Shown in pieces: positions 1 through 64,000 of a DNA stretch of 64,000 nucleotides (its first letter is position 1; every line of letters begins with the position of its first letter). The position numbers and the translations under genes are program-made. The DNA is from Acetatifactor sp. (GTDB taxonomy: Bacteria > Bacillota > Clostridia > Lachnospirales > Lachnospiraceae). The stretch lies in assembly GCA_045538995.1 (NCBI GenBank), contig JAZQEK010000097.1, positions 48,482 to 112,481 of the forward strand, read 5' to 3'. Under the pieces are notes generated by a model. The model saw nothing but the letters and a program-made list of their open reading frames with translations, did not search any database and was not told the DNA's origin.

Positions 1-348
1 TACCTGCGACAACTAAAGGGCAGGAAGCATCTGGTGATTGGAAATCATGATACCCAGCTATTGAAGAATGGCAAGGCTATGAGTTATTTCGAAACTGTGG
101 AAAAGATGATGCATGTAGAGGACCAGGGAAATCAAATATGCTTGTGTCATTTTCCTATTTTAGAGTGGAATGGCTATTATAAGGGACACTACCACATTTA
201 TGGACATATTCACAACCGTAGGCAGGATACTTATGAAATCATGAAGACTCGAGAAAAGGCTCTGAATGCAGGTTGCATGATTAATCATTATACGCCGGCG
301 TCCCTGAATGAATTGATAAGAAACAATAAGGCTTTCCGAGAAAACTAA
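1..348 (+). CDS. Calcineurin-like metallophosphoesterase, 3' part (5' end lies before the window)
   Basis: Frame 1 is open from base 1 (YLRQLKGRKHLVIGNHD...). It has the GNHD, CHFP and GHIH metallophosphoesterase motifs and stops at 346-348. Confidence 0.8.
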   Translation, partial: YLRQLKGRKHLVIGNHDTQLLKNGKAMSYFETVEKMMHVEDQGNQICLCHFPILEWNGYYKGHYHIYGHIHNRRQDTYEIMKTREKALNAGCMINHYTPASLNELIRNNKAFREN

Positions 349-394
349 AAGAACCATTTTCCTTGTAGGGACTACAGGGGAAATGGTTCTTTTG
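347..394. terminator. Bidirectional intrinsic terminator
   Basis: Inverted repeat aaaagaaccatttt-ccttgtag-gga-ctacaggg-gaaatggttctttt between convergent genes, with T/A tails on both sides. Confidence 0.8.
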
Positions 395-400
395 GTATGG

Positions 401-2476
401 TTAACTATTCAATATATGGAGTTCGTGTAAGGCTCGTGTGCAGGCTACATAGAGCAGCTTGGCGGTTTCCGGCTTTTCCAGACCATGCTTCATGTCCGGA
501 TTCCAGAGGATAACCGTATCAAATTCCAAGCCCTTCACATAACGGATGGGTAGCACCATAGTTCCTTTGGAAAAGTTGTTTTCTGCACCATCAACCAAAG
601 GAATGTAGTCTGCCAAAAGGGCTCTGGCACGCTCCGCTTCTATTTCCGAATTGCAGATAATGGCAGTAGTGGTATAGCCCTTTTCTTGAATGTCCTTCAT
701 TAGGGTGGCTGTATATTCCGCCATTTCCATATCACTCCAGAATTGCTTTTCCTTTACGGGAATGCCATGACGGATAACCGGAGTGATTTTGTAGCGTCCG
801 AAAGAGGCTTTTTCCAGTATTTTTCCTGCATATTCGGAGATTTCGATGGTGTTTCGGTAGCTCTTTTGAAGGAGCATGAAGCAATCCTTGTCTCCGGTCA
901 GAAATAGTTTCTGCAGTTCATACCAATCATTCAGACCGGTGTAATAGTTAATATTCTGTGACACATCCCCCATAATGGTAAAGTAGGTGGCCGGTAACAG
1001 CTTCTTCAATACATAGTAGGCACCGATACCAAAGTCTTGTGCTTCATCCAGAAAGAGTAATCCAAATTCCTGATTGGGTTCCTTTTGGGTTAGGCGATAA
1101 TGAATCAAAGCCAGTGCGGCGATATCGTAGAGGTCATAGTCTCTGGCAGTCAGGCGGGCAAGATGCTTGTTCATATTGTGACTTATGTTAGTGTCGAGGT
1201 CATCCTCTGCGGGCAGAGTGCGGTCGTACCCGTGGTCTGCACACCAGTTATTTAAAAAGTCCAGATAGTATTCATAAATAGATGCCTTGGGACACATATT
1301 CTTATAATGTCCGGCATGTTCCTTTAACTTGGCTTGAATAAGGTCTCTGTCCATACCACTCATTAAGAACTTAATACGGGTTTTCACTCGGTCATCCATC
1401 ATAGTAAGCAATCGCTTCACGCTGGCGTGGGGTGTTTCACGCAGCAGGGTAAGGTTTTTGGATTCCGAAAGGATGGTGCCAATCTGTGCATCCTTATAAT
1501 CTCCGGTATCTATGAGCTCCTCCCTTTTATGCATCAGGTACAAATCCAGCTCCTGCATGAAAATCTGTGTACAGCGTAAAGAAGCAGTCGCATCCGGTTC
1601 TACTACACGATTTTTCTTCTGCCAATCTTTTTCGCAGAGACGAATAAAGAGCTGGTCCATACGCATATGCTTGATATTCGGAACATCCAGCTCCGGTAAT
1701 CCGCTGGTAATATAGTTTAGTAACAAGTCATTACTGCCGATGATGCAGTATTCGTTGGATTCAAAACGGTGCTTATAATTATAGAGCAGGTAGGAGATGC
1801 GATGCATGGCTACCGTGGTTTTGCCGCTGCCGGCCACTCCCTGTACAATCAGGTTGGCAAAAGGAGATTTGCGAATAATTTCGTTTTGCTCTTTCTGAAT
1901 GGTAGCAATAATCTCGCCCAGTACAACATCCTTGTTGCGGGAAAGGTATTGGACTAACAGTGCATCATTAGAGGCTACATCACTATCATAATACCCCTTT
2001 AGAACACCATCCTCTACATCATAGGTTCGCTTAAGGGTTAAATCAATGGAGATGGGCCTTTCCTCTGCCAGTCCGTATTCGCCCTGCCCTAATTCGTTTT
2101 CATAATATACACTGGAAATGGGGGCACGCCAGTCGGCAATGAGTACTTCGGTACGATTTTTGAAGACACCGTTTTTCCCAATGTAGACGGTTTCCTTACG
2201 TTCTACGGAATGATCCGTATAATCGATTCTGCCGAAGTAGGGTTTGGAAAGTGCTGCCTGATTTTTTCGTAGGGTGGCTGCTGCATGTTCTTCCAGACTG
2301 GTGGTGGTCATCAGTTGGTTGTACAATTCCACATCACCACTGTTGATAGCCTTGTACAGTTCCAATGCCTGAGCATGGTATTCCTCGTACTCAGCTTCGT
2401 ATCGGCGTACATTGTGACCAATAATATCCTGACAATATTCAAAATGTTGTAGTTCTGCATTCCAATCCTTTTGCAT
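401..2476 (-). CDS. helD: HelD-like SF1 (UvrD/Rep family) helicase / RNA polymerase recycling ATPase
   Basis: 691 aa. N-terminal PYFGRIDY and DWRAPISSVYY, IIATIQKEQNEII, Walker A GVAGSGKTT, Walker B DEAQD, and VKGLEFD / LYVACTRA motifs typical of HelD. Confidence 0.8.
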   Translation of the reverse strand: MQKDWNAELQHFEYCQDIIGHNVRRYEAEYEEYHAQALELYKAINSGDVELYNQLMTTTSLEEHAAATLRKNQAALSKPYFGRIDYTDHSVERKETVYIGKNGVFKNRTEVLIADWRAPISSVYYENELGQGEYGLAEERPISIDLTLKRTYDVEDGVLKGYYDSDVASNDALLVQYLSRNKDVVLGEIIATIQKEQNEIIRKSPFANLIVQGVAGSGKTTVAMHRISYLLYNYKHRFESNEYCIIGSNDLLLNYITSGLPELDVPNIKHMRMDQLFIRLCEKDWQKKNRVVEPDATASLRCTQIFMQELDLYLMHKREELIDTGDYKDAQIGTILSESKNLTLLRETPHASVKRLLTMMDDRVKTRIKFLMSGMDRDLIQAKLKEHAGHYKNMCPKASIYEYYLDFLNNWCADHGYDRTLPAEDDLDTNISHNMNKHLARLTARDYDLYDIAALALIHYRLTQKEPNQEFGLLFLDEAQDFGIGAYYVLKKLLPATYFTIMGDVSQNINYYTGLNDWYELQKLFLTGDKDCFMLLQKSYRNTIEISEYAGKILEKASFGRYKITPVIRHGIPVKEKQFWSDMEMAEYTATLMKDIQEKGYTTTAIICNSEIEAERARALLADYIPLVDGAENNFSKGTMVLPIRYVKGLEFDTVILWNPDMKHGLEKPETAKLLYVACTRALHELHILNS

Positions 2477-2634
2477 GGTTTATTACCTTTCTTGAGTATG
2501 GTGTGATTACAGGTTACTATATTTCCTTTTGCCGCGGTCAGTCATGACTGTATCTAAAAGTATACCGAAAAAGAAAAGAATTACTAGACTTTATTTTTAA
2601 AATATGTTAAAATATACAATGTAAGTGTGAAAAG

Positions 2635-2664
2635 AAAAAGCTATCGGTTAACCGATAGCTTTTT
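2635..2664. repeat. Perfect 30-bp palindrome in the divergent helD/acyltransferase intergenic region
   Basis: aaaaagctatcggtt|aaccgatagcttttt, with no loop and no mismatch. Confidence 0.9.
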
Positions 2665-2684
2665 GACGTTGCGGAGGATAAATT

Positions 2685-2762
2685 ATGGCGAAAACAGTAA
2701 AAAGAGGCTATGTTCCCAGCGATGAAAAAGAATTTGGAGAAAATGGACTGAAGAAGCAATAG
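2685..2762 (+). pseudogene. 25-codon ORF, probable 5' remnant of a DUF434-like gene
   Basis: GGAGG RBS at 2673-2677, then MAKTVKRGYVPSDEKEFGENGLKKQ*. The peptide resembles my recollection of clostridial DUF434 N-termini (not searched). Confidence 0.4.
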
Positions 2763-2802
2763 GGGAATACCCCTATGTGGATTTTCAGATAGAGGAGAGC
2801 AC

Positions 2803-4110
2803 ATGCTAATAAACAAGAGAAAGGACATGACGCCTTTTGATATGAAGCGACCACCCATGAAGCAGAAGTGGTATTTGATGCCGCTGTTGTGGGGAGGTTC
2901 ATGGTTGATGACCAGACGATTTGGATTGAAAATTACAAAGAAAAATATGCAGGGGTTGAAACCACCGTTTTTGGTGATAGCGACACATCAGGGATTTTCA
3001 GATTATTATATAGCTCCTTTGGCATTATTTCCCCATAGGGCGAATTATGTATCGGATATGGAAGGCTTTGCCGCCTTTGGAGAGTGGCTATATCGGGCTA
3101 TCGGATGTATTGGGAAGAGACGTTATGTTCCGGAGCCTTTCGTGGTGAAGAACATCAAGTATGCCCTTTCAAAAGGACAGAGTGTGGTGGTATTTCCCGA
3201 GTCCAGACATTCCAATGTAGGAACCACTGCGTATATTCCGTCCAATATGGGGAAGTTGATGAAATTGATGAAGGTGCCGTTAGTAGTACTGACGGCTCAC
3301 GGAAGCTATCTTGCCAATCCTTTCTGGGATGAAGAGCATACTCGAAAAGTCCCTATGGAAGCAGTCTTGGAGGGAGTGTATACAGCCGAGGAGGTGGATA
3401 AGCTTTCTGCACAGGAAATTCAGCGGACCATTGAGGAGAAGCTACAGTATGATGAGTACAGATGGCAGCAGGAGAAGGGTATACAGATTACAGAAGAAAA
3501 TCGAGCAGAAGGTTTGCATAAAGCATTGTATCAATGTAAGGTGTGCGGTGCAGAGTATCATATGAAAAGCAAGGGGGCGAGGCTTTTATGTGAGAAGTGT
3601 GGAGTGCAGTGGGAATTGTCTGAAAGCGGTTGGTTAGAACAGGTGAAGGAAGTTTCAGGGTGTGTAGCGGAAGATAAAAAAGTGTCTGATGCTGTGCAAG
3701 GAAATTGTGAGGAAAAGGGTATTCACGTTCCCGATTGGTACGAGTGGCAGCGAAGAAATGTGATTGATGAAATTGCTACTGGTGCATATGAATATGAGTT
3801 TGCAGTTCAGGTAGAAGCGTTGCCAAATTCTCAGGGGTTTGTAACCTTGGGTGAAGGAAGATTGATACATAGTCAGGAGGGCTTCTATTTAGAACTTGGG
3901 AACGATAAGCTTTTCTTTGACCATTACTCGCGTGAATCTGTGCAGACAGAATACAATTACAGAGGAAAAGGGATGGCTATTGTGCTGTCCACAAGGGATT
4001 GCTGTTATTATGTTTATTCGAAGGATGAAGCATTCCAGCCTACGAAGCTGCAGTTCGCAGGGGAGTGTTTGCATCAGAAGGTAGTGGAAAGTGCCACCGG
4101 AAGGAGATAA
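2803..4110 (+). CDS. Lysophospholipid/1-acyl-sn-glycerol-3-phosphate acyltransferase family protein with internal Zn ribbon
   Basis: HQGFSD (HxxxxD) and VVFPESR (FPEG-like) acyltransferase blocks, CKVC...CEKC, and a GAGGAG RBS. Confidence 0.8.
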   Translation: MLINKRKDMTPFDMKRPPMKQKWYLMPLLWGGSWLMTRRFGLKITKKNMQGLKPPFLVIATHQGFSDYYIAPLALFPHRANYVSDMEGFAAFGEWLYRAIGCIGKRRYVPEPFVVKNIKYALSKGQSVVVFPESRHSNVGTTAYIPSNMGKLMKLMKVPLVVLTAHGSYLANPFWDEEHTRKVPMEAVLEGVYTAEEVDKLSAQEIQRTIEEKLQYDEYRWQQEKGIQITEENRAEGLHKALYQCKVCGAEYHMKSKGARLLCEKCGVQWELSESGWLEQVKEVSGCVAEDKKVSDAVQGNCEEKGIHVPDWYEWQRRNVIDEIATGAYEYEFAVQVEALPNSQGFVTLGEGRLIHSQEGFYLELGNDKLFFDHYSRESVQTEYNYRGKGMAIVLSTRDCCYYVYSKDEAFQPTKLQFAGECLHQKVVESATGRR

Positions 4111-4117
4111 GAAGCAA

Positions 4118-4747
4118 ATGACGTTGGATGATAGAATTGCTCAGATTATGAAAAAGGTAGAAAAATTATCTGCGAAAAAGAGAAGGTTTCCATGTGGTAA
4201 GTTTCCACCTGAGTGGAAAGAACCTATTACAGAAGAACAGGTGATGGCTTATGAAAAAGAAAAGGGAATACGATTGCCGGAGGATTATCGAAGATTTATT
4301 ACAACCGTAGCAAGTGCCGGCACACAGCCCTTTTATGGTCTGTATGGGTTATTGGATAAGAAGCCGTCCTATGAATTTGAACCAATTGTGGAGAAGAAAT
4401 TCCCTTATACACTAAGTACACCTTTGAAGATAGCTGAGATGTCAGAAGAGGAGTATGACAAGTATTGGAACGATGACGAGAATGAGGAGTATATGCAAGG
4501 ATACATTTTGCTTTGTCACGAAGGTTGTGGGATGGAAAGTATTTTGATAGTGAACACAGATGATGAAGAAGTCTATGGAACGGTTTGGTTTTTTGATCTT
4601 GCAAATGATTATGGTATTATGCCCATTTATCATCCTGAAACTAGGAAAACTATGTGCTTTTTGGAGTGGCTGGAGTATTGGGTAGACCAGATGCTTCTCT
4701 TGGAAGAGGAAGAGTATTTTAGCTATGGGGAGTTGACGTTTTTTTAG
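4118..4747 (+). CDS. SMI1/KNR4 family protein (putative toxin-immunity protein)
   Basis: ITEEQVMAYEKEKGIRLPEDYRRFI, LCHEGCG and YGTVW, then FLEWLEYW. ATG at 4118 follows AAGGAG at 4101-4106. Confidence 0.8.
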   Translation: MTLDDRIAQIMKKVEKLSAKKRRFPCGKFPPEWKEPITEEQVMAYEKEKGIRLPEDYRRFITTVASAGTQPFYGLYGLLDKKPSYEFEPIVEKKFPYTLSTPLKIAEMSEEEYDKYWNDDENEEYMQGYILLCHEGCGMESILIVNTDDEEVYGTVWFFDLANDYGIMPIYHPETRKTMCFLEWLEYWVDQMLLLEEEEYFSYGELTFF

Positions 4748-4769
4748 TAGAATGCATATCATGCGAAGG

Positions 4770-5038
4770 GCAAAAGTATCAATTGTTTCACCCCATTCCT
4801 CACCGGGTAACTCTGATTCCATATCAATTCCGGGATATAATACAGGTTCTTGTGTAGGTACAGGTGTTACTTCTACTACAGGTGTCGCTGAGGGTTCGTC
4901 TGTTACAGTTCCTTTGACTGCTTCTTGATTACTGCCTGCACCCACATTAGTGGTATTATTTTCTTTGTTTTCGTTGCTACAGGCAACGAAGCAAAGCAGG
5001 CTAAGTGTTGTAATTAGGGTTATTATTTTTTTCTTCAT
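4770..5038 (-). pseudogene. Truncated lipoprotein (signal peptide, lipobox and Pro/Thr linker only)
   Basis: GGAGG RBS, MKKKII...CFVAC lipobox and a Thr/Pro-rich linker. After about 88 codons the frame runs antisense into the SMI1 gene as low-quality sequence. The left coordinate is approximate. Confidence 0.55.
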
Positions 5039-5074
5039 GAGGGCTCCTCCATGTTTTTATTATTTACGTTGTTG

Positions 5075-5111
5075 TTTGTATTCTACAACGATTTTTTTTA
5101 AGATATAGTTT
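5075..5111 (-). promoter_or_regulatory. Promoter-like element, copy 1 (upstream of the lipoprotein remnant)
   Basis: Minus strand reads aaac-tatatcttaaaaaaaat-cgttgtagaatacaaa. 22 bp are identical to copy 2 at 6565-6586. Confidence 0.5.
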
Positions 5112-5171
5112 AGCACAGATAAATAACGTTTACTTGACAGTAACGAGAAAACAGAAAAGATAAAAAATTCC

Positions 5172-5200
5172 TTGCATTTTTAGGAAAGTGTCATTATAAT
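5172..5200 (+). promoter_or_regulatory. sigma70/sigmaA promoter upstream of the Rpn gene
   Basis: TTGCAT (5172-5177), 17-bp spacer, TATAAT (5195-5200). Confidence 0.6.
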
Positions 5201-5464
5201 ACTTAATAACAGACAACACATATGAGCTTGTTTGTAGGAGTTATATTTTTTTATCAGTCATCCTTAGTTGGATGTCGCTTTATTCATTATCTAAGATTGT
5301 GCCCAAAGAAGCCATTTTAGATATCGTTCTCATTTCTGGGATTATCCAGTTAAATTAGTAAATTTAGAAAAAGAAAAGAAAATTATTGCAAAATGTTGTC
5401 TGTTTTAGAAATTTTAGATATAATTCTTACAGATAGGTTTCATATGGTTCGCAGAAGGAGGCAT

Positions 5465-6424
5465 ATGGAGCAAAAAACAACTTTATCACAAAGCATCGAG
5501 TTGACTGAGCAGAAGTCACAATATGATTCATCCTGTAAGAGGGTTCTTGCAGAAAAAGTAATTCTGGCGTGGATTATGAAGCATACCATGAAGGAGTATA
5601 TGAAGTATGATGTGCGGGAGATTGCTGGAAGGTATATTGTGGGGGAACCTAAAATCGGAGTGACACCGGTACTACCGGATGAAACCAATGCACCTAGAAT
5701 TGTAGGGATTGGTGTAGAGGATACCACATTGAATGAAGGCACCATTACTTACGACATACAGTTTCAGGCAATTGTGCCGGAAACGGAAGAAATGGTACAG
5801 ATGATTATCAACGTGGAAGCCCAAAATGATTTTTACCCGGGGTATCCAATTGTGAAGCGAGGGATTTATTATTGTGCACGTATGATTTCTTCCCAGTATG
5901 GTACGATATTTACGAAGTCTCATTATGAGAGGATTAAGAAGGTATATTCCGTGTGGATCTGTATGAATCCGCCAAAGGAGCGAAGTAATACGATTACAGA
6001 ATATTCCCTAATGGAGCAGAAGCTGTTTGGAAACGTGAAGGAGAACAGGGTACACTATGATTTGATGAGTGTAGTTATGGTCTGTTTGGGTGAAGGAAAT
6101 ACAGATAATGACCTGTTAAGGCTGTTGGATGTATTATTGGCATCGGATAAGAAGGCGGACGAAAAGAAAGAAATACTGGAGAAGGATTTTCAGATTCCTA
6201 TGACAGAGAAGTTAGAAGAAGAGGTGGAGCGAATGTGTAATTTGAGTGAGGGTGTGGAGCAGAGAGGTATACAGCAAGGGCTGGAACAGGGGATACAGCG
6301 GCAAAAGTTGGAAAGTGCAAAAAGTCTGCTGGATATTTTATCGGATGAGGAAATTGCTAAGCGTATCCGATTACCCTTAGAAGAAGTGCAAAAGCTTCGA
6401 GAGGAGAGTACAGTGAATTGTTAA
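5465..6424 (+). CDS. Rpn family recombination-promoting nuclease / putative transposase (PD-(D/E)XK)
   Basis: YDSSCKRVLA, ITYDIQF, INVEAQNDFYPGYPIVKRGIYYCARMISSQ, KKVYSVWIC and a C-terminal MCNLSEGVEQRGIQQG repeat. AAGGAGG RBS precedes ATG 5465. Confidence 0.85.
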   Translation: MEQKTTLSQSIELTEQKSQYDSSCKRVLAEKVILAWIMKHTMKEYMKYDVREIAGRYIVGEPKIGVTPVLPDETNAPRIVGIGVEDTTLNEGTITYDIQFQAIVPETEEMVQMIINVEAQNDFYPGYPIVKRGIYYCARMISSQYGTIFTKSHYERIKKVYSVWICMNPPKERSNTITEYSLMEQKLFGNVKENRVHYDLMSVVMVCLGEGNTDNDLLRLLDVLLASDKKADEKKEILEKDFQIPMTEKLEEEVERMCNLSEGVEQRGIQQGLEQGIQRQKLESAKSLLDILSDEEIAKRIRLPLEEVQKLREESTVNC

Positions 6425-6564
6425 AGGAATGATAAGACGGCTGTGGAGATGCGAGGGTAGTGCTCATATTTCTGTCACCGCTTATATAAAGAACAACTAA
6501 AACGGAAAAATGGAAAAGAGGCTACCGATAAATTCAGTAACCTCCAGCTAACTTAGGGTTATTA

Positions 6565-6603
6565 TTTGTATTCTACAACGATTTTTGTTTCAAGATATGG
6601 TTT
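6565..6603 (-). promoter_or_regulatory. Promoter-like element, copy 2 (orphan)
   Basis: tttgtattctacaacgattttt is identical to 5075-5096, followed by aagatatggttt. No ORF follows on the minus strand. Confidence 0.45.
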
Positions 6604-6661
6604 TGGGAAAGAGCAATTAAGAGGGAAATTGATATATAATACTTCGATTAATATAGGTACT

Positions 6662-6743
6662 TTTCGGCTATAATATAAATGGATTATGAAATAGCCGAAA
6701 GCAAAATGCTACGATGATGCCTTTCGGAGCCACCGTAGCATTT
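6662..6743. terminator. Two tandem hairpins downstream of the CAP gene
   Basis: tttcggctat...atagccgaaa (6662-6700) and aaatgctacg...cgtagcattt (6704-6743). Confidence 0.65.
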
Positions 6744-6790
6744 CTTTATGCCTGTTTTGTGGCAGTTTTTAACAGCCCCTTGTTGCATTC

Positions 6791-7567
6791 TTATCGGGTA
6801 AAGATCTGGCACCAATAGTCAGTTCCCTTGGTATTTTCATAATAGCCTACACCGATAGTAGTGAAATTAGGGTTCATGATATTGGCACGGTGACCAGAGC
6901 TGTTCATCCAAGCATTCATTACCTCTTCGGGAGAACGCTGTCCCCAAGCAATGTTTTCACCTGCACTTCGATAAGAAACATTCTGTTCCTTTAAGGCAGT
7001 AGAAAAAGAGCTGCCGTTAGGTCTGGTATGTGAGAAAAGCTGCTCGCATTCCTTGGCACGAACCTTAGCTGCTGCCTGCACATTAGTATTGATGGTTAGT
7101 GGAGCGAGTCCCTCCTTGGCACGTTCTGCATTTACAAGACGAACAACCTCCCTGATAAAAGCATGTTCGCTGTCCGGAGCTTCTTCGGGTGTACTTTCCT
7201 CAGTGGAACTATTTCCAGGATTGTTGTTCGGGGTGTTGTTGCCGGGCAAATCGGTTTCAGGAATATCAACATCAGGTACGCCTGCCTCAGGAGCGTCAAT
7301 TTCCGGGAGATTGTTATCCGGGACATTCGTCTCCGGTGCATCAGCATCCGGAAGCTCACAGTCCGGCAAAGAGATGTTTGGGAAGCAACCTTCCAGTTTA
7401 TTGAAAATGTCCTGAATATTACAGCCTGAACGATAAGTAACAATAATTCGGTTACCATTTGAAAATATGTGCTTCTTGTTTAAGATAGCTGCTTCTGTGG
7501 TAAGTGCCTGTCCGCCAAGACAGGTCATAGTGAGTGTGGTTACTGCTAATAATGTAAGTTTTTTCAT
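6791..7567 (-). CDS. Secreted CAP/SCP-domain protein (YkwD-like) with Pro-rich linker
   Basis: Signal peptide MKKLTLLAVTT..., xPxxx repeat linker, and a CAP domain (LVNAERAKEGLAPL, FSHTRPNG, AGENIAWGQ, WMNSSGHRANI, WCQIF). AAGGAG RBS precedes 7567. Confidence 0.85.
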   Translation of the reverse strand: MKKLTLLAVTTLTMTCLGGQALTTEAAILNKKHIFSNGNRIIVTYRSGCNIQDIFNKLEGCFPNISLPDCELPDADAPETNVPDNNLPEIDAPEAGVPDVDIPETDLPGNNTPNNNPGNSSTEESTPEEAPDSEHAFIREVVRLVNAERAKEGLAPLTINTNVQAAAKVRAKECEQLFSHTRPNGSSFSTALKEQNVSYRSAGENIAWGQRSPEEVMNAWMNSSGHRANIMNPNFTTIGVGYYENTKGTDYWCQIFTR

Positions 7568-7751
7568 ATTGTTCTTTATTCTCCTTTCGTAAGTATTTCG
7601 CAATAAGTTTAGCCAAATAAATATTGCGAAAATAATACATAAATGTTACAAAATTATTACAAGACAATCATAATACATTTCCCCAAGATTTCAACAAGTA
7701 ATATTTGGAAATTGGTTTCAGTTATATTTTAAAACTTTTTTAAAAAACCTC

Positions 7752-7780
7752 TTGACATATTATCAAAATGATAATATGAT
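7752..7780 (+). promoter_or_regulatory. sigmaA promoter of the NAD-salvage operon
   Basis: TTGACA (7752-7757), 17-bp spacer, TATGAT (7775-7780). Confidence 0.8.
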
Positions 7781-7815
7781 AATCTCAACAAGAGATAATA
7801 TCAAAATGATAATAA
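7757..7815. promoter_or_regulatory. Candidate NrtR operators (21-bp palindromes)
   Basis: Perfect ATATTATCA-AAA-TGATAATAT (7757-7777) between -35 and -10, near-copy ATAATATCA-AAA-TGATAATAA (7795-7815), and weaker ATAATCTCA-ACA-AGAGATAAT (7779-7799). nrtR is in the operon. Confidence 0.75.
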
Positions 7816-7837
7816 CAAAATAACGGAGGTAGGGATT

Positions 7838-8338
7838 ATGAAGAAGACTTTAATCGTAGTGGATATGCAGAAGGATTTTATTGATGGTGCATTAGGAACC
7901 AAGGAAGCAGTTGCTATTGTGGAAAATGTAAAGAAGAAAATCGCAGAGTATCAGGCTGCCGGAGAGGAAATCATTTTCACCAGAGATACCCATCAGGCAG
8001 ATTACTTAAGCACCAACGAGGGCAAGCACCTGCCGGTAGAGCACTGCATCGAGGGAACTGAGGGTTGGCAGATTTACGAGGGTTTGGAAGTACCCGGTGC
8101 TATTTATATTAACAAGCCTAATTTCGGTTACATCGGTTGGGCAGACTATCAGCTGGAAGAGGTAGAAATGGTTGGCTTGTGTACCGATATTTGTGTAGTA
8201 TCTAATGCACTGATTTTGAAAGCTACTTATCCGGAAATCAAGGTGACTGTAGACGCAAGCTGCTGTGCAGGGGTTACCCCGGAAAGTCATGAAGCAGCAC
8301 TGACTACCATGAAAATGTGTCAGGTTGAGGTAGTGTAG
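7838..8338 (+). CDS. pncA: Nicotinamidase / isochorismatase-family cysteine hydrolase
   Basis: VVDMQKDF, DTH...HC metal ligands, K, and GLCTDICV catalytic Cys. First gene of the NAD operon. Confidence 0.85.
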   Translation: MKKTLIVVDMQKDFIDGALGTKEAVAIVENVKKKIAEYQAAGEEIIFTRDTHQADYLSTNEGKHLPVEHCIEGTEGWQIYEGLEVPGAIYINKPNFGYIGWADYQLEEVEMVGLCTDICVVSNALILKATYPEIKVTVDASCCAGVTPESHEAALTTMKMCQVEVV

Positions 8339-8367
8339 GTTAAGAATGGTATAAGGAGGAAGCTTGC

Positions 8368-9159
8368 ATGATTAAATTAAATGATAAGCCCATAAATTTG
8401 AACCATTTTCCGGATGGCACCTTGCTCATGAAGGAGCCGGTACCGGAAGTAGAGAAGGTAGTCATTACTTGGTTATTTGAGAATAATGAAGAGCTGGTAG
8501 CATTATATTTTCTGGTAAAGCATTTGCAGGCAAAGGGAATTACAAATATTGAACTGAAGCTTCCTTATATTCCCAATGCCCGTCAGGACAGAGTGAAGGC
8601 ACCGGAAGATGTGTTTACTCTAAAGTATTTTGCACAGATGATAAATGAGTTGAACTTTAGCAAGGTAACGGTGTTAGACCCGCACTCCTATGTGAGTGAG
8701 GCGTTAATTCATCACATCGATATTCAGACCCCGAAGAAATATGTAGAAAAGGTGCTTAACCAAATTGGTGCAGAAAACGTGATGTTATTCTTCCCGGATG
8801 AGGGGGCTATGAAGCGTTATTCCAGTATGTTTGAGCTCCCCTATGCTTTTGGCATGAAGAAGCGAGACTGGACCACGGGGCAGATACAGGGACTGGATGT
8901 GGCAGGCCAGACAGAGTACATCAAAGGAAGTACGGTGCTGATTGTAGACGATATTTGCAGCAAGGGTGGTACGTTCTACTACAGTGCCAAAGCTTTGAAG
9001 GAGCTGGGAGCAGAAAAAGTGTATTTGTATATTTCTCACTGTGAGAACAGTATTTTCGAGGGAGAATTGTTGGAGACTGATTGGATAGAGAAGATTTTCA
9101 CAATCAATAGTATTTTCGCAAAGGAACATGAAAAGGTGGAGGTGTTTGATTATGAATAG
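8368..9159 (+). CDS. prs: Ribose-phosphate pyrophosphokinase-like protein, short atypical form (Prs/Adps-like)
   Basis: FPDG, LPYIPNARQDR, DPHS, PDEGAMKRY, KKRD and VDDICSKGGT. Only 263 aa. Confidence 0.8.
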   Translation: MIKLNDKPINLNHFPDGTLLMKEPVPEVEKVVITWLFENNEELVALYFLVKHLQAKGITNIELKLPYIPNARQDRVKAPEDVFTLKYFAQMINELNFSKVTVLDPHSYVSEALIHHIDIQTPKKYVEKVLNQIGAENVMLFFPDEGAMKRYSSMFELPYAFGMKKRDWTTGQIQGLDVAGQTEYIKGSTVLIVDDICSKGGTFYYSAKALKELGAEKVYLYISHCENSIFEGELLETDWIEKIFTINSIFAKEHEKVEVFDYE

Positions 9160-10627
9160 AATAAATCCTATGTTGTTAATTGACTTTTATAAAGCAGTGC
9201 ATGCGGAAATGCTGCCCAAGGATATTACCAAGTCCGTGTCTTATTTCACTCCGCGTATGAGTCGTGTGGAGCGTTGGGATAAGGTGGTTATGTTTGGTTT
9301 GCAGGGCTTTATTAAGACTTATCTGATTGACTATTTTAATCAGGAGTTTTTCGGTAAGCCTTTTGAAGAAGTGATTGGGGAATACAAGCGTATCATGGAT
9401 GCAGCTTTGGGTGCAGAAGCATATAAAATAGAGAAAATTGAAAAGCTTCACAAGTTAGGCTATTTGCCCATCGAAATCATAGCTTTGCCGGAGGGAGCGC
9501 TGGTGCCTATGCATGTGCCCATGTTCGGTATTACCAATACCCATCCGGAGTTTGCATGGTTACCCCAGTCTTTGGAAAGTTTAATTTCTGCGGAAAGCTG
9601 GCATCCTATGATTGCAGCAACGGTGGGTTATACCTATCGTCAGATTGTAAACGAGTATTATGCAAAGACCTGCGACGATAATGTACCTCGTGCAAGAGCT
9701 TTGGGTGCGTTCGACTTCCGCGGTGAGGAATGTACGGAGTCTGCTATTAAAGCCGGTGCAGGCTGGTGTCTGTCTTTCTTAAATACAGCAACAGTACCCA
9801 CCATTCCCTATTTGGAGCAGATGTATGTCTGTGACTGTACCAAGGAGCCGGTAGCTTTCGGAAGTCCCAGTACAGAGCATAGTGTAATGTGCAGTAATTA
9901 TGCTATGGACGGCGATGAGGTAACCTTATTAAAGCGTCTTTTGACAGAGATTTATCCCAATACCAGCTTCAGTGCAGTGCTGGATTCTTATGATTATTGG
10001 AATGTGATTGACAATGTGCTTCCACAGATTAAAGAGGAAATCATGGCACACAACGGGTGCATGCTGATGCGTGGTGACTCCGGTGAATGTGTTGATGTGG
10101 TGACACAGACAGTGTTCAAGCTTTGGGAGCAGTTCGGCGGCACCGTAAACAGCAAGGGTTACAAGGTACTTGATCCGCATGTAAAAGCTATTTACGGAGA
10201 TTCTATTACCATCCAGAGATGCGAGGAAATTTACCGTATTCTGGAGGAGAATGGTTTTGCCTGCTCTAATGTGGCACTGGGCGTTGGTTCCTTCTCTATG
10301 CAGTGTATTGAGGAAGATGGTATCTTGAAGCCTTTCACCAGAGATACTTTCAGCTCTTGCATCAAGGCAACCTACTGTGAAATCGCAGATAAGCCTTACC
10401 CCATCTTCAAAAATCCCAAGGATGGCGGTTTCAAAAAGTCTCAAAAGGGTTGCTGTGTGGTAGTAAAGGACGCTACCGGAAGCTATACCTTCCAGGATGG
10501 CTTTACCTGGGAAGAGGCATGCGGAGATGAACTGAATGAATTAGTGCCCGTGTTTAAGGATGGTAAATTGCTGGTGGAGCAGAGCTTACAGCAGGTTCGT
10601 GCGCAGCTGCATGAAGGGAAATTTTAG
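9152..10627 (+). CDS. Nicotinate/nicotinamide phosphoribosyltransferase, NAMPT (NadV) fold
   Basis: DFYK, TPR, FDFRG, TEHSV, VLDSYD, RGDSG, YGDSI, TRD and KSQKG match NAMPT-family motifs. ATG 9152 overlaps the prs stop. Confidence 0.85.
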   Translation: MNRINPMLLIDFYKAVHAEMLPKDITKSVSYFTPRMSRVERWDKVVMFGLQGFIKTYLIDYFNQEFFGKPFEEVIGEYKRIMDAALGAEAYKIEKIEKLHKLGYLPIEIIALPEGALVPMHVPMFGITNTHPEFAWLPQSLESLISAESWHPMIAATVGYTYRQIVNEYYAKTCDDNVPRARALGAFDFRGEECTESAIKAGAGWCLSFLNTATVPTIPYLEQMYVCDCTKEPVAFGSPSTEHSVMCSNYAMDGDEVTLLKRLLTEIYPNTSFSAVLDSYDYWNVIDNVLPQIKEEIMAHNGCMLMRGDSGECVDVVTQTVFKLWEQFGGTVNSKGYKVLDPHVKAIYGDSITIQRCEEIYRILEENGFACSNVALGVGSFSMQCIEEDGILKPFTRDTFSSCIKATYCEIADKPYPIFKNPKDGGFKKSQKGCCVVVKDATGSYTFQDGFTWEEACGDELNELVPVFKDGKLLVEQSLQQVRAQLHEGKF

Positions 10628-10668
10628 GGTTAGAATAGGTAGAATAAGATAGAAAAGAGGAAAACGCT

Positions 10669-11397
10669 ATGTATGAATTTAACGTAAAAGAAACCACTGC
10701 GAAATGTATACAGTGGATTAGAGATTGGTTTGAAGTAAACGGAGTGGGTTGTAACGCTATCGTGGGTATTTCCGGTGGTAAGGACAGTTCTGTGGTGGCT
10801 GCACTTTGCGTAGAAGCTTTGGGCAAGGATAGGGTTATCGGTGTGCTCATGCCTTGTGGAGAGCAGGCAGATATTGATATGTCTCAGAAATTGGTAAAGC
10901 ACCTAGGCATCAAAAGCTATGAAGTGAATATTGAAAACGCTGTGAATGGATTGCTGGGAGAATTAAAGGATTTCGAAATTTCTAAGCAGACCCGCATCAA
11001 TCTGCCTCCTCGTATTCGTATGGCTACCCTCTATGCGGTGGGTCAGAGCATGAATGGGCGTGTGGCAAATACCTGTAATCTGTCCGAGGACTGGGTAGGT
11101 TATTCTACCAGATATGGTGACAGTGTAGGGGATTTCAGCCCCTTGTCACGATTGACGGTAACGGAGGTAAAGGCCATTGGTAGAGAACTGAATCTGCCGG
11201 ATGATTTAGTAGATAAGGTGCCGAGCGATGGTCTCACCGGAAAGACGGATGAGGATAATCTGGGATTCACTTACGAGATGCTGGACAAATATATCCGTGA
11301 AGGTGTCTGTGAAGATGAAGAGAAGCGGGCTCTGATTGACGACAAGCACAGAAAGAACTTGTTCAAGCTGGAGCTGATGCCTTGCTTTGAGCCGTAA
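10669..11397 (+). CDS. nadE: NH3-dependent NAD+ synthetase
   Basis: GISGGKDSS PP-loop, NLPPRIRMATLY, NTCNLSE, GYSTRYGD and PSDGL...DEDNLG. No glutaminase domain. Confidence 0.9.
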   Translation: MYEFNVKETTAKCIQWIRDWFEVNGVGCNAIVGISGGKDSSVVAALCVEALGKDRVIGVLMPCGEQADIDMSQKLVKHLGIKSYEVNIENAVNGLLGELKDFEISKQTRINLPPRIRMATLYAVGQSMNGRVANTCNLSEDWVGYSTRYGDSVGDFSPLSRLTVTEVKAIGRELNLPDDLVDKVPSDGLTGKTDEDNLGFTYEMLDKYIREGVCEDEEKRALIDDKHRKNLFKLELMPCFEP

Positions 11398-11427
11398 ATG
11401 ACGTAAAAATCAACAGGTGAGGTAAGT

Positions 11428-12333
11428 ATGAACTTATATAAGATAAGTGTCGAAGAACAGAACTATCTGGCACAGTATGATATTACAAAATTTGAGCGTC
11501 CTTCCCTAGCGACGGATATGGCTATTTTCTCTATTATGGAGGAGGGGGAGCATGAGAATTATCGTAAGCTCCCCAAGAAAGCCTTGAAGCTGTTGTTAAT
11601 CAAGCGTGCCACCTATCCTTTTAAGGATTTGTGGGCACTGCCGGGTGGATTTTGCAGACCGGATGAGGATGTATATGAAACTGCCAAGCGGGAGTTGTAT
11701 GAAGAAACCCATGTGAATGCTGCTTATTTGCAGCTGGCAGGTACTTTTGGAGAAATCGGCAGAGATCCCAGAGGGTGGATTATCTCCAATACCTTTTTGT
11801 CGCTGGTAAATGGAGAGGATTGTAAGCCCAGAGGGGGAACCGATGCCTGGGAGGCTAAGTGGTTTTCTATAGATTTAGTGATTCGCGATAGCCGGAAGAA
11901 TTTGCAGGCAGAATCGGTAGAAATAGTAACAGAATATGAGTTGAAGCTTTGCCATGAGGAAACGGGTGAGTTTTTGTTCGCTATTGTGAAGGAATATAAG
12001 CAGTTCGAGCATTATCATGAGACAGTACGTTATGAAATCTTGGATAGCAAAGGGCTTGCTTTTGACCATGCAAAGATTATTCTGCATACCCTGCTGTTTT
12101 TGCGTAAGAGTGTGGAAAGTGATTGGAAGTTGGCATTTGACCTGATGCCGGATTTGTTTACGCTGACACAGCTGCAGAATGCATTTGAATTAATACTGGA
12201 TCAGAAGCTGTTAACAGCCAATTTCCGCAGAAAAATCAATGATTATGTTATTGAGACAGAGCAAAGTATCGAAGGGTCCGGACATCGCCCGGCGAAGCTG
12301 TTTAAGAGAAATATTGAGGAATTTTATAGGTAA
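11428..12333 (+). CDS. nrtR: NrtR family Nudix-related transcriptional regulator
   Basis: N-terminal Nudix domain (WALPGGF...E...RELYEET, RDPRGW, LAFDHAKI) plus C-terminal winged helix (FTLTQLQ...NFRRKI...GHRPAKLF). Confidence 0.85.
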   Translation: MNLYKISVEEQNYLAQYDITKFERPSLATDMAIFSIMEEGEHENYRKLPKKALKLLLIKRATYPFKDLWALPGGFCRPDEDVYETAKRELYEETHVNAAYLQLAGTFGEIGRDPRGWIISNTFLSLVNGEDCKPRGGTDAWEAKWFSIDLVIRDSRKNLQAESVEIVTEYELKLCHEETGEFLFAIVKEYKQFEHYHETVRYEILDSKGLAFDHAKIILHTLLFLRKSVESDWKLAFDLMPDLFTLTQLQNAFELILDQKLLTANFRRKINDYVIETEQSIEGSGHRPAKLFKRNIEEFYR

Positions 12334-12893
12334 TGAAAGCAGAGAAGAAAGAAATAAGGGCAGTATATACAGCTGACACCATAAGAGTGTATCAGGCATA
12401 CTGCAAAGAAATTGCGGAAGAGGCAGTGCAAAAAGGAACTTTTGGAAGTCGTTTTAAGATGGAAAGAATGACCTGGATTAAGCCATCCTTTCTGTGGATG
12501 ATGTACCGCTGCGGCTGGGGAACGAAGGAAGGACAGGAGCGTATACTGGCTATCGATATGAAGCGAGAGGCTTTTGATTATATTGTTCAAAATGCAGTGG
12601 TATCCTCCTATAAGGAGGAGTTGGGTATCACTCATGCACAGTGGCAGGAGCAGGTAAAAAGCTCTGATATCCGATGCCAATGGGACCCTGAGCGGGATAT
12701 TCACGGAAATCCTTTGGAATACCGTTCCCTGCAACTGGGATTACGCGGAAAGGCAGTGTACTCGTATGTAAATGAGTGGATTGTACATATCGAGGATATT
12801 ACAGACTATGTGACGGATTTGCGTGAGAAGAAAAGTGAGGGCGTGGATATTCTGGATTTGCTGCCTGAAGAGCGAGTGTATGAGGTGAAATAG
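12333..12893 (+). CDS. DUF4291 family protein
   Basis: IRAVY...IRVYQAY, RMTWIKPSFLWMMYRCGWG, QWDPERD and RSLQLGL. TAATG overlap with nrtR. Confidence 0.8.
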   Translation: MKAEKKEIRAVYTADTIRVYQAYCKEIAEEAVQKGTFGSRFKMERMTWIKPSFLWMMYRCGWGTKEGQERILAIDMKREAFDYIVQNAVVSSYKEELGITHAQWQEQVKSSDIRCQWDPERDIHGNPLEYRSLQLGLRGKAVYSYVNEWIVHIEDITDYVTDLREKKSEGVDILDLLPEERVYEVK

Positions 12894-12906
12894 AATGGAT
12901 TATGCG

Positions 12907-12937
12907 AAGAGGGATGCTGTGAAAATGCATCCCTCTT
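12907..12937. terminator. Bidirectional intrinsic terminator
   Basis: aagagggatgc-tgtgaaaat-gcatccctctt between convergent genes. Confidence 0.75.
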
Positions 12938-13823
12938 ATTTTTTAGTTCTTCTGCAATAAAGAGAGGATTTTATCTTTACCAGCTCACCAATCATAGCAC
13001 CACCAATGATGAACGCTGCACCAATTATTTGAACTGCTGTCATTTTCTCATTAAGCAAAATTGATGCGAAAACTACTGCCGATAATGGTTCCAGATAACC
13101 ACACACAGCTACAGTCTGTACAGGTAATTTGGCAAGTGGTGAAAAGTACAAATAGCATCCTATACCTGTATTTACAATACCCAGCATTAAAATCCAACCC
13201 CAAGAATCAGAAGGTATCCTCATAACAAATCCTTGCTTACAACATACAAATACTGCTACTGTCAAGAAACTTACTATAAGCTGTATTACAGCATTTTCCA
13301 TTCCTGTAATATTCTTCGATTGCTTATTTAATGTTACCATGAAGAAATACATAACTGCTGACATAACACCACAAATAATCCCCCATGTATTGCTATTATC
13401 ACCGACTACATTACCATTAACAAGTACTATTCCGGTTAACACCATCATAAATCCTATCATCTTCGGTACAGTAAGCTTTTCTTTGAAAATCAAAGGCGAT
13501 AATATCATAACAATTACCGGTCCGCAATAATATAACAGGGATGCCAAACTCACACCTATTTGTTGATAAGCCTCATACAAAAACATCCAACTCGTTCCCA
13601 TTGCTATTCCCGATAATACAATAAACATAACATCTTTCTTTTGTGTAGTAATATGAAATTTGCCTTTACCTAATAAAAACAAAAGCATTAAAAGTGCACT
13701 TCCGATAAGTGTTCTTAAAAACACAATCTCATAACTACTAAGTGCAATATGACTTGCAACAATGCCATTAAGTCCAAACAGAAATAGTGCAGACAGATAT
13801 TTTATAAATGCTTTCTGATCCAT
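12936..13823 (-). CDS. EamA/DMT family transporter
   Basis: About ten hydrophobic segments, with YEAYQQIGVSLASLLYYCGP and YLEPLSA EamA-type motifs. GAGG RBS precedes 13823. Confidence 0.85.
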   Translation of the reverse strand: MDQKAFIKYLSALFLFGLNGIVASHIALSSYEIVFLRTLIGSALLMLLFLLGKGKFHITTQKKDVMFIVLSGIAMGTSWMFLYEAYQQIGVSLASLLYYCGPVIVMILSPLIFKEKLTVPKMIGFMMVLTGIVLVNGNVVGDNSNTWGIICGVMSAVMYFFMVTLNKQSKNITGMENAVIQLIVSFLTVAVFVCCKQGFVMRIPSDSWGWILMLGIVNTGIGCYLYFSPLAKLPVQTVAVCGYLEPLSAVVFASILLNEKMTAVQIIGAAFIIGGAMIGELVKIKSSLYCRRTKK

Positions 13824-13927
13824 AATAACCTCTTGATTTTTGATATTGAGAAGTATATCATAATACTTATCATAACAAAATTGAATATTTGTCATGATTA
13901 AAATTACATTTTGGAATGGGTATTATC

Positions 13928-14794
13928 ATGGACATGAATTTACAAAAATATCTCTCTTTTGTGAAAACGGTCGAATACGGAAGTTTCACAAAAGCAGCAG
14001 AAATTCTTAACTATACACAATCCGGTGTCAGCCGAATGATTGCAGACCTTGAAAAAGAATGGAATATCACACTTCTTGAGCGAAGCAAATACGGCATTAA
14101 ACCCACAAGCGATGGTATGAAGCTATTGCCATATGCTCAAAACCTCTGTGCTGAATTTGATAAGCTCAAAATGCAAATAGACGAAATCAACGGACTCGCC
14201 TCCGGTTTAATTCGCATTGGTACGTTTTCCAGTGTTGCTACACATTGGCTTCCCAATATCATTAAAGAATTTCAAAAAGCTTATCCTAATATTGACTATG
14301 AACTTTTGTTAGGTGATTATACTGAAATCGAGGAGTGGATTCATACAGGCAGAGTTGATTGCGGATTTTTAAGATTACCAACGCACCAAGAATTTGAAAC
14401 CATTTATTTACATCAAGATAAGCTTATGGCTATCATCCCCGAAAATCATTCTTTAAGAGATGTTGATAAATTTCCGGTTTCTGCACTCTGTAATGAACCA
14501 TTTATGCTACTCGAAAAAGGAGCTAAAGCGGAAATATCTGAAATATTTGAACGAAACAATCTAACACCAAATGTGAAATTTACTACATGGGATGATTACG
14601 CTGTTATGTCAATGGTTGAAAGCGGTTTGGGAATCGCTATATTACCGGAACTAATCTTAAAGCGTGTCCCCTATAAAATCCTCTCAAAAGAATTAAATGT
14701 TCCTGCATATCGTGATATAGGTCTTGCACTGCGAAGCAAGAAAAATGCTTCTCTCGCAGTCAAAAAGTTTTTGGACTATCTGAAATATCGCTAG
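13928..14794 (+). CDS. LysR family transcriptional regulator
   Basis: GSFTKAAEILNYTQSGVSRMIADLE helix-turn-helix and a LysR substrate domain, divergent from EamA. Start could be 13916, 13928 or 13934. Confidence 0.9.
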   Translation: MDMNLQKYLSFVKTVEYGSFTKAAEILNYTQSGVSRMIADLEKEWNITLLERSKYGIKPTSDGMKLLPYAQNLCAEFDKLKMQIDEINGLASGLIRIGTFSSVATHWLPNIIKEFQKAYPNIDYELLLGDYTEIEEWIHTGRVDCGFLRLPTHQEFETIYLHQDKLMAIIPENHSLRDVDKFPVSALCNEPFMLLEKGAKAEISEIFERNNLTPNVKFTTWDDYAVMSMVESGLGIAILPELILKRVPYKILSKELNVPAYRDIGLALRSKKNASLAVKKFLDYLKYR

Positions 14795-14805
14795 TTTTTC
14801 AACAA

Positions 14806-14838
14806 AAAAGCTCTACAGCATTCACGCTGTAGAGTTTT
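14806..14838. terminator. Bidirectional intrinsic terminator
   Basis: aaaagctctacagc-attcac-gctgtagagtttt. Confidence 0.75.
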
Positions 14839-14898
14839 ATAATATGCATAAAATTCAAAGCTTTTGTTGCCCTCAGTTTATCTACAATAGTATGTCAT

Positions 14899-16218
14899 TT
14901 ACATCAATGTCCGAATACACTCCTCCAAGCACTCAAAATAATTCTCAAAGGTTTTCCTACAGCATCCCGGATTGTCGATTTCAATACCATCCGCTCTTAA
15001 ACCAATCAGCGAGAAGCCCATGGCCATGCGGTGGTCATCGTATGTGTCTACCAAAGTAGGTTTCGGCGTGCCTGGGTAAATGGTGATAGTAGTGTCAGTT
15101 TCTTCGCAGCGGATGCCCATTTTGCCCAGTTCTGTGATGATGGCATTCATGCGGTTGCATTCCTGATAACGGATATGTCCGATGCCGCGAATGGTGGTAG
15201 GTGTATCCGCAAAGGGTGCCAATGCTGCCAGAGTGATGGCCTGGTCAGAGCAGGCAGACATATCTGCGTCTACACCGTGATATTTGCCTTCTGCCGGAGG
15301 CAGGAGTACCACACCGTCTGCTTCTTCCTTCAAAACAGCCCCCATTTGTTCTAAAATTTTCAAAAACTGTACATCTCCCTGCATGGAGTCAAAGGTAATG
15401 TGCTGTACCTTTACCGGTACACCTAATATCATACCCAGTGCATAGAAATATGCGGCACCGGAGGCATCCGGTTCAATTTGATAATCCAGTGCATTATAGT
15501 GTTGTCCTGATGGGATTATGTAAACCATTCCATTTTCAGAAACATTGGCTTTTACGCCGAATTGCTCCATCATTTTGCGAGTAATCTCGATGTAAGCCAT
15601 GCCATGGCTACCCTCTACCTGAATGTGCATGTCTTCCGGAGACAGGCAGGAAGCGATAAGCAAAGCACTTAAAAACTGGCTGCTGTGTTCGATATCTACG
15701 GAAATGTGGTTGGTACCGAAGCCGTGGCTCTTGAGGGTAAAAGGGAAATATCCCTCTACTCCTTCAAATTCTATTTCACATCCCAATTCCTGTAAGGAGG
15801 CAAGCAGGGGTGCCATAGGACGCTTACGCATTTGCTCAGAGGCATCCATATGGTAGGTGCCATTGGAAATGCCCAAATATGCCGCTAAGAAACGGGCAGC
15901 AGTTCCGGCACTTCCTACATACTGGGAGGCTTCCTTTTTGGGAACTGCGCCACCCAGACCGGAGACCTTTACCAGCTTGGCTGCTTCATCCACTTCTGTT
16001 TCAAAGCCCAAATCCTGTACACATTTCAGGAAGTGGCGGGAATCGTCGCTGAACAATACGCCTCGCAGTGTGGAGGTACCGTCTGCCAATGTGGCCAGCA
16101 GTAGAGCTCGATTGGTCAGGCTTTTGGAGCCGGGGACGGTTACTACCAGGGGATTAGTTGGAGTATTTTCACAGATTTTTGCATAAATATTCGATACTTT
16201 ATAGGTATTATTTTTCAT
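14899..16218 (-). CDS. aroA: 3-phosphoshikimate 1-carboxyvinyltransferase (EPSP synthase)
   Basis: PGSKSLTNR, GSAGTAARF, RPM, SSQFLSALL, IRYQECNR and DDHRMAM. Confidence 0.92.
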   Translation of the reverse strand: MKNNTYKVSNIYAKICENTPTNPLVVTVPGSKSLTNRALLLATLADGTSTLRGVLFSDDSRHFLKCVQDLGFETEVDEAAKLVKVSGLGGAVPKKEASQYVGSAGTAARFLAAYLGISNGTYHMDASEQMRKRPMAPLLASLQELGCEIEFEGVEGYFPFTLKSHGFGTNHISVDIEHSSQFLSALLIASCLSPEDMHIQVEGSHGMAYIEITRKMMEQFGVKANVSENGMVYIIPSGQHYNALDYQIEPDASGAAYFYALGMILGVPVKVQHITFDSMQGDVQFLKILEQMGAVLKEEADGVVLLPPAEGKYHGVDADMSACSDQAITLAALAPFADTPTTIRGIGHIRYQECNRMNAIITELGKMGIRCEETDTTITIYPGTPKPTLVDTYDDHRMAMGFSLIGLRADGIEIDNPGCCRKTFENYFECLEECIRTLM

Positions 16219-16346
16219 ACTTTTTCCTCTTCATATAACATGTGATTAAAGTATACTCAATTCTGAAACAAATGTCAAAAAAAAGAAGATTAAGGTAACT
16301 TAGAATAAGTAAAAATATCTTTTTCGAAGAGTGAGTACGTTTTATT

Positions 16347-16756
16347 TAATCTTAATATTTTTTTGTTTAGTCGGATTTAGTATATTTCATATTCAAAAGA
16401 GTGCGATAACACCCAATTTCCCTAGCATTTTTTCTGTTTGGTTGGGATATTTAAGCAAGCTGACACCAACTATTCTAGCTTTTTCCTCGTCTAGTTGGTA
16501 TTTCCTAACCGTCTCGTACCAACTGTTCTAGTTTTTTCCTTCGTTAGTTGGCATTTCCAAACAGCTGCATACCAACTGTTCCAGCTATTTCGTTATCTGG
16601 TTGGTATTTTCTAACAGTCAAATACCAACTAGTCTGGCTTTTTCATTGTCTGGTTGGTATTTCCCTGCAATCTCATACCAATTTTTCTTACATTTCCCAT
16701 ACCTGGTTGGTATTCCGCACTTTTTCAGTAAATAACACTTCCCAAACTCCCAATTT
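16347..16756 (+). repeat. Palindromic tandem array A (six 53-bp units, ACCAAC...GTTGGT type)
   Basis: Unit starts at 16412, 16465, 16518, 16571, 16624 and 16677. Inverted half-sites lie 28 bp later in every unit. One TAGTCGG at 16368. Confidence 0.85.
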
Positions 16757-16976
16757 GTTTCATATTACAAATTACATACATTGTGGCAATACAATTTCAA
16801 TAGGGAATAAACTTAGGTTTTAAATAAAAATAGGAATATAGAAAAGCAATTGTAAAAAATAGCAAGAAATGATTAGCATTTGACAAGAGTTAGAGAGTAA
16901 AGAAAGAGTTTTTACTTTAAAATATTTTTAGAATAGCAATAACTATAAGCGAAGGCGGATGGAGGATATTATAACA

Positions 16977-18110
16977 ATGGATAAGAAGAGCTATCGCAAT
17001 GTGTTTACGGAAATTGGAATCAGTGCTTCTGAGGTGGAGAAACGTTTGGAAGAGGTGAAGCAGTTTTACTTCTATGGTGGTGAAGATAAGCAGGTTTATT
17101 TTCCGGTAGGAGAGGACATGGCTTATATTATGGATACCGGTAATAATGATGCCAGAACGGAAGGTATGTCCTATGGCATGATGATTTGTGTACAGTTGAA
17201 TATGAAGGAGGAATTCGACCGTTTGTGGAAATGGGCGAAGACCTATATGTGGATGGAAGACGGCTATAACGAAGGTTATTTCGCATGGTCTTGTGCAACA
17301 GATGGTACGAAGAATGCAAATGGACCGGCACCGGATGGAGAAGAATTCTTCGCATTAGCATTGTTCTTTGCTTCTCACCGCTGGGGAGACGGAGAAGGTA
17401 TCTTCGAGTACTCTAAGCAGGCCAGAGATATTTTGAGTGCATGCTTACATAAAGGTCAGAATGGCAGAATAGGCACACCTATGTGGAATTTAGACAATCA
17501 TCAGATATTGTTTGTGCCGGGCATTGATTTCACAGATCCTTCTTACCACTTGCCTCATTTCTATGAGTTGTTTGCGCTGTGGGCAAACGAGGAAGATAGA
17601 GAATTTTGGAAACAGGCAGCAGAGGCCAGCCGTGATTATTTGGCAAAGGCTTGCCATCCTGTGACAGGTTTCAGTGCAGAGTATGCAGAATTTGATGGTA
17701 GTCCCATGAGCAGACCATTACCTTGGACAAAGGATAGACATGACTGGTTCTTTAGCGATTCTTATCGTACGGTAGCCAATATTGGTTTGGATTGTGAATG
17801 GTTTGGCATTGACAAGGGACATTTTGCAGCAGCAAAGAATATTCAGAAGTTCTTAATCGAGGATGCGAGAAAGGGAACTTATCATATTTATGAAGTGGAT
17901 GGCAGGCAGGCCGCAGATGTAGCATTGCATCCGGTAGCAATACCTGCAACGGTAGCACAGTCTGTTTTAGCCGGAGATACCGAGTATAGCAAGGAGTGGG
18001 TAGAAAGTTTCTGGAATATGCCTATGCGTACCGGAAAGTGGAGATATTACGATAACTGTTTGTACTTCTTTGCATTTTTGGCACTGAGCGGTAATTATAA
18101 GATGTGGTAA
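16977..18110 (+). CDS. GH8 reducing-end xylose-releasing exo-oligoxylanase (Rex-like)
   Basis: DARTEGMSYGM, FAWS, APDGEEFFA, TDPSYHLPHFY and SDSYRT. No signal peptide. GGAGG at 16961 favours ATG 16977. Confidence 0.85.
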   Translation: MDKKSYRNVFTEIGISASEVEKRLEEVKQFYFYGGEDKQVYFPVGEDMAYIMDTGNNDARTEGMSYGMMICVQLNMKEEFDRLWKWAKTYMWMEDGYNEGYFAWSCATDGTKNANGPAPDGEEFFALALFFASHRWGDGEGIFEYSKQARDILSACLHKGQNGRIGTPMWNLDNHQILFVPGIDFTDPSYHLPHFYELFALWANEEDREFWKQAAEASRDYLAKACHPVTGFSAEYAEFDGSPMSRPLPWTKDRHDWFFSDSYRTVANIGLDCEWFGIDKGHFAAAKNIQKFLIEDARKGTYHIYEVDGRQAADVALHPVAIPATVAQSVLAGDTEYSKEWVESFWNMPMRTGKWRYYDNCLYFFAFLALSGNYKMW

Positions 18111-18242
18111 GGCTGGATGCCAATCCGGTGAGGAAATCCAAAGGATTTTCGGGCATGGCACGACGGAAGAATAAAGTATGCCCCTATGAGGCGAAGCATA
18201 GTCCGATACAGTATAGTATGACCGAAACGAAAGGAATAAAAG

Positions 18243-19973
18243 ATGAGCACAACAACGCAAGGCGGCCCTAAGGCCCCAAAGGATCCGACGAAGAAGCGTA
18301 AAGGCTTTTATATCATGAGAAATAAGTCTGTGGCCGGTTCTCCGCAGCCGGATGGCAGAGGAGTCCAGTTTTTGTATATGAATGATGGCAGAATGATCAG
18401 CAGTGCCCGTCTGGTAGGCAATATTACAGACGAAAGCATGCTGGATATGCTGAAAACTACAGCGGATTTTCGTAAGCTGGTACATAGTATCGGTGTGACT
18501 GTGGAGATGGACAATCAGGAAGAAATGGTGGACTTTGTCCTGCAGATGTATGGCAAAACAGATGTCTATGGTTCCGGTACCAATCTGCGGATGTCCTTAA
18601 AGGCAGATGGTATGGAGCAGATATTAAATCTGGAGGAATGCCGATGGTCAGAGGATGATAATATTCCGGGACAGATTCGCTTCGAGTTTGCCAAGGCAGA
18701 GTGTCTGGCAACGGTTGCCGTGAAATTTTATCTTCATGATGATTATGATGCACCGGAGGTGGAGGAAGAAGCGGCAGTGGATTTTAGCTCCCCTTATTAT
18801 CAGGAGATGTTGGGAAAATCCTTAATGCAGGTAGGCAATAACGTACGCTTGAAGAGAGCCATGGAAAAGGCACAGAAGGGCGAGGATGTGACTATTGCTT
18901 TTATCGGTGGTTCCATTACCCAGGGTGCCGGTGCGATTCCTATTCATACCCAGTGTTATGCGTATAAGACCTTTGAAGGCTTCTGCCGGCTAATGGGTAA
19001 AACCACTCAGGAGAATATTCATTACGTGAAAGCGGGAGTGGGAGGTACTCCTTCCGAGTTTGGAATGTTACGTTATGAGCGTGATGTTTTACGAGAAGGC
19101 AGTGTGGAGCCGGATATTGTAGTGGTAGAATTCGCTGTGAACGATGAAGGCGATGAAACCAAGGGCGAGTGCTATGATTCTTTGGTGCGTAAGATTTGGA
19201 ATGGTCCCGGTCAGCCGGCAGTGATACTGTTATTTGCAGTATTTGCCAATGACTGGAACTTGCAGGATAGATTGAGCCCGGTAGGCAGAGCGTATGATTT
19301 GCCTATGGTAAGTACCTTGGATACCGTAGTGGAGCAGTTCTATAAGAAGCCCGGCGAGGGTAAGGTAGTAAGCAAGAATCAGTTTTTCTATGATTCTTAC
19401 CATCCCAGCAATATCGGTCATACCATTATGGCAGATGGTTTGTTGCATCTGATGGAATTGGTAATGGAACAGGAAATCGATAAAGAAGAGGTTGACATAA
19501 CAAATATAGTGCCTCCTCTTGGCGGAGAGTTTGAGAAGGTAAAGCTCTTGGATAGAAAGGCGGAATATGCAGGAGCAGTAGTGGATTGCGGTGATTTCTG
19601 CGGAACTGATCAGGAATTGCAGTGTGTAGAGCAGGATTTGAATTTGTTCACTACTCCGGAGATGCCTTATAACTGGATGTATCAGGGAACGCAGGGAACG
19701 GTATCCGGCAAGCCTTTTGCAATGGATATTACTTGTACAGCTCTGTTAATGGTTATAAAGGACTCTGCTTCTAACAGCGTAGGACGTGTGGAGGTATTTG
19801 TAGATGGGGAGAAGGTTCTTTTGGCAGATCCTCATATCAATGGTTGGACCCATTGCAATCCTTTGATTTGCTTCCGTGGCAGGGAACGTAAGAGTTACCA
19901 TGTGGAGGTTCGCATGGCTGCAGGCGACGAGGCGAAGGATTTCACCATCCTGGGCTTCGGTTATGTAGAATAG
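18243..19973 (+). CDS. SGNH/GDSL hydrolase (putative acetylxylan esterase) with extra N- and C-terminal domains
   Basis: AFIGGSITQG (block I), GVGGT (II), VEFAVND (III) and DSYHP (V), in a xylan-locus context. Confidence 0.75.
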   Translation: MSTTTQGGPKAPKDPTKKRKGFYIMRNKSVAGSPQPDGRGVQFLYMNDGRMISSARLVGNITDESMLDMLKTTADFRKLVHSIGVTVEMDNQEEMVDFVLQMYGKTDVYGSGTNLRMSLKADGMEQILNLEECRWSEDDNIPGQIRFEFAKAECLATVAVKFYLHDDYDAPEVEEEAAVDFSSPYYQEMLGKSLMQVGNNVRLKRAMEKAQKGEDVTIAFIGGSITQGAGAIPIHTQCYAYKTFEGFCRLMGKTTQENIHYVKAGVGGTPSEFGMLRYERDVLREGSVEPDIVVVEFAVNDEGDETKGECYDSLVRKIWNGPGQPAVILLFAVFANDWNLQDRLSPVGRAYDLPMVSTLDTVVEQFYKKPGEGKVVSKNQFFYDSYHPSNIGHTIMADGLLHLMELVMEQEIDKEEVDITNIVPPLGGEFEKVKLLDRKAEYAGAVVDCGDFCGTDQELQCVEQDLNLFTTPEMPYNWMYQGTQGTVSGKPFAMDITCTALLMVIKDSASNSVGRVEVFVDGEKVLLADPHINGWTHCNPLICFRGRERKSYHVEVRMAAGDEAKDFTILGFGYVE

Positions 19974-20037
19974 ATATTTCGGTGAGGGAACATCATCCGT
20001 AAATCTTACGGATATTGTGAATTTGGAGGAAGAGAAA

Positions 20038-22914
20038 ATGAATTTGACAGATAAGTCAAAGAAGACAGTGCTTTTGGTAGAGGAATGTGCCTTTGAAGGG
20101 GTAAAGAGAGTTGCTGCCAAGGTGGCTTTGGATGTGGAAAAGGTGACCGGTGTATTGCCGGAGGTGGTAAATACCTTAGAGACACTGGATAAAGAAAATA
20201 CCCAAGTGATTTTTTGTGCTACCATGGGGAATAGCTGCCTGTTAAAGAAGCTGGCTGAGAACGGACAGATAGCAGCTTCTGAAGTAGAAGGTAAGCGTGA
20301 AGTATATATGATACAGTTTGTGGAGCAGTTGGAAGGTTTCGCAGAGGTGCTGGTGATTTGCGGAAGTGATAAGCGTGGTACCATTTATGGTATGTTTGGT
20401 TTGTCAGAATATATTGGTGTATCACCCTTGTGTTATTGGGGAGATGTGGAACCTGTAAAGAAGTCTGTGCTGGTAGTGGGTGCAGATATCGAAACAGTTT
20501 CCAAGGAACCCAGTGTACGCTACAGAGGTTTCTTTATCAACGATGAATGGCCCTGCTTCGGCAACTGGGTGACATCTCATTTTGGTGATTTTAATGCAGA
20601 CGCTTATGAGCATGTGTTTGAGTTTTTGCTTCGTATGAAGGGGAATTATTTGTGGCCGGCTATGTGGAGTGCATCCTTCCCTTTGGATGGACCGGGCAGC
20701 AAAAATGAGGAGCTGGCAGATATCTATGGTGTGGTAATGGGGTACTCTCATCATGAGCCTTGCTTACGTGCCAGTGAGGAATGGGACAAGGTGCGTGGAC
20801 CGGAGACCAAGTATGGCAATGAATGGAACTTCTACACCAATGAGCAGGGACTTTTGAACTATTGGGAGGATGCATTAAAGCGTAGCGGTAAGTATGACAA
20901 TCTGATTACCATCGGTATGCGCGGAGAACGTGATACCTCTATGCTGGGTGAAAATGCAACCGTAGAAGAAAATGTAAATTTGTTAAAGGATATTATTCGT
21001 AAGCAGCGTCAGCTGATTAAGGAAAATGTAAATGAGGATCTGAGTAAGGTACCTCAGCTTCTTGCCTTGTACAAGGAAGTGGAGGCATATTTTTACGGAG
21101 ATGAAAAGATTAAGGGCTTAAAGGACTGGGAAGAGCTGGATGGAGTTATCTGCATGCTCTGTGAGGATAATTTCGGACATTTGAGAACCCTTCCTACCGA
21201 GGATATCCGTAACCGTAAGGGCGGCTTCGGTATGTATTATCACTTTGATTATCATGGCGGTCCGATTTCCTATGAATGGGTGGATTCTACACCTATGGCA
21301 AAGACCTGGGAACAAATGTGTATGGCCTATGAGTATGGGATTCGGGATGCCTGGATAGTGAATGTAGGTGATTTGAAGTTCCATGAGGTGCCTCTGACTT
21401 ATTTTCTGGCACTGGCTTATGATTATGACAAGTGGGGCTATGGAAACAAGAACAGCTACAGAGAGTATACTGCTCAGTGGTCGGCGCAGAATTTCGCAGG
21501 AGCAAGTGCTGAATTGCAGGAGAAAATCGGCAGAGTATTGACCGAGTACATAGACATGAATGCAAAGCGTCGTCCGGAGGCTCTGAATGAGAGCATTTAT
21601 CATCCCTGCCATTACGGAGAAGCGAACCGGATGCTTGCAAAGGCTGAAGAAATCGAAGCCTTATCCACCGAGGTTTATGAGGCTTTAAGCGAGGCGGATA
21701 AGGATGCTTATTACAGCATGATTCACTTCTCTGCTATGGCAAGTGTGAACTTGCTGAAAATGCATTTATATGCAGGAAAAAATGCTTTTTACGCCAAGCA
21801 GGGCAAACCTATCGCTAATCACTATGCTGCATTAGCAAAGGCGTGCATTCAGAAAGACAGAGAGTATTATGCACAGTTTGGTGCCTTTAAGGATGGTAAG
21901 TGGAATGGCATGCAGATGGCACAGCATATCGGTTTTACCAAGTGGAATGAGGATGACTATCGCTATCCGGTGCTGATGAGCGTGGAACCGGCTTATAAGG
22001 CGAGATTGAAAGTAAATCGTAAGGACAGCTTTGAAACAGCAGTGAAAAATTATGGACCACCTATGAGTATCTTGGTGGACGATTTTCTGTATGCAGGTTG
22101 TGAAGAGGTAGTGCTGGAAGTAGCCAATGATGGTGTGGACAGCGTACACTTTACAGTAGAGGTTCAGAATGCGGAGATGAAGCTTCCGGAGTGGTTATGT
22201 GTCAGTGCTATGGAAGGGGATGTGGCAGAGCAGTTGGATTTGGTACTGAGCTGTGACAGAAGGAAGCTGGGTGAAAGCAAGGAACAGGTACGATTGCTTA
22301 TCAAGGATGCAGAAACCTGTGTGGCAGTGGATGTGTGTGCGAAAGCTGTGAATACGGATGGGTTGCCGGAGAAGACCCATTTGCAGAAGAAGGGCGTTAT
22401 TGCCATGAGTGCTGCCAACTACTTCCAAAAGAAGGATACTCCTGAGGGGGCATTTGAAATCCTGGAAGGCTATGGTAAGTATGGTGTAGGAGCCAAGGTA
22501 TTCCCCAGCACGGCAGTGTTTGCTTTGGAAGAGGAGAAACCTATGCTCTCCTATCGCTTACTGATAGAAGAAGCAGGCGAGTATGAGGTAGAGCTGGTGG
22601 TGGCACCTACCAATTCTGTAGTGAATAAGCAGAGTGTGAATGTAGCACTGCAGGTAAATGAGGAACCTGCTGTAGCGGTAACTTTGGTAGCTGCTGATTT
22701 CCGTGCAGGAGAAAGCAGCGATTGGCGTTGGTCACAGGGTGTGCTGAATCAGGAACGCAGAGTAAGTGCGAAAGTAATGTTTCATGAGGGCGTGCAGACA
22801 GTTGGTATCGGTGCCATGGAAGCCGGTACGGTTTTGGAGCGAGTGATCATTTATAAGAGAGGTACCAACAAGAAGCCGGCATATTTGGGACCGGAGGATA
22901 GTGTATTTGTATAA
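20038..22914 (+). CDS. GH115 xylan alpha-1,2-glucuronidase
   Basis: SDKRGTIYG, RGFFINDEWP, LRMKGNYLWPAMW, SHHEPC, GMRGERD, YYHFDYHG and WIVNVGDLK. GGAGG RBS precedes 20038. Confidence 0.85.
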   Translation: MNLTDKSKKTVLLVEECAFEGVKRVAAKVALDVEKVTGVLPEVVNTLETLDKENTQVIFCATMGNSCLLKKLAENGQIAASEVEGKREVYMIQFVEQLEGFAEVLVICGSDKRGTIYGMFGLSEYIGVSPLCYWGDVEPVKKSVLVVGADIETVSKEPSVRYRGFFINDEWPCFGNWVTSHFGDFNADAYEHVFEFLLRMKGNYLWPAMWSASFPLDGPGSKNEELADIYGVVMGYSHHEPCLRASEEWDKVRGPETKYGNEWNFYTNEQGLLNYWEDALKRSGKYDNLITIGMRGERDTSMLGENATVEENVNLLKDIIRKQRQLIKENVNEDLSKVPQLLALYKEVEAYFYGDEKIKGLKDWEELDGVICMLCEDNFGHLRTLPTEDIRNRKGGFGMYYHFDYHGGPISYEWVDSTPMAKTWEQMCMAYEYGIRDAWIVNVGDLKFHEVPLTYFLALAYDYDKWGYGNKNSYREYTAQWSAQNFAGASAELQEKIGRVLTEYIDMNAKRRPEALNESIYHPCHYGEANRMLAKAEEIEALSTEVYEALSEADKDAYYSMIHFSAMASVNLLKMHLYAGKNAFYAKQGKPIANHYAALAKACIQKDREYYAQFGAFKDGKWNGMQMAQHIGFTKWNEDDYRYPVLMSVEPAYKARLKVNRKDSFETAVKNYGPPMSILVDDFLYAGCEEVVLEVANDGVDSVHFTVEVQNAEMKLPEWLCVSAMEGDVAEQLDLVLSCDRRKLGESKEQVRLLIKDAETCVAVDVCAKAVNTDGLPEKTHLQKKGVIAMSAANYFQKKDTPEGAFEILEGYGKYGVGAKVFPSTAVFALEEEKPMLSYRLLIEEAGEYEVELVVAPTNSVVNKQSVNVALQVNEEPAVAVTLVAADFRAGESSDWRWSQGVLNQERRVSAKVMFHEGVQTVGIGAMEAGTVLERVIIYKRGTNKKPAYLGPEDSVFV

Positions 22915-23079
22915 GTTATATCCTAAGGTGATTATGTAGCCTGGCAGAATGGGAAGTAGATGGAAATAGAATAAAAGGAATAGATAGCCCGTGGGAAATG
23001 AGACTGAATAGCGTATGTTTCAAAGTAGCTGCGGGCTATTCTTATGAGAGAGCGATTCAACGGAATGAGGTGTAGAAAA

Positions 23080-24666
23080 TTGGAGAAAGCAGAAACGAAA
23101 CAAACCATCAATCCTCTGACGAGATTGGATTATCCGGACCCGGATGTTATCCGTGTGGAGGATACTTATTATATGGTAAGTACTACTATGTACTTTATGC
23201 CCGGATGTGAAATCCTGCGTTCCTATGATTTGGTTCATTGGGAACATGCAGCGTATGTATATGATGTATTAGACAGTACGGAAGGTCAGAGACTGGAAGG
23301 AGAAAAGAATATTTATGGCAAGGGCATGTGGGCAGCCTGTTTGCGTTATCACAAAGGGATATATTATATATGTTTTGTGGCGAACGATACCCATACCACC
23401 TATTTGTATAAGGCACCTTCCATAGAGGGACCTTGGGAAAAGAGTACTATAGAAGGCTTTTATCATGATTGCTCCTTGTTATTTGATGAGGATGACAGGG
23501 TTTATATTGCTTACGGAGGAAAAGAAATTCACTTGCTGGAGTTGGAGGCAGATTTGAGAGGACCGAAAAAGGGCGGTCTGCACAGAATCGTAGTAACGGA
23601 TGAAGGGCATCCGGGACTGGGATATGAGGGAACTCATTTTTACAAAATAAATGGGAAGTATTATTTGTTCTTTATTCATTCTCTGCGGGAACAGTGGAAA
23701 AGGGTAGAGGCCTGCTTCATGGCAGATTCTTTGGAAGGAGAATTTGTGGGAGGCGATGTACTCAATGATGACATGGGCTACTTGAATCAGGGAGTTGCAC
23801 AAGGTGGTATCGTGGATACACCGGAGGGCAATTGGTATGCCGTGCTGTTTCAGGACAGAGGTGCTGTGGGAAGAATTCCGGTACTATTGCCGATACATTG
23901 GGAGAAGGATTATCCGGTGTTTGGTGTGGATGGAAGAGTGCCTCAGGAATTCCCGGTGACAAGTACACGTCCGGAATATGGATATACTTCTTTGGTGCAG
24001 AGTGATAATTTCAAAAGCGATGTGGAACTGGAGAAGGTTCCAAGAGCTACGGACAGGGTGGTGAAGAATGTTGCCTGTGACACCTTCGGTCTCAAAAGCT
24101 GTTGGCAGTTTAATCATGAGCCGGAACTGTGTTTGATAGAACGGGATGGGCAGAAAGGAAACATAACCATTCGGACAAATAAGCTGTGTCAAAAACTGAC
24201 ACAGGCTTCAAATATTCTGACCCAGAGAATGTCTTTTCCGGTATGCGAAACGGAGGTGACACTTGACGTATCTGAACTGCAGGAAGGAGACTATGCCGGT
24301 CTTTGTGCTTTGCAGGGCTGTTATGCTATGATAGCAGTGACCAGAAGGAAGGGAAAACTGTGGGTAGAGATGCTTGCGTGTTGTGAGGACGGACAAACGA
24401 AGGAAACAAGGGAATGCTTAAGGGAGCAGGTTGCACTACATACAACCGGCTTACGTTTACGGATGCGAGCAGAGTTCCAAGACATGAGGGATATGGTAAG
24501 TTTTTCCTATGATGTAGGAGAGGGCTATGAAAGGATTGGCTCTGACCATAAATTGTATTTTCGATTGGACCATTTTACAGGATGCCGTGCCGGATTATTT
24601 ATGTATTCCACGCAAATCTTTGGTGGAAGTGTGAAATTCTCTGAATTCAAATATAATGAGCAATGA
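23080..24666 (+). CDS. GH43 beta-xylosidase/arabinofuranosidase with C-terminal beta-sandwich
   Basis: YPDPDVIRV, GMWA, HDCSL, YEGTH and QGGIV. Probable TTG start at 23080 after GAGGTG; the ORF is open from 23044. Confidence 0.85.
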   Translation: MEKAETKQTINPLTRLDYPDPDVIRVEDTYYMVSTTMYFMPGCEILRSYDLVHWEHAAYVYDVLDSTEGQRLEGEKNIYGKGMWAACLRYHKGIYYICFVANDTHTTYLYKAPSIEGPWEKSTIEGFYHDCSLLFDEDDRVYIAYGGKEIHLLELEADLRGPKKGGLHRIVVTDEGHPGLGYEGTHFYKINGKYYLFFIHSLREQWKRVEACFMADSLEGEFVGGDVLNDDMGYLNQGVAQGGIVDTPEGNWYAVLFQDRGAVGRIPVLLPIHWEKDYPVFGVDGRVPQEFPVTSTRPEYGYTSLVQSDNFKSDVELEKVPRATDRVVKNVACDTFGLKSCWQFNHEPELCLIERDGQKGNITIRTNKLCQKLTQASNILTQRMSFPVCETEVTLDVSELQEGDYAGLCALQGCYAMIAVTRRKGKLWVEMLACCEDGQTKETRECLREQVALHTTGLRLRMRAEFQDMRDMVSFSYDVGEGYERIGSDHKLYFRLDHFTGCRAGLFMYSTQIFGGSVKFSEFKYNEQ

Positions 24667-24764
24667 ATGAACGAAAAATAGCATAAATTAAGAAGAATTT
24701 TTCACTTTGAGTAGTTAAAATAAAAGAAAAGTGAATGCTATTTTGAGGAATTAAGAGGATAAAA

Positions 24765-25862
24765 ATGAACGGGAAACGAAGCAGAGCATTTGCCATGATT
24801 TGTCTGGTGTGTAGTTTGTTGACAGGTTGTTCGGATGCAGTTGTAGAAGAGGAGAAGTTAATATTAGTGGAAAAGGAAGCAGAGGCAATCACCTATGAGA
24901 TGACAGTAGCCTCTGTTTCTGATGTAATAAAAACCCAAAAGGTTCGGTGTGTTTACCAACAGGTAAATGACGAAAGTGTCAGCTTTACGGTGAGCGGAAA
25001 ACGAATTGTGGAGGTTTGTGTAGAGCTGGGGGATCATGTAAAGAAGGGACAGCTGCTGGCTCGTTTAGATACCGGGAATGCAGAAGAGCAAATTCGTACT
25101 TTGGAGTATAACATTGCCAGAAATCAGGAGATTTTGAGCAATTTAAAATTGAATGAGGATTATGAGATTTCTACTCTTTGGCTGAATTATCTTTATCGCA
25201 GCGGGGAAACCAGTGCAGAGAAGAAAGCGTTGGAGGAACGGGTAAAGATGATACAGCAGAATTATCGTTATACCAGAGAGGACTGCGAGGATGCACTGGC
25301 TTTGGATCAGGCACAATTGGAGAAGTTGCAGAAGGATTTGAAGCATAGCTGTATTTATGCGGGGCTGGATGGTGTTATCTCTTATCTGAAGGTAGGATTG
25401 GAGGGGGCTTCTTCGGCAAAGGGAGAAGAAATTATGAAGATTATTGACAGTTCGGAATGTCTTTTTGCAGTAGCAGATACTTCCTTGGCACCCTGCTTTC
25501 AGGAGAGTGTGGAAGTGGATATGAATATTGTGAGCGGAGCAGGTGCGGGAAATCATAAGTTGTTACCCTACGAAATAGAAAAGTGGGAGGAGGAACTGCT
25601 CTTTACCCTGAATGATGAGACAGACGGTACGAATATCGAAGTGGGAACCCAGGGAACTATTCGTTTCGTGTTGGATCAGAGAAGTCAGGTGTTGACACTT
25701 CCCTTGCAGGCGGTGCATGAGGCAGATGGAGAGCATTTCGTGTATGTGCTGGGGGAAAATAATATGCGTCAGGTAGTTTGGATAGAGACCGGATTGTTTG
25801 GTGACAATCTGGTGGAGATAGTGTCCGGTTTGACAGAAGGGGAGAAGGTAATCATACAATGA
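24765..25862 (+). CDS. Membrane-fusion (efflux RND periplasmic adaptor) lipoprotein
   Basis: LLTGC lipobox, VELGDHVKKGQLLA lipoyl half, coiled coil, IYAGLDGVI, and ETGL...VEIVSGLTEGEKV. Confidence 0.8.
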   Translation: MNGKRSRAFAMICLVCSLLTGCSDAVVEEEKLILVEKEAEAITYEMTVASVSDVIKTQKVRCVYQQVNDESVSFTVSGKRIVEVCVELGDHVKKGQLLARLDTGNAEEQIRTLEYNIARNQEILSNLKLNEDYEISTLWLNYLYRSGETSAEKKALEERVKMIQQNYRYTREDCEDALALDQAQLEKLQKDLKHSCIYAGLDGVISYLKVGLEGASSAKGEEIMKIIDSSECLFAVADTSLAPCFQESVEVDMNIVSGAGAGNHKLLPYEIEKWEEELLFTLNDETDGTNIEVGTQGTIRFVLDQRSQVLTLPLQAVHEADGEHFVYVLGENNMRQVVWIETGLFGDNLVEIVSGLTEGEKVIIQ

Positions 25863-28084
25863 GACAGAAGAAAATAATCAGTATCATTCTGTTTGCGGTG
25901 ATGCTGCTTTCCTGTTGCGGATGTAAGAGTGAGCCGGCAGTGCAGACACAGAACCGGGTGGTGGAGCTGGTGGAACCGGTGAATGCTGTGGCGGATACGG
26001 AGACGGTAGAATATCGCAATATTTATCAGGCAGTTCTTTATTCGGCAAATGTATATCCTACGGTGCGGGAGTATTCCTTTGACAGTAGCACTAAGGTGGA
26101 AGAATTCGGTGCGTTTCTGGGCGAAAGTGTGAAAAAGGGCGAAGCACTGGTTTATGGCAGTACGGAAAATCTGGATAAGCAGATTGAGGCTTTGGAAGAA
26201 CGCATTGCCACTATGGATGAAAATATGGTAAAGGCACAGCAGGATTTGAGTGATGCTCTGGCAGTGCCGAAGTCTGAGGTGTGGTGGCGAGAAGATATTG
26301 TAGAGAATTTTGAAAAAATGAAACCGGCGGAGTTTGTGTATGAGTCTACCTTACAGAATGCCACGGTTAGTGACGGTGACAGTGAAGATGGGGAAACACA
26401 AGAGGAGGAAGAGGAAGCTTCCAAACCGGACAGACTGGTGAGAAATCCGGAATATGCGAAATGGTGGAAGGAAGCCCGTATACATATAGGCAATTATAAG
26501 ATATTGGTGCATAGCATCAATGTGCAGGAAGAAAATTTCCGACAGAAGAAGGTACTCTACGAGCTGGAGAGAGCCTATTATGTGGAACAATTAGAGGATT
26601 TGAAGAAAAAGCGGAATCAGAATATTCTGACCTCCAGAGCCAAGGGTGAAGTGGTGGCCATCGCAGAAAGACAATATGGCAGCTATAATGCAGCAGGAGA
26701 AGAACCCATTGTTGCTGTAGGGAATACAAACGAAAAGGTAATAAAATGTGAGTTTATCAATAAAGCAGTTATTTCCAAGGCGGCAGATGTTTATGCATTG
26801 ATTGATGGTATTCGCTATGAGATAGAATATCAGCCGTTGGAGGGGGATTCTTATGCTAAGCTGGCTTCAGACGGAGAAAAGGTATATTCTACCTTTGTAT
26901 TTCAGGGAGACTGCGAACAGGTGCAGGTAGGAGACTTCGCATTGATTACTGTGTTTGAGCAAAAGAGAGAACAAGTGCTGTCTGTTCCTAAGAGTGCTCT
27001 GCGAAAAGATGAAAGTGGCTATTATGTTTATGTGGTGAAGGATGGTGAAGGAGTAGTTACTCCGGTAAAGACAGGCTTGTCGGACGGAACCTATACGGAA
27101 ATTACAGCAGGGTTATCCCGGGGAGACAAGGTTCTGGTGGAAAATCCTTTGAATTATAGTGATAAGACAGTGATTTTGGAAAAAGGAAGCTTTCACAGTA
27201 CCTTTGAAAACAGAGGTGCCATGTACTATCCGATCACAGAAGGTGTGTATAATCCGGTAGAATACGGAACTACTTATTTCGGAGAATATCAGGTGGCTTT
27301 GTATCAAAGAGTGAAGAAGGGCGATGTGATTGCAACCATTCGGGTGGCAACGGATGATATCGCTTTGCAGAGAAATCGTACCAAGCTGCAGAGAGCGCAG
27401 GAACGTTTGGCAGACTTGATTGCAGCAGACCAGGAAGATAACGAAGAAATTATCCGGGCAAAACAGGAAGAAATAGCAGAAATGCAGGAATTACTGGCTC
27501 AGATGGAGGCGGATGGTGCAACGAAGAAGATTGTGGCACCCAGAAGCGGAATCATTGTGGATATGGTAGAGTTGGATAAGGAAACCATTCTCAATTATGA
27601 AGCCCATCTGGCAGAGATTGCAGATGTGAGCACCTGTTATGTAGTGGTGGAAAATACCAATCAACAGTTAAACTATGGGGATGAGGTAACGATTACCTAT
27701 ACCAATAGTGAAAACCAACAGAAAACCAGCTCGGGTGTGGTAGCAAATATGTCACATGCCGGTATCGGCAGTGCGTTACGCTCGGAAAATGCATATATCT
27801 TGTTGCCGGAGGAAAATATTGCAGATATGGCAGTCAGCAATACCAATGGAAATGAGTGGTGGAACAGACTTCGCTATAATGTGTCTGCCAACATCCGAGA
27901 GATGGATAATGTAGTGTCCGTTCCCAGAAATGCTGTCTGGGAGGTAAATGGGAACACCTATGTATATGTGAAGGATGAACAGGGCAATGTGAAGACGCAG
28001 AGCTTTGTGGCAGGCGGTTTTGATTCTACCAGTTATTGGGTCGTTGAAGGGTTGTCAGAAGGAATGGAAATATGCTTAGAATAA
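25859..28084 (+). CDS. Tandem double membrane-fusion (adaptor) lipoprotein
   Basis: LLSCCGC lipobox and two complete MFP modules: GESVKKGE...TGLSDG...GLSRGDKV, then QRVKKGD...APRSG...GLSEG. 741 aa. Confidence 0.75.
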   Translation: MRQKKIISIILFAVMLLSCCGCKSEPAVQTQNRVVELVEPVNAVADTETVEYRNIYQAVLYSANVYPTVREYSFDSSTKVEEFGAFLGESVKKGEALVYGSTENLDKQIEALEERIATMDENMVKAQQDLSDALAVPKSEVWWREDIVENFEKMKPAEFVYESTLQNATVSDGDSEDGETQEEEEEASKPDRLVRNPEYAKWWKEARIHIGNYKILVHSINVQEENFRQKKVLYELERAYYVEQLEDLKKKRNQNILTSRAKGEVVAIAERQYGSYNAAGEEPIVAVGNTNEKVIKCEFINKAVISKAADVYALIDGIRYEIEYQPLEGDSYAKLASDGEKVYSTFVFQGDCEQVQVGDFALITVFEQKREQVLSVPKSALRKDESGYYVYVVKDGEGVVTPVKTGLSDGTYTEITAGLSRGDKVLVENPLNYSDKTVILEKGSFHSTFENRGAMYYPITEGVYNPVEYGTTYFGEYQVALYQRVKKGDVIATIRVATDDIALQRNRTKLQRAQERLADLIAADQEDNEEIIRAKQEEIAEMQELLAQMEADGATKKIVAPRSGIIVDMVELDKETILNYEAHLAEIADVSTCYVVVENTNQQLNYGDEVTITYTNSENQQKTSSGVVANMSHAGIGSALRSENAYILLPEENIADMAVSNTNGNEWWNRLRYNVSANIREMDNVVSVPRNAVWEVNGNTYVYVKDEQGNVKTQSFVAGGFDSTSYWVVEGLSEGMEICLE

Positions 28085-30882
28085 TGTTGCAGAAAATATG
28101 GCATAAAAAATGGATGGTCTTTTGCCTTCTGTTAGGTAGTATTTTATTGAGTGCTACGGTGGTGAGCTTTCCGATGTATAAGGAGGCCGCTTTTAACCGT
28201 ATGCTGCAGGATGAATTTGAAAATTACCTGACGGACAAAGGGGAATGGCCGGGGCTGTTTGAGTATGTCATTGTATCAAAAAAAGAGCAGGGCGGTAAAA
28301 CCATTGGGCGTATGGAAGAGCTGATGGGGCAGCTTTATCAGGACTTGGGAGTGCCTGAAAAGGAAACGGTGCTTCATTATAGCTTGTCCTCCGCTGAGGT
28401 TACCTCTTTGATGAAGAGGGATGATGTAGGAGAGATTTCCTTGCGCATCACTATGATGAGTAATCTGCCGGAGCATGCGAAAATGCTGGCCGGTGAGATG
28501 TATTCAGAGGATGGTGTGGCAGAGGACGGAAGCTTTGAAGTGGTTATCAGTCAGGAGTGTATGGTAAAATCCAAGCTTCTGGTAGGAGAAACGGTGGAAT
28601 ACAATGCTCTGCGTGATGCCGACGGAAAGCCCATAAGATTGAAGATTGTAGGTATTTACGACCGATTGGATACGGATGATTTTTACTGGCAGATAACACC
28701 GGCACAGATGAACAATATGTGTCTGATGAACGAAAACGTATTTCGGGAAAACTTTTTGGGGGAAAAGGCCGGAAGGTATACCATTACCTGTAGCTATTAT
28801 CCGATGTTTGATTATACCGGTTGTAAGGCTTCCGGTATGCAGACGCTCTATGACGGAGTAACCTATTTGGTGGAGGAGAGTGCCTATAAAAGTGTCATGA
28901 AAACTCCCAACTGTCTGGAGGTTTTGGAAAGCTATGTAAAGAAGCAGGACAGAATTGAGGCGACCTTGTTTATTTTACAGGTGCCGGTATTGATCCTGTT
29001 ATGTGCCTTTTTGTTTATGATTGCTACTCAGATGTATGATATGGAAAGGAATGAAATTTCTGTATTGAAGAGCCGAGGCAGTTCCGGTGTGCAGATTTTC
29101 AGATTGTATCTGTATCAGAGTATTTTTATCACTATATTGGGTAGTCTGGCGGGCATGCAGTTGGGAATGGTTTTTTGCCGTATACTGGGTTCCTCCAGAA
29201 ACTTCCTGGAATTTAACCTGACCAGTAGCCTGGAGGTTGTGATTACGCAGGAAACCTATCAGTATGCTTTGGCGGCAGCAGGTGTGGCTGTTTTGGTAAT
29301 GACCTTACCGGCATTGAAGCACAGTCGTTTGACGATTGTAAAATTGAAACAGCAAAAGGCCACACGGAGCAAGCCTCTTTGGGAGAAGCTCTTTTTGGAT
29401 ATTATATGTCTGGGAATCGCTTTGTATGGTTATTATTCCTTCCATAAGAATGAAGAGCTTCTGGCAGTGAATGTGCTGAAGGGAGAAGCGTTGGACCCGC
29501 TTTTGTATATTAGTTCGTCTCTCTTTATTGTGGGTGTGGGGTTGTTGTTTCTGAGAATACAGCCTTATTTGGTGAAGCTTATCTACTTTTTGGGCAAGCC
29601 CTTTTGGGGGCCGGCCAGCTATGCTTCCTTTATGGAGAATCTGAAGAATGGCAGCAAGCAGCATTTTATTATGTTGTTTATGATACTTACGGTTTCTTTG
29701 GGAATGTTTCATGCAACGGTAGCCAGAACCATATTGCAGAATGCACAGAATAATGTTGCATATTTAAAGGGAGCTGATGTAATATTAAAAGAAGTATGGA
29801 CGGATAATTCAGCCTTTGCTTCACAACAGGGGAGCGTGGAGTTTCAGTATTATGAGCCGGATTACAGCAAATATGCGGACTTGGATATAGCTAAGAGCTA
29901 TACCCGAGTAATCTTTGATGAAGGTGCTTATTTGAAGGGAAAGAAGAATTCCACACAGGGAATTACGTTATTGGGAGTGCATACCAAGGAATATGGCACC
30001 AATACCTATGTGGAAGAGAGCTTGCTGAAAAAGCATTATTATGAGTATTTAAATGAGTTGGCGGTAATTCCGAATGGTGTGCTGGTTTCCCGTAATTTCG
30101 AAACCATACTGGAATATAAGATTGGAGACAGTATTACCTATTACAATGAAAAAGGAAAGTCTGCAACCGGGAAAATCGTTGAGTTTTTTGATTATTGGCC
30201 GGGTTACGAGCCGACTACTACTTTTTTGAATAATGACGGCAGTGTGAATACCAGAGATAATTTTTATTTGGTTGCCAATTATCAGACCTTGAAGAAAAAC
30301 TGGGGTACTACGCCCTATGAAGTCTGGATTACCCTGAAGGACGGGTATATAGGAGAGGATATTGCTCCCTGGTTGGAGAAATATGATGTACATATTTCCA
30401 AATATGTGGATAAATACTCCGAGATGGAAAAGGTCATTACAGATCCCTTGCTACAGGGAACTAATGGTGTGTTGACCATGGGCTTTATCGTAACATTAAT
30501 ATTATGTGCTGTGGGATATTTGATATATTGGATTATGGCTATACGCTCCAGAGAAATGATTTTCGGTGTGTTGAGAGCCTGTGGTATGCATAAGGACGAA
30601 GTATTCCACATGCTGATAAATGAGCAGATTTTTTCGGGATTGTCAGCTATTTTGGCAGGAATAGGAATCGGAAAACTAACTTCTCACATGTTTGTACCGA
30701 TGTTGCAGTCTGCCTATGCAGCGGCGAATCAGGTACTCCCCATGAGACTGATTACCAATCCGGCAGATATGTATCGTTTGTATGCAGTAGTTGCCGGAGT
30801 AATGGTGGTTTGTCTGATGGTACTGATTGTATTGGTATTTAAATTAAATGTAGCAAAAGCATTGAAGCTAGGGGAAGAGTAA
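28072..30882 (+). CDS. MacB/FtsX-like ABC transporter permease (duplicated)
   Basis: 936 aa. N-terminal TM, large extracellular domain, ERNEISVLKSRG, a second half with RSREMIFGVLRACGM, and multiple TM segments. Confidence 0.8.
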   Translation: MLRIMLQKIWHKKWMVFCLLLGSILLSATVVSFPMYKEAAFNRMLQDEFENYLTDKGEWPGLFEYVIVSKKEQGGKTIGRMEELMGQLYQDLGVPEKETVLHYSLSSAEVTSLMKRDDVGEISLRITMMSNLPEHAKMLAGEMYSEDGVAEDGSFEVVISQECMVKSKLLVGETVEYNALRDADGKPIRLKIVGIYDRLDTDDFYWQITPAQMNNMCLMNENVFRENFLGEKAGRYTITCSYYPMFDYTGCKASGMQTLYDGVTYLVEESAYKSVMKTPNCLEVLESYVKKQDRIEATLFILQVPVLILLCAFLFMIATQMYDMERNEISVLKSRGSSGVQIFRLYLYQSIFITILGSLAGMQLGMVFCRILGSSRNFLEFNLTSSLEVVITQETYQYALAAAGVAVLVMTLPALKHSRLTIVKLKQQKATRSKPLWEKLFLDIICLGIALYGYYSFHKNEELLAVNVLKGEALDPLLYISSSLFIVGVGLLFLRIQPYLVKLIYFLGKPFWGPASYASFMENLKNGSKQHFIMLFMILTVSLGMFHATVARTILQNAQNNVAYLKGADVILKEVWTDNSAFASQQGSVEFQYYEPDYSKYADLDIAKSYTRVIFDEGAYLKGKKNSTQGITLLGVHTKEYGTNTYVEESLLKKHYYEYLNELAVIPNGVLVSRNFETILEYKIGDSITYYNEKGKSATGKIVEFFDYWPGYEPTTTFLNNDGSVNTRDNFYLVANYQTLKKNWGTTPYEVWITLKDGYIGEDIAPWLEKYDVHISKYVDKYSEMEKVITDPLLQGTNGVLTMGFIVTLILCAVGYLIYWIMAIRSREMIFGVLRACGMHKDEVFHMLINEQIFSGLSAILAGIGIGKLTSHMFVPMLQSAYAAANQVLPMRLITNPADMYRLYAVVAGVMVVCLMVLIVLVFKLNVAKALKLGEE

Positions 30883-31568
30883 TGGAACAGGAAGCGAACA
30901 AAATCATTGTTTTGGATGGAGTAAACAGAATATTCCCTGTTGCCGGCGGAAGCTTTCAGGCACTGAAGGATATATGTGCCGAGATACTGGAAGGGAAGCT
31001 GGTAATTTTAAAGGGGCGCTCCGGCTCGGGAAAAACTACTCTGTTGAATATCATTGGAGCTCTGGACAATCCCAGCTCCGGTAAGGTATATTTGGAAGGG
31101 AAGGATATGGGGAAGCTTTCTTCCAGAAAAAAGGAAAAGTTTCGAAGAACCAAGATGGGTTACGTTTTTCAGACCGTATCCCTCATTCCAACCATGAATG
31201 CCCAGCAAAACGTGGAATTTTCCCTGCGTTTGGCCGGTATTCGAAAGGACAGGGAAAAAAGAGCTGTTGAATGCCTGAAAATGGTAGGATTGGGTGGTCG
31301 ATTAAAACACATGCCGGCAGAAATGTCCGGTGGTGAACAGCAGCGAGTGGCTATTGCCAGAGCTATTGCACATCGTCCCAAGATACTGCTGGCAGATGAA
31401 CCTACTGCAGAGCTGGATAGTGCTATGGGTGCTGAAGTGACCCGATTGTTTCAGGAAATGACACAAAAGGAAGGCGTTACCATCATCATGACCACGCATG
31501 ATGTGGGTCTGATGGACGCAGGTGATATGGTAATTGAACTGGAAGGCGGAGAACAGGTGAAGAACTAG
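30882..31568 (+). CDS. ABC transporter ATP-binding protein (LolD/MacB type)
   Basis: GRSGSGKTT, MSGGEQQRVAIARA, LLADEPT and MTTHD. Confidence 0.92.
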   Translation: MEQEANKIIVLDGVNRIFPVAGGSFQALKDICAEILEGKLVILKGRSGSGKTTLLNIIGALDNPSSGKVYLEGKDMGKLSSRKKEKFRRTKMGYVFQTVSLIPTMNAQQNVEFSLRLAGIRKDREKRAVECLKMVGLGGRLKHMPAEMSGGEQQRVAIARAIAHRPKILLADEPTAELDSAMGAEVTRLFQEMTQKEGVTIIMTTHDVGLMDAGDMVIELEGGEQVKN

Positions 31569-31590
31569 TTCGAAAAGGAGGAGAAAGGAA

Positions 31591-33141
31591 ATGCTAAAAA
31601 CGAATCCCATATGTAAAGCAGATTTTCCGGATCCGGATGTGATACGTGTAGGAGATACTTATTATATGCTGTGTGCCACCATGCATTTCATGCCGGGTGG
31701 AGTGATACTGCGCTCTTACGATTTGAAGAATTGGGAGATTGCCGGTCATATGTTTGAGACCCTGGACAATACTCCGGAAGAAAGAATGCAGGGAGAACGT
31801 TGTAACTATGGTCGCGGTATGTGGGCAGGAAGTATTCGCTATGCAAATGATAAGTTTTATGTATGCTTTTCTGCACAGGAAACGGATACTACTTATATTT
31901 ATACTGCAGAAAGTGTGGAAGGCCCTTGGCAGGTTACTCGTCTGCCGGAGTACAGACATCATCCCAGCCTGTTGTTTGACGAGGACGGAAGAGTGTTTAT
32001 GGTTTCCGGTTTTCAACAGATATTGTTGCGGGAAATGTTGCCGGACTTGAGCGGATATCTGGAGAATGGTCTGAAGAGAACCCTGCTGGAAGCACTGCCG
32101 AGAGAAGAGGTCCAGGTTGGCTATGAAGGTGCCAGTTTGCAGAAAATCGGTGGAAAGTATTATTTATTTGCCATCTACTGGCCGAAGAAGGAACCTTCCA
32201 GAAAAACACAGCTTTGCTATCGCATGGATATGCTGGAGGGAGAACTGACCGGCGGTGAGGTGCTCTGTGATGATATGGATTATCATAATCAGGGAATTGC
32301 TCAAGGAGAGCTTATTGAGGCTCCGAACGGAAAGTGGTTCAGTATCATGTTACAGGACTATGGTGCGGTAGGACGTATACCGGTGTTGGTTCCGGTGACT
32401 TGGAAGGACGGAATGCCTGTGTTTGGAAGAAACGGCAAGGTGCCAAAAGATATTTCTGTGGTGAGCAGCCGTCCGTATTATCAGTATGAACCCTTGTATA
32501 CCTCAGATGATTTCCGGTATGTGCCGGAATGTGGAGAGCATCCACAGTTAAAGTGCCAATGGGAATGGAATCATATTCCGGACAGAAGGTTGTGGAGAAT
32601 TGCAGAGGATGGAGGGTATTGCATCAAAAATGGTAAAATCTGTTCTAATGTAGCCCATGCTGTAAATACCCTGACCCAACGCAGCATGTATCCTAAATGC
32701 GGGGCAGAAGTAACCATCGACGGTTCCGGGCTGAAGGACGGAGATGTGGCAGGTTTGTGTGCACTGCAGGGATGCTATAGTCTCATCGGCATTATGAAGG
32801 AGCATGGTTGCTACTATCTGGTGATTATCGGCAGATGTCTGACAGATGCTTCCCTATGGGATAGAGCACAGGATTATATGCCGGGTAAAATCGTGGAAAG
32901 AGTGAAGCTGACAGAGGCGGTGGCCCGTGTTCGTATGAACTTGAATTTCGAAGATATGCAGGATACGGCAGAGTTTTATTATCAGAGCGGAAACAGATGG
33001 AAAAAGCTGGGAGGTCCGCACAATCTCTACTTCAGACTGGACCACTTCGTGGGCTGTCGTATAGGACTTTTTAATTATGCCACCAGGGAAATCGGCGGAG
33101 AAGTGAAGTTTAAGGATTTCCGGTATGTTTATGAGGAGTAG
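31591..33141 (+). CDS. GH43 family protein, paralog of 23080-24666
   Basis: FPDPDVIRV, GMWA, YEGAS, QGELI and RLDHFVG. HHPS occurs where the paralog has HDCS. Confidence 0.85.
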   Translation: MLKTNPICKADFPDPDVIRVGDTYYMLCATMHFMPGGVILRSYDLKNWEIAGHMFETLDNTPEERMQGERCNYGRGMWAGSIRYANDKFYVCFSAQETDTTYIYTAESVEGPWQVTRLPEYRHHPSLLFDEDGRVFMVSGFQQILLREMLPDLSGYLENGLKRTLLEALPREEVQVGYEGASLQKIGGKYYLFAIYWPKKEPSRKTQLCYRMDMLEGELTGGEVLCDDMDYHNQGIAQGELIEAPNGKWFSIMLQDYGAVGRIPVLVPVTWKDGMPVFGRNGKVPKDISVVSSRPYYQYEPLYTSDDFRYVPECGEHPQLKCQWEWNHIPDRRLWRIAEDGGYCIKNGKICSNVAHAVNTLTQRSMYPKCGAEVTIDGSGLKDGDVAGLCALQGCYSLIGIMKEHGCYYLVIIGRCLTDASLWDRAQDYMPGKIVERVKLTEAVARVRMNLNFEDMQDTAEFYYQSGNRWKKLGGPHNLYFRLDHFVGCRIGLFNYATREIGGEVKFKDFRYVYEE

Positions 33142-33201
33142 CGATGCGTTGAGTTCGCAATTTTATATAAGATGTTAGCCGGGATGAACCGGTAAGGGAT
33201 G

Positions 33202-33229
33202 CCCCGGGCAGTGGAAGTGCTGCCCGGGG
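33202..33229 (+). terminator. GC-rich hairpin after the GH43/exporter operon
   Basis: ccccgggcag-tggaagtg-ctgcccgggg; the U-tract is weak. Confidence 0.55.
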
Positions 33230-33300
33230 TGTTGTGATGTAGAGAGAAATAGAAATAAGCTCTTTTTAGGAAAGTGTGTCCAGTGCATAGAGACCTTGAT

Positions 33301-33712
33301 AAATTGGGAGTTGTAGGGATGTTATTTCCGGAAAAGTGTGAATTACCAATTGGTCAGAAAAAGAGGTTAAAAAGTTGGTATGAGCTTGTTTGGAAATACC
33401 AACAGGACGAGGAAAAAAGCTAGAAAAATTGGGGGTATCGCACTTTTTTGAGTAAGAGATAGACTAACTCCGACTAAACAAGAAAATATTAAGATTAGTC
33501 GGGAATGATTGCACCTAAAAACCGACTAAAATGTTAAAGTATGGTATTAGTCGGGGGATAGAGCGCATGCATTCCCGACTATTTGGGAGAAAATGTCTGA
33601 TAGTCGGGAAAACATGATAAGTGATACCGACTAAAACCAATAGAAACAAATATAGTCGGTATCATGGATAAAATTCACCCGATGAAAACATGAACAAAAG
33701 TAACATAGTCGG
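33301..33712 (-). repeat. Palindromic tandem array B (two ACCAAC-type plus five CCGACTA/TAGTCGG units), inverted homolog of array A
   Basis: CCGACTA at 33470, 33522, 33575, 33627 and (CCGATGA) 33679. TAGTCGG at 33496, 33548, 33601, 33653 and 33706. The reverse complement of 33419-33497 matches 16347-16426. Confidence 0.85.
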
Positions 33713-33905
33713 GAAAACGGGATATATTTGCTAAAATCAGTATGTCAGCGTAACTGGGAGAGGAAATAGGACGAAATCATCCCTACAAAGCACTTCCGAA
33801 AAAGGAAATAAAGATATATAATAGTATTGTTCGTGTGAGGTTTTCGCATGGTTTAGTAACAAGTTAAAAAACTTGCTATACTGTAAAAAGGGGAGGATTA
33901 GAATT

Positions 33906-34535
33906 ATGGGGAAAAATAAGGTTTTGTTGATTGACATGTATGGCGTCATACTAAAAGAAAGTAAAGGCTATTTTATTCCGTATACATTTCAGCATTTTGA
34001 TGAGGCAGAGTATGACAGGTTAAAGAAAGCATTTAAAGAAGATAAATACTTTACCAAGGCACAGCTGGGAATGATATCGAATGATGAGTTTTTAAGATAT
34101 TTAGGATATTCTTCACCAAAGGATACCAAGGAAGATTATTTGAAGAATTATTTAACATTGGATGAGCAGTTTATGGATTTTGCGAAAAAATATAGCAAAG
34201 TCATGGGCTTTTGTCTGTTGTCAAATGATGTACTTGAATGGAGTGAGTTTTTGACGGAGTATTATCAATTGAATGGTTTTCTGAAAGAGAAAGTAGTGAG
34301 TGGAGAAGTACATATGCGAAAACCGGATGAAAACATATTTTTATATGCGATTGATAAATTAGGCTGTTCACCGGAGGATTGTATCTTTGTTGACAATAGT
34401 GTTAAGAATTTGCTGGTTGCAGAAAAACTGGGAATTCAAACTATTTTATTCAATCGTGATGGGGAAGAATATAGTGGAAGGGTTGTAAATGATTTCGTGG
34501 AATTGGGAGAGATGTTAGATAGTTTGATGTGTTGA
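33906..34535 (+). CDS. HAD family hydrolase (phosphatase-like)
   Basis: LLIDMYGV (motif I, second Asp absent), LSND, RKPDENIF and FVDNS. GGGGAGG RBS precedes 33906. Confidence 0.8.
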   Translation: MGKNKVLLIDMYGVILKESKGYFIPYTFQHFDEAEYDRLKKAFKEDKYFTKAQLGMISNDEFLRYLGYSSPKDTKEDYLKNYLTLDEQFMDFAKKYSKVMGFCLLSNDVLEWSEFLTEYYQLNGFLKEKVVSGEVHMRKPDENIFLYAIDKLGCSPEDCIFVDNSVKNLLVAEKLGIQTILFNRDGEEYSGRVVNDFVELGEMLDSLMC

Positions 34536-34601
34536 TTGGGATAGGATGTATTTTAGAAGTAGATTGGTAGAATATGTGGCATTTGATAAAAGGAGACAGG
34601 T

Positions 34602-35159
34602 ATGTTTGCAAAATCAATTAAGATTTCGGCACTGGTGTGGGTGGTATTAACAATTATATTTACACTACTCTATCGCTGCAGTTCGAATGCGGTGATATTG
34701 AGCATGGCTATTACTTTTGGGACGATTGGTTATCATTTTCTGATGCGCTTGGCTGTAGGATATGTGATTAATGGATTGTGCCACAATTGTTTTGATTATA
34801 AGAAGGCATGGTTTCAGGAAAAGTCTTTTGAAAAACGTCTGTATGAAAAATTAGGGGTGAAAAAGTGGAAAGATAAAATGCCTACGTTCGCACCGGAAAT
34901 GTTGGACTTGAAAATACATACATGGGAAGAGATTTTAGGAGCAATGTGTCAGGCAGAGGTGGTACACTCGGTTATAATAGTATTATGTTTTGTGCCGCTA
35001 TTAGCCACTTTTATGTGGGGAGCCTTTTGGGTATTTTTTAATACTTCTGTTTTATCGGCAAGTGTGGAGATGGTGTTTGTGATAATGCAAAGGTATAACC
35101 GACCGAGGATAATCAGAATGATGGAAAAGGAAAATAGGAGAAAAAGTGAAAAGTTATAG
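34602..35159 (+). CDS. CrtO-like (glycosyl-4,4'-diaponeurosporenoate acyltransferase family) membrane protein
   Basis: YEKLGVKKWKDKMP, AEVVH and MQRYNRPR signature, with several TM segments. Confidence 0.6.
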   Translation: MFAKSIKISALVWVVLTIIFTLLYRCSSNAVILSMAITFGTIGYHFLMRLAVGYVINGLCHNCFDYKKAWFQEKSFEKRLYEKLGVKKWKDKMPTFAPEMLDLKIHTWEEILGAMCQAEVVHSVIIVLCFVPLLATFMWGAFWVFFNTSVLSASVEMVFVIMQRYNRPRIIRMMEKENRRKSEKL

Positions 35160-35163
35160 TTGT

Positions 35164-35198
35164 AACAACGCCCAGTCACTTGCGAATTGGGCGTTGTT
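35164..35198. terminator. Bidirectional intrinsic terminator
   Basis: aacaacgcccagt-cacttgcg-aattgggcgttgtt between convergent genes. Confidence 0.75.
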
Positions 35199-35201
35199 AT
35201 T

Positions 35202-36140
35202 TTATGTGAGATTGTGTCCTACGCGGTTCTTCGCACGATATTCACTGGGGGTGCAGTTCTTGTGCTGCTTGAATAGGCGGTTGAAGGTAGAAATGCTGGG
35301 GAACCCTGCCTGAAGGGCGATTTCCGTAATGGAAAGGTCCGGCTTAGCAAGCAGCTCCTCTGCTACCTTGATACGTCTATAGCACAAATAATCGCAGAAG
35401 GTGAAGTTCGTGTATTGCTTAAAAAGTCTGGAAAAGTGGAATTTGCTGAAGCCGATGGATTCGGCAATGTCTTCCAAATTCAAATCCTCCATATAGTGTT
35501 CGTCTATGTAATCCATTAAGTTATTAAATTTTTGTACATATTCCTTTTGTTTGTACAAACGCACATTAGGGAATAAGTTCTCGGTGTTAATACGGTTGTA
35601 ACCAAACTTCACAAAGAAGTTTAACAGCAGGGAGTAAATCACCAGCTCTGCAAATTCGTTTTTGTTGAAGTATTCATTACGCATCTGTACTAAAATCTGA
35701 TAAACATCATCATAAATCAGGGGGTAAGCCTGTGGTGTGATGTAAAGCGGCTGTGCCAGTAAAGACTGCAAACTGGAGAAGCCCTTCAGTTTCGTTATCA
35801 GGGTGATGTCAAACAAAAAAATGAAACGCTTACCGGAGGGAGGTGCCTTCAGTTCATGAATTTCTCCCGGCGGAATGAGAAGTACCTCACCCGGCATAAC
35901 ATGATACAGGGTATCGTTAATCTTGGCATCATAATAATTCTCAACAGGCATAATGATTTCTATGGCAGTGTGCCAGTGCTGACGATAATTGTCAGATTGC
36001 TCGTTGAACCAGATACGCATAGTGGAGGCGTCGTGAAAATCAACGGTTTCTTCGTCGTTCATAACCTGTCGGGAACCTATATAATCAGCATTAATGGTAT
36101 ATAAATCTAAGTAATTTACATCAGTACGAATATCAGCCAT
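35202..36140 (-). CDS. AraC family transcriptional regulator (cupin plus double HTH)
   Basis: HWHTAIEI cupin, then LEDIAESIGFSKFHFSRLFKQ and ITEIALQAGFPSISTFNRLFK. AGGAGG RBS precedes 36140. Divergent from the uptake cluster. Confidence 0.9.
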   Translation of the reverse strand: MADIRTDVNYLDLYTINADYIGSRQVMNDEETVDFHDASTMRIWFNEQSDNYRQHWHTAIEIIMPVENYYDAKINDTLYHVMPGEVLLIPPGEIHELKAPPSGKRFIFLFDITLITKLKGFSSLQSLLAQPLYITPQAYPLIYDDVYQILVQMRNEYFNKNEFAELVIYSLLLNFFVKFGYNRINTENLFPNVRLYKQKEYVQKFNNLMDYIDEHYMEDLNLEDIAESIGFSKFHFSRLFKQYTNFTFCDYLCYRRIKVAEELLAKPDLSITEIALQAGFPSISTFNRLFKQHKNCTPSEYRAKNRVGHNLT

Positions 36141-36461
36141 GCTTCCTCCTGCAATAAACAAAACCTGTCTGCCAAATTTTGCCATAAGCTCAAAATAGCA
36201 AGTGGTGAGGGGATGAGGTGCCAAAATATAGTAAAAAATAGATAAAAAAGCAATTTTTACTATATTTCTTTGAAAGCATTTTAACATTTTGGACAAAAAA
36301 AGGCAACAATCTATAGCAAATTTCAAACATTAAGTTAAAAAGTAAGCAACGTGTGAAGAATAAATAGCAAAATTTAGGAAGCGTTTTAGAATAGACTAAA
36401 GTATAATACAATCATAAGATACAGAAGATGTATTATTATTGTTAGATTCATGGAGGCATTT

Positions 36462-39410
36462 ATGAAGAGCTCTGTAAAGAAAGTACTTATAACAATTGGT
36501 GTAGTAGCGGCGTTTGTAGTGGTTTGCATGTTGTTGAACCTGAAGCCGGCAGAAACATTTCATGAAAAATATGCAGGAGTAGATCTGGAACAGGATGTAG
36601 AGGGTGCAGTAAGAGAAGGTACCTATACCAGATATCTGAATGCCCATGAGGGAGCGAGCCGTCCTCAGACAGATGTGGAAGTAGCGCTGTTTGATTATAT
36701 TGAGGGTACTGATGTAGAGGTATATGAAAACTTCGAGGGAGAAGAGAAGGCTTTGTATACCGGTGTGGATTCGGTGGCTACCTGGGAAGTGAATATTCCG
36801 GAAGAAGGCTTCTATAATGTTTATCTGGAGTACATGACAGTGGCATCCAGAGGTGTTGCAATTGAGCGTTCCTTCTATATAAATGGCGAGCTGCCATTTG
36901 ATGATGCAGGTAATGTTTCCTTCACCAGAATGTGGGTGAATGGCGGCGAAGTAAGAGTGGATAATCAGGGCAATGAAATTCGTCCCACACAGATTGAAAC
37001 CTTTGGTTGGCAGAATTCCTACATTAAGGATGATATGGGTTACATCGTAGAGCCGTATCAGTTCTATTTTGAAAAAGGCAAGAACACCATCACCTTGGAA
37101 GGTGTAAATGAGCCTATGGTACTGAGAACATTGAAGCTCAGTGCAGTGAAAGATGCATATACATATAAAGATTATATAGCGGCACAGACAGGTAAGGCTG
37201 CAACAGGTGCCGGACTTACACACAAACAGGTTGTGCAGGGTGAGGATTCCACCATACGATCCGAATCCTCCTTATATGCGAAATATGATAAATCCTCACC
37301 TAATACACAACCTTACAGTGTGACCAATACGATTTTGAACTATGTGGGTGGTGACGCATGGAGAACTCCCGGACAGTGGGTAGAGTGGGAATTCGAAGTG
37401 CCGGAGGATGGTTATTACAATATCATGATTAAGGCAAAACAGAATTATGCCCGTGGTAGTGTATCCAGCCGAAGCGTGTATATCGATGGAGAAATTCCTT
37501 TTGATGAATTGAAAGAAATTGCTTTTGACTATAGAAATGATTGGAATTGTATGACTTTGGCAGATGCCAGTGGTGATGCATATGAGTTTTACCTGACAGA
37601 AGGTAAGCATACCATTCGCTTGGAAGCAACTCTGGGTGGTGCGGGTATCATTCTGGAAGAGTTGGAAGATTCCATTTATCGTTTGAACCAGATTTACAGA
37701 AGATTACTGGTTTATACCGGTGCAACTCCTGATAAATACAGAGATTACAATATTCAGCAGGTATATCCGGAAGTAATCGAAGCGATGGATTTGGAATCCA
37801 AGCGTCTGTTCAAGATTGTAGATGAAATGGTTGCCTACAGTGGACAGAAGGCGGATAAGATTGCTACGGCACAGACCTTGGCGCAGCAGCTGGAACGTTT
37901 TGTGAAGAAGCCGGAGAAGATTACGGTAGAATTCGTACCGTTTAAGGATAATATCACAGCTCTGGGTACTGCTACCCTGAACATGAGTGAAATCAAGCTG
38001 GATGTAGACTATATCGCTATTACCGGAACCGGTACTACAGCAGATAAGGACGAAGCAAGCTTCTTTGCTAAGGCATGGCATGAAATCAAGGCATTCGTTG
38101 CCAGCTTCTTCGTAGATTACGATGCAGTCGGTGATGTTTACGCAGATGGCGAGGACGTTGTTAAGGTTTGGATTTTAAGTGGTCGTGACCAAGGTACTAT
38201 TCTGAAGACCATGATTGACGATGGCTTTACACCGGATACCGGAGTAAAGGTCAATGTAGAAGTCGTGGCAGCAGATGCATTGATGAATGCGGTTATGGCA
38301 GGAAGAGGACCGGATGTGGTACTGACTGTTGGTGCAGATCAGCCTGTCAACTACGCACTTCGTGGTGCAGCAGAAGATATTACACAGTTTAAAGGCTGGG
38401 AAGAGGTTCTGGCAAATTATACACCAAGCTCCTATGAGCAGTATAGCCTGGATGGTGCTATATATGCGGTACCTGAAACACAGACCTTTAACGTAATGTT
38501 CTATAGAAAAGATGTTTTGGAAGAGTTGGAGCTGGAGGTTCCCCAGACATGGCAGGATATCATCGAGATGTTGCCTACCATTCAGGGTAACAACATGTCC
38601 ATCGGTATTCCTTCCGCAGCAGGTAGTAGTTCCAATGCGGCGGCAAGTACCGCTGTTGCATCCAATGCGGCAGACTTGTCCATGTACTTTACCTTGCTGT
38701 TCCAGTATGGTGGTGACCTGTATAATGAAAGGGGAACCAAAACAGTGGTAAATGAAGAGGCGGGAGTGGAAGCCTTTGATGATTATACCAGATACTTTAC
38801 GGACTATGGTATTCCGGTTTACTTTGACTTTGTCAGCCGTTTCCGTTCCGGTGAGATGCCGATTGGTATTGCAAACTATGCAACCTATAATACCTTGATG
38901 GTATCCGCACCTGAAATCAGAGGTCTGTGGGAGTTTACCTTAATTCCCGGTACCGAAAGAGTGGATGAAAGCGGAAATACCTATATTGATCGTTCAGATT
39001 TCATTACCGGTGCTGCAACCATGATGATTGCAAGCGATAATGAAGAAAAGAAGCAGAAAGCATGGGAATTCATGAAGTGGTGGGCTGATACCGATACTCA
39101 GGTTCGTTTCGGTAGAGAAATCGAAGCACTTCTTGGTTCCTCCGCAAGATATGCAACTGCAAATATCAATGCCTTCAGTCAGCTGGCATGGAGTGCTGAT
39201 GATATCGAAGTGCTGATGGAGCAGTGGCAGCAGACGGTTGGTATTCGTGAAGTACCCGGTGGTTACTATACCGGACGTCATATTACCAATGCGGCTCGTA
39301 AGGTTATCAATGACAAGGATGACCCGAGAGAAACCATTATCGACTACACGATTTTGATTAACGAAGAAATTATTAAGAAACGTACAGAGTTTGGTCTGCC
39401 GTTGGAATAG
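36462..39410 (+). CDS. Very large extracellular solute-binding protein (TM anchor, two CBM-like beta-sandwiches, sugar SBP domain)
   Basis: N-terminal TM, repeated WEVNIPEEGFYNV / WEFEVPEDGYYNI modules, and C-terminal SBP motifs (GPDV, YAVPETQ, FYRKDVLEEL, FRSGEMPI). TATAAT at 36402, GGAGG at 36451. Confidence 0.85.
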   Translation: MKSSVKKVLITIGVVAAFVVVCMLLNLKPAETFHEKYAGVDLEQDVEGAVREGTYTRYLNAHEGASRPQTDVEVALFDYIEGTDVEVYENFEGEEKALYTGVDSVATWEVNIPEEGFYNVYLEYMTVASRGVAIERSFYINGELPFDDAGNVSFTRMWVNGGEVRVDNQGNEIRPTQIETFGWQNSYIKDDMGYIVEPYQFYFEKGKNTITLEGVNEPMVLRTLKLSAVKDAYTYKDYIAAQTGKAATGAGLTHKQVVQGEDSTIRSESSLYAKYDKSSPNTQPYSVTNTILNYVGGDAWRTPGQWVEWEFEVPEDGYYNIMIKAKQNYARGSVSSRSVYIDGEIPFDELKEIAFDYRNDWNCMTLADASGDAYEFYLTEGKHTIRLEATLGGAGIILEELEDSIYRLNQIYRRLLVYTGATPDKYRDYNIQQVYPEVIEAMDLESKRLFKIVDEMVAYSGQKADKIATAQTLAQQLERFVKKPEKITVEFVPFKDNITALGTATLNMSEIKLDVDYIAITGTGTTADKDEASFFAKAWHEIKAFVASFFVDYDAVGDVYADGEDVVKVWILSGRDQGTILKTMIDDGFTPDTGVKVNVEVVAADALMNAVMAGRGPDVVLTVGADQPVNYALRGAAEDITQFKGWEEVLANYTPSSYEQYSLDGAIYAVPETQTFNVMFYRKDVLEELELEVPQTWQDIIEMLPTIQGNNMSIGIPSAAGSSSNAAASTAVASNAADLSMYFTLLFQYGGDLYNERGTKTVVNEEAGVEAFDDYTRYFTDYGIPVYFDFVSRFRSGEMPIGIANYATYNTLMVSAPEIRGLWEFTLIPGTERVDESGNTYIDRSDFITGAATMMIASDNEEKKQKAWEFMKWWADTDTQVRFGREIEALLGSSARYATANINAFSQLAWSADDIEVLMEQWQQTVGIREVPGGYYTGRHITNAARKVINDKDDPRETIIDYTILINEEIIKKRTEFGLPLE

Positions 39411-39424
39411 GAGGAAAGTAATAC

Positions 39425-40366
39425 ATGAAAGAATATATCCGCAAATATTTCATATTGCGCAGACACAATGCTCAGATTGCAATTAAGAAGGCAAAGAAAA
39501 GCAAAATGTGTTATGCATTTCTGGCTCCTTATGCCATACTGTTTTTCGTATTTAGTATATTGCCGGTAGTGACTTCCATATTTTTCAGTTTTACATACTA
39601 CAACATTATGGAGCCGCCCAGATTTATCGGACTGCAGAATTATATCAACTTAATTCTGCAGGATGATGTCTTCCTGACCGGTGTGAAAAATACTTTTATG
39701 ATTGCGATTATCACAGGTCCCTTGGGATATATCGCATCCTTCCTGTTCGCGTGGCTGATTAATGAGCTTCCGCGATGGGTCAGAGCGGTGGCGGTAGTTA
39801 TTTTCTACGCCCCCTCTATCGCAGGTAACTCCTTGTTGATTATTATTTCTGTATTCTTCCGAGGTGATGCATACGGATATGCAAATGGTTTCCTGCAAAG
39901 CTGGGGTATTATCAATGCTCCGCTTTTCTGGTTGACTGACCCCAAATATATGTTGCCGATTTGTATGCTGGTAATTTTGTGGATGAGTTTGGGTCAGGGC
40001 TTCCTTTCCTTCGTAGCAGGTCTGCAGGGTGTTGACCGTTCTCAGTACGAGGCGGGTATGATGGATGGTGTAAAGAACCGTTGGCAGGAGCTTTGGTACA
40101 TTACACTTCCCAACATGAAGCCTATGCTGATGTTCGGTGCGGTTATGGCGATTACACAGTCATTTAACGTATGTGATGTTACCAAGACCCTTTGCGGTTA
40201 TCCCAGTACCGACTATGCTGCACGTACCGTCGTAACTCATTTGTTTGACTATGGTTTCTCCAGATTTGAAATGGGTTATGCGGCTGCAATCGCAACGATG
40301 TTATTCTTGGTTATGATTTTATGTAATAAGGTAATTCAGAGCATGTTAAGAAGAGTAGGAACCTGA
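39425..40366 (+). CDS. Carbohydrate ABC transporter permease
   Basis: FIGLQNY, EAA-loop QYEAGMMDG, ITLP and FEMGYAAA. Confidence 0.9.
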   Translation: MKEYIRKYFILRRHNAQIAIKKAKKSKMCYAFLAPYAILFFVFSILPVVTSIFFSFTYYNIMEPPRFIGLQNYINLILQDDVFLTGVKNTFMIAIITGPLGYIASFLFAWLINELPRWVRAVAVVIFYAPSIAGNSLLIIISVFFRGDAYGYANGFLQSWGIINAPLFWLTDPKYMLPICMLVILWMSLGQGFLSFVAGLQGVDRSQYEAGMMDGVKNRWQELWYITLPNMKPMLMFGAVMAITQSFNVCDVTKTLCGYPSTDYAARTVVTHLFDYGFSRFEMGYAAAIATMLFLVMILCNKVIQSMLRRVGT

Positions 40367-40367
40367 T

Positions 40368-41267
40368 ATGAAGAAGCAGAAAAAACAAGAAAATGTAATG
40401 AAAAGAAGAAGATTCAAAATAAAGAGAAGACAGGCCAACCGTTCTATCTGGGGCGATATTTTCCTTTATCTGTTCTTGGCAGCAGTAGCGGTAGTAATGG
40501 TATTCCCTATTGTGTTTGCTATTAACAACGCATTGAAGCCCTTGGATGAATTGTTTATGTTCCCGCCGAAGGTATTTGCAAAGAACCCTACTACAGACAA
40601 CTTCGCAGACTTGTTTGTGACTATGGGTAAGAGTTGGGTTACCTTCCCCAGATATGTATTCAATACGGTATTTGTTACGGCAGTAGGTACAGCGGGTCAT
40701 TTGATTATAGCGTCTATGGCAGCTTTCGTACTGGCAAAGTATGATTTCCCCGGCGGAAAGCCCTTCTTTACCTTGGTAACAGTGGCATTGATGTTCAACG
40801 GTTATGTAACAGGTATTCCGAACTACCTGATTCACAATGCACTTGGCTGGATTGATACCTATTGGGCGATTATTATTCCTGCCTTTGCAGCACCTATCGG
40901 ACTGTTTTTGATGAAACAGTTTATGGAAGGCTTACCCATGTCATTGATAGAAGCGGCTAAGATAGATGGTGCCAATGAGTGGAAAATCTTTATGAGCATT
41001 GTTATGCCGAATGTAAAGCCGGCATGGTTGACGGTTATCATTTTCTCCGTACAGAACCTTTGGAACAACCCGCAGACTACCTACATTTACTCTGAAGAGA
41101 AAAAGATGCTGGTATATGCGTTGAGCCAGATACAGAGTGGTGGTATTGCCAGAACCGGTCAGTCCGCAGCGGTTACCGTAATCACTATGGCAGTACCGAT
41201 ACTTATCTTCGTCTTCTCAGAAAGCCAGATTTTGGAGACGATGGCAAGCTCCGGTTTGAAAGATTAA
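40368..41267 (+). CDS. Carbohydrate ABC transporter permease
   Basis: LDELFMFPP, LIEAAKIDGA and IVMP. Confidence 0.9.
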   Translation: MKKQKKQENVMKRRRFKIKRRQANRSIWGDIFLYLFLAAVAVVMVFPIVFAINNALKPLDELFMFPPKVFAKNPTTDNFADLFVTMGKSWVTFPRYVFNTVFVTAVGTAGHLIIASMAAFVLAKYDFPGGKPFFTLVTVALMFNGYVTGIPNYLIHNALGWIDTYWAIIIPAFAAPIGLFLMKQFMEGLPMSLIEAAKIDGANEWKIFMSIVMPNVKPAWLTVIIFSVQNLWNNPQTTYIYSEEKKMLVYALSQIQSGGIARTGQSAAVTVITMAVPILIFVFSESQILETMASSGLKD

Positions 41268-41285
41268 GGAACGGGGGATGCAGAT

Positions 41286-42791
41286 ATGAAAAAGACGATG
41301 AAAAGACTTATGGCATTGTTTGCCAGTGCAGTAGTATTGCTGGGTTCCTCCTTGGTAGTATGTGCAGAAGAGGGGTATACCTACAATTTCGATTATTGGG
41401 GAGATGTACAGTATTCTCCGGATGCTTATACCGTAGCGGGTGTATATACCATGGCTGACTTGGGCGGCGAGCAGCAGATGCTGAATCCGCAGGGTCTGTA
41501 TGTGTACAATGAGTTGATTTATATTTGTGATACCGGTAATAACCGTATTCTGGAAATTCAGCGTAAGGATGTTCAGGAAGTAGAACTGCTCCGTGTGATT
41601 GATAGCTTCGACGGAAACGGACAGACCGAAATAACTACCTTTTCCGGTCCTACAGATATTGCCAGAGATGTTGAGGGTAATTTCTATATTGCAGATAAAA
41701 ATAATGGTCGAATCCTGAAATTAGACAGTGAATTAAAATATGTGTCTGAGTTTACAAAACCTACGGATGCAACCTTTGACCAGGCACTGAATTTCCTGCC
41801 TTCCAAGATTACCATTGATACCGCAGGACGTGTGTACTGCGTGGCAACCAATGTAAACAAGGGCTTGATTAAGTTCGAGGCAGACGGTGAGTTTTCCGGT
41901 TTCGTAGGAGCTACAGAGGTTACCTACAAGTTCTGGGATTATCTGTGGAAGAGAATAGCAACCAGTGCACAGCGTGCCCAGATGGAAAACTTTGTACCGA
42001 CAGAATACGATAATCTGTATATGGATCATGAAGGCTTTATTTATGCATGTACCACCAATGTTTCCGAACCGGACTTGGATGCAGGTACAGCAAAACCCAT
42101 GCGTAGACTGAACATGATGGGTACCGATATCATGGTAAGAAACGGTAACTGGTACATCATCGGTGATATTCACTGGGGAGATGGCGGTGGTTATTCCGGA
42201 CCTTCCCTGATTACAGATATTACCGCTTTTGACAATGATGTTTTCGTAGGCTTGGATAAGGTGCGTGGCAGATTATTCGCTTATGATGATCAGGGTAGAA
42301 TGCTTTATGCATTCGGCGGTAACGGTAATGTGGATGGTTATTTCAAGCAACCGATTGGTCTGGACCATATGGGAAGAGATTTGTTGGTTTTGGATGCTCT
42401 GGATTGTAGCGTGACCATATTTACTCCTACCGAATTTGGTAATTTGATTTTCGATGCAATTGAACAGTTCCAGGATGGTTATTACGAAGAATCCGGTGCA
42501 AGCTGGCAGAAGGTAATGAACATGAATGGTAACTATGATTTGGCATATATCGGTATCGGACGTTCTTTGCTTCGTCAGGAGAAGTACGAGGAAGCACTGG
42601 AATATTTCGAACTGAAGTGGGATGCGGATAATTATTCCAAGGCATTTAAGCAGTATCGTAAGATTTGGGTAGAAGAACATATCGTACCAATTTTTATTGT
42701 AGTGTTCCTTGTTTTATGTTTGCCGCTGATTATCGGTAAGCTTAAGAAAATCAAGAACGAAATAGATACAGCAGATATTTTTAAAGTATAA
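41286..42791 (+). CDS. NHL-repeat (beta-propeller) protein with TPR-like segment and C-terminal TM anchor
   Basis: Signal peptide; PQGL..IYICDTGNNRI, PTDI..FYIADKNNGRI and PSKITID repeats; YDLAYIGIGRSL; C-terminal hydrophobic helix. Confidence 0.75.
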   Translation: MKKTMKRLMALFASAVVLLGSSLVVCAEEGYTYNFDYWGDVQYSPDAYTVAGVYTMADLGGEQQMLNPQGLYVYNELIYICDTGNNRILEIQRKDVQEVELLRVIDSFDGNGQTEITTFSGPTDIARDVEGNFYIADKNNGRILKLDSELKYVSEFTKPTDATFDQALNFLPSKITIDTAGRVYCVATNVNKGLIKFEADGEFSGFVGATEVTYKFWDYLWKRIATSAQRAQMENFVPTEYDNLYMDHEGFIYACTTNVSEPDLDAGTAKPMRRLNMMGTDIMVRNGNWYIIGDIHWGDGGGYSGPSLITDITAFDNDVFVGLDKVRGRLFAYDDQGRMLYAFGGNGNVDGYFKQPIGLDHMGRDLLVLDALDCSVTIFTPTEFGNLIFDAIEQFQDGYYEESGASWQKVMNMNGNYDLAYIGIGRSLLRQEKYEEALEYFELKWDADNYSKAFKQYRKIWVEEHIVPIFIVVFLVLCLPLIIGKLKKIKNEIDTADIFKV

Positions 42792-42810
42792 GTATTGAAC
42801 GGAGGCAGGC

Positions 42811-43467
42811 ATGTTAGCTTCATTAATTAAGAAAGAAAAGTTTAGTCAATATAAGAAATCCCTGAAGTTTGCATTTTATTGCTTAACACATCCCTTGGAT
42901 GGTTTCTGGGATTTGACTCATGAAAGACGAGGTACTATTGCGGCAGCAAATACCATATTGGTACTGACACTGCTTGCCAGAATACTTAAGCTTCAGTATA
43001 CCAGCTTTATGTTTAATGAGGTGTACTGGCCGGAGGTTAATATCGTAATGGAGCTTTCCAGTGTTCTGTTTCCTTTGGCACTGTGGTGTGTGGGGAACTG
43101 GGCGTTGACCACATTGTTTGATGGAAAAGGTCGTCTGGATCAGGTTTATATGGCAACCTGTTATTGCATGCTCCCTTACCCATTGATACAGTTCCCGCTC
43201 ATTATTCTGAGTAATGTGGTAACAGTAGAGGAAGGTGCGTTCTATGCTGTATTGAGTGTCATATCTCTTGTATGGGCGGTAGCACTGATTATTGCGGCAA
43301 TGATGCAGATTCATGAGTATTCCATGAGCAAAACAATACTCTTTACCGTGGCATCCATATTTGCCATGCTGGTAATGGTATTCCTTCTGCTTTTGTTCTT
43401 CAGTATGATCAGTCAGGGTATTTCATACTTTATTTCCTTGGGAAAGGAAATCCTCTTTAGGATGTAA
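42811..43467 (+). CDS. Yip1-domain membrane protein
   Basis: HPLDGFWDLTHE, LFDGKG and about five TM helices, typical of this cluster. Confidence 0.75.
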   Translation: MLASLIKKEKFSQYKKSLKFAFYCLTHPLDGFWDLTHERRGTIAAANTILVLTLLARILKLQYTSFMFNEVYWPEVNIVMELSSVLFPLALWCVGNWALTTLFDGKGRLDQVYMATCYCMLPYPLIQFPLIILSNVVTVEEGAFYAVLSVISLVWAVALIIAAMMQIHEYSMSKTILFTVASIFAMLVMVFLLLLFFSMISQGISYFISLGKEILFRM

Positions 43468-43487
43468 CGTTGGAAGGAGAATTGGTT

Positions 43488-46091
43488 ATGAAAAAGGATA
43501 AAGCAGTAAGAAAAGCAGAAATGAAAGCTGCTCTCATAAATGGCTTGAAGAGCTTAATCGGACCGGTTATCATTCTGGCGATTATTGTGGCAGTAATATT
43601 GGTGATTGTATTTTATAAAGAAGCCGAAGAGGAAAAGGAAATCGTAAAGGTAGAATCTTACGCCGGCGGTGAAGACACCTTAGTCATGGAAAATGACAGA
43701 TTGTTATTTGAAATGGATCCGACTACCACGCAGTTTACGGTAACGGATAAGGAAAGCGGAATGGTATGGTCCTCCAATCCCGAGGGGGCGGAAGATGACC
43801 CTATCGCTTTGAAAACAGAGAAGAATAAGCTCCGTTCTACCGTACTCCTTACCTATAGTACCATCAGTGGTGTAGATACATTGCAGAATAACTTCCAGTA
43901 CAGTATGGAAGAACAGATTTATGATATCGAGCAGGGTGCGGATTATATCAAAATCCATTATTCCATCGGTGATGTACAGAAGGAATATATGATTCCTCCG
44001 GTTATGACGGAAGAGAGAATGAATTCCTTCCTGGAAAAGATGAATAAAGAACAGTTAGTTATGATGACTAACTACTATAAGAAATATGACATTAACAAGT
44101 TAAGCAAAAAGGACAAAGAAATTAAGGATGAACTGTTAGAGAGATATCCGCTTTTTAAGGATAATGTAATCTATGCTCTTCGTGATACCGTAAATGACAG
44201 TGTTAGTAAGAAGTTGCAGGAATATTTTGAAGAAATTGGTTATACCTATGAGGAGTATCTGACAGACAAGGCGAATGACACCAGAGGCAAGGTTTCCAAT
44301 AAGCCGGTATTCAACATGAGTGTTGTATATCGCTTGGATGGGGATGATTTCGTAGTAGAAGTTCCTTACAATGAAATCGAGTATGCAAAGGATTATCCGG
44401 TATACTATTTGAGCATCCTGCCTTATTTTGGTGCTGGAACTGCCCAAGAGAACGGTTTCCTATTTGTTCCGGAAGGTGGCGGTGCATTAATTCACTTTAA
44501 CAATGGCAAGGTTAAGCAGAACAGCTATTATGCAAATGTATATGGCTGGGATATGGCCATTGACAGAGATGCTATCGTACATGAAACAGAAACCTATTAC
44601 AATGTATTTGGTCTGGCAAAGGAAGGTGCATCCTATATCTGCATCATGGAAGAAGGTGCTCCTTATGCAGCAATCCAAGCAGATATCAGTGGAAGAAGTC
44701 ATACCTATAATTACGTGAATTCCGTATACACCATAGCTCACAGAGAACAGTATGATGTATCAGAAACCACAACCGGTGATATGTATGTATATGAGCCGCA
44801 GCTTCCGCAGGATGAAAAGCTTGTACAGAGATATTGTTTCTTGGATTCAGATAGTTATGTGGATATGGCGAATGAGTATCATGATTATCTGACCGGTAAA
44901 TACGGACAGTATTTGACAAAGAACGATGACAGTGAAGCACCTGCAGCAGTAGAAATCGTAGGTGCAGTAGATAAAGTAAAGCAGATTTTGGGTGTTCCGG
45001 TTTCCAGACCTTTGGAGCTGACTACCTATAAGGAAGCAGAAGCCATTATCACAGACCTGCAGGGGGCAGGCATGAAGAACATGTCTGTGAAGATGACCGG
45101 TTGGATGAATGGCGGTGTTCAGCAGAAGATGTTGGATAAGGTAAAGCTGATTGGTGATTTGGGAAGCAAGAAGGATTTGAAAAATTTGACCACTACAGCA
45201 ACCAATCTGGGCATTCCGGTGTACTTTAACGGTATTACTGATTATGCAATGGATAGTGATCTTTTTGACGGCTTCTTCGTATACACCGATGCTGCTCGTT
45301 TCGTAAGTAAGGAAAAGGCTGAAATGTATCAGTACAGCACCACTACTTATGCAAAGAGAGAGGATTTGGATGTATTTTATTTATTAAAGGCACCGATTAT
45401 TCTGCAAATGGCTGAGAACCTGCAGAAGGCAGCTACAAGCTATGGCGGTAATGTGGCTTTTGAAAATATCGGTGATGATTTATCCGCAGATTATTACAGA
45501 AAAGATCCGTACAGCAGGCAGAAGGTAATGTTGAACCAAGCAGAGCTGTTGAAGAAAATGCAGGATGCAGGTACCGAAGTGATGATTAATGCTGGTAATG
45601 ATTATGCTATTCCTTATGCAGATATGGTTACCAACATGGATTTGTTTGGTGCAGAATATACCATTATTGATAAGAAGGTTCCTTTCTATCAGCTGGCATT
45701 ACACGGATATGTAAACTATACCGGTGAACCGCTGAATATGACACAGGATTATGAAGAGGAATTGTTGAAGTCGGCAGAGTATGGTGCAGGTTTGAGCTTT
45801 ACCTTTATGGACGAAACAGCCTTTACCCTTCAGAATACTCTGTATACTCAGTATTTTGGTTCTGATTATGCAGCAAGTAAGGATAAGATGCTGGAGATTT
45901 ATACCAGATATAATCAGGAATTGGGTCATGTATTTAATCAGAGAATGACCGGACATGAATTTGTAGCAAATGGTGTGACAGTGACCACCTATGAAGACGG
46001 TACCAAGGTTTATGTGAATTACACCTATGATGATGTGAAGGCTAAGGACGGTACCTTAGTAACTGCAAGAGATTATGTAGTAGTTCGATAA
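43488..46091 (+). CDS. DUF5696 family protein (membrane-anchored)
   Basis: N-terminal TM, LPYFGA, GFLFVPEGGGALI, GWMNGG, PFYQLALHGYVNY and EYGA..F.F motifs. Confidence 0.75.
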   Translation: MKKDKAVRKAEMKAALINGLKSLIGPVIILAIIVAVILVIVFYKEAEEEKEIVKVESYAGGEDTLVMENDRLLFEMDPTTTQFTVTDKESGMVWSSNPEGAEDDPIALKTEKNKLRSTVLLTYSTISGVDTLQNNFQYSMEEQIYDIEQGADYIKIHYSIGDVQKEYMIPPVMTEERMNSFLEKMNKEQLVMMTNYYKKYDINKLSKKDKEIKDELLERYPLFKDNVIYALRDTVNDSVSKKLQEYFEEIGYTYEEYLTDKANDTRGKVSNKPVFNMSVVYRLDGDDFVVEVPYNEIEYAKDYPVYYLSILPYFGAGTAQENGFLFVPEGGGALIHFNNGKVKQNSYYANVYGWDMAIDRDAIVHETETYYNVFGLAKEGASYICIMEEGAPYAAIQADISGRSHTYNYVNSVYTIAHREQYDVSETTTGDMYVYEPQLPQDEKLVQRYCFLDSDSYVDMANEYHDYLTGKYGQYLTKNDDSEAPAAVEIVGAVDKVKQILGVPVSRPLELTTYKEAEAIITDLQGAGMKNMSVKMTGWMNGGVQQKMLDKVKLIGDLGSKKDLKNLTTTATNLGIPVYFNGITDYAMDSDLFDGFFVYTDAARFVSKEKAEMYQYSTTTYAKREDLDVFYLLKAPIILQMAENLQKAATSYGGNVAFENIGDDLSADYYRKDPYSRQKVMLNQAELLKKMQDAGTEVMINAGNDYAIPYADMVTNMDLFGAEYTIIDKKVPFYQLALHGYVNYTGEPLNMTQDYEEELLKSAEYGAGLSFTFMDETAFTLQNTLYTQYFGSDYAASKDKMLEIYTRYNQELGHVFNQRMTGHEFVANGVTVTTYEDGTKVYVNYTYDDVKAKDGTLVTARDYVVVR

Positions 46092-46120
46092 ACAAATAAG
46101 GACTAGAAAGGATTTTGATT

Positions 46121-47026
46121 ATGAAGAAACAGAAGAATTTAGCGGGTCTTCAGAAAAGAAAAGCATTATCGGGATATATATTTATTTCTCCCTTTATCAT
46201 CGGCTTTTTAGTATTTATGATAAAACCGTTTTTTCAGTCATTGTACATGAGCTTTTGTACAGTAAATATTAGTGCAAAGGGATTTGAAAATATATTCAGC
46301 GGTCTGCAAAATTATATGACTGCTATCACTGTAGATATCGAGTTTACCAGACTGTTGACAGAAGAGCTTGGAAGAATGGTAATTAATTCTTTGGCAATTA
46401 TGGTTTTCAGCTTTTTCGTAGCCTTGATATTGAATCAGAAGTTTAAGGGTCGTGCTTTGGTAAGAGCCATTTTCTTCCTGCCGGTTATCCTTTCTTCCGG
46501 TGTTATTATCGGTGTAGAATACGATAACTCTTTGCTTGCCAGCATGCAGGATATGATTGAAAGCAATGGTACCGGCACCAGTATCACCGGCACCATTCAG
46601 GAAGTGTTGGTAACCTCCGGTGTAGGCTCGGATATTTTCAGGATAGTATTCGATGTAGTAGATGGTATTTATGATGTAGCGATAGCATCCGGTATTCAGA
46701 TTATTATTTTCCTGTCCGGTTTGCAGACGATTTCCTCCAGCATGTATGAAGCAGCAGCCATTGAAGGTTGTACCGCATGGGAAAGCCTCTGGAAGATTAC
46801 CTTCCCTATGATCAGCTCCCTGTTTTTAGTAAACTGGATTTATACTATCGTAGATTTCTGTATGAGAACAGACAATCAGGTAATGGAGAAAATTAGTGAG
46901 GAAATGATTGTTCAACTGGACTATGGATTTTCTGCAGCAATGTCCTGGATATACTTCGGAGTGGTTATTTTGATCATTGGAGTAAGCTCATTCCTTATTT
47001 CAAAGGGGGTATACTATTATGACTAA
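46121..47026 (+). CDS. Carbohydrate ABC transporter permease
   Basis: GYIFISPFIIGF, GLQNY and MYEAAAIEG...WKITFP. Confidence 0.9.
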   Translation: MKKQKNLAGLQKRKALSGYIFISPFIIGFLVFMIKPFFQSLYMSFCTVNISAKGFENIFSGLQNYMTAITVDIEFTRLLTEELGRMVINSLAIMVFSFFVALILNQKFKGRALVRAIFFLPVILSSGVIIGVEYDNSLLASMQDMIESNGTGTSITGTIQEVLVTSGVGSDIFRIVFDVVDGIYDVAIASGIQIIIFLSGLQTISSSMYEAAAIEGCTAWESLWKITFPMISSLFLVNWIYTIVDFCMRTDNQVMEKISEEMIVQLDYGFSAAMSWIYFGVVILIIGVSSFLISKGVYYYD

Positions 47027-48026
47027 AGCAGCTGCAAAAAAACAAAGATTTCACACCTATTGGGAAAGAAATAAAAAGTCAGAGGGGTACCTGCTGAAAA
47101 AGGATGCAAGGAATGTCTTCATTAAGATTGCCAGAATGTTCCTGCTGTTTGGTATGTGTTTCATGATTTTACAGCCCATACTGAACAAAATATCCATCAG
47201 CTTCATGGAAGAACAGGATATTTATAATCCTATGGTAATTGCTATTCCGGAGCATTTTACTACTGCTAATTATGAGTTGGCGGCAACCTTTATGAGCTAT
47301 AGTGAAGCGTTAAAGAATACCTTCATTATATCACTTACGGTAGCTATATTACAGATTATTGTATGTACCTTAGTAGGGTATGGTTTTGCCAGATTCGAGT
47401 TCCCGCTTAAAAAATTCTGGTTTGCATGTGTTATCCTGGTGGTGATTATTCCACCCCAGATTATTTCCAACTCCCTGCATTTGCATTTCAGATATTTCGA
47501 TGTATTTGGACTGATTAAAGCAACGACCGGGGAGAGCCTGAACCTGAGAGGTTCCGTACTGCCTTACTATCTAATGAGTGCAGGCTGTATGGGTCTGAAA
47601 AATGGTTTGTATATCTACATGATTCGTCAGTTCTTCCGTAACATTCCTAAGGAATTGGAAGAGGCGGCATATGTGGATGGTTGCGGTACTTTGATGACCT
47701 TCGTCAGAATTATGTTGCCGGATGCAAAGCCTATTTTGACCTCTTGTTTCCTGTTTGCCTTTGTATGGCAGTGGACAGATGGTTTTTACTCCAGAATGTT
47801 CTTGGGTAACACCAAGCTGCTTTCTATTCAGTTGTCTATTATCGGTGAACAGTTGTCTGCATACGTAAAGACTGTTTTGCAGCAGGCAAACGTAGCATCC
47901 GTTGGTTATACCAACTGTATCGTATCCACCGGTACTTTGATGGTAATTGTACCGATTTTAATCTTGTACCTGTTCGCACAAAGAGGATTCGTAGAATCCT
48001 TGAGTTCATCCGGTATTAAGATGTAA
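47019..48026 (+). CDS. Carbohydrate ABC transporter permease
   Basis: GYGFARFEFP, LEEAAYVDG and FVWQW. Confidence 0.9.
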   Translation: MTKAAAKKQRFHTYWERNKKSEGYLLKKDARNVFIKIARMFLLFGMCFMILQPILNKISISFMEEQDIYNPMVIAIPEHFTTANYELAATFMSYSEALKNTFIISLTVAILQIIVCTLVGYGFARFEFPLKKFWFACVILVVIIPPQIISNSLHLHFRYFDVFGLIKATTGESLNLRGSVLPYYLMSAGCMGLKNGLYIYMIRQFFRNIPKELEEAAYVDGCGTLMTFVRIMLPDAKPILTSCFLFAFVWQWTDGFYSRMFLGNTKLLSIQLSIIGEQLSAYVKTVLQQANVASVGYTNCIVSTGTLMVIVPILILYLFAQRGFVESLSSSGIKM

Positions 48027-48245
48027 AACACGAAAAGAAGTTCTAAGGCGTCGCAGGATGCCGCCTAAGAACTACTATGTTTCGTGTAAGGAAAACAAGC
48101 GCCTGCGAAGCAGGCATTTGTTTTCTCCACATGCTTTAACGAGAAAATCGAAAGCCACGCCAGTGGCACAGGTGCGAAGCACATGGATTTTCGAGTATAC
48201 ATATGTGCAGGAAAACAAGCGCCTGCAAAGCAGGCATTTGTTTTC
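48027..48245. repeat. REP/BIME-like mosaic of palindromes
   Basis: 37-bp palindromic unit aggaaaacaagcgcctgc(g/a)aagcaggcatttgttttc at 48089 and 48209, plus hairpins at 48027-48087 and 48143-48192. Confidence 0.75.
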
Positions 48246-48431
48246 CCCTAAATTAGCAATCCTTGCTAAAAATTGCCAATACATTAGCAACAATTGCGTA
48301 GCTTTTTGTGAAAAGTTCATGTAAACTAAAGAATATGAAGTATATTATTCCTGAGAGAACCTAGGATTTGTTTTGAAGAGAATAGGAATGGGTATAGCAG
48401 GAATATATATAGATAAAAGGAGGACAAAAAT

Positions 48432-49922
48432 ATGAAAAGTAAAATGGTAAAGAAGTTAATTGCTGCTTCACTTGCAACTGTGATGGCAGTAAGCATGGCT
48501 GGTTGTGGCGATGATTCTACAACAACAACTACTCCTAGCTCATCTACTCCTCAGAGTTCCGAGCAGGCTCCTTCTGCAGGTGGCGCAGATACTGAACCTA
48601 CCGCTGAACCGGAAGACGTATCTCCCTATCCTATTATCAAGGATGCAGATGGAAATACTGTTGACTTAGGCGGTATCGAAGTAGTTATCCGTGACTGGTG
48701 GTCTTCAGGCGAAGTTGCTGAACCTAACAATGCTTTCGAAGAAGCACAGCAGGAATATCGTGAGTGGATTCAGGAAACCTATAACTTCACTATTAAAGAG
48801 CAGGCTATTTCCGGATGGGGTTCTACTCCTCAGGATTTCGTAGATTACGCTACTTCTGGTGGTGAAGAGTATTATGTATTCACCTTGCGTCAGGGTGCTG
48901 AATTCATTTCTGCTATGAATAGTGGATTAATGTATGACTTATCTAAGCTTGATTGTTTGGATTTCACCGAAGAGAAGTGGAACAAGAGTGGTTTGCATGA
49001 GTTGGCAACCTATCCTGATGGTGCTATTTATGCTATGAGAGCAATTGATCCTGAACCTCGTAGAGGTCTCTTCTTCAACAAGAGATTAGTAGAAGAAGCT
49101 GGTTATGATCCTGAAGATTTCTATAAGTGGCAGGCAAACGGCGAGTGGACTTGGGAGAAGTTCGAAGAGGTTTGTGCTAAGGTTCAGAGAGATACCGATG
49201 CGGATGGTATTACTGATATCTATGCTATGACCCAGCAGGGTTCTGAGTTCTATCAGGCAGCAGTATGTTCTAACAACGGACACTTCATCAACAAGATTGA
49301 TGGTACATTCGTAAACGAGTTAGATTCACAGGCTACCTTGGATGCTTTACAGTGGGCTATGGATTTAAGAGCTAAGTATGAAATGCCTCAGCCGGAAGGT
49401 TCTAACTGGGACTTCTTCCTTGCAGAGTTCAAGAATGGTAAGGGCGTATTCATTGCTGACCAGGTTTACAGAGCAAATCAGGACTTCAGTGTAGATAACA
49501 TGGAAGACGACTTTGGTTTCCTTTGCTTCCCTATGGGACCGAATGCTACTACATACAACAGCTGGTATGAGGATAACCCTCTTGTAATTCCTGCTTGCTA
49601 TGATGATGAAAAAGCTTGGAAGATTGCATTTGCTTACAACCTTTACACTGAGCCGATCGCAGGCTTTGAAGATGTAGAGAACTGGAAGACCGGTTACTAT
49701 TCACAGTTCAGAGATACTGAATCTGTTGATAACTCTATCTCTCTCATCGTTAACAATGGTTCTGTAACACATCATACCTTCGTACCCGGTATCGACCTTG
49801 GTGCTGATATTCTTTGGAACTTAGGTAATGCCGGTGAAGACGGAACAGTTGCTACTCCTGCACAGAAGGCTGAAGAGTTAAAGAACAGCTGGCAGGCATA
49901 CATCGACGATGCTAACAACTAA
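48432..49922 (+). CDS. Carbohydrate ABC transporter substrate-binding lipoprotein
   Basis: SMAGC lipobox, Thr/Ser linker, LFFNKRLVEEAG, WTWEKF and FGFLCFPMGP. Confidence 0.88.
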   Translation: MKSKMVKKLIAASLATVMAVSMAGCGDDSTTTTTPSSSTPQSSEQAPSAGGADTEPTAEPEDVSPYPIIKDADGNTVDLGGIEVVIRDWWSSGEVAEPNNAFEEAQQEYREWIQETYNFTIKEQAISGWGSTPQDFVDYATSGGEEYYVFTLRQGAEFISAMNSGLMYDLSKLDCLDFTEEKWNKSGLHELATYPDGAIYAMRAIDPEPRRGLFFNKRLVEEAGYDPEDFYKWQANGEWTWEKFEEVCAKVQRDTDADGITDIYAMTQQGSEFYQAAVCSNNGHFINKIDGTFVNELDSQATLDALQWAMDLRAKYEMPQPEGSNWDFFLAEFKNGKGVFIADQVYRANQDFSVDNMEDDFGFLCFPMGPNATTYNSWYEDNPLVIPACYDDEKAWKIAFAYNLYTEPIAGFEDVENWKTGYYSQFRDTESVDNSISLIVNNGSVTHHTFVPGIDLGADILWNLGNAGEDGTVATPAQKAEELKNSWQAYIDDANN

Positions 49923-49943
49923 ATCGATATAAACTTACTTAAT

Positions 49944-49975
49944 AAAGGGGTGGTGTTTTGGCACCATCCCTTTTT
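49944..49975 (+). terminator. Intrinsic terminator
   Basis: aaaggggtggtg-ttttgg-caccatcccttttt. Confidence 0.75.
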
Positions 49976-50010
49976 ACACTCAAAAATCAGAGTTTTAGGG
50001 GGAAATAGTT

Positions 50011-51555
50011 ATGACAGTGATTGCGAAAAACCCGATTATGCCAGGCTTTTACCCGGACCCTTCCATCTGTGCCGTAGGAGAAGATTTCTACATGGTACAC
50101 TCCAGTTTTTCTTATTTTCCGGGTCTTCCGATTTTGCACAGCAAGGATTTGGCTCACTGGGAACAGATAGGTAATGTCATGGAAAGACCCAGTCAGTTAC
50201 CTTTAGAACAGTCCGGAATTTCCAGAGGACTTTTTGCTCCCACCATCCGCTACCATGAGGGCGTATTCTATGTGATTTGTACCAATGTATCCTATGGCGG
50301 AAACTATATTGTAACAGCCACGAATCCGGCAGGTCCCTGGTCAGAGCCTCATTATCTGGAGGGGGCTGCAGGCATTGACCCCAGCCTTTTCTTTGATACC
50401 GACGGCAAGTGCTATTATATAGGAACCCATCCCAATCCGGCAGGTTGCAAGTATGATGGGGACTGGTACATTTGGATTCAGGAGCTGGATTTACAGGAAA
50501 TGAAGCTGGTAGGGGAACCCAAGGATGTGTGGAATGGTGCCATGAAAAATATTATCTGGCCGGAAGGTCCCCATTTGTACAAAATCGGTGACTATTATTA
50601 TATTATGCATGCAGAAGGCGGTACCGGTCCGGACCACGCAGTAACCGTATGTCGCAGCAAGGATATCTGGGGACCTTATGAAAATAATTTCTGCAATCCT
50701 ATTCTGACCCACAGACACTTGGGCTGGGCATATCCGATTAAGTATGTAGGGCATGCAGATTTGGTGGAAACCGTAGCCGGAGAATGGTTTATGGTGATGC
50801 TGGCAGTACGTCCGCTGGAGGGTTATACTACGATGGGAAGAGAAACCTTTCTGGCAAAGGTAGTGTGGGAAAATGACTGGCCGGTGGTAAATCCCGGAGT
50901 AGGTATGCTGACCGATACCGTAGAAGTCAATTTGCCGGAATGGATACCCCGGAAGGGAATTACCTGCGAACCCGGAAGCAGTCGAATTTATGATTTTACC
51001 AAGCAGGAAGCATTGGGACAGGAATTTTTGAGCTTGCGCTATCCTATGGAAGGAAAATATCGACTGGCTGGCGGGGAAGGCTTGTATATTGTTGCCGGTT
51101 CTGATAAACTGGAAAGTATGGGAAGACCTTCTTATTTGGCTATCCGACAGCAACATCATTGCTTTACGGTAGGTACCACATTATCGGTGAAAGAGCTGAA
51201 GGGGGATGTCAAAGCAGGACTTGCCTTGGTACAAAATGAAGGCTATCAGCTGCGAATAGAGGTAACGGATGGTACCGTGGCGGCGATTCTTTATGAAAAG
51301 GGTGAGGCAAGCATGCTGGGAAGTCTCAAGCTTCAGAAGGATATGGTGACCTTGCAGCTTCAGGTAAAGGGACTGGAAGCGACGGTTTCTGTGATGGAGG
51401 ACGGAACGGTACAGGAGGTGGCGGATGCTATTGATGTGCGTAAGCTGTCCACAGAGGTGGCAGGCGGCTTTGTTGGCTGTACCATTGGTATGTTTGCCGA
51501 AGCAGAAACGAATGCAGAGGTGCTGTTTACCAGCCTAAGTTATCAGGAAAATTAG
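50011..51555 (+). CDS. GH43 beta-xylosidase/alpha-L-arabinofuranosidase
   Basis: PDPSIC, FAPTIRYH, GIDPSLF and WPEGPH (canonical catalytic triad), with a C-terminal beta-sandwich. Confidence 0.9.
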   Translation: MTVIAKNPIMPGFYPDPSICAVGEDFYMVHSSFSYFPGLPILHSKDLAHWEQIGNVMERPSQLPLEQSGISRGLFAPTIRYHEGVFYVICTNVSYGGNYIVTATNPAGPWSEPHYLEGAAGIDPSLFFDTDGKCYYIGTHPNPAGCKYDGDWYIWIQELDLQEMKLVGEPKDVWNGAMKNIIWPEGPHLYKIGDYYYIMHAEGGTGPDHAVTVCRSKDIWGPYENNFCNPILTHRHLGWAYPIKYVGHADLVETVAGEWFMVMLAVRPLEGYTTMGRETFLAKVVWENDWPVVNPGVGMLTDTVEVNLPEWIPRKGITCEPGSSRIYDFTKQEALGQEFLSLRYPMEGKYRLAGGEGLYIVAGSDKLESMGRPSYLAIRQQHHCFTVGTTLSVKELKGDVKAGLALVQNEGYQLRIEVTDGTVAAILYEKGEASMLGSLKLQKDMVTLQLQVKGLEATVSVMEDGTVQEVADAIDVRKLSTEVAGGFVGCTIGMFAEAETNAEVLFTSLSYQEN

Positions 51556-51576
51556 TTTGGAAAAGAGGAGAAAGCT

Positions 51577-52527
51577 ATGGCAGTTAAATTTCATTTGCCG
51601 GGATTGCGTTACAATTATCCGTTAAATATGCTCTGGGTGAGCTTGTTAAAGACACATCCGGAATTTTTCAGAGAGGGTGTAGAAATTGCTTCCTTTTTCG
51701 GGGAGTTTCCCATGTCACTTTGGAATGGCGGACGATTGAGTAAGGGGGATCAGTGTGAAGCAGGCTTTATTCAGAATGTGGTGAAGAATATTAATGCACA
51801 GGGTATTCCGGTACGTTATACCTATACGAATCCTTTGCTGACAGAAGAGGATTTGAAGGATCCCTACTGCAATTTTTGTATGCAGGTAGCAGACAATGGC
51901 ATGAATGAAGTCATGGTTTTTTCTCCGCTTTTAGAGGAATATATTCGAAAGACTTACCCGAGCTTTAAAATCAACAGCTCTACCTGTAAGGAAATCAGGG
52001 ACTGGGAGCAGTTAAACGAAGAGCTGGAAAAGGACTACTACATGGTGGTTCTGGATTATAATCTGAACAATAAGTTTGACATGCTGGAAAAGATACAGAA
52101 TAAAGACAAAGTAGAGATACTGGTGAATTCTCTTTGTATTCCCAACTGTCCGCGTCGTGGGGACCACTATAAGAATGTAGCCATCAATCAACGTACCATT
52201 TTGGAAAATCGAAAGAACCCACCGGAAAAGCAGCAGCCCATTGCTGCTTGGTATTGCGAGTATGGTGACAAAAACAGCATCTATAGTATACAGGATTATC
52301 CTACCTATATTTCGCCGGAGCAGATTTGGGAGAAGTATGTACCTATGGGCTTTAGTAACTTTAAGATTGAAGGCAGAACTGCCACACTCTTCTCTCTGAT
52401 TGAAACCTATTGCCTCTACATGATTAAGCCGGAGAAACAGGGAGAAGCCCGCTTGTTGCTTTTAAACAATCTGGTAGCGAACAAGATTATTACCGTGAAT
52501 GGTCCCAGATCGACCAGACATCCATAG
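51577..52527 (+). CDS. Peptidase U32-like (Fe-S, TIM-barrel) protein, paralog 1
   Basis: WNGGR, YCN, EILVNSLCIPNCPRRGDHY and FKIEGR. Confidence 0.55.
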   Translation: MAVKFHLPGLRYNYPLNMLWVSLLKTHPEFFREGVEIASFFGEFPMSLWNGGRLSKGDQCEAGFIQNVVKNINAQGIPVRYTYTNPLLTEEDLKDPYCNFCMQVADNGMNEVMVFSPLLEEYIRKTYPSFKINSSTCKEIRDWEQLNEELEKDYYMVVLDYNLNNKFDMLEKIQNKDKVEILVNSLCIPNCPRRGDHYKNVAINQRTILENRKNPPEKQQPIAAWYCEYGDKNSIYSIQDYPTYISPEQIWEKYVPMGFSNFKIEGRTATLFSLIETYCLYMIKPEKQGEARLLLLNNLVANKIITVNGPRSTRHP

Positions 52528-52561
52528 AAATAGCAGATTTTTTACAAGAAAGGAAAGCAAA

Positions 52562-53473
52562 ATGGCTCAGACAAAAGAAATATACTGGCACTTGCCGGGA
52601 TTGTGTTATTCCCGCTTTTTAAATCATGCTTTGTTCAATCTGATGCAGGAGTATCCGGAGAAGTTTCGAGATGGTTACAAAATCGGTTCGGTATACGGAA
52701 CCATTCCCGGAGCTATCTGGAATGGAGGCAGAAGCGTCTTTGGTATGGTGCCAAAGCATGACATAGAGAAGGTAATCAAATCCTATAACGACAGAGGGAT
52801 ACCTGCCAGATTCACCTGGACCAATTCCCTGCTTACCGAGAAGCATGTGTACGATACCTATTGCAACTTGATTATGCAGGTGGCAGACAATGGTATGAAT
52901 CAGGTATTGGTGAATCGGGACTGTCTGGAGGAATATTTACGTCAGGAATATCCAAATTTCAAAGTGATTTCTTCGACTACCAAACGCATGACGGATATGG
53001 TCGGACTGAAGGAAGAACTGGAGAAGGATTATCATCTGGTGGTGTTGGATTATGATTTGAATCATGATGAAGTGGTTTTGAAGGAGCTTCAGCCCTATGC
53101 TGACCGAATCGAGATATTGGTCAATGAAATCTGTTATCCCAATTGTCCTATGCGTGCGCAGCATTATCAGGATGAAGCCAGAGCACAGCTGGAATACGAT
53201 ACCTTATCCAAGTTCCAGTGCCCGAATAAATCTACCCCCAGAGTGTTTGCAGAGTGTATGAAGCGTCCTGCTTTTATTTCCAATGAGCAGATTGGAGAAT
53301 ATATTGAACGGGGTTATGTAAACTTCAAAATCGTAGGCAGAGGCTTGCCTCAGGATTTTGTAAAGGAATCCTATTTGTACTTTTTGGTAAAGGATGAGGA
53401 GCGGGAATTTATCCGCCGCAAAATGGATGCTATTCTGGCAGCCTGGTCTAAACCGGCTCCCGGAAAGCGATAG
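52562..53473 (+). CDS. Peptidase U32-like (Fe-S, TIM-barrel) protein, paralog 2
   Basis: WNGGR, YCN, EILVNEICYPNCPMRAQHY and FKIVGR. AAGGAAAG precedes ATG 52562. Confidence 0.55.
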   Translation: MAQTKEIYWHLPGLCYSRFLNHALFNLMQEYPEKFRDGYKIGSVYGTIPGAIWNGGRSVFGMVPKHDIEKVIKSYNDRGIPARFTWTNSLLTEKHVYDTYCNLIMQVADNGMNQVLVNRDCLEEYLRQEYPNFKVISSTTKRMTDMVGLKEELEKDYHLVVLDYDLNHDEVVLKELQPYADRIEILVNEICYPNCPMRAQHYQDEARAQLEYDTLSKFQCPNKSTPRVFAECMKRPAFISNEQIGEYIERGYVNFKIVGRGLPQDFVKESYLYFLVKDEEREFIRRKMDAILAAWSKPAPGKR

Positions 53474-53661
53474 ATACCTAAGAATAGTATTTTTAGAAGG
53501 AGTGGTTGTCTTCGGATAGCCACTCTATTTGTATTTAGACAGCTACGGCTGTTATCTCTGTAAAAAAGAGCAAAATCTAAGAAAAGCATCGCATGAATTA
53601 AGAGGTAACTATAGTTCTTTTATGATATGCTGACAGTAAATTCAGGAAGGAGAACGGAAGC

Positions 53662-55317
53662 ATGGTGAAACATAGGTACATAGGGAGAATGATGGCTGTA
53701 GGAATTGTCTGTGCTTTCAGTCTGGGAGCCTGCGGAGGACGTGGGGAAGTAATGACACCCACGTCGCAAATAACGGAGAGCACCCCTGCACCTGCTTCAG
53801 AGGCTTCCACAGAGAAGGAATTAACAGAACAGGAGGAAAACTTAGAAACAATGAAAAGACAACAATACGAGGAATTATTTAAAGAAATAGAAATCATAAA
53901 GTCACATAAGGGATTGTTGGATAGCAATCCGATTATGAGTCAGAGATTTGGTGCAGACCCGTATGCCATGCCCTATGGTGACAGAGTGTATTTCTACATG
54001 ACCGGAGATGCATTTGAGTATGATGCCAATGGAGAATTAATAGAGAATACCTATAGTAAAATTCGAACCATTAACGTGGTATCTACGGCAGATATGGTAA
54101 ACTTTGAGGACCATGGTGTTATTCGAGCTGCCGGCTCACAGGGCAGTGCCAAATGGGCAAACAATTCCTGGGCACCTGCTGCAGCATGGAAAAATATAGA
54201 TGGGAAGGATAAGTTTTTCTTATACTTTGCCAATTCCGGCGGTGGTATCGGTGTGTTGACCGCAGACAGCCCTACCGGACCTTTCAAAGACCCTTTGGGA
54301 GAAGCTCTTGTTAGCAGAAATACACCGAACTGTAGTGACGTATTGTGGTTGTTTGATCCGGCGGTTTTGGTAGATGAGGACGGAAGAGCCTACTTGTATT
54401 TCGGTGGTGGTGTGCCGGAGGGCAAGGTAGCTGATCCGGGAACAGCCCGTGTGGTAGAGCTGGGAGAAGACATGATTAGTATAAAGGGAGCCCCTGTTCC
54501 TATTGATGTGCCCTATCTGTTTGAGGATTCCGGCATACATAAATTCAACAACAAGTATTATTATACCTACTGTACCAACTGGCAGGTGGACCAGGCAGGA
54601 ACAGATCAGTACGGCTTCCACAATGCAGAAATCGTCAGTCTGGAAAGTGACAGTCCTATGGGTCCCTTCGTATTTAAGGAAGTGATTTTGGAGAACCCGG
54701 GCAGATATTTTGGCTTGTATGGAAATAACCATCATTGCGTTTTTCATTTCTGTGAGAACTGGTACATGGCATATCATACCAGAACCTTAGAGCAAAAAAT
54801 GGGCATTGAAAAAGGCTATCGTTGTACTCATGTAGATGCCTTTACCATACAGGAGGATGGAACCATTGGTAAGATTAAGCAGACCTTAAATGGCAGGGAG
54901 CAGCTTCAGTATGCGGATGCTTATGTCAAAAATCAGGCAAGCTGTGTGGCTGTTATGAGCGGTGTCACCGGGGTACCTATGGATGCAGAATCTGCCTATC
55001 ACGGAAGCGGAGCTATGGCACTGGGAGAAATCAAGCCTGGGGCTTATGTAAAAGTACAGGGAGTGGATTTCGGAGAAAAAACACCTGCCAAGTGGATTGC
55101 TGAGATTAAGAATACCTCAGAGCAGGAAGGCGTTATTCAGGTTCGTGCAGATAAGCTGTACGGGGAAGTACTGGGTTACCTTGCTGTAGATGCACTTACT
55201 GACGGGGAATTTCAGGAGTTTACGGCACAGTTGGAAACGGAACTGACCGGAGTGCATGATTTGTACTTTATATTCGCCGGTGAAGAGTACGAAGTATCGG
55301 CATGGAGATTTGAGTAG
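53662..55317 (+). CDS. Lipoprotein GH43 arabinoxylan arabinofuranohydrolase (XynD-like) with C-terminal CBM6
   Basis: LGAC lipobox, ADPYAM, SWAP, LFDPAVLVD, FEDSG and GVDFG...LTGVHDLYF. Confidence 0.85.
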   Translation: MVKHRYIGRMMAVGIVCAFSLGACGGRGEVMTPTSQITESTPAPASEASTEKELTEQEENLETMKRQQYEELFKEIEIIKSHKGLLDSNPIMSQRFGADPYAMPYGDRVYFYMTGDAFEYDANGELIENTYSKIRTINVVSTADMVNFEDHGVIRAAGSQGSAKWANNSWAPAAAWKNIDGKDKFFLYFANSGGGIGVLTADSPTGPFKDPLGEALVSRNTPNCSDVLWLFDPAVLVDEDGRAYLYFGGGVPEGKVADPGTARVVELGEDMISIKGAPVPIDVPYLFEDSGIHKFNNKYYYTYCTNWQVDQAGTDQYGFHNAEIVSLESDSPMGPFVFKEVILENPGRYFGLYGNNHHCVFHFCENWYMAYHTRTLEQKMGIEKGYRCTHVDAFTIQEDGTIGKIKQTLNGREQLQYADAYVKNQASCVAVMSGVTGVPMDAESAYHGSGAMALGEIKPGAYVKVQGVDFGEKTPAKWIAEIKNTSEQEGVIQVRADKLYGEVLGYLAVDALTDGEFQEFTAQLETELTGVHDLYFIFAGEEYEVSAWRFE

Positions 55318-55322
55318 AGAAA

Positions 55323-55490
55323 TGAAAATCCCCCGATTGGGTGTGATTATATATCCTATAACGGACCGTTGAAAAACGTCAGCACTTGGCGAGGTTCTTT
55401 CGAGCCTAGTGTCTGCTACGTTTTTCATCGAGCGAGAGCGTGTCCGTGTAGGATATATAATCACCACCCAATCGGGGGACACAATTTTCA
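55323..55490. mobile_element. MITE/REP-like long nested inverted repeat
   Basis: Arms cccccgattgggtg / cacccaatcggggg, tgattatatatcct / aggatatataatca, acggac / gtccgt and tgaaaaacgt / acgtttttca. No coding capacity. Confidence 0.6.
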
Positions 55491-55614
55491 GCAACAGATG
55501 GTGGAAAAATAGCACTAACTGAGAAGCGAAAAATAGTTTCTTACGTTAATATAGTAGTGAGGATGTAGGATTATGTCCTCAGGGGTAGAAAGATGATTTA
55601 GGAGGACGTAAACG

Positions 55615-57750
55615 ATGAGAAATCGAGAATACGCCAAACAGAGAGCAAAAGAATTAGTAGCAAAGATGACCGTAGAGGAAAAAGCTTCCCAGCTTCGTTA
55701 TGATGCACCTGCTATTCCCAGATTGAATGTTCCTGCATACAATTGGTGGAATGAGGGCTTGCATGGTGTGGCGAGAGCCGGAGTAGCAACCAGCTTCCCT
55801 CAGGCAATCGGTATGGCAGCTACTTTTGATAAGGAGCTTTTAAAGGAAGTCGGTAATGTCATCAGTGTAGAAGGACGTGCCAAATACAATGCTTATGCAC
55901 AGGAGGAAGACAGAGATATTTATAAGGGTCTGACCTTCTGGTCTCCCAATGTGAATATATTCCGTGATCCCAGATGGGGAAGAGGTCACGAAACCTATGG
56001 TGAGGATCCCTATCTGACCGGTGAATTGGGTGAGGCTTTTGTGGAAGGCTTGCAGGGTGATGGTGAGTATTTAAAGGCAGCTGCTTGTGCTAAGCATTTT
56101 GCAGTACATTCCGGTCCGGAAGCACTGCGTCATCATTTCGATGCAGAAGTAAACGATAAGGATTTGTGGGAAACTTATTTGCCGGCATTTGAAAAGTTGG
56201 TGAAGAAGGCTAATGTAGAAGCAGTGATGGGTGCGTATAACCGTACCAATGGAGAACCCTGCTGTGGACATAAGGTGTTAATGGAGGATATTCTCCGCGG
56301 ACAGTGGGGCTTTGAAGGTCACTATGTTTCTGACTGTTGGGCAGTGAGAGATTTCCACACCAATCATATGGTAACTGCAACGGCAGAGGAATCCGCAGCC
56401 TTGGCATTGAAGACCGGCTGTGACGTAAACTGCGGAAATACTTACTTACATATGCTTTCCGCTTACGAGCAGGGACTGGTAACAGAAGAAGATATTACCA
56501 TTGCAGCAGAGCGTTTGTTTACCACACGCTTCCTGTTGGGATTATTTGATGAAACAGAGTACGACAATATCGGTTATGATGCGATTGAATGTAAGGAGCA
56601 TCTGGAACTGGCAGACAGAGCTACCGCAGAAGGTGTGGTATTGTTAAAGAACAATGGTGTACTTCCATTAAAGAAGGACGGTTTGAAGTCCATCGGTGTG
56701 GTTGGACCCAATGCCAACAGCCGTGTGGCTTTGGTAGGTAATTATCACGGTACTTCTTCCAGATACATTACCGTATTGGAAGGTATTCAGGATGCGGTGA
56801 ACGAAGACACAAGAGTCTATTATTCCGAAGGCTGTCACTTGTTTAAGGACAGAGTGGAGCATTTGGGTTGGAGACAGGATAGAATTTCCGAGGCAGTCAG
56901 TGTGGCAAAGAACAGTGATGTAGTGATTCTTTGTGTGGGACTGGATGAGACCTTGGAGGGAGAAGAAGGAGATACCGGTAACAGCTATGCTTCCGGTGAC
57001 AAGACGGACTTGCTTCTTCCGGAAGTTCAAAGAGAATTAATCGAAGCTGTGCTGAAGGTAGGCAAGCCTACTATCGTACTGAACATGACCGGTAGTGCCA
57101 TGGATTTGAGGTACGAGCAGGAGCATGCAGATGCTATCCTTCAGGTTTGGTATCCCGGTGCAAGAGGCGGTAAGGTCATCGCAGACATTCTCTTCGGTGA
57201 GTTGTCACCTTCCGGTAAGTTGCCCATTACCTTCTACAAGGATACCGCAGATTTGCCGGATTTCGAGGACTATTCCATGAAGGGAAGAACCTACAAGTAT
57301 CTTACCGGTGAACCATTGTATCCGTTTGGTTATGGCTTGAGCTATGGGGATGCGGCAATCGGAGCTGTTACGGTGAATGGTCAGGCTGTTGCAGGTGGAG
57401 CCGGTGTTGCAGTGGATACTTCCGCAGAAGTGACTGTAGCAGTTACAGTAGAGAATAAGAGTAATATTGCCTTAGGAGAGGTCGTTCAGATTTATATTAA
57501 GGATGTAAAGTCCGAGCATGCACCCACCGCCGGAAAGCTTTGCGGTTTTGCCAGAGTGAATTTGGCAGCAGGCGAAAAGAAGCAGGTCAGTGTTGTTTTG
57601 GACGAGGATGCTTTTACCGTGGTAAACAATCAGGGTCAGAAGATAAAGGATGGAAAGCAGTTTACCGTTAGTGTAGGCTTCGGTCAGGCAGATGCCCGTA
57701 CGGCAGCCTTAACCGGTAAGGAAGCAATCGTATTTACGGTAGAAGGATAA
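55615..57750 (+). CDS. GH3 beta-xylosidase
   Basis: WWNEGLHGVAR, RDPRWGRGHETYGEDP, CAKHFA, VSDCWA, EGEEGD and a fibronectin-like C-terminus. Confidence 0.9.
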   Translation: MRNREYAKQRAKELVAKMTVEEKASQLRYDAPAIPRLNVPAYNWWNEGLHGVARAGVATSFPQAIGMAATFDKELLKEVGNVISVEGRAKYNAYAQEEDRDIYKGLTFWSPNVNIFRDPRWGRGHETYGEDPYLTGELGEAFVEGLQGDGEYLKAAACAKHFAVHSGPEALRHHFDAEVNDKDLWETYLPAFEKLVKKANVEAVMGAYNRTNGEPCCGHKVLMEDILRGQWGFEGHYVSDCWAVRDFHTNHMVTATAEESAALALKTGCDVNCGNTYLHMLSAYEQGLVTEEDITIAAERLFTTRFLLGLFDETEYDNIGYDAIECKEHLELADRATAEGVVLLKNNGVLPLKKDGLKSIGVVGPNANSRVALVGNYHGTSSRYITVLEGIQDAVNEDTRVYYSEGCHLFKDRVEHLGWRQDRISEAVSVAKNSDVVILCVGLDETLEGEEGDTGNSYASGDKTDLLLPEVQRELIEAVLKVGKPTIVLNMTGSAMDLRYEQEHADAILQVWYPGARGGKVIADILFGELSPSGKLPITFYKDTADLPDFEDYSMKGRTYKYLTGEPLYPFGYGLSYGDAAIGAVTVNGQAVAGGAGVAVDTSAEVTVAVTVENKSNIALGEVVQIYIKDVKSEHAPTAGKLCGFARVNLAAGEKKQVSVVLDEDAFTVVNNQGQKIKDGKQFTVSVGFGQADARTAALTGKEAIVFTVEG

Positions 57751-57754
57751 GCAT

Positions 57755-60700
57755 ATGGCAGAGATTAAATTATTTAATCAAAACTGGACTTTTTTAAAGA
57801 CAGCTCTGGGAACGGAGCTGTCTGATATCTCTAACAGAGAGGGTTTCGTTCCGGTAGATATTCCACATGATTGGCTGATTTATCAGGCAAAAAATTTGTA
57901 CGAAAACAGTACCGGCTGGTATCGGAAGCTGGTGAATAAGCAAATTTTGCAGCCGGACGAGGGAGAAAGAGCGATTGTACGTTTCGACGGTGTGTACATG
58001 GACTCTACCCTATATGTAAATGAACAAAAGGTAGGCGACTGGAAATACGGGTACTCTGCATTTCAGTTCGATATTACGGATTATTTGACACAAGAAGAAA
58101 ACGAACTGCTGTTACAGGTACGCTTCCAATCTCCCAACAGCAGATGGTATTCCGGCGCGGGAATTTATCGAAACGTATGGTTAAAGGTTTATCCCAAGGT
58201 GTATTTGCCCTTGGATGGTACTTATGTTACCACCCGCTATTTAGACAAGGGAAATTATGTATTAGAAATAGAAACCGAATGTGACGGTGCAGTTACACAG
58301 AACATCACTTGTCACTACAGCCTGTATTTCCGAGGGGAATTGGTGGAGGATTTTGGCAGACAGGCTTTGACTGACTGCCAAGAGGCATATGGGGAGGCAA
58401 CACTGGCTTCTTCGAACGAGGCACAGCAGAATGCTTCGGAGGTTGGGAAACAGAAATTCACAGCCGAAACGAAGCACGGCTTTTGCTTCTGTAAAGAAAT
58501 CGAAACACCTTCTCAGTGGAGTTTGGAGGAACCCAATTGCTATCAGCTTTTGGCAGAGCTATATGATGGAGAAATACTGGTGGATACCCAGCAGGTTACC
58601 ATAGGTTTTCGGCGGATGGAGTTCGACCCGGCTACCGGATTTTACTTGAATGGCAAGTATGTAAAGGTTAATGGTGTGTGCGAACATCACGATTTCGGAT
58701 GTCTGGGTGCCGTATTCCACAAGGAAGCCATGCGTCGCAAGTTTGAAATCCTGCGTACCATGGGTGTGAATGCCCTGCGTACCAGTCACAATATGCCGGC
58801 AACCGAGCTTTTGGAGCTGGCAGATGAGATGGGCTTTTTGGTCATGGATGAGGCCTTTGATATGTGGGAGCGTTCCAAGACAGACTATGATTATGGACGT
58901 TTCTTCAAGGAATGGGCAGAAAGGGATGTACGTTCCTGGATACGCCGAGACCGCAATCATCCTTGCTTGTTTATGTGGTCCATCGGTAATGAAATTTATG
59001 ATACCCATGCAGATGAACATGGTCAGGAAATCACTCATAGACTGATTGGATTTGTGAGAGAACATGATCCTAAGGGGAATGCTGTGATTACCATCGGCTC
59101 CAATTTCATGCCATGGGAGAATGCACAGAAATGTGCGGATATTGTGAAATACGCCGGATACAATTACGGCGAGAAATATTATGAGCAGCATCATGCAGAG
59201 CATCCGGACTGGGTGATTTACGGTAGTGAAACTGCCTCCATGGTGCAGAGCCGAGGCGTGTACCGCTTCCCCTTGAAGCAGTCCATGCTGGCAGATGAGG
59301 ATGAGCAATGCTCTTCTATCGGTAATTCCAGCACCAGCTGGGGAGCAAAAAATATAGAAACCTGTATTTCTATGGATAGGGATATGAAGTTTAGCTTCGG
59401 ACAGTTTTTGTGGACGGGCTTTGATTATATCGGCGAGCCTACGCCCTATCACACGAAGAATTCTTACTTCGGACAGATTGATACGGCCGGTTTTGCAAAG
59501 GATCCTTTCTATGTATTTCAGGCGGAATGGACGGATGCCGGTCAGGCACCTATGGTACATCTGTATCCCTATTGGGATTTTAATGAAGGACAGCTTTTGG
59601 ATGTAAGAGCCTGTACCAATGGCTGCAGTGTGGAATTGTTTGTCAATGGTCAGTCTCAGGGAAAACAGGAAATCGACCACAAGACAGGCACAGTGCTTCA
59701 GGGCACTTGGCAGGTAGCTTACGAACCCGGTGAAATCACTGCTGTGGCTTATGATGAAGCAGGTGTGGAAATCGCCAGAGAAACCAGACATTCCTTCGGA
59801 GATGGTGTGAAGCTGACACTGGAAACCAATAAGCAGGTGCTTCGCGGAGATGGTGAGGATTTGGCTTTTCTCACCATTGGTGTGGTAGATGAGGCAGGCT
59901 ATCCTGTAGAGAATGCTATGGATTATGTAGAGGTACTGGTAGACGGCGCAGGCAGATTGCTTGGACTGGACAATGGTGACAGTACCGATTTCGAGGAATA
60001 CAAGGGAAATGTGCGTAAGCTCTTTAACGGAAAGCTGTTGGCTGTAGTGGCTTCTAAACCAGAGGTCGGAGAGATTACGGTTACGGTAAATGGTAAGGGA
60101 CTGGAAAGTGCTTCTTTGACACTGCAGGCAGAAGCGTCTTCCGTGCGGGAAGGTATCAGCGTTACAGAAGATTTGATGATACACCCTATGACACTTCCCC
60201 AGACCATACCGGTACGTCGTGTAGACATTAAAGCATTGGGTAGTACCACACTTACCCCGGAGGAAAACAGTGTGATTTTAGAAGCTCGGGTGCTTCCTTT
60301 ACAGGCACAGGATAAGGCTGTTCTTTGGAAGGTAGTAAATGATAATGGTATCGATATTTCCTTTGCAAAAATAGAGGTTTTAGACAGCGAGGGAGATGTG
60401 CAAAGAGCCAGACTGACTGCTATCGGAGATGGATGTTTTCAGGTGCGTTGCCTCTCAAAGAGTGGCACGGACAAGGTAAAACTCATATCCCAGTTGGATT
60501 TCCGTGCGGAAGGCATGGGGCAGGCATTTGTAAATCCCTATGAGTTTGTATCAGCAGGCTTGTTCAGCCGAAGCATTGGTGAAATTGGCAATGGCAATGA
60601 AAAAGGCATTGCAACTGCCCGAGATGGTGCCAGCGGTGTGGTTTTTGAGAACATTGATTTCGGCGAATACGGTTCCGATGAGCTGACCATTCCGGTATTT

Positions 60701-61297
60701 GCACTGGACAGTGAATGGCACAATATAGAGCTGTGGCTGGGAGTACCTGACGAGGATGGCAGTGAATTGCTTCACATCCTGAAGTATCAGAAGCCCTCCC
60801 GCTGGAATGTATATCAGGAGGATACCTGGAAATTGCCCAAGAGGCTCAAGGGTGTGCAGACCATTGCTATCCGCCTCCATGAAAAGGTACATATCAAGGG
60901 CTTTGTATTCAAACATTACGAAAAAGCCTACAGTCCCTTGTATGCGGCAGAATGCACCAAGGTATACGGAGATACCTTTACCTTGGAGGAACAGGCTATC
61001 ACCGGTATCGGCAACAATGTAACCGTTTTGTTTGATAATATGGATTTTGGAGAAAAAGGAGCTACAGGAATACAACTGACCGGACGTTCCAAGCTGGCAG
61101 GCAACACGATACATATCCTCTTCACTTCCGAGGATGGCGAGCTGCAACGAAGAGTTCTGGAGGTAAAGGGTACTGCAGATTACGAACCCCAGCACTTCTG
61201 CTTCGCTTCCCTTACCGGCAAAGGAAAAGTCGAATTCGTCTTCCTACCCGGCAGCGATTTCGATATGGAAAGCTTCTGCTTTTGCAAAGAACCCTAA
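57755..61297 (+). CDS. GH2 glycoside hydrolase (beta-galactosidase-like) with DUF4982/Ig and CBM-like C-terminal domains
   Basis: FDGVYM, SRWYSGAGIYR, GVCEHHD, RTSHN, WSIGNE, YGSET and WTGFDYIGEPTPY. Confidence 0.88.
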   Translation: MAEIKLFNQNWTFLKTALGTELSDISNREGFVPVDIPHDWLIYQAKNLYENSTGWYRKLVNKQILQPDEGERAIVRFDGVYMDSTLYVNEQKVGDWKYGYSAFQFDITDYLTQEENELLLQVRFQSPNSRWYSGAGIYRNVWLKVYPKVYLPLDGTYVTTRYLDKGNYVLEIETECDGAVTQNITCHYSLYFRGELVEDFGRQALTDCQEAYGEATLASSNEAQQNASEVGKQKFTAETKHGFCFCKEIETPSQWSLEEPNCYQLLAELYDGEILVDTQQVTIGFRRMEFDPATGFYLNGKYVKVNGVCEHHDFGCLGAVFHKEAMRRKFEILRTMGVNALRTSHNMPATELLELADEMGFLVMDEAFDMWERSKTDYDYGRFFKEWAERDVRSWIRRDRNHPCLFMWSIGNEIYDTHADEHGQEITHRLIGFVREHDPKGNAVITIGSNFMPWENAQKCADIVKYAGYNYGEKYYEQHHAEHPDWVIYGSETASMVQSRGVYRFPLKQSMLADEDEQCSSIGNSSTSWGAKNIETCISMDRDMKFSFGQFLWTGFDYIGEPTPYHTKNSYFGQIDTAGFAKDPFYVFQAEWTDAGQAPMVHLYPYWDFNEGQLLDVRACTNGCSVELFVNGQSQGKQEIDHKTGTVLQGTWQVAYEPGEITAVAYDEAGVEIARETRHSFGDGVKLTLETNKQVLRGDGEDLAFLTIGVVDEAGYPVENAMDYVEVLVDGAGRLLGLDNGDSTDFEEYKGNVRKLFNGKLLAVVASKPEVGEITVTVNGKGLESASLTLQAEASSVREGISVTEDLMIHPMTLPQTIPVRRVDIKALGSTTLTPEENSVILEARVLPLQAQDKAVLWKVVNDNGIDISFAKIEVLDSEGDVQRARLTAIGDGCFQVRCLSKSGTDKVKLISQLDFRAEGMGQAFVNPYEFVSAGLFSRSIGEIGNGNEKGIATARDGASGVVFENIDFGEYGSDELTIPVFALDSEWHNIELWLGVPDEDGSELLHILKYQKPSRWNVYQEDTWKLPKRLKGVQTIAIRLHEKVHIKGFVFKHYEKAYSPLYAAECTKVYGDTFTLEEQAITGIGNNVTVLFDNMDFGEKGATGIQLTGRSKLAGNTIHILFTSEDGELQRRVLEVKGTADYEPQHFCFASLTGKGKVEFVFLPGSDFDMESFCFCKEP

Positions 61298-61621
61298 AAA
61301 TCACTAATTTTCCATGCCAAACAGCAACAAACAGATAGGTTGTGAAACAGGAAAAAAACATTTATGATGGTGTTAAGAATTATTGTTCCGTATTTATTTG
61401 GTGGATTGAAGCAACTGAGCCTTCGGCAGGCTATACAATCACATAATACAACGTACAAAAACACAGGTGACGAAGAACTGTATGACAATGTCGGACATAC
61501 TTGTCCGACAAGTGGCATACAGTTAGAGGAGAATGTTTTTTGTCCGGTGTGTGAGTGATTGTATAGCTTGATGAAGGCGTAGGGACACCAATACGGAAGG
61601 TGAATAAAGGAGGAAACAGAA

Positions 61622-63091
61622 ATGTTTTATATTGGTATTGATTTAGGTACATCAGCAGTAAAACTACTCCTGATGGACGGCGAGGGAAACATCAAGAACA
61701 TCGTTTCTAAGGAGTACCCTCTGTATTTCCCCAATCCGGGCTGGTCTGAGCAGAAGCCTGAGGACTGGTACGAGCAGACCATGGTCGGTATGAAGGAACT
61801 GTTAGATGGCTTTGATAAGAGCCAGGTAGCAGGTATCAGCTTCGGTGGACAGATGCACGGTTTGGTTATTTTGGATAAGGATGATAATGTTATCCGTCCT
61901 GCCCTTCTCTGGAACGACGGACGTACCTTTGAAGAATGCGACTATTTAAATAACGTAATTGGCAAGGAGAAGCTGTCTGAGTACACAGCAAACATTTCCT
62001 TCACCGGTTTTACCGCACCTAAGATTCTCTGGGTAAAGAACAAGGAGCCTGAAAACTTTGCAAAGATTGCGAAAATCATGCTTCCCAAGGATTATATAGC
62101 ATATAAATTAACAGGTGTACATTGTACTGACGTTTCCGATGCTTCCGGCATGCTCATCTTTGATGTAAAGAATCGTAAGTGGTCCAAGGAAATGTGCGAT
62201 ATCTGCGGTATCACCGAAGACCAGCTGGCAACCTGCTATGAGTCTTACGAGACAGTTGGCACTGTGCTTCCTGCCATTGCAGCAGAACTTGGTATTCCTG
62301 AGACCGTAAAGGTAGCAGCAGGTGCAGGCGACAATGCGGCAGCAGCAGTTGGTACCGGTACAGTAGGTGATGGTATGTGTAATATTTCCCTGGGTACCAG
62401 CGGAACCATCTTTATCTCATCCAAGAACTTTGGCGTAGATAAGTACAATGCACTGCACTCCTTTGCACATGCAGACGGCAGCTACCATTTGATGGGCTGT
62501 ATGTTAAGTGCAGCAAGCTGTAATAAGTGGTGGATGGACGAAATCATCGGTACTAAGGACTATGCTGCTGAACAGAAGCAGATTGAGAAGTTAGGTGAGA
62601 ACCATGTATACTTCTTACCTTACCTGATGGGCGAGCGTTCTCCTCATAACAACCCCAACGCAAGAGGTACCTTTATCGGTATGACTATGGATACCACCAG
62701 AGCAGACATGACTCAGGCAGTGTTGGAAGGTGTTGCATTTGCTCTTCGTGACAGCTTTGAAGTTGCAAAATCTCTTGGTATCAAGATTGAGCGTACCAAG
62801 ATTTGCGGTGGCGGTGCAAAGAGCCCTCTTTGGAAGAAGATGATTGCCAGCATTTTGAATGTGAAGGTAGATGTGATCGAAAGTGAAGAAGGTCCTGCAC
62901 TGGGCGGTGCGATGCTGGCGGCAGTTGCTTGCGGCGAGTACGCAAATGTAGAAGAAGTGGCAGCAAAGATTGTAAAGGTAGTAGACACTGTAGAGCCTGA
63001 TGCAGAGCTGGTAGCGAAGTACGAAGAACGCTACAACCAGTTCAAGGAAATCTACCCTGCCTGCAAGCCTTTATATGAAATCATAAAATAA
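61622..63091 (+). CDS. xylB: Xylulokinase
   Basis: GIDLGTSAVK, GQMHG, LWNDGRT, TDVSDASG, GAGDNAA, PYLMGERSP and GGGAKS. Confidence 0.9.
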   Translation: MFYIGIDLGTSAVKLLLMDGEGNIKNIVSKEYPLYFPNPGWSEQKPEDWYEQTMVGMKELLDGFDKSQVAGISFGGQMHGLVILDKDDNVIRPALLWNDGRTFEECDYLNNVIGKEKLSEYTANISFTGFTAPKILWVKNKEPENFAKIAKIMLPKDYIAYKLTGVHCTDVSDASGMLIFDVKNRKWSKEMCDICGITEDQLATCYESYETVGTVLPAIAAELGIPETVKVAAGAGDNAAAAVGTGTVGDGMCNISLGTSGTIFISSKNFGVDKYNALHSFAHADGSYHLMGCMLSAASCNKWWMDEIIGTKDYAAEQKQIEKLGENHVYFLPYLMGERSPHNNPNARGTFIGMTMDTTRADMTQAVLEGVAFALRDSFEVAKSLGIKIERTKICGGGAKSPLWKKMIASILNVKVDVIESEEGPALGGAMLAAVACGEYANVEEVAAKIVKVVDTVEPDAELVAKYEERYNQFKEIYPACKPLYEIIK

Positions 63092-63103
63092 GGAGGAACC
63101 CAC

Positions 63104-63748
63104 ATGAAAGTATTATCCGTAAAAGACCCTGCTTTTAAGAAGTACGGAAAAGTTGTTGACAACGTAGACTTTACCCAGCTGATTGAAGCATTAAAGAACA
63201 CTCCTGTTCCGGAAGGCGTTGTTTATGAGCCCAGCGTAGCAGAGTTAGAAGCAACTCCGGTTATGGAGGCACTTACAACCGTAACCTATGGCGAAATGCC
63301 TATCCAGATTGGCTACTGCAATGGTCATAACTGCATGTTGAATGCATTGGAGTACCACAGAGATTCTGAAATCAATGTAGCAGCAACCGATGCAATTTTG
63401 ATGGTAGGTACTCTGGCAGATGTAGAAGCTGATTTTACTTATGATACCGCAAAGGTGGAAGCATTCCTACTTCCTGCAGGTATGGCAGTAGAAGTATATG
63501 CTACTACTCTCCACTACGCTCCCTGTGGCGTAGACGGTGCAGGCTTCCAGGTGGCAATCGTGCTTCCTAAGGGAACCAATTATCCCTTAAAGACCAAGCA
63601 TACTGCTGTTGCAGCAGACGGAACCGCACCCAATGAGGATGCTCTGATTACAGCAGTAAACAAGTGGTTAATCGGTCATGCAGAAGGCGGTTTGGATGCA
63701 GGAAGCTTCTTAGGATTAAAGGGCAAAAACTTAAATGTAAACGAGTAA
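63104..63748 (+). CDS. DUF4867 family protein
   Basis: IQIGYCNGHN, LNALEYHRDSEIN, YATTLHYAPC and NKWLIGH. Lies between xylB and the isomerase. Confidence 0.75.
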   Translation: MKVLSVKDPAFKKYGKVVDNVDFTQLIEALKNTPVPEGVVYEPSVAELEATPVMEALTTVTYGEMPIQIGYCNGHNCMLNALEYHRDSEINVAATDAILMVGTLADVEADFTYDTAKVEAFLLPAGMAVEVYATTLHYAPCGVDGAGFQVAIVLPKGTNYPLKTKHTAVAADGTAPNEDALITAVNKWLIGHAEGGLDAGSFLGLKGKNLNVNE

Positions 63749-63754
63749 AATGAT

Positions 63755-63783
63755 TTTACGAACAGTGCGAAATATAGTATAAT
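63755..63783 (+). promoter_or_regulatory. Internal sigmaA promoter before the isomerase gene
   Basis: TTTACG (63755-63760), 17-bp spacer, TATAAT (63778-63783). Confidence 0.5.
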
Positions 63784-63835
63784 GAATTCAAACATTAGTA
63801 GAAAAATTCTACATAATTTATAGGAGGACAAGACA

Positions 63836-64000
63836 ATGATTAATTTACCTAAAGTAAAAATTGGTATCGTGGCAGTTTCCCGCGACTGCTTCCCGGAAAG
63901 CTTATCCGTAAACAGAAGAAAGGCTGTAGTTGCTGCTTATACCGCAAAGTATGGTGCAGCTGATATTTACGAGTGCCCTATCTGTATCGTAGAAAGCGAA
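63836..64000 (+). CDS. L-fucose/L-arabinose isomerase-fold protein, probable XylA-II-type xylose isomerase (5' part only)
   Basis: AGGAGG RBS, then MINLPKVKIGIVAVSRDCFPESLSVNRRKAVV...YECPICIVESE running off the window end. Absent from the ORF track because it is truncated. Confidence 0.7.
   Translation, partial: MINLPKVKIGIVAVSRDCFPESLSVNRRKAVVAAYTAKYGAADIYECPICIVESE

Follow-up and report, generated by a model that had tools for sequence, protein, structure and literature searches.

The locus analysed here, which lies in a window of 64,000 nucleotides (the whole stretch of DNA that was studied), raises the question of which pyridine base is used by a transferase of the NAMPT fold that is encoded together with a nicotinamidase and a NAD synthetase. 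The answer that we consider most likely is that the conserved gene set, whose carriers are many gut phages as well as a Lachnospiraceae bacterium of the gut and its relatives, rebuilds NAD+ from breakdown products via nicotinic acid and not via nicotinamide.

The genes follow each other on the plus strand in the order pncA-like, adps-like, NAMPT-fold gene, nadE and nrtR. They encode a PncA-like nicotinamidase of the isochorismatase family (7838..8338, 166 aa; Pfam PF00857, 94.9 bits), a predicted Adps-like ADP-ribose (ADPR) pyrophosphokinase of the PRPP-synthetase fold (8368..9159, 263 aa), a Namat-like transferase of the Ala/Ser type defined below, predicted to be nicotinate-specific (9152..10627, 491 aa), the ammonia-dependent NAD synthetase NadE (10669..11397, 242 aa; TIGR00552 171.9 bits, cut-off 63.65; PF02540 177 bits), whose SGGKDS loop is seen in translation, and an NrtR-type regulator with a Nudix domain and a winged helix (11428..12333; PF21906 65.1 bits, PF00293 63.4 bits). 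The preliminary description had named a nicotinamidase and a NAD synthetase as flanking the NAMPT-fold gene; these identities stand, except that the PncA gene does not flank it directly, the Prs-like gene lying in between. The start of the transferase was taken as the Met at 9152, since this fits the length of the homologues (487-493 aa); the mechanical ORF opens at 9128. The start of a gene for a DUF4291 protein (12333..12893, plus strand; PF14124, 242.7 bits) overlaps the stop of nrtR, and this gene is possibly co-transcribed with the operon; it is not a conserved member of the module, and among related loci it was seen only in the closest relative (L001). There is no Macro gene in the window itself.

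Comparison with solved structures places the transferase far closer to phage Namat, which in NAD+ reconstitution pathway 1 (NARP1) is the nicotinamide ADP-ribose transferase, than to Nampt: it scores 390 bits against the Namat structures 9w5w/9w5x and 160-173 bits against Nampts. Its AlphaFold2 model (pLDDT 95.6) has the NAMPT-like two-domain fold and superposes on Namat 9w5x/9w5w with a TM score of 0.92-0.94 and an rmsd of 1.6-1.8 A, the TM score to human NAMPT being 0.87. It has GSF and YGDS, both motifs of the Namat type, as well as the SCL arginine; the Xanthomonas Nampt has GMGGA and QGDG in place of these motifs (PMC12774641). The Namat core (Phe189, Arg192, the catalytic His, Arg306, Asp308, Asp13' and Tyr15') is complete in the window protein and invariant throughout its clade. 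Two other identities were considered and rejected. A Nampt/NadV is contradicted by the lower scores, by Ala213 in place of Asp219, and by GSF and YGDS instead of GxGG and QGDG. A PncB-type enzyme finds no support, as there is no PncB family match, the sole NCBIfam match being NF006629 (PRK09198; 435.7 bits, cut-off 405). Despite the product name of that family, "nicotinate phosphoribosyltransferase", the closest solved structures are those of Namat and NadV/Nampt, and Pfam matches the N-terminus to NAMPT_N alone.

Region 9767-9811 translates to CLSFLNTATVPTIPY, in which codon 9788-9790 is GCA and encodes Ala213, numbered from the Met at 9152. In HMMER alignments the NTATV segment matches without gaps the GTDTI of Namat (9w5w/9w5x), the GTDTI of 9ke8 and the GTDTL of the Xanthomonas Nampt (7yqo), and Ala213 therefore occupies the position of Namat Asp215 and human NAMPT Asp219, as had been proposed from a manual alignment. 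The call for a structural alignment was met only in part: the fold superposes on Namat, while the equivalence of residues is drawn from the sequence alignment and not from structure, because Foldseek prints no residue-level alignment. Asp215, which in Namat is hydrogen-bonded to the nicotinamide amide, is thus missing, and Namat Ala242 (human Ala244) is also replaced, by Ser240 (codon 9869..9871, plus strand). Alignment of representatives further places Gly185 (9704..9706, plus strand) at the position of human His191, and Asn211-Thr212-Ala213 (9782..9790, plus strand) stands in place of human Gly217-Thr-Asp219.

We surveyed these positions in 150 diverse representatives clustered at 50% identity, among which the Ala/Ser type forms a large clade (51/150). 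Human positions H191, G217, D219 and A244 read H-G-D-A in 96 of the 97 Asp-type representatives and [S/G/C]-[K/N]-[A/S]-S in the 51 of the Ala/Ser type. Taken singly, the first is His in 96/97 Asp-type sequences, where the Ala/Ser type has Ser, Gly, Cys or Ala; at the second (position 211 in the window protein) the Asp type has Gly, and the Ala/Ser type has Lys (21) or Asn (19); and the last is Ala in 96/97 and Ser in 49/51, respectively. D16', Y18', F193, R196, H247, R311 and D313 (human numbering) are invariant among the representatives. The four co-varying positions surround the pyridine C3 substituent, where nicotinamide has its amide, and they still change together in a clade whose members are as little as 36-40% identical. 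As judged from these alignments, the Asp-to-Ala exchange is not a chance event: it marks a large clade and co-varies with three further pocket positions, so that the change involves more than the single substitution noticed at the outset. According to Table 2 of PMC4919578, which credits Khan et al. 2006, D219S switches the substrate affinity of NAMPT and D219A causes a loss of activity; the same table lists H191R, G217R and A244M as blocking the binding of tunnel inhibitors. In Namat itself, exchanging this Asp for Ala (D215A) cuts activity with nicotinamide 8.1-fold (PMC12774641), which the pocket argument also draws on. D219S likewise exchanges Asp for a small neutral residue and shifts base preference toward nicotinate, but it is an engineered, PRPP-dependent single mutant, whereas the type found here is a natural four-position switch on a Namat-like scaffold.

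The pocket type correlates with the gene neighborhood. Counting only loci with full flanks (96 Ala-type and 49 Asp/Glu-type), NadE, nicotinamidase and Adps lie together beside 92 of the 96 Ala-type genes, Adps being present in all 96, while NadE or PncA was found beside none of the 49 Asp/Glu-type genes (Fisher p = 2e-34, uncorrected for relatedness; the counts are not phylogenetically independent). Nicotinamidase and NAD synthetase thus accompany the Asp-to-Ala exchange as originally suggested, nearly always in the Ala/Ser type and never in the Asp type. At least five gene orders preserve the linkage, which is seen in bacterial loci as well as in phage contigs, and proteins of only 40-50% identity to the window protein (P0163, P0144, P0142, P0133, P0200) have partner genes of the same kinds. 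In two species (L031, L032) the NadE slot is filled by a 648-aa glutamine-dependent, two-domain NAD synthetase; Ala-type loci without NadE nearby are L008, L010, L019, L033, L041 and L105. Beyond what the preliminary description covered, the module is widespread in phages, and NrtR with its operators is part of the bacterial version. A Macro gene of the classical-NARP1 family occurs in 43 of 81 Ala-type viral loci. Genes for adenylyltransferases are rare (NadM-like in 2/81 viral loci, PnuC-NadR in 4/47 bacterial loci), NMNAT genes being missing from about 95% of modules.

The explanation that we favour, with somewhat better than an even chance, is a deamidating form of NARP1 under control of an ADPR-sensing NrtR. 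PncA would convert nicotinamide to nicotinate; the Adps-like kinase would form ADPR-pyrophosphate (ADPR-PP) from ADPR and ATP; the Namat-like enzyme would join nicotinate and ADPR-PP to nicotinate adenine dinucleotide (NaAD); and NadE would amidate NaAD to NAD+, so that the NadD (adenylyltransferase) step would not be required. The four-enzyme nicotinate route had been put forward earlier, and those of its parts that can be examined in sequences (pocket co-variation, linkage, the Adps-like gene and the rarity of adenylyltransferases) are favourable to it. While the gene identities, residue changes, co-variation and linkage are read directly from the sequences, the use of nicotinate is well supported, yet the preference is inferred and unproven, there being no biochemistry on any member; that the donor is ADPR-PP rather than PRPP, and the product NaAD rather than NaMN, is likewise an unproven inference.

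The strongest competitor, which we regard as unlikely but cannot exclude, is a Preiss-Handler look-alike: the Prs-like protein makes PRPP, the transferase makes NaMN, NadD is encoded elsewhere or comes from the phage host, and NadE finishes the synthesis. The preliminary description had kept NaMN formation with NadD encoded elsewhere as its conservative alternative. The PGAP-style name derived from NF006629 agrees with it, and NaMN formation is plausible because Namat holds on to substantial PRPP activity in vitro (PMC12774641). The adenine clamp of the window transferase is also altered. It keeps the Arg (TPRMSRVE) and has Phe at position 3 (GSF), but at position 7 Cys replaces the second clamp aromatic (Namat Tyr396), and a nine-residue insertion, IEEDGILKP, modelled as a beta-hairpin (pLDDT about 90), lies in the clamp helix region between GSFSMQC and F-TRD (10307..10333, plus strand). 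Binding of ADPR-PP is therefore not guaranteed. The insertion occurs in most, but not all, members of the clade, and those without it keep a near-canonical clamp motif and still lie beside PncA and NadE.

As to the Prs-like protein, its score against TIGR01251 (Prs; 110.9 bits) is barely below the cut-off of 113, Asp216 of Adps is Ser, and Phe92, which in ICP1 Adps contacts the ADPR adenine, is Lys; for the Phe18' contact the N-terminus is not alignable. Asp216 is also Ser in 19/70 Adps from classical loci, and position 92 varies even there (Val, Phe, Glu). Against an HMM built solely from Adps genes adjoining Asp-type Namat, the window protein scores 268.8 bits, above the validated ICP1 Adps (222.4) and twice E. 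coli Prs (133.8). The Adps core (Arg87, His121, Asp161, Lys185, Asp212, Asp213) is kept in it and in 111 module copies, and it shows the Adps-specific K-x-R-D-x-x-T-G hairpin (KKRDWTTG), a DDIC loop with Cys215, and an aromatic lid of Phe221 and Tyr223; the C-terminal helices of Prs are missing, the tail past DD being 70 residues long against 96 in E. coli Prs. By these features the protein groups with the ADPR pyrophosphokinases of NARP1 and not with housekeeping Prs. Also against the competitor, adenylyltransferases are almost never found in modules, and the Macro/Adpp, NADAR and NrtR partners indicate ADPR input. We infer ADPR as the input because of the Adps-like gene, the Macro genes, the linkage to NrtR and the clamp-intact members that retain PncA and NadE.

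Linkage to an NrtR-type regulator in the bacterial version points in the same direction. The best sigma-70-type match across 7600-13100, TTGACA-N17-TATGAT (7752..7780, plus strand; 11/12 consensus positions, by consensus match only), precedes the operon. A palindrome, TATCA-AAA-TGATA, lies between its -35 and -10 hexamers (7761..7773), with an identical copy 38 bp downstream (7799..7811); both are candidate NrtR operators by motif only, without binding data. TATCA-N3-TGATA occurs nowhere else in the 64-kb window, and many orthologous loci also have it in front of the operon. The regulator has the complete NrtR architecture (N-terminal Nudix and C-terminal NrtR winged helix), although NF050029 gives 150 bits, under its cut-off of 400; nrtR is conserved across bacterial loci and missing from phage loci. 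NrtR would repress the operon via the two operators overlapping the promoter, and ADPR, an inferred effector, would probably relieve this repression, characterised NrtR members letting go of DNA when ADPR binds (PMC2330246).

Since NrtR regulons elsewhere bring together pncA, pncB and nadE (PMC2330246), it could be argued that PncA and NadE are merely co-regulated with an ordinary Namat/NadV that still uses nicotinamide and tolerates the Asp-to-Ala exchange; in Namat, D215A lowers activity with nicotinamide 8.1-fold (PMC12774641), i.e. about one eighth remains. We consider this improbable, because the linkage persists across several gene orders and in phage contigs without NrtR, the four pocket positions switch jointly over the divergent clade, and the transferase would lose its own substrate to the nicotinamidase encoded beside it in the operon.

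Even less credit is given to a Francisella-like order of reactions, in which nicotinate is converted to NaMN, the NadE homologue acts as NMN synthetase, and NAD+ is then made by an NMN adenylyltransferase whose gene lies elsewhere. The best solved relative of the window NadE is Pyrococcus NadE (2e18, 122.9 bits), and the second-best is 3fiu (106.5 bits), which we take to be the F. tularensis enzyme. The window protein is of the short type, whose nearest solved homologues include a NaAD-specific relative and the NaMN-amidating enzyme of Francisella, described as NMN synthetase, whereas the short NadE tested from archaea is specific for NaAD (PMC3376133). NadM-like or NadR genes adjoin a few modules, but the lack of NMNAT genes in most of them and the two-domain synthetase in the NadE slot of two species speak against this order, which also leaves the Adps-like gene unexplained. 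Least probable is that a different pyridine or another base fits the pocket widened by Gly/Ser in place of His and Ala/Ser in place of Asp, giving a product that is not a NAD+ precursor: ligand data are nil, but linkage is strict to NAD synthetase, which acts on the nicotinate carboxylate, no other base-supplying enzyme recurs among the loci examined, and the PncA-like protein, a short and divergent family member (NF008623, the NCBIfam PncA, 42.3 bits, cut-off 174; closest solved relative the Pyrococcus pyrazinamidase/nicotinamidase 1ilw), has every nicotinamidase residue, catalytic Asp9, Lys93 and Cys119 and metal ligands Asp50, His52 and His69 being invariant in 104 module copies.

A deamidating NARP1 remains the preferred reading, and its relation to known systems is as follows. 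The NARP1 of phages such as SPbetaL1 and ICP1, and also of certain bacteria (Osterman et al., bioRxiv 10.1101/2024.02.11.579819; PMC12774641; PMC13586617) likewise comprises an adjacent Adps-like and Namat-like pair, with folds, catalytic cores and predicted inputs (ADPR and ATP) in common, and both types occur in phages and less often on bacterial chromosomes. In the window type, however, the nicotinamide-binding Asp and three neighbours are replaced, most members have the clamp insertion, the pair is fixed with nicotinamidase and NAD synthetase (classical loci 0/49), and the predicted product is NaAD instead of NAD+. NARP1-AP, whose Macro phosphatase Adpp converts ADPR-1''-phosphate to ADPR (bioRxiv 10.64898/2026.01.28.702374), extends the pathway on the ADPR side, whereas the change described here is on the pyridine side; the Macro genes inside phage modules belong to the same family. 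In the Preiss-Handler pathway (PncA, PncB, NadD, NadE) nicotinamide is also deamidated first and NadE restores the amide last, but the window module has neither PncB nor NadD, and instead possesses the NAMPT/Namat-fold transferase and the Adps-like kinase. The prs-nadV operons of Shewanella, Acinetobacter and others, controlled by NrtR (PMC2330246), similarly combine a Prs paralogue, a NAMPT-family gene and a Nudix-type repressor that responds to ADPR, with operators in tandem, but lack pncA and nadE and were interpreted as making NMN from PRPP and nicotinamide.

We found no published description of a nicotinate-type NARP1 variant or of nicotinate:ADPR-PP transferase activity. If our reading is true, a nicotinate:ADPR-PP transferase forms NaAD directly, an activity without a description that we could find. 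Phage copies of the four-gene set, which often include a Macro phosphatase resembling Adpp, would have a counter-defence role. On balance, and by no wide measure of confidence, we believe that the gene set is a self-contained, NadD-independent, four-enzyme deamidated NARP1, which gut phages would employ against NAD+-depleting defences and which on clostridial chromosomes would serve as an ADPR-induced operon for recycling of NAD+.

The transferase, a NAMPT-fold protein with Ala213, is encoded within six closely packed genes on the plus strand (7838-12893), as delineated by ORF and domain analysis. These comprise genes for an isochorismatase-family PncA-like protein (7838-8338), a short PRPP-synthetase-like protein (8368-9159), the transferase itself (491 aa, with a likely start at 9152 that gives a homologue-typical length; the mechanical ORF start is 9128), NadE, an NAD synthetase of the ammonia type (10669-11397), an NrtR-type regulator that combines a Nudix domain with a winged helix (11428-12333), and a DUF4291 protein (12333-12893). 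The last gene (plus strand) begins on the nrtR stop codon, and the DUF4291 motifs QAY and WIK are seen in its translation; among the related loci it is found only in L001, the closest relative. According to a 2025 survey (PMC12522546), DUF4291 is a predicted atypical ADP-ribosyltransferase-like family whose genes are often neighbors of Nudix and Macro genes. The window shares 99% protein-level identity with a contig from an Acetatifactor sp. MAG (Lachnospiraceae). The neighbors of the operon on both sides are ordinary chromosomal genes (CAP-domain protein, EamA transporter, LysR regulator, EPSP synthase), and on these grounds we rejected a prophage origin of the bacterial copy as far as the immediate surroundings are concerned. 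The sole transposase-like sign upstream is a weak PD-(D/E)XK transposase-like ORF (5393-6424, plus strand; 26 bits, slightly below the Pfam cut-off); the CAP-domain protein (6791-7603, minus strand) is secreted and has a linker of Pro/Asp/Glu-rich repeats. Scans of the window for tRNAs and Rfam families gave no matches, and in a metatranscriptome check only one run contained 5% of the sampled sequence words.

The best promoter-like site of the region, TTGACA-N17-TATGAT, is located at 7752-7780. The 64-kb window contains just two copies of the palindrome TATCA-N3-TGATA, the first (7761-7773) flanked by the promoter hexamers and the second (7799-7811) just downstream of the promoter; in many orthologous loci the motif likewise precedes the operon. 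Such a layout is as expected for a repressor, for which there are no binding data. Characterized NrtR proteins release their operators on binding ADPR, also at prs-nadV operons (PMC2330246). By eye, the Nudix box of the NrtR protein (11428-12333) is nearly intact (G-x5-E-x7-REL-Y-EE-T-H-V), with only the last Gly replaced, by His, and the protein might still hydrolyze ADPR besides sensing it.

Translation of positions 9767-9811 yields CLSFLNTATVPTIPY, with a GCA (Ala) codon at 9788-9790. This stretch was aligned by HMMER without gaps to SFTGTDTIPAI of the crystal structures 9w5w/9w5x of Namat (nicotinamide ADPR-transferase), and equally to the GTDT motif in 9ke8 and in the Xanthomonas Nampt 7yqo; hence Ala occupies the position of Namat Asp215 and human NAMPT Asp219. 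The preliminary description had proposed, from a hand alignment, that Ala replaces Asp219, and this is confirmed by the translation and the HMMER alignment. In the Namat structure Asp215 hydrogen-bonds nicotinamide (PMC12774641). The closest structural matches of the AlphaFold2 model (pLDDT 95.6, pTM 0.93) are the Namat crystals (TM 0.92-0.94, rmsd 1.6-1.8 A), followed by Haemophilus NadV and then by human NAMPT at TM 0.87. By sequence, too, the window protein is much nearer to Namat (390 bits) than to Nampt (160-173 bits), and it carries Namat-type motifs (GSF vs GMGGA and YGDS vs QGDG of the Xanthomonas Nampt). The Arg of the selectivity-clamp loop described in PMC12774641 is present in the alignment. 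The clamp helix motif is kept only in part: Namat has GSFTYQYNTRD, and the window protein has GSFSMQC, nine residues, and F-TRD. The alignment places the nine-residue clamp insertion, IEEDGILKP, at 10307-10333 (plus strand), and it is modeled as a small beta-hairpin. Two transferase homologues of the Asp type (Asp at the switch position), P0158 and P0184, have intein-like insertions of about 300 residues (Cys start, SHN end) exactly within the adenine-clamp motif, between GS[FY] and TYQ, and many other representatives are 550-900 aa long, with the match to the query split into two parts; this suggests frequent insertions among Namat genes of phages.

Alignment of the best 150 representatives from a library clustered at 50% identity reveals that the replacement of Asp is part of a coordinated change. 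Ninety-seven representatives have Asp at the switch position (one of them Glu), and in 96 of these 97 the positions of human His191, Gly217 and Ala244 are occupied by His, Gly and Ala. The Ala/Ser type (n=51; Ala in 33, Ser in 17, Val in one) has Ser, Gly or Cys at the His191 position, mostly Lys (21) or Asn (19) at the Gly217 position, and Ser at the Ala244 position in 49 of 51. The catalytic residues Asp16', Tyr18', Phe193, Arg196, His247, Arg311 and Asp313 (human numbering) are the same in both types. Thus, neutral or basic residues surround the C3 substituent of the pyridine ring in place of an acidic amide acceptor, and Asn/Lys and Ser could serve as additional hydrogen-bond donors; that such a pocket fits a carboxylate, as would be expected, is an inference. 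H191R, G217R and A244M are listed in a review among the mutations that stop inhibitor binding to NAMPT (PMC4919578, Table 2); the same table cites Khan et al. 2006 for D219S, which switches substrate affinity, and D219A, which loses activity. In Namat, D215A lowers activity with nicotinamide 8.1-fold (PMC12774641). In a neighbor-joining tree calculated without the switch columns and without the insertion, the 44 Ala/Ser-type sequences form two pure clades, one with 41 members and one with three.

The strongest evidence comes from gene neighborhoods. The order pncA-adps-transferase-nadE, with nrtR after or before it, is conserved in 47 bacterial genome loci from MAGs and isolates (Lachnospiraceae, Ruminococcus-like, Mogibacterium, Acutalibacteraceae). 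A scan of viral contigs with an alignment of the Ala/Ser type recovered 80 loci (60-85% identity), and these, together with a GenBank "Bacteriophage sp." scaffold, nearly all encode Adps (ADPR pyrophosphokinase), NadE and a PncA-like protein, in two main arrangements. In a control scan with an alignment of the Asp type (80 loci), Adps was found in all judgeable loci, and neither NadE nor PncA in any of them. Considering only loci with full flanks, NadE and PncA are both present in 92/96 of the Ala type vs 0/49 of the Asp/Glu type (Fisher p = 2e-34, not corrected for shared ancestry). A Macro-domain gene accompanies 43/81 Ala-type vs 12/80 Asp-type viral loci. Homologues that share just 40-50% identity with the window protein have these partners too: P0163 (phage-like surroundings, PncA-Adps-transferase-NadE), P0144 (Ser type, NadE-PncA-Adps-transferase), P0142 (near-canonical clamp motif, PncA-Adps-transferase-NadE), P0133, and P0200 from the second small clade (transferase-x-NadE-Adps). 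It is this divergence and rearrangement that lend the linkage its independence. Scans with single proteins added one partial viral locus (P0144) or returned mostly the same phage group (P0163).

Two bacterial loci at first sight lack NadE: L031 and L032, of which L032 comes from the cultured isolate Pseudoruminococcus massiliensis. In both, the slot after the transferase encodes a protein of 648 aa that combines a CN_hydrolase with an NAD_synthase domain (7491-9437, plus strand). This combination is that of glutamine-dependent NAD synthetase, which the HMM for short NadE missed, and we rejected these loci as exceptions. That a different form of the same enzyme occupies the NadE slot argues that amidation is the function retained by selection. 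L033 and L041 are true exceptions, with no NadE near the transferase. In L041 a NADAR-domain gene (7474-7995) follows the transferase at the usual NadE site, and NADAR-domain genes also lie inside or beside the modules in L024, L042, L013, L038 and the Asp-type L189. SPFH/Band-7 (flotillin-like) genes adjoin some modules, both bacterial and phage (L033, 7457-9465; L071, 9151-10611); a reading by eye of a 308-aa protein in L033 as an NAD kinase was dropped, as Pfam gave it no support. Downstream of nrtR, four bacterial loci (L004, L014, L041, L024) have pnuC-nadR-like pairs, which may belong to the same NrtR regulon as the operon; pnuC-nadR serves nicotinamide riboside uptake and conversion. 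The flanks of the viral modules match phage protein families and RNA-repair genes: in L048, L094, L100, L101, L285 and other phage loci the NAD module lies amid genes for RNA ligase, RtcB, RlaP nucleotidyltransferase and HD phosphohydrolase, which hints at a combined anti-defense region.

The partner proteins were analyzed individually. The PncA-like protein is short, and its score stays under the curated cut-off for PncA; among solved structures its best relative is the Pyrococcus pyrazinamidase/nicotinamidase. Its catalytic residues (Asp9, Lys93, Cys119) and metal ligands (Asp50, His52, His69) do not vary among 104 distinct copies of the module. NadE scores above the curated threshold, and its nearest solved relatives are Pyrococcus 2e18 and then 3fiu, which we take to be the Francisella NadE homologue. 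The Francisella NadE homologue works as an NMN synthetase (PMC3376133), and whether NadE of the operon uses NaAD or NaMN is decided neither by sequence nor by similarity to solved structures. An HMM built solely from Adps genes beside Asp-type Namat gives the Prs-like protein of the window 268.8 bits, compared with 222.4 for the experimentally characterized Adps of ICP1 (PMC13586617) and 133.8 for E. coli Prs. The catalytic hairpin with Lys185 reads KKRDWTTG in the window protein and KIRDVKTG in ICP1 Adps, and other Adps features (as described in PMC13586617) are found as well, namely the DDIC loop with Cys215, the aromatic lid and the missing C-terminal helices. Judged from the alignment, two departures, Phe92 to Lys and Asp216 to Ser, count against a perfect Adps fit; Ser at the latter position also occurs in 19/70 Adps of classical loci.

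The best reading of these data, which we regard as somewhat probable, is a four-step route via NaAD, in which PncA would convert nicotinamide to nicotinate, Adps would form ADPR-PP from ADPR and ATP, the Ala-type transferase would join nicotinate and ADPR-PP into NaAD, and NadE would convert NaAD to NAD+. That nicotinate is the base is well supported and very probable across the alternatives. The main rival, which we consider unlikely, is that the transferase makes NaMN from PRPP, with NadD supplied elsewhere; it draws on the altered adenine clamp of the window protein and on the known residual PRPP activity of Namat (PMC12774641). ADPR-PP as the donor is indicated by the kinase being Adps, by a scaffold of the Namat type, whose clamp is intact in some members of the clade, by ADPR-related partners (Macro genes, NADAR genes in some bacterial loci, and NrtR), by the self-sufficiency that the route confers on a phage, and by the near absence of adenylyltransferase genes (NadM-like in 2/81 viral loci, PnuC-NadR in 4/47 bacterial loci). 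A PHROG "nucleotidyltransferase" match in the phage flanks was rejected as a hidden adenylyltransferase, because it is the RNA-repair protein RlaP. The Macro family supplies ADPR in NARP1-AP (bioRxiv 10.64898/2026.01.28.702374). As to why a route via NaAD should have evolved, we can only speculate that the deamidating detour is an adaptation to hosts whose nicotinamidase removes nicotinamide quickly, or that its advantage is the irreversibility conferred by the ATP-driven last step.

None of the known systems, i.e. NARP1 (the Adps/Namat pair of phages), NARP1-AP, the Preiss-Handler pathway and NrtR-controlled prs-nadV operons, contains the Adps/Namat pair together with both a nicotinamidase and NAD synthetase. 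Our literature search found nothing that links nicotinate or NaAD to ADPR-PP or Namat, which does not prove absence, as coverage was incomplete; a nicotinate-dependent Namat is unmentioned in the NARP1, Namat-structure, RyDEP, aRES and jumbo-phage literature searched. The preliminary description likewise knew of no account of a four-enzyme nicotinate-ADPR-transferase route. A curated phage collection contains only one close relative, which may be the reason why surveys based on it missed the Ala/Ser type.

Depletion of NAD+ ranks among the major antiphage strategies, and NARP1 is the known means of reversing it, starting from ADPR and nicotinamide; NadD is usually regarded as an essential step in the NAD+ synthesis of bacteria. 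If the proposed route is true, it implies a new enzyme activity (nicotinate + ADPR-PP to NaAD) and a salvage route that bypasses NadD. The four-residue signature separates the two kinds of transferase, for which current annotation mixes the names "nicotinate" and "nicotinamide phosphoribosyltransferase", and offers a naturally occurring case in which to test what determines base specificity within the NAMPT fold. The proposed pathway is common in gut Lachnospiraceae, Ruminococcus-like bacteria and large gut phages, and could explain how phages restore NAD+ in hosts that rapidly deamidate nicotinamide.

Follow-up and report, generated by a model that had tools for sequence, protein, structure and literature searches.

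The overlapping Prs-like and NAMPT-like genes described here are read, with modest confidence, as the core of a chromosomal NAD-reconstitution operon, pncA-adps-namat*-nadE-nrtR(-DUF4291), which would rebuild NAD via nicotinate and NaAD. The operon lies in a 64-kb window, the whole stretch of DNA analysed, from Acetatifactor sp. (Lachnospiraceae; contig JAZQEK010000097.1, assembly GCA_045538995.1), and the Prs-like/NAMPT-like pair is in its middle. The first-pass annotation proposed that the pair is a cellular form of the phage NARP1 pathway under the control of an ADP-ribose sensor. This core idea holds, because the two proteins are placed in the Adps and Namat clades, and because an NrtR gene and an operator-like palindrome are present. 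The kinship to Adps and Namat also agrees with the two-gene conversion of nicotinamide to NAD that was proposed with it. However, nicotinate and NaAD are the likely substrate and product, because PncA and NadE flank the pair and the Asp that specifies nicotinamide is absent from the NAMPT-like enzyme. The operon has the following features:

7752-7780, + strand: sigma-70-like promoter (TTGACA, 17-nt spacer, TATGAT), 11/12 consensus matches, 58 nt 5' of the pncA start
7757-7777, no strand: candidate NrtR operator 1, 21-bp palindrome ATATTATCAAAATGATAATAT, a perfect 10+3+10 inverted repeat that overlaps the promoter
7795-7815, no strand: candidate NrtR operator 2, imperfect copy of the palindrome, ATAATATCAAAATGATAATAA, with one mismatch in the 15-nt core
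7838-8338, + strand: pncA, nicotinamidase of the isochorismatase family, 166 aa (PF00857, E 8e-27)
8368-9159, + strand: Adps-like Prs homologue, 263 aa, predicted ADP-ribose diphosphokinase (ADPR + ATP -> ADPR-PP + AMP)
9152-10627, + strand: variant Namat with the NAMPT fold, 491 aa, predicted nicotinate ADP-ribose transferase (NA + ADPR-PP -> NaAD + PPi)
10669-11397, + strand: nadE, NH3-dependent NAD synthetase of the short type, 242 aa (PF02540, E 4e-52; TIGR00552, 171.9 bits)
11428-12333, + strand: nrtR, Nudix-related, predicted ADP-ribose-responsive repressor, 301 aa (PF00293 and PF21906)
12333-12893, + strand: DUF4291 protein, 186 aa, last gene of the operon, its start codon overlapping the nrtR stop codon (PF14124, E 3e-72)

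The open reading frames of the pair extend over positions 8368-9159 (+, 263 aa) and 9128-10627 (+, 499 aa). The start of the NAMPT-like gene is most likely the ATG at 9152, not 9128. A ribosome-binding site, GGTGGAGG, is located ahead of this ATG at 9133-9140, and all database homologues of the protein are called as 491 aa genes. This start shortens the overlap with the stop codon of the short Prs-like gene, noticed in the first-pass annotation, from 32 nt to 8 nt (ATGAATAG). The best solved relative of PncA is the pyrazinamidase/nicotinamidase of Pyrococcus horikoshii (1ILW), with which the DxH...HC metal and catalytic motifs align. As previously stated, the operon does not contain an NMN/NaMN adenylyltransferase detectable by Pfam or NCBIfam. 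Tblastn searches with E. coli NadD and PncB did not identify homologues in the window or in any fetched locus, and an E. coli Prs query matched only the Adps-like genes next to Namat in the same sequences, with no canonical second Prs copy. The DUF4291 gene is part of the cluster only in the window and in L004, a relative with 99% identity. The predicted fold of this family resembles that of ADP-ribosyltransferases, and its gene neighbours include Nudix and Macro (PMC12522546). Among the RNA runs, a single metatranscriptome contains 5% of the words, which is too little to read co-transcription.

By bit scores and neighbour-joining trees, both proteins group with validated Adps and Namat, not with Prs and NadV. 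The Prs-like protein falls by sequence in the Adps clade and not among canonical Prs. Its motifs VLDPHSYV and VDDICSKGGT correspond to DPHSDV and DDICDGAAS of ICP1 Adps, which has been validated biochemically and structurally; the counterparts in the Prs of E. coli and B. subtilis are DLHA and DDMIDTGGT or DDIIDTAGT, respectively. The motif variants DPHS and DDICSKGGT quoted in the first-pass annotation are thus present, and DPHS and DDIC are common with ICP1 Adps, as expected if they track the Adps clade. The protein scores 262.6 bits on a profile built from phage Adps only (69 sequences), compared to 111-131 bits for canonical Prs from E. coli, B. subtilis, and archaea. It has 110.9 bits on TIGR01251, below the cut-off of 113, and 45-95 bits on the NCBIfam Prs equivalog models, which have cut-offs of 296-536. 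In blastp, it aligns to FADO Adps with 151 bits (38% identity) and to E. coli Prs with 70. The C-terminal alpha11-alpha12 module of PRPS is missing, and the stretch after the DD motif is 70 residues long (ICP1 Adps, 69; E. coli Prs, 96). The ICP1 Adps residues F18, R87, H121, D161, K185, D212, and D213 are kept, most of which PRPS retains as well. The PP loop DDICSKGGTF is nearest to DDLSSYGGTF of FADO, with DDIC common with ICP1 and a Prs-like GGT. The resemblance of this loop to the ribose-5-P-binding loop of Prs counts against the proposed model, as does the bootstrap of 57/100 for the split between Prs and Adps in a crude neighbour-joining tree.

The retained GGT would fit an alternative in which the Prs-like protein makes PRPP, using ribose-5-P from Nudix-cleaved ADPR, and the NAMPT-fold enzyme makes NaMN, which is processed by NadD encoded elsewhere and then by NadE. 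Alternatively, NadE could be an NMN synthetase followed by an NMN adenylyltransferase encoded elsewhere. To our knowledge, NadD is universal; a copy located outside the operon could supply the activity, which counts against the NaAD model. The best PDB matches of NadE are 2E18 and 3FIU; the latter is Francisella NadE, which prefers NaMN, and this resemblance also speaks for the PRPP-based chemistry and against NaAD. Nevertheless, such chemistry appears unlikely. The score of the Prs-like protein on the phage-Adps profile is twice that of canonical Prs and its scores on the Prs models are below their cut-offs, and SpβL1 Adps gave no product from ribose-5-P (Osterman 2024 preprint, bioRxiv 10.1101/2024.02.11.579819).

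The NAMPT-like protein falls, again by sequence, in the Namat clade and not with NadV. It aligns to SpβL1 Namat (9W5X/9W5W) with 390 bits, compared to 173 for Xanthomonas NAMPT and 161 for human NAMPT, and the basal clade member L083, from C. tunisiense, aligns to the same Namat with 605 bits and to NAMPT with 192. In a neighbour-joining tree with Xanthomonas NAMPT as the outgroup, the variant Namats form a monophyletic group (94/100) that branches within the Namat radiation. The motifs DFYK and TPR, reported previously, are present as DFYK and TPRMSR in place of DSYK and ESR of Xanthomonas NAMPT. The catalytic core formed by Asp13, Tyr15, Phe189, Arg192, His245, Arg306, and Asp308 is kept by both the window protein and its clade. 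The protein also matches the NCBIfam model PRK09198, 'nicotinate phosphoribosyltransferase', above its cut-off (435.7 vs 405), and SpβL1 Namat still uses PRPP in vitro (PMC12774641); both observations are in favour of a PRPP donor.

The pocket of the variant Namat differs from that of SpβL1 Namat by the substitutions H187G, G213N, D215A, S239G, and A242S. The specificity Asp (Asp215 in SpβL1, Asp219 in the human enzyme) is Ala in the window protein, which has 'NTAT' in place of 'GTDT', and likewise Ala in all 166 clade loci. Pocket residues of 150 representatives were read by alignment to a profile HMM: position 215 is Ala or Ser in 47 of the 50 non-Asp representatives, and its change co-varies with A242S, G213N/K, the loss of H187, and S239G (50 clusters at 50% identity); the class has gained Ser242 and Asn/Lys213 alongside the loss of Asp215. 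The NAMPT variant D219S is said, from work by Khan and colleagues in 2006, to accept nicotinate. Human Asp219 defines the substrate specificity of NAMPT (PMC7096376). The human Asp219 mutants have the equivalent position likewise changed to a small residue. However, they are laboratory variants of a PRPP-using enzyme, whereas in the window the substitution occurs naturally, is fixed across a large clade, and comes with four other pocket changes. Another position for the specificity Asp, on the 'HDFSMRG' strand (GAFDFRG in the window), was considered and rejected, since in the 9W5X alignment this strand carries Phe189 and Arg192, and Asp215 is in 'GTDT'. The Asp188->Ala substitution of the window protein is variable within the clade (Ala 81, Asp 70).

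The substitutions bear on a second alternative, in which the Namat-like enzyme joins ADPR-PP to nicotinamide and forms NAD as in NARP1, and PncA and NadE belong to a co-regulated Preiss-Handler branch with PncB and NadD encoded elsewhere. The placement of the proteins in the Adps and Namat clades and the intact catalytic core, including His245, are compatible with this arrangement, and other NrtR regulons join several NAD routes in one operon (PMC2330246). It is nonetheless improbable. Asp215 hydrogen-bonds nicotinamide in SpβL1 Namat, the D215A substitution lowers NAD formation 8-fold (PMC12774641), and this residue is the one replaced in every clade member. Furthermore, PncA would destroy the nicotinamide substrate of the enzyme.

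ADPR-PP is probably still the donor of the variant Namat. The selectivity-clamp loop with its stacking residue (Arg, Lys, or Tyr in Namats, here Arg40) is present in the window protein (TPRMSR), as are Phe392 and the TRD motif. Arg40 is found in 160/166 clade loci and Phe392 in 157/166, a stricter conservation than in Asp-class Namats. In SpβL1 Namat, these residues matter for the use of ADPR-PP and not of PRPP, and their retention argues against the PRPP-based chemistry. The selectivity-clamp helix of the window protein reads GSFSMQC-IEEDGILKPF-TRD, with Tyr396 changed to Cys and 9 aa inserted, and it deviates from the published Namat helix signature GS-X-Phi-X-Phi-X-Phi-TRD, which has aromatics at positions 3 and 7. 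Adenine recognition may be altered because of the insertion and the Tyr396->Cys change, a point against the proposed model. Most clade members have an insertion of at least 9 aa in this helix, and the basal members L082 and L083 keep GSYTYQYNTRD.

The pairing is not due to chance: neighbouring Adps-like and Namat-like genes recur in more than 170 loci across three collections (GTDB genomes, IMG/VR, and metagenomes), and their surroundings separate according to residue 215. Among full-flank loci, defined by flanks of at least 3 kb, the non-Asp215 class comprises 107 loci from gut and rumen bacteria and large phages; PncA is present in all 107, NadE in 102, and an Adps-like gene adjoins the Namat-like gene in 106. 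In contrast, neither PncA nor NadE occurs in any of the 68 loci of the Asp/Glu215 class, including the metagenomic bacterial locus L259, which has Adps, an Asp-type Namat, and NrtR. The association between residue and context has a Fisher p of ~7e-34, calculated for the first 134 loci and ignoring kinship. The non-Asp class is essentially one clade, and one event in an ancestor could explain the association, which nonetheless persists at identities as low as ~36%, in different phyla, and in phages. When two Ser215 representatives were used singly to scan IMG/VR, they gave no matches, and an alignment-based metagenome scan identified only one Ser/Ser locus, L181. NadD, PncB, and canonical Prs were not found within 8 kb of the pair in any of ~175 neighbourhoods, and phages carry all four genes without PncB or NadD. 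The distribution of PncA and NadE and the phage modules argue against nicotinamide as the substrate. Macro-domain genes, which 16/107 loci have in the cluster, suggest that ADPR is the input, and this, like the lack of an adenylyltransferase gene in all ~175 neighbourhoods, disfavours a route through PRPP.

Gene order, clade membership, the active-site substitutions, and their association with gene order are direct observations, on which the following NaAD-forming pathway is modelled. We infer its enzymatic steps, the ligand to which NrtR responds, and that the palindromes are operators; the substrate assignments derive from homology, two or three pocket residues, and the gene neighbourhood. 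Cleavage of NAD by sirtuins, ADP-ribosyltransferases, or NADases would lead to the accumulation of ADP-ribose, which would bind NrtR and release it from the two palindromic operators on the promoter. PncA would deamidate nicotinamide to nicotinate, and the Adps-like enzyme would convert ADP-ribose and ATP to ADPR-PP. The variant Namat, with its pocket changes Asp215->Ala, Ala242->Ser, and Gly213->Asn, would join nicotinate and ADPR-PP directly into NaAD, which NadE would amidate to NAD. Prs, PncB, and NadD would be bypassed.

The NrtR gene and the conserved promoter palindrome support the control of the operon by an ADP-ribose sensor, as suggested before. NrtR has both a Nudix-like effector domain (PF00293) and an NrtR winged-helix domain (PF21906), its PDB relatives are 2FML and Shewanella NrtR 3GZ5, and it matches NCBIfam NF050029, 'ADPR responsive transcriptional repressor', with 150 bits, below the cut-off. 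Its Nudix box, as read from the sequence, is nearly intact, which would suit the cleavage of ADPR to ribose-5-P. The palindrome has only three matches in the 64 kb, compared to 0.37 expected, and at least 20 loci of other species have the motif ATATTATCA-N3-TGATAATAT ahead of the first cluster gene, at a distance of 35-100 nt. NrtR operators have the form of 21-bp palindromes, and tandem NrtR sites are known from Shewanella prs-nadV (PMC2330246). The candidate operator is without the GT-N7-AC core usual in most NrtR groups, which counts against its assignment. Position and overlap with the operator are the basis for the promoter assignment, because the count of promoter matches across the region is not above the shuffled expectation.

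The four-gene module without NrtR is also found in large gut and rumen phages, where it may act as NAD-restoring counter-defence. IMG/VR contigs of large phages encode Namat-like proteins 76-84% identical to that of the window in an unchanged module, as might be expected if the operon had arrived recently as phage cargo, or were left over from a prophage, and had no bacterial housekeeping role. The PD-(D/E)XK transposase-like open reading frame upstream of the operon (5393-6424) could be viewed in the same way. Such an origin is very improbable. The operon is flanked by ordinary chromosomal genes (UvrD, EPSP synthase, LysR, EamA, and xylanolytic glycoside hydrolases), and its GC content is not aberrant. 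At least 80 GTDB species share the operon together with the cognate NrtR and operator, which are absent from phage copies; an NrtR gene is present in 44/59 bacterial and 0/13 viral full-flank loci.

The flanks also agree with the earlier description of the pair as cellular, that is chromosomal and not prophage-borne, but NARP1 in cells has been described before. Osterman et al. 2024 (bioRxiv 10.1101/2024.02.11.579819) noted bacterial copies outside prophages and transcription regulated by ADPR, Lan et al. 2026 (PMC12774641) showed activity for the NARP1 of Paenibacillus foliorum, and NrtR-prs-nadV operons have been on record since 2008 (PMC2330246). The window pair has in common with NARP1 of SpβL1, FADO, Bas63, ICP1, and P. 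foliorum the clades of both proteins, the unchanged gene order, often with translational coupling, the catalytic core, the Arg40/Phe392 clamp residues, the truncated Adps C-terminus, and the DPHS/DDIC motifs; ADPR input without an adenylyltransferase would be shared likewise. However, NARP1 keeps Asp215 and its product is NAD, whereas the window clade has the altered pocket, the embedding between PncA and NadE, in most members the longer clamp helix, and, in bacterial copies, NrtR and the operator, and its predicted product is NaAD.

The NrtR-regulated prs-nadV operons of Shewanella oneidensis, Acinetobacter ADP1, Chromobacterium, and Cytophaga (Rodionov et al. 2008) likewise combine a second Prs paralogue and a NAMPT-fold enzyme with an ADP-ribose-responsive NrtR repressor and tandem palindromic operators. 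By their published description they are without PncA and NadE, a layout represented here by L259, and they were read as PRPP synthetase and nicotinamide PRTase, a reading that favours the PRPP-based alternative (PMC2330246). The Preiss-Handler pathway, for example the NrtR-regulated pncA-pncB-nadD-nadE of Clostridium acetobutylicum, shares with the window operon PncA as the first step, NadE as the last, the deamidated logic, and the regulator family. In the window, the Adps-like/Namat-like pair replaces PncB and NadD, and ADP-ribose would supply the ribosyl-AMP part ready-made, in place of its assembly from PRPP and ATP. NARP2 (NadV and an NMN adenylyltransferase) and NARP3 (PnuC and NadR) are likewise phage-borne modules that restore NAD against NAD-depleting defence, but they proceed via NMN, need an adenylyltransferase domain, and are without ADPR, PncA, and NadE (PMC13464706). 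NARP3 was considered as a prior description of the variant and rejected as unrelated.

The placement of the pair inside a PncA...NadE operon, with an altered Namat active site, looks new, and a literature search did not find a PncA/NadE/NaAD/nicotinate variant of NARP1 described. There is an even chance that the operon constitutes a fourth, deamidated route, in which a nicotinate-specific Namat would be a new activity, wired by NrtR as a housekeeping NAD-recycling loop in bacteria, spread over more than 100 bacterial species of gut and rumen, and used by large phages as stand-alone counter-defence. If so, nicotinate + ADPR-PP -> NaAD would be a new reaction in a salvage route that skips PRPP, PncB, and NadD, and it would provide the physiological role of bacterial NARP1-like genes left open by the 2026 Namat paper (PMC12774641). 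It would also bear on the puzzle, dating from 2008, of why one ADP-ribose sensor controls both a second Prs paralogue and a NAMPT-fold enzyme. Lachnospiraceae, Ruminococcus, and Oscillospiraceae commonly carry the operon, which would make it relevant to the niacin and NAD economy of the gut, and from the phage version one would expect a new class of counter-defence, directed at NAD-depleting systems such as Thoeris, DSR, SIR2-HerA, and pAgo. The three-residue signature Asn/Lys213, Ala/Ser215, and Ser242 could serve as an annotation rule for such genes, which are currently labelled 'nicotinate phosphoribosyltransferase' and 'ribose-phosphate pyrophosphokinase'.

The operon consists of six closely packed genes on the forward strand:

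7838-8338 (+), PncA, a nicotinamidase of the isochorismatase family
8368-9159 (+), Prs-like protein of 263 aa
9128 or 9152-10627 (+), NAMPT-fold protein, with 9152 as the likelier start
10669-11397 (+), NadE, an NH3-type NAD synthetase of the short type, 242 aa
11428-12333 (+), NrtR regulator with Nudix domain and NrtR winged helix
12333-12893 (+), DUF4291 protein, encoded by the final operon gene, with a start codon that overlaps the nrtR stop codon

For the NAMPT-like gene, 9152 is the most likely start, because the ribosome-binding site GGTGGAGG precedes that ATG and all database homologues are called at 491 aa; the gene would therefore overlap the Prs-like stop by 8 nt. Ordinary chromosomal genes make up the flanks; they encode a UvrD-like helicase, EPSP synthase, LysR, EamA, and the enzymes of a xylan-degrading glycoside hydrolase cluster. 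The nearest genome is a Lachnospiraceae MAG, Acetatifactor sp., with 99% identity. Directly upstream of the operon are a PD-(D/E)XK_2 transposase-like (Rpn-type) ORF (5393-6424, +) and a gene for a secreted CAP-domain protein with a proline/aspartate-rich repeat linker (6791-7603, -). The glycoside hydrolase run at 16959-24666 (+), with GH8, a GDSL esterase, GH115 alpha-glucuronidase, and GH43 xylosidase, suggests a xylan-utilisation locus. Translation of the DUF4291 gene is coupled to that of nrtR, and among 80 related genomes the gene occurs only in the one that is 99% identical to the window (L004). The DUF4291 family has a predicted ADP-ribosyltransferase-like fold and Nudix, Macro, and Tpt1 neighbours (PMC12522546), and the window protein might make or process ADP-ribose derivatives.

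The first-pass annotation assigned the Prs-like and NAMPT-like proteins to NARP1, the phage NAD-rebuilding pair of Adps (ADPR to ADPR-PP) and Namat (nicotinamide and ADPR-PP to NAD), and every motif it quoted was found in the window proteins. The NAMPT-fold protein scores 390 bits against the Namat of phage SpβL1 (PDB 9W5X/9W5W; PMC12774641), compared with 173 bits against Xanthomonas and 161 bits against human NAMPT. A crude neighbour-joining tree with Xanthomonas NAMPT as the root recovers its clade as monophyletic (94/100) and nests it among the Namats of phages SpβL1, FADO, and ICP1, PDB 9KE8, and a Namat-like protein of the Ounavirinae phage mistaenkt. The Prs-like protein falls slightly under the cut-off of the Prs model TIGR01251 (110.9 bits, cut-off 113) and far under the cut-offs of every Prs equivalog model. 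Its blastp scores are 151 bits with FADO Adps, 108 with ICP1 Adps, and 70-79 with bacterial and archaeal Prs. A profile built only from 69 Adps adjoining Asp/Glu-type Namats on phage contigs gives it 262.6 bits, whereas canonical Prs reach 111-131. The protein shares DPHS and DDIC with ICP1 Adps, and retains Phe18, Arg87, His121, Asp161, Lys185, Asp212, and Asp213; the C-terminal alpha11-12 module is absent. Activity and structure of ICP1 Adps are published, and the absence of this module is a signature of the Adps family (PMC13586617). The Adps-like/Prs split has moderate support in a crude tree (57/100). Bit scores, the Adps-only profile, shared motifs and residues, and the trees thus support membership in Adps/Namat rather than Prs/NadV.

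NrtR-prs-nadV operons have been known since 2008, with the dedicated Prs paralogue left unexplained (PMC2330246); the NARP1 preprint describes non-prophage NARP1 in some bacteria and mentions ADPR-regulated transcription (bioRxiv 10.1101/2024.02.11.579819); and Adps and Namat of Paenibacillus foliorum yield NAD in vitro and protect cells from SPARSA (Lan et al. 2026, PMC12774641). In outline, therefore, a cellular NARP1 controlled by an ADPR sensor is not new. The PncA/NadE gene neighbourhood and the altered active site of the Namat-like enzyme appear to be new, and no paper joining NARP1, Adps, or ADPR-PP to PncA, NadE, NaAD, or nicotinate was found in the literature.

Related loci from GTDB genomes (80, with 49-99% identity) belong to Lachnospiraceae, Ruminococcus, Oscillospiraceae, Dysosmobacter, Clostridium tunisiense, Elusimicrobia, and MAGs labelled Paludibacteraceae or Spirochaetales. 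The order PncA-Adps-Namat-NadE is nearly invariant in them, with NrtR ahead of or behind the module. The four genes also occur, without NrtR, in 14 viral sequences, namely IMG/VR contigs (L084-L096, most of 107-171 kb) and GenBank MT835544. On one contig their neighbours encode an RnlA-like RNA ligase, polynucleotide kinase, thymidylate synthase (ThyA), and DHFR, flanks typical of large lytic phages. Given the chromosomal flanks in the window, the explanation that the operon is inert phage cargo is highly improbable. The IMG/VR carriers are large gut or rumen phage contigs (for example, L086 1-17485), where further neighbours encode a radical-SAM protein, phosphoesterases, and guanylate kinase, and a 120-aa ORF (phrog_23161) separates pncA from adps.

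Gene context by class of residue 215 (SpβL1 Namat numbering, 9W5X), for loci flanked on each side by 3 kb or more, with HMM-based gene calls:

Non-Asp215: 107 loci (59 GTDB, the window, 13 viral, 34 metagenomic, one of them Ser/Ser); PncA in 107, NadE in 102
Asp/Glu215: 68 loci (63 viral, 5 metagenomic); PncA in 0, NadE in 0

The association of residue 215 with context has a Fisher p of ~7e-34 in the first 134 loci, uncorrected for shared ancestry, and the link of PncA/NadE to non-Asp215 stems from a single clade. The 80 IMG/VR loci nearest to FADO Namat nearly all have Adps, yet PncA and NadE are absent within 8 kb in every one.

Asp215 of SpβL1 Namat hydrogen-bonds nicotinamide, and D215A lowers NAD output 8-fold (PMC12774641); its human counterpart, Asp219, defines NAMPT specificity (PMC7096376). 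When mapped onto 9W5X, all enzymes in PncA/NadE clusters have Ala215 and Ser242, except for the Ser/Ser metagenomic locus of the larger set, and all those outside have Asp (or Glu) 215 and Ala242. NAMPT D219S is reportedly able to use nicotinate. A search of 1.84 billion representatives returned 1183 relatives at E <= 1e-30, and the best 150 include 95 Asp/Ala, 30 Ala/Ser, and 17 Ser/Ser at residues 215/242. In the non-Asp class, Gly213 is replaced by Lys/Asn, Ser239 by Gly, and Gly356 by Lys/Arg, and His187 is lost; the side chain of residue 213 would face the same way as that of 215 if this stretch is a β-strand. The basal members from C. tunisiense (L083) and L082 still have the helix of canonical Namats, GSYTYQYNTRD, and reach 605 bits with SpβL1 Namat, but already show Ala215/Ser242, PncA, NadE, and NrtR. 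The pocket change therefore follows gene context, not the helix insertion.

The clamp of SpβL1 Namat (Arg40, Phe392, Tyr396) is required with ADPR-PP and dispensable with PRPP (PMC12774641). The non-Asp class has Arg40 in 160 and Phe392 in 157 of 166 loci, a stricter conservation than in Asp-type Namats. Tyr396 is replaced by Cys/Ala, and the window enzyme departs from the published Namat helix signature. An insertion of at least 9 aa in the clamp helix ends in a conserved Pro-Phe/Tyr immediately before the TRD motif; it may be speculated that this aromatic replaces the missing one. A tblastn search of limited sensitivity, with the E. coli proteins as queries at E <= 1e-3, revealed no NadD, PncB, or canonical Prs close to any locus or in the window. 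Given the conserved Arg40 and Phe392, classical PRPP chemistry, in which the NAMPT-fold enzyme would be specific for nicotinate, is unlikely. That the Adps-like/Namat-like pair works on ADPR and ADPR-PP at all is quite probable.

In the full scheme, PncA would turn nicotinamide into nicotinate, the Adps-like enzyme would turn ADPR into ADPR-PP, the variant Namat would yield NaAD, and NadE would yield NAD; in bacteria, ADPR would derepress the whole operon through NrtR. We consider this scheme somewhat favoured. Its main weaknesses are the single-clade association, the crude trees, the divergent helix of the window enzyme, and the Francisella NadE among the solved relatives of NadE. An amidated NARP1 with co-regulated Preiss-Handler genes, in which the Namat-like enzyme would join ADPR-PP to nicotinamide, is unlikely, as Asp215 is replaced in every PncA/NadE cluster.

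The second-best solved relative of the window NadE (10669-11397) is 3FIU from Francisella tularensis, reportedly a NaMN-preferring NMN synthetase. A 2.45-Mb metagenome contig of bacterial chromosome size (L259 7033-10301) encodes, in this order, Adps, an Asp215/Ala242 Namat with intact clamp, and NrtR, without PncA or NadE at this locus; it represents an amidated bacterial NARP1 under NrtR, and its layout matches the 2008 prs-nadV operons.

The region upstream of pncA contains the following elements:

7752-7780, near-consensus promoter (TTGACA, 17 nt, TATGAT)
7757-7777, perfect 21-bp palindrome ATATTATCAAAATGATAATAT, overlapping the promoter, candidate NrtR operator
7795-7815, second, imperfect copy of the palindrome, candidate NrtR operator

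In at least 20 other species, Elusimicrobia and Spirochaetales MAGs among them, the same palindrome precedes the leading gene of the cluster (pncA or nrtR) by 35-100 nt. NrtR binds operators that are palindromic and 21 bp long, and it is freed from DNA by ADP-ribose (PMC2330246). The window palindrome lacks their common GT-N7-AC core, so that NrtR binding remains inferred. The window NrtR is similar to that of Shewanella (3GZ5) and to E. faecalis 2FML. Its Nudix box is nearly intact (G-x5-E-x7-RE-L-x-EE-x-H-V, with only the final Gly replaced), and the protein might still have ADP-ribose pyrophosphatase activity. A copy of the operator core with two mismatches at 21237-21251, within the GH115 gene, is probably due to chance.

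In 16 of the 107 clusters, bacterial as well as viral, a Macro-domain gene separates the Namat-like gene from nadE (L001 9714-10190; L086 9488-9964; L027, L058, L065, L068, L073, L081, and several of L18x-L23x). Macro domains release or bind ADP-ribose. Such a gene is also present in a few phage NARP1 loci of the Asp type (L102, L107, L112). A distinct phage subgroup in IMG/VR (L121, L123, L135, L137, L139, L145, L147, and relatives) has Glu at 215 and Adps downstream of Namat. Two metagenomic enzymes of the Asp/Ala type (L255 and L258) resemble ordinary NAMPT/NadV: clamp position 40 is Glu, positions 392/396 are Arg/Ser, and Adps is missing from the vicinity. For the clamp residues they provide an internal negative control. 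Many Namat homologue representatives carry large insertions (550-900 aa in total; P0158, P0184, and P0233 have 778-822 aa, and P0191 has 1114 aa). In three homologues, about 280 aa are inserted exactly within the GS...TRD clamp motif. A weak LAGLIDADG match in P0191 points to inteins or insertions of homing endonucleases at the active site.

Follow-up and report, generated by a model that had tools for sequence, protein, structure and literature searches.

REP/BIME and BOX elements lie between cistrons or in 3' regions and are probably transcribed together with the neighboring genes; they can influence the processing or stability of mRNA or bind proteins of the host. REP/BIME (repetitive extragenic palindromes and bacterial interspersed mosaic elements) are known from enterobacteria and pseudomonads, and REPINs go together with RAYT transposases of the HUH/Y1 type. 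The MIRU/VNTR loci of mycobacteria are intergenic tandem repeats of about 50 bp, with size classes that include 46-53 bp; they reside in operons, are co-oriented with the genes, vary in number between strains, and contain small ORFs overlapping the stop and start codons of their neighbors. BOX elements (boxA-boxB(n)-boxC) from Streptococcus pneumoniae and S. suis are composed of terminal modules surrounding tandem internal modules, the number of which varies between strains (PMC3049150). The Lachnospiraceae are among the most abundant commensals of the gut and their intergenic repeats are essentially uncharacterised. We describe an array of alternating CCGACTA and TAGTCGG motifs from this group which, with a probability of about three in four, is a copy of an interspersed palindromic-unit repeat rather than a guide array; what the motifs, or arms, do at the molecular level is far less certain than this classification. 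The family to which the array belongs is non-coding, chromosomal, multi-copy, and intergenic and is encountered in Lachnospiraceae and a few other Clostridia. Full-text literature searches retrieved no description of this repeat family, which seems not to have been described.

Within the window, i.e., the whole stretch of 64 kb that was analysed, CCGACTA is present 14 times when both strands are counted, whereas dinucleotide-preserving shuffles contain 3.4 sites on average and 7 at most, and 14 or more sites were reached in 0 of 100 shuffles. Nine of these 14 sites fall into positions 33470-33712, where the strands alternate strictly every 26-27 bp, with exact arms at 33470, 33522, 33575, and 33627 on the plus strand and at 33496, 33548, 33601, 33653, and 33706 on the minus strand. 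A degenerate plus-strand arm, CCGATGA, at 33679 is the L arm of unit 5, so that the array at 33470-33712 (+) reads as five palindromic units with a G:C core, CCGACTA-N19-TAGTCGG, joined by linkers of 19-20 nt. The original prediction of an alternating array with one degenerate motif therefore describes a real feature far above chance, and its fixed geometry, with same-strand periods of 52, 53, 52, and 52 bp, is exactly as claimed. As the 19-20-nt spacers have nearly no mutual similarity, Tandem Repeats Finder (TRF) makes no call at 33470-33712.

The array is situated in a gap of 764 bp between genes for a GH43 glycosidase (31591-33141, +) and a HAD-family hydrolase (33906-34535, +), which bears out the earlier statement that no effector gene is adjacent. 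No ORF crosses 33470-33712, and Rfam gives nothing at gathering score in the window and nothing even at E<5 in 33100-33950. Exact-protein look-up yielded no record for the HAD and CrtO-like neighbor proteins. A GC-rich hairpin, CCCCGGGCAG-N8-CTGCCCGGGG, is located at 33202-33229, 60 nt past the GH43 stop codon; it is terminator-like, but the T tract behind it is weak. Since this hairpin separates the element from the upstream gene, this copy is not necessarily co-transcribed. Reading CCGACTA as a sigma-28 or ECF promoter was rejected, as spacing and sequence, judged by eye, do not fit. That the array is not CRISPR-like had also been recognised correctly, since conservation is limited to 7-9 nt and each copy is inverted relative to the one before. 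A CRISPR array would be expected to have direct repeats of 23-55 bp that stay identical from end to end, unique acquired spacers that often match mobile elements, and linked cas genes or a leader; all of these are lacking here, the neighbors being GH43 and HAD genes and, across loci, members of 150 unrelated Pfam families.

The array forms part of a larger composite element. On the left, similarity to other copies has a sharp edge at a terminal inverted repeat, tAAATTGGGAGTTGTAGGGATG (33297-33321, +), and metagenome contigs of other copies part from the window just before 33296/33297. This left repeat is complementary to 33778-33788, and similarity to other copies ends at about 33788. At 33778-33788 (+), complementarity and contig ends define what is left of the right terminal inverted repeat, an 11-bp stretch reading CATCCCTACAA. 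Loose contig ends at 33788/33789 go on as CTCCCAATTTG, and other copies extend the right repeat as CTCCCAATTT (to CATCCCTACAACTCCCAATTT), from which it follows that the window copy is truncated at 33788. Between the left terminus and the array, two units with an A:T core and GTTGGTAT/ATACCAAC arms occupy 33346-33432 (+), the arms being CCAATTG at 33346, AAGTTGG at 33372, CCAACAG at 33399, and AAATTGG at 33426, spaced by 26-27 bp. When rotated, such a unit, previously noted as ACCAAC-type, reads CCAACTA-N20-TAGTTGG-N19, i.e., a CCGACTA unit in which G:C has been replaced by A:T. Between the array and the right terminus, a non-periodic tail (33713-33777, +) is common to paralogous copies, as alignment with the loci L005, L034, and L002 reveals.

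A second composite copy, inverted and formerly listed as Array A, is recognised from sequence, TRF, and motif sites at 16340-16757 (-), where it occupies the divergent gap between genes at 14899-16218 (-) and 16959-18110 (+). It consists of the terminal repeat (16743-16756), about six 53-bp A:T-core units (GTTGGTAT/ATACCAAC), the junction, and a single CCGACTA half-unit at 16368-16374 (-), beyond which it is truncated. TRF reports 16422-16688 with a period of 53 and 4.2-4.6 copies. The proposal that both motif types belong to one composite element holds, since they are joined in this second copy and in paralogous copies as well; in the paralogs L005 and L034 there are more A:T-core units, with a period of 53-54.

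A terminal 14-mer, AAATTGGGAKTTGT, flanks copies in Acetatifactor and Roseburia genomes, in plus orientation on the left and minus orientation on the right, and delimits copies in four genomes or more. Only about 12 of 80 loci contain this 14-mer, and a closing-stem or terminal-inverted-repeat test across the family revealed no enrichment of flanking inverted repeats (7.68 observed vs. 7.73 in controls). On a low-coverage contig with an identical GH43 gene (L125:3020-3226), the sequence departs from the window right after the left terminal repeat and continues as a pyrimidine-rich stretch with motifs of the CCAGTCT/CCAGACT type. This contig may be an assembly chimera between copies, or it may represent another cargo or element with the same end.

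Copies elsewhere were sought with the three-arm pattern CCGACTA-N19/20-TAGTCGG-N19/20-CCGACTA in one genome per prokaryotic species, a scan for which we estimate about one chance match. It retrieved 81 stretches, nearly all from metagenome-assembled genomes of Lachnospiraceae (Acetatifactor, Roseburia, Eubacterium, and unnamed genera). Under this strict criterion up to about 15 loci are encountered in one draft genome, all of them intergenic. Many matches are situated at contig ends, which indicates that these arrays break metagenome assemblies. They could also be taken wrongly for CRISPR-like or regulatory arrays. Contigs from gut metagenomes cover 33270-33805 at 4-11 times the depth of the flanks. 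One stretch from Alicyclobacillus ferrooxydans (L021:7052-7853) is a 135-bp tandem repeat rich in TTAAGTCGG-N5-CCGACTAAG and TTAAGTCGCTCCGAGCGACTTAA palindromes; although it shares the core letters, its architecture of short-loop hairpins and its different phylum-level host set it apart, and it probably represents an unrelated or very distant family.

Comparison of copies clarifies how the spacers are inherited. A sister genome contains the ortholog of the window locus (L045), with 93% identity over 7.5 kb, and at two other loci of the same sister genome (L005 and L034) there are copies with 85-87% identity to 33370-33788, in which arms and spacers are alike; the copy L002 has an extra unit. 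In one Roseburia genome, copies are 98-100% identical and their flanks are unrelated. Different loci within one genome have arrays that are 70-80% alike, and the arrays L071, L041, and L069 are near-perfect 53- or 106-bp tandem repeats with spacers unrelated to those of the window. Because paralogs carry the same spacers, these have been inherited together with the element and are unique only within this array. The spacers had been called unique, which is true of their dissimilarity inside the array and fails for related genomes, where other copies carry these spacers too. Divergence between paralogs amounts to 3.8% at arm positions and 12.5% in spacers (Fisher p = 2e-4).

The number of units changes between strains. 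A joint that connects 33599 directly to 33705 occurs in three metagenome runs, and one of the contigs runs on into the unique downstream flank. Similarly, loci L122, L123, and L124, which encode an identical GH43 protein, are without exactly 33600-33704, and L124 is also without 33415-33503. The two-unit segment of 105 bp at 33600-33704 (+) is thus missing from the same locus in other strains of the species and unit number is polymorphic, so that these arrays could serve as strain markers of the VNTR type. In addition, arrays within one genome are more alike than arrays at the same locus in different species, which implies concerted evolution.

The unit itself is well defined. A logo of 537 arms gives the consensus cCCGACTAa and tTAGTCGGg, and the 53-bp unit can be written as cCCNACTAa-N17-tTAGTN'GGg plus a linker of about 19 nt, units following each other head to tail. 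Its palindromic part has inverted arms of 8-9 nt, 26-27 bp apart, and a non-palindromic interior of 17-19 nt. In the sense-oriented logo, AAA stands at the center of the interior, with 87% A at each of the three positions, and within the linker that follows the R arm no position is fixed. Spacing from L to R arm is 26 bp in 134 cases and 27 bp in 36, and from R to L arm 27 bp in 115 cases and 26 bp in 45. Arms of the same type are 53 bp apart in 98 cases and 52 or 54 bp apart in 11 cases each, amounting to a tolerance of ±1 bp. Over all loci, TRF finds a period of 53 in 44 arrays, by far the commonest value, 54 in 8, and 106 in 13. Five metagenome contigs (L082, L099, L104, L105, and L114) harbor arrays with a T:A core (CCTACTAAAA...TTTAGTAGG). 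In such T:A-core arrays the interior remains at 26-27 bp while linkers measure 36-41 nt (period 90-95), which suggests that the palindromic unit is more constrained than the linker. Phased A-tract curvature was considered and rejected, the central AAA alone being strong.

Spacer sequences differ between species, and one of their strands contains 65-80% purine. In 34 of 39 co-directional flanking gene pairs this purine-rich strand is the sense strand, and in 57 of 64 cases it matches the local GC skew, gene sense and leading strand being confounded and inseparable as the cause of the orientation bias. No Hfq-type (ARN)n pattern or 3-nt periodicity was detected in the spacers; they show only a small ARN excess that comes from A runs.

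Metagenomes were scanned with the third base left free (TAGTNGG-N19/20-CCNACTA-N19/20-TAGTNGG). Among the 40 stretches obtained, arrays with all four complementary cores (G:C, A:T, T:A, and C:G) are present, and inner pairs are Watson-Crick in 47 of 58. For 111 distinct units, pair 5-33 is GC in 71, UA in 11, AU in 7, and GU in 5, and the flanking pair 2-36 is CG in 48, UG in 19, AU in 10, and UA in 4. The covariation score of these 111 units is 0.171, as compared with 0.116 in shuffles, and was reached by 0 of 500 shuffles. Core variants and covariation together indicate that complementarity between the arms of a unit is maintained, with hardly any variation at six or seven arm positions. The evidence for complementarity sits mostly between arrays and not within them: in G:C-type arrays single-arm changes are mostly uncompensated (L5/R1 changes are compensated in only 2 of 33), and unit-level covariation within G-type arrays is absent or weak. 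One stretch, L121:4339-4668, has mixed G-core and T-core arms, and its mismatched units (CCGACTA...TGGTAGG) are duplicated, constituting an exception to complementarity. The complementarity could just as well result from a palindromic protein site that comes in variant specificities, i.e., one site in both orientations, or stem from a template-switch mutational process, the so-called quasi-palindrome correction. The excess of G·U over A·C mismatches on the purine-rich strand (189 vs. 111) was discarded as evidence, since it equals the prediction from composition; wobble asymmetry between strands is significant only when composition-biased edge positions are included.

No gene is consistently linked to the arrays. 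Clustering of 848 flanking ORFs and Pfam scans, in line with the suggested search for a linked gene, yielded housekeeping genes only. The 123 nearest flanking ORFs match 150 Pfam families, and the 25 families matched by at least two of these ORFs include no transposase or integrase family. A crude motif regex for RAYT/HUH/Y1 transposases over about 900 kb of locus flanks had no match, no transposase was seen beside the terminal motif in the examined loci, and no target-site duplication, empty site, or parent insertion sequence with matching ends was found for the repeat. GNAT acetyltransferases are the commonest neighbors, in mild excess (9 of the 123 nearest ORFs in the flanks of L001-L081), which may only mean that small accessory genes lie in long intergenic regions. 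The ±1-bp lattice is compatible with a protein-bound array, as in the earlier idea of a phased operator or centromere-like site. However, the lack of a linked partner gene, the many chromosomal copies, and the intergenic setting argue against a plasmid-type centromere or an operator of one operon. A plasmid or phage iteron or centromere of the parC/parS type was likewise rejected, as there is no rep or par neighbor, the context is housekeeping, and plasmid and phage records contain no match.

One locus has kept its array in diverged species. In each of seven species (GTDB representatives), an array takes up all of the space between comEC and the gene that follows; on the gene-sense strand it extends from a few nt past the stop codon to the next ribosome-binding site. 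The protein flanking this array is only 54-62% identical between the seven species, and the spacers are unrelated between species and homogenised inside each array. The gene downstream of the comEC array is conserved, encodes 264-279 amino acids, and has no Pfam match (L001, L014, L017, L042, L044, and L077); the order comEC, array, and this gene is found in six species, with holA next in several. Near-invariant arms, the ±1-bp lattice, four cores, and retention at one locus across genera imply that a specific molecular partner should exist, and if it were found, the four core variants would provide a natural specificity series.

Taken together, whole elements including their spacers have been copied to new intergenic sites, with AAATTGGGAKTTGT as terminal inverted repeats in the species group of the window; arrays gain or lose one or two units per step between strains; they undergo concerted evolution within genomes, as species-specific REP families do; and the arms and the 26/27-bp lattice persist even though spacers are fully replaced. 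Unit number might be altered by unequal recombination or replication slippage, and dispersal might depend on an unlinked trans-acting enzyme, either a transposase or a RAYT-like protein. Within a unit, the arms would have to stay complementary to each other. They might do so because they pair as a hairpin in single-stranded nucleic acid, the purine-rich strand being the gene-sense and G-rich one, or because they are one site read both ways by a sequence-specific protein. The best reading seems to be that the arms pair or that a putative trans-acting factor recognises them, and RNA hairpins, single-stranded DNA hairpins at the fork, and double-stranded protein sites are sub-models of roughly equal standing.

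Phased double-stranded DNA sites of 9 bp per arm for a conserved host protein that structures the nucleoid, acts as a roadblock, or is partition-like constitute a serious minority possibility. Sites of the same orientation would recur every 53 bp, that is, every five helical turns, and the protein array would be the function. Such sites would explain why both spacings hold to ±1 bp across genera despite unrelated spacers, why the arm sequence is nearly invariant, and why single-arm changes go uncompensated, and they would fit the W/A-tract at the dyad center and the retention of arrays at one orthologous locus in seven species. However, the four cores and the covarying flanking pair demand either several specificities or a base that is not contacted, and an uncontacted base would give the arms no reason to match. 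G-type and A-type arrays are neighbors within a single element, the marked asymmetry between the strands of the spacers is left unexplained, one lineage has a linker of 36-41 nt while its interior stays at 27, and neither flanking ORFs nor Pfam offer a linked candidate protein.

As an equally serious minority possibility, the arrays may instead act as structured RNA, being transcribed with their neighbors and folding into successive hairpins, each with a 9-bp stem and an A-rich loop of 15-17 nt, that affect the mRNA, for example in its processing, by blocking exonucleases, or by acting as a sponge for proteins. In co-directional contexts, the strand that is rich in purine and poor in C is indeed mostly the gene-sense one, arrays begin a few nt past stop codons and end at the next ribosome-binding site, complementarity is maintained through G:C, A:U, U:A, and C:G pairs, and predicted RNA folding energies lie well below those of shuffles (z of -8 and -6). 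These points are offset by the lack of any Rfam match even at E<5, by a wobble asymmetry no greater than composition gives, by the confounding of sense orientation with the leading strand, and by the position of the window copy behind a terminator-like hairpin. Also, the predicted RNA ensemble is degenerate, as any L arm can pair with any R arm. The sequencing runs in which the element was encountered are of DNA type or unlabelled.

In a more specific proposal, which we regard as doubtful, the arrays would be functional, and a putative conserved protein or ribonucleoprotein of the Lachnospiraceae would read hairpin-forming CCNACTAA/TTAGTN'GG units on one strand. Pairing would then be needed at the variable arm positions and sequence at the invariant ones, and a nucleoprotein with the 53-nt period of the lattice would assemble either on intercistronic RNA or on the lagging-strand template while single-stranded. 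If this is true, the arrays would represent a repeat system of a new kind, embedded in operons and regulatory or chromosome-organising in function, in a dominant group of gut bacteria.

It is unlikely that the family is a selfish or neutral minisatellite with no host or protein function, in which quasi-palindrome correction and homogenisation alone keep the arms complementary. Concerted evolution within genomes, unstable unit number, the lack of a linked gene, and the lack of a unit-level compensatory pattern would all agree with this. Correction, however, preserves complementarity and not sequence, so that a near-invariant CC-N-ACTA across many genera, ±1-bp spacing, and the AAA center are not predicted, and the retention of an array at the comEC locus in seven diverged species is also at odds with neutrality. 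Finally, an adaptive guide or spacer array, whose variable 19-20-nt segments would be acquired and used as guides by an unlinked effector, is very improbable, because it matches only in general form (short conserved motifs, fixed geometry, and dissimilar spacers in this array), whereas spacers are shared by paralogous copies at 85-87% identity or are identical unit to unit in many other arrays, their composition is biased (purine-rich with an AAA center) unlike captured sequence, viral contigs are without the array pattern and phage and plasmid records without a match to the element, strain differences are internal two-unit deletions and not additions at one end, and no linked effector gene is found.

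The preferred reading, an interspersed palindromic-unit repeat, invites comparison with several known systems. CRISPR arrays and type III toxin-antitoxin (ToxI-type) RNA repeat arrays resemble it in that short repeats recur at regular distances, separated by stretches of constant length, but here no cas or toxN-like neighbors are present, the repeats of 7-9 nt alternate in orientation, and the spacers are inherited or identical. Miniature inverted-repeat transposable elements (MITEs) resemble the subfamily of the window, which is small and non-coding with sharp termini, inverted repeats of 14-21 bp, and near-identical dispersed copies; in contrast, most arrays of the family are without terminal inverted repeats. 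Like MIRUs, the arrays are intergenic, operon-embedded, co-oriented tandem repeats of variable number. They do not carry MIRU-like ORFs, since 53 is not a multiple of 3 and TAA or TAG occurs in every arm, so that all frames are closed. As in REP/BIME, there are many extragenic copies per genome, palindromic units are clustered in alternating orientation, no mobility gene is adjacent, the sites lie past stop codons and between cistrons, and sequences are specific to the species or genome while loci are conserved (in part, PMC3184786). A REP unit is an imperfect palindrome of 20-40 nt with a short loop and a GTAG/CT cleavage motif. An imperfect palindrome of that size with a stable stem-loop is not what is found here: the repeat has only complementary arms of 8-9 nt around a non-palindromic interior of 17-19 nt, its linker has no conserved motif, and its period is a strict 53 bp. 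With BOX elements the family shares a composite, intergenic, and multi-copy nature, inverted terminal modules, and the combination of module types (PMC3049150), terminal modules around a variable core being found only in the subfamily with termini. It differs from BOX in that boxB has 45 bp in place of the 53-bp unit and is not built on a conserved inverted pair of 8-mers. Moreover, arrays of the present family are often without a terminal module, and conservation across genera is confined to the arms and the lattice, the remainder of the unit being free. By analogy, the palindromic units of REP/BIME and the BOX elements may provide the nearest functional models for the arrays of the Lachnospiraceae.
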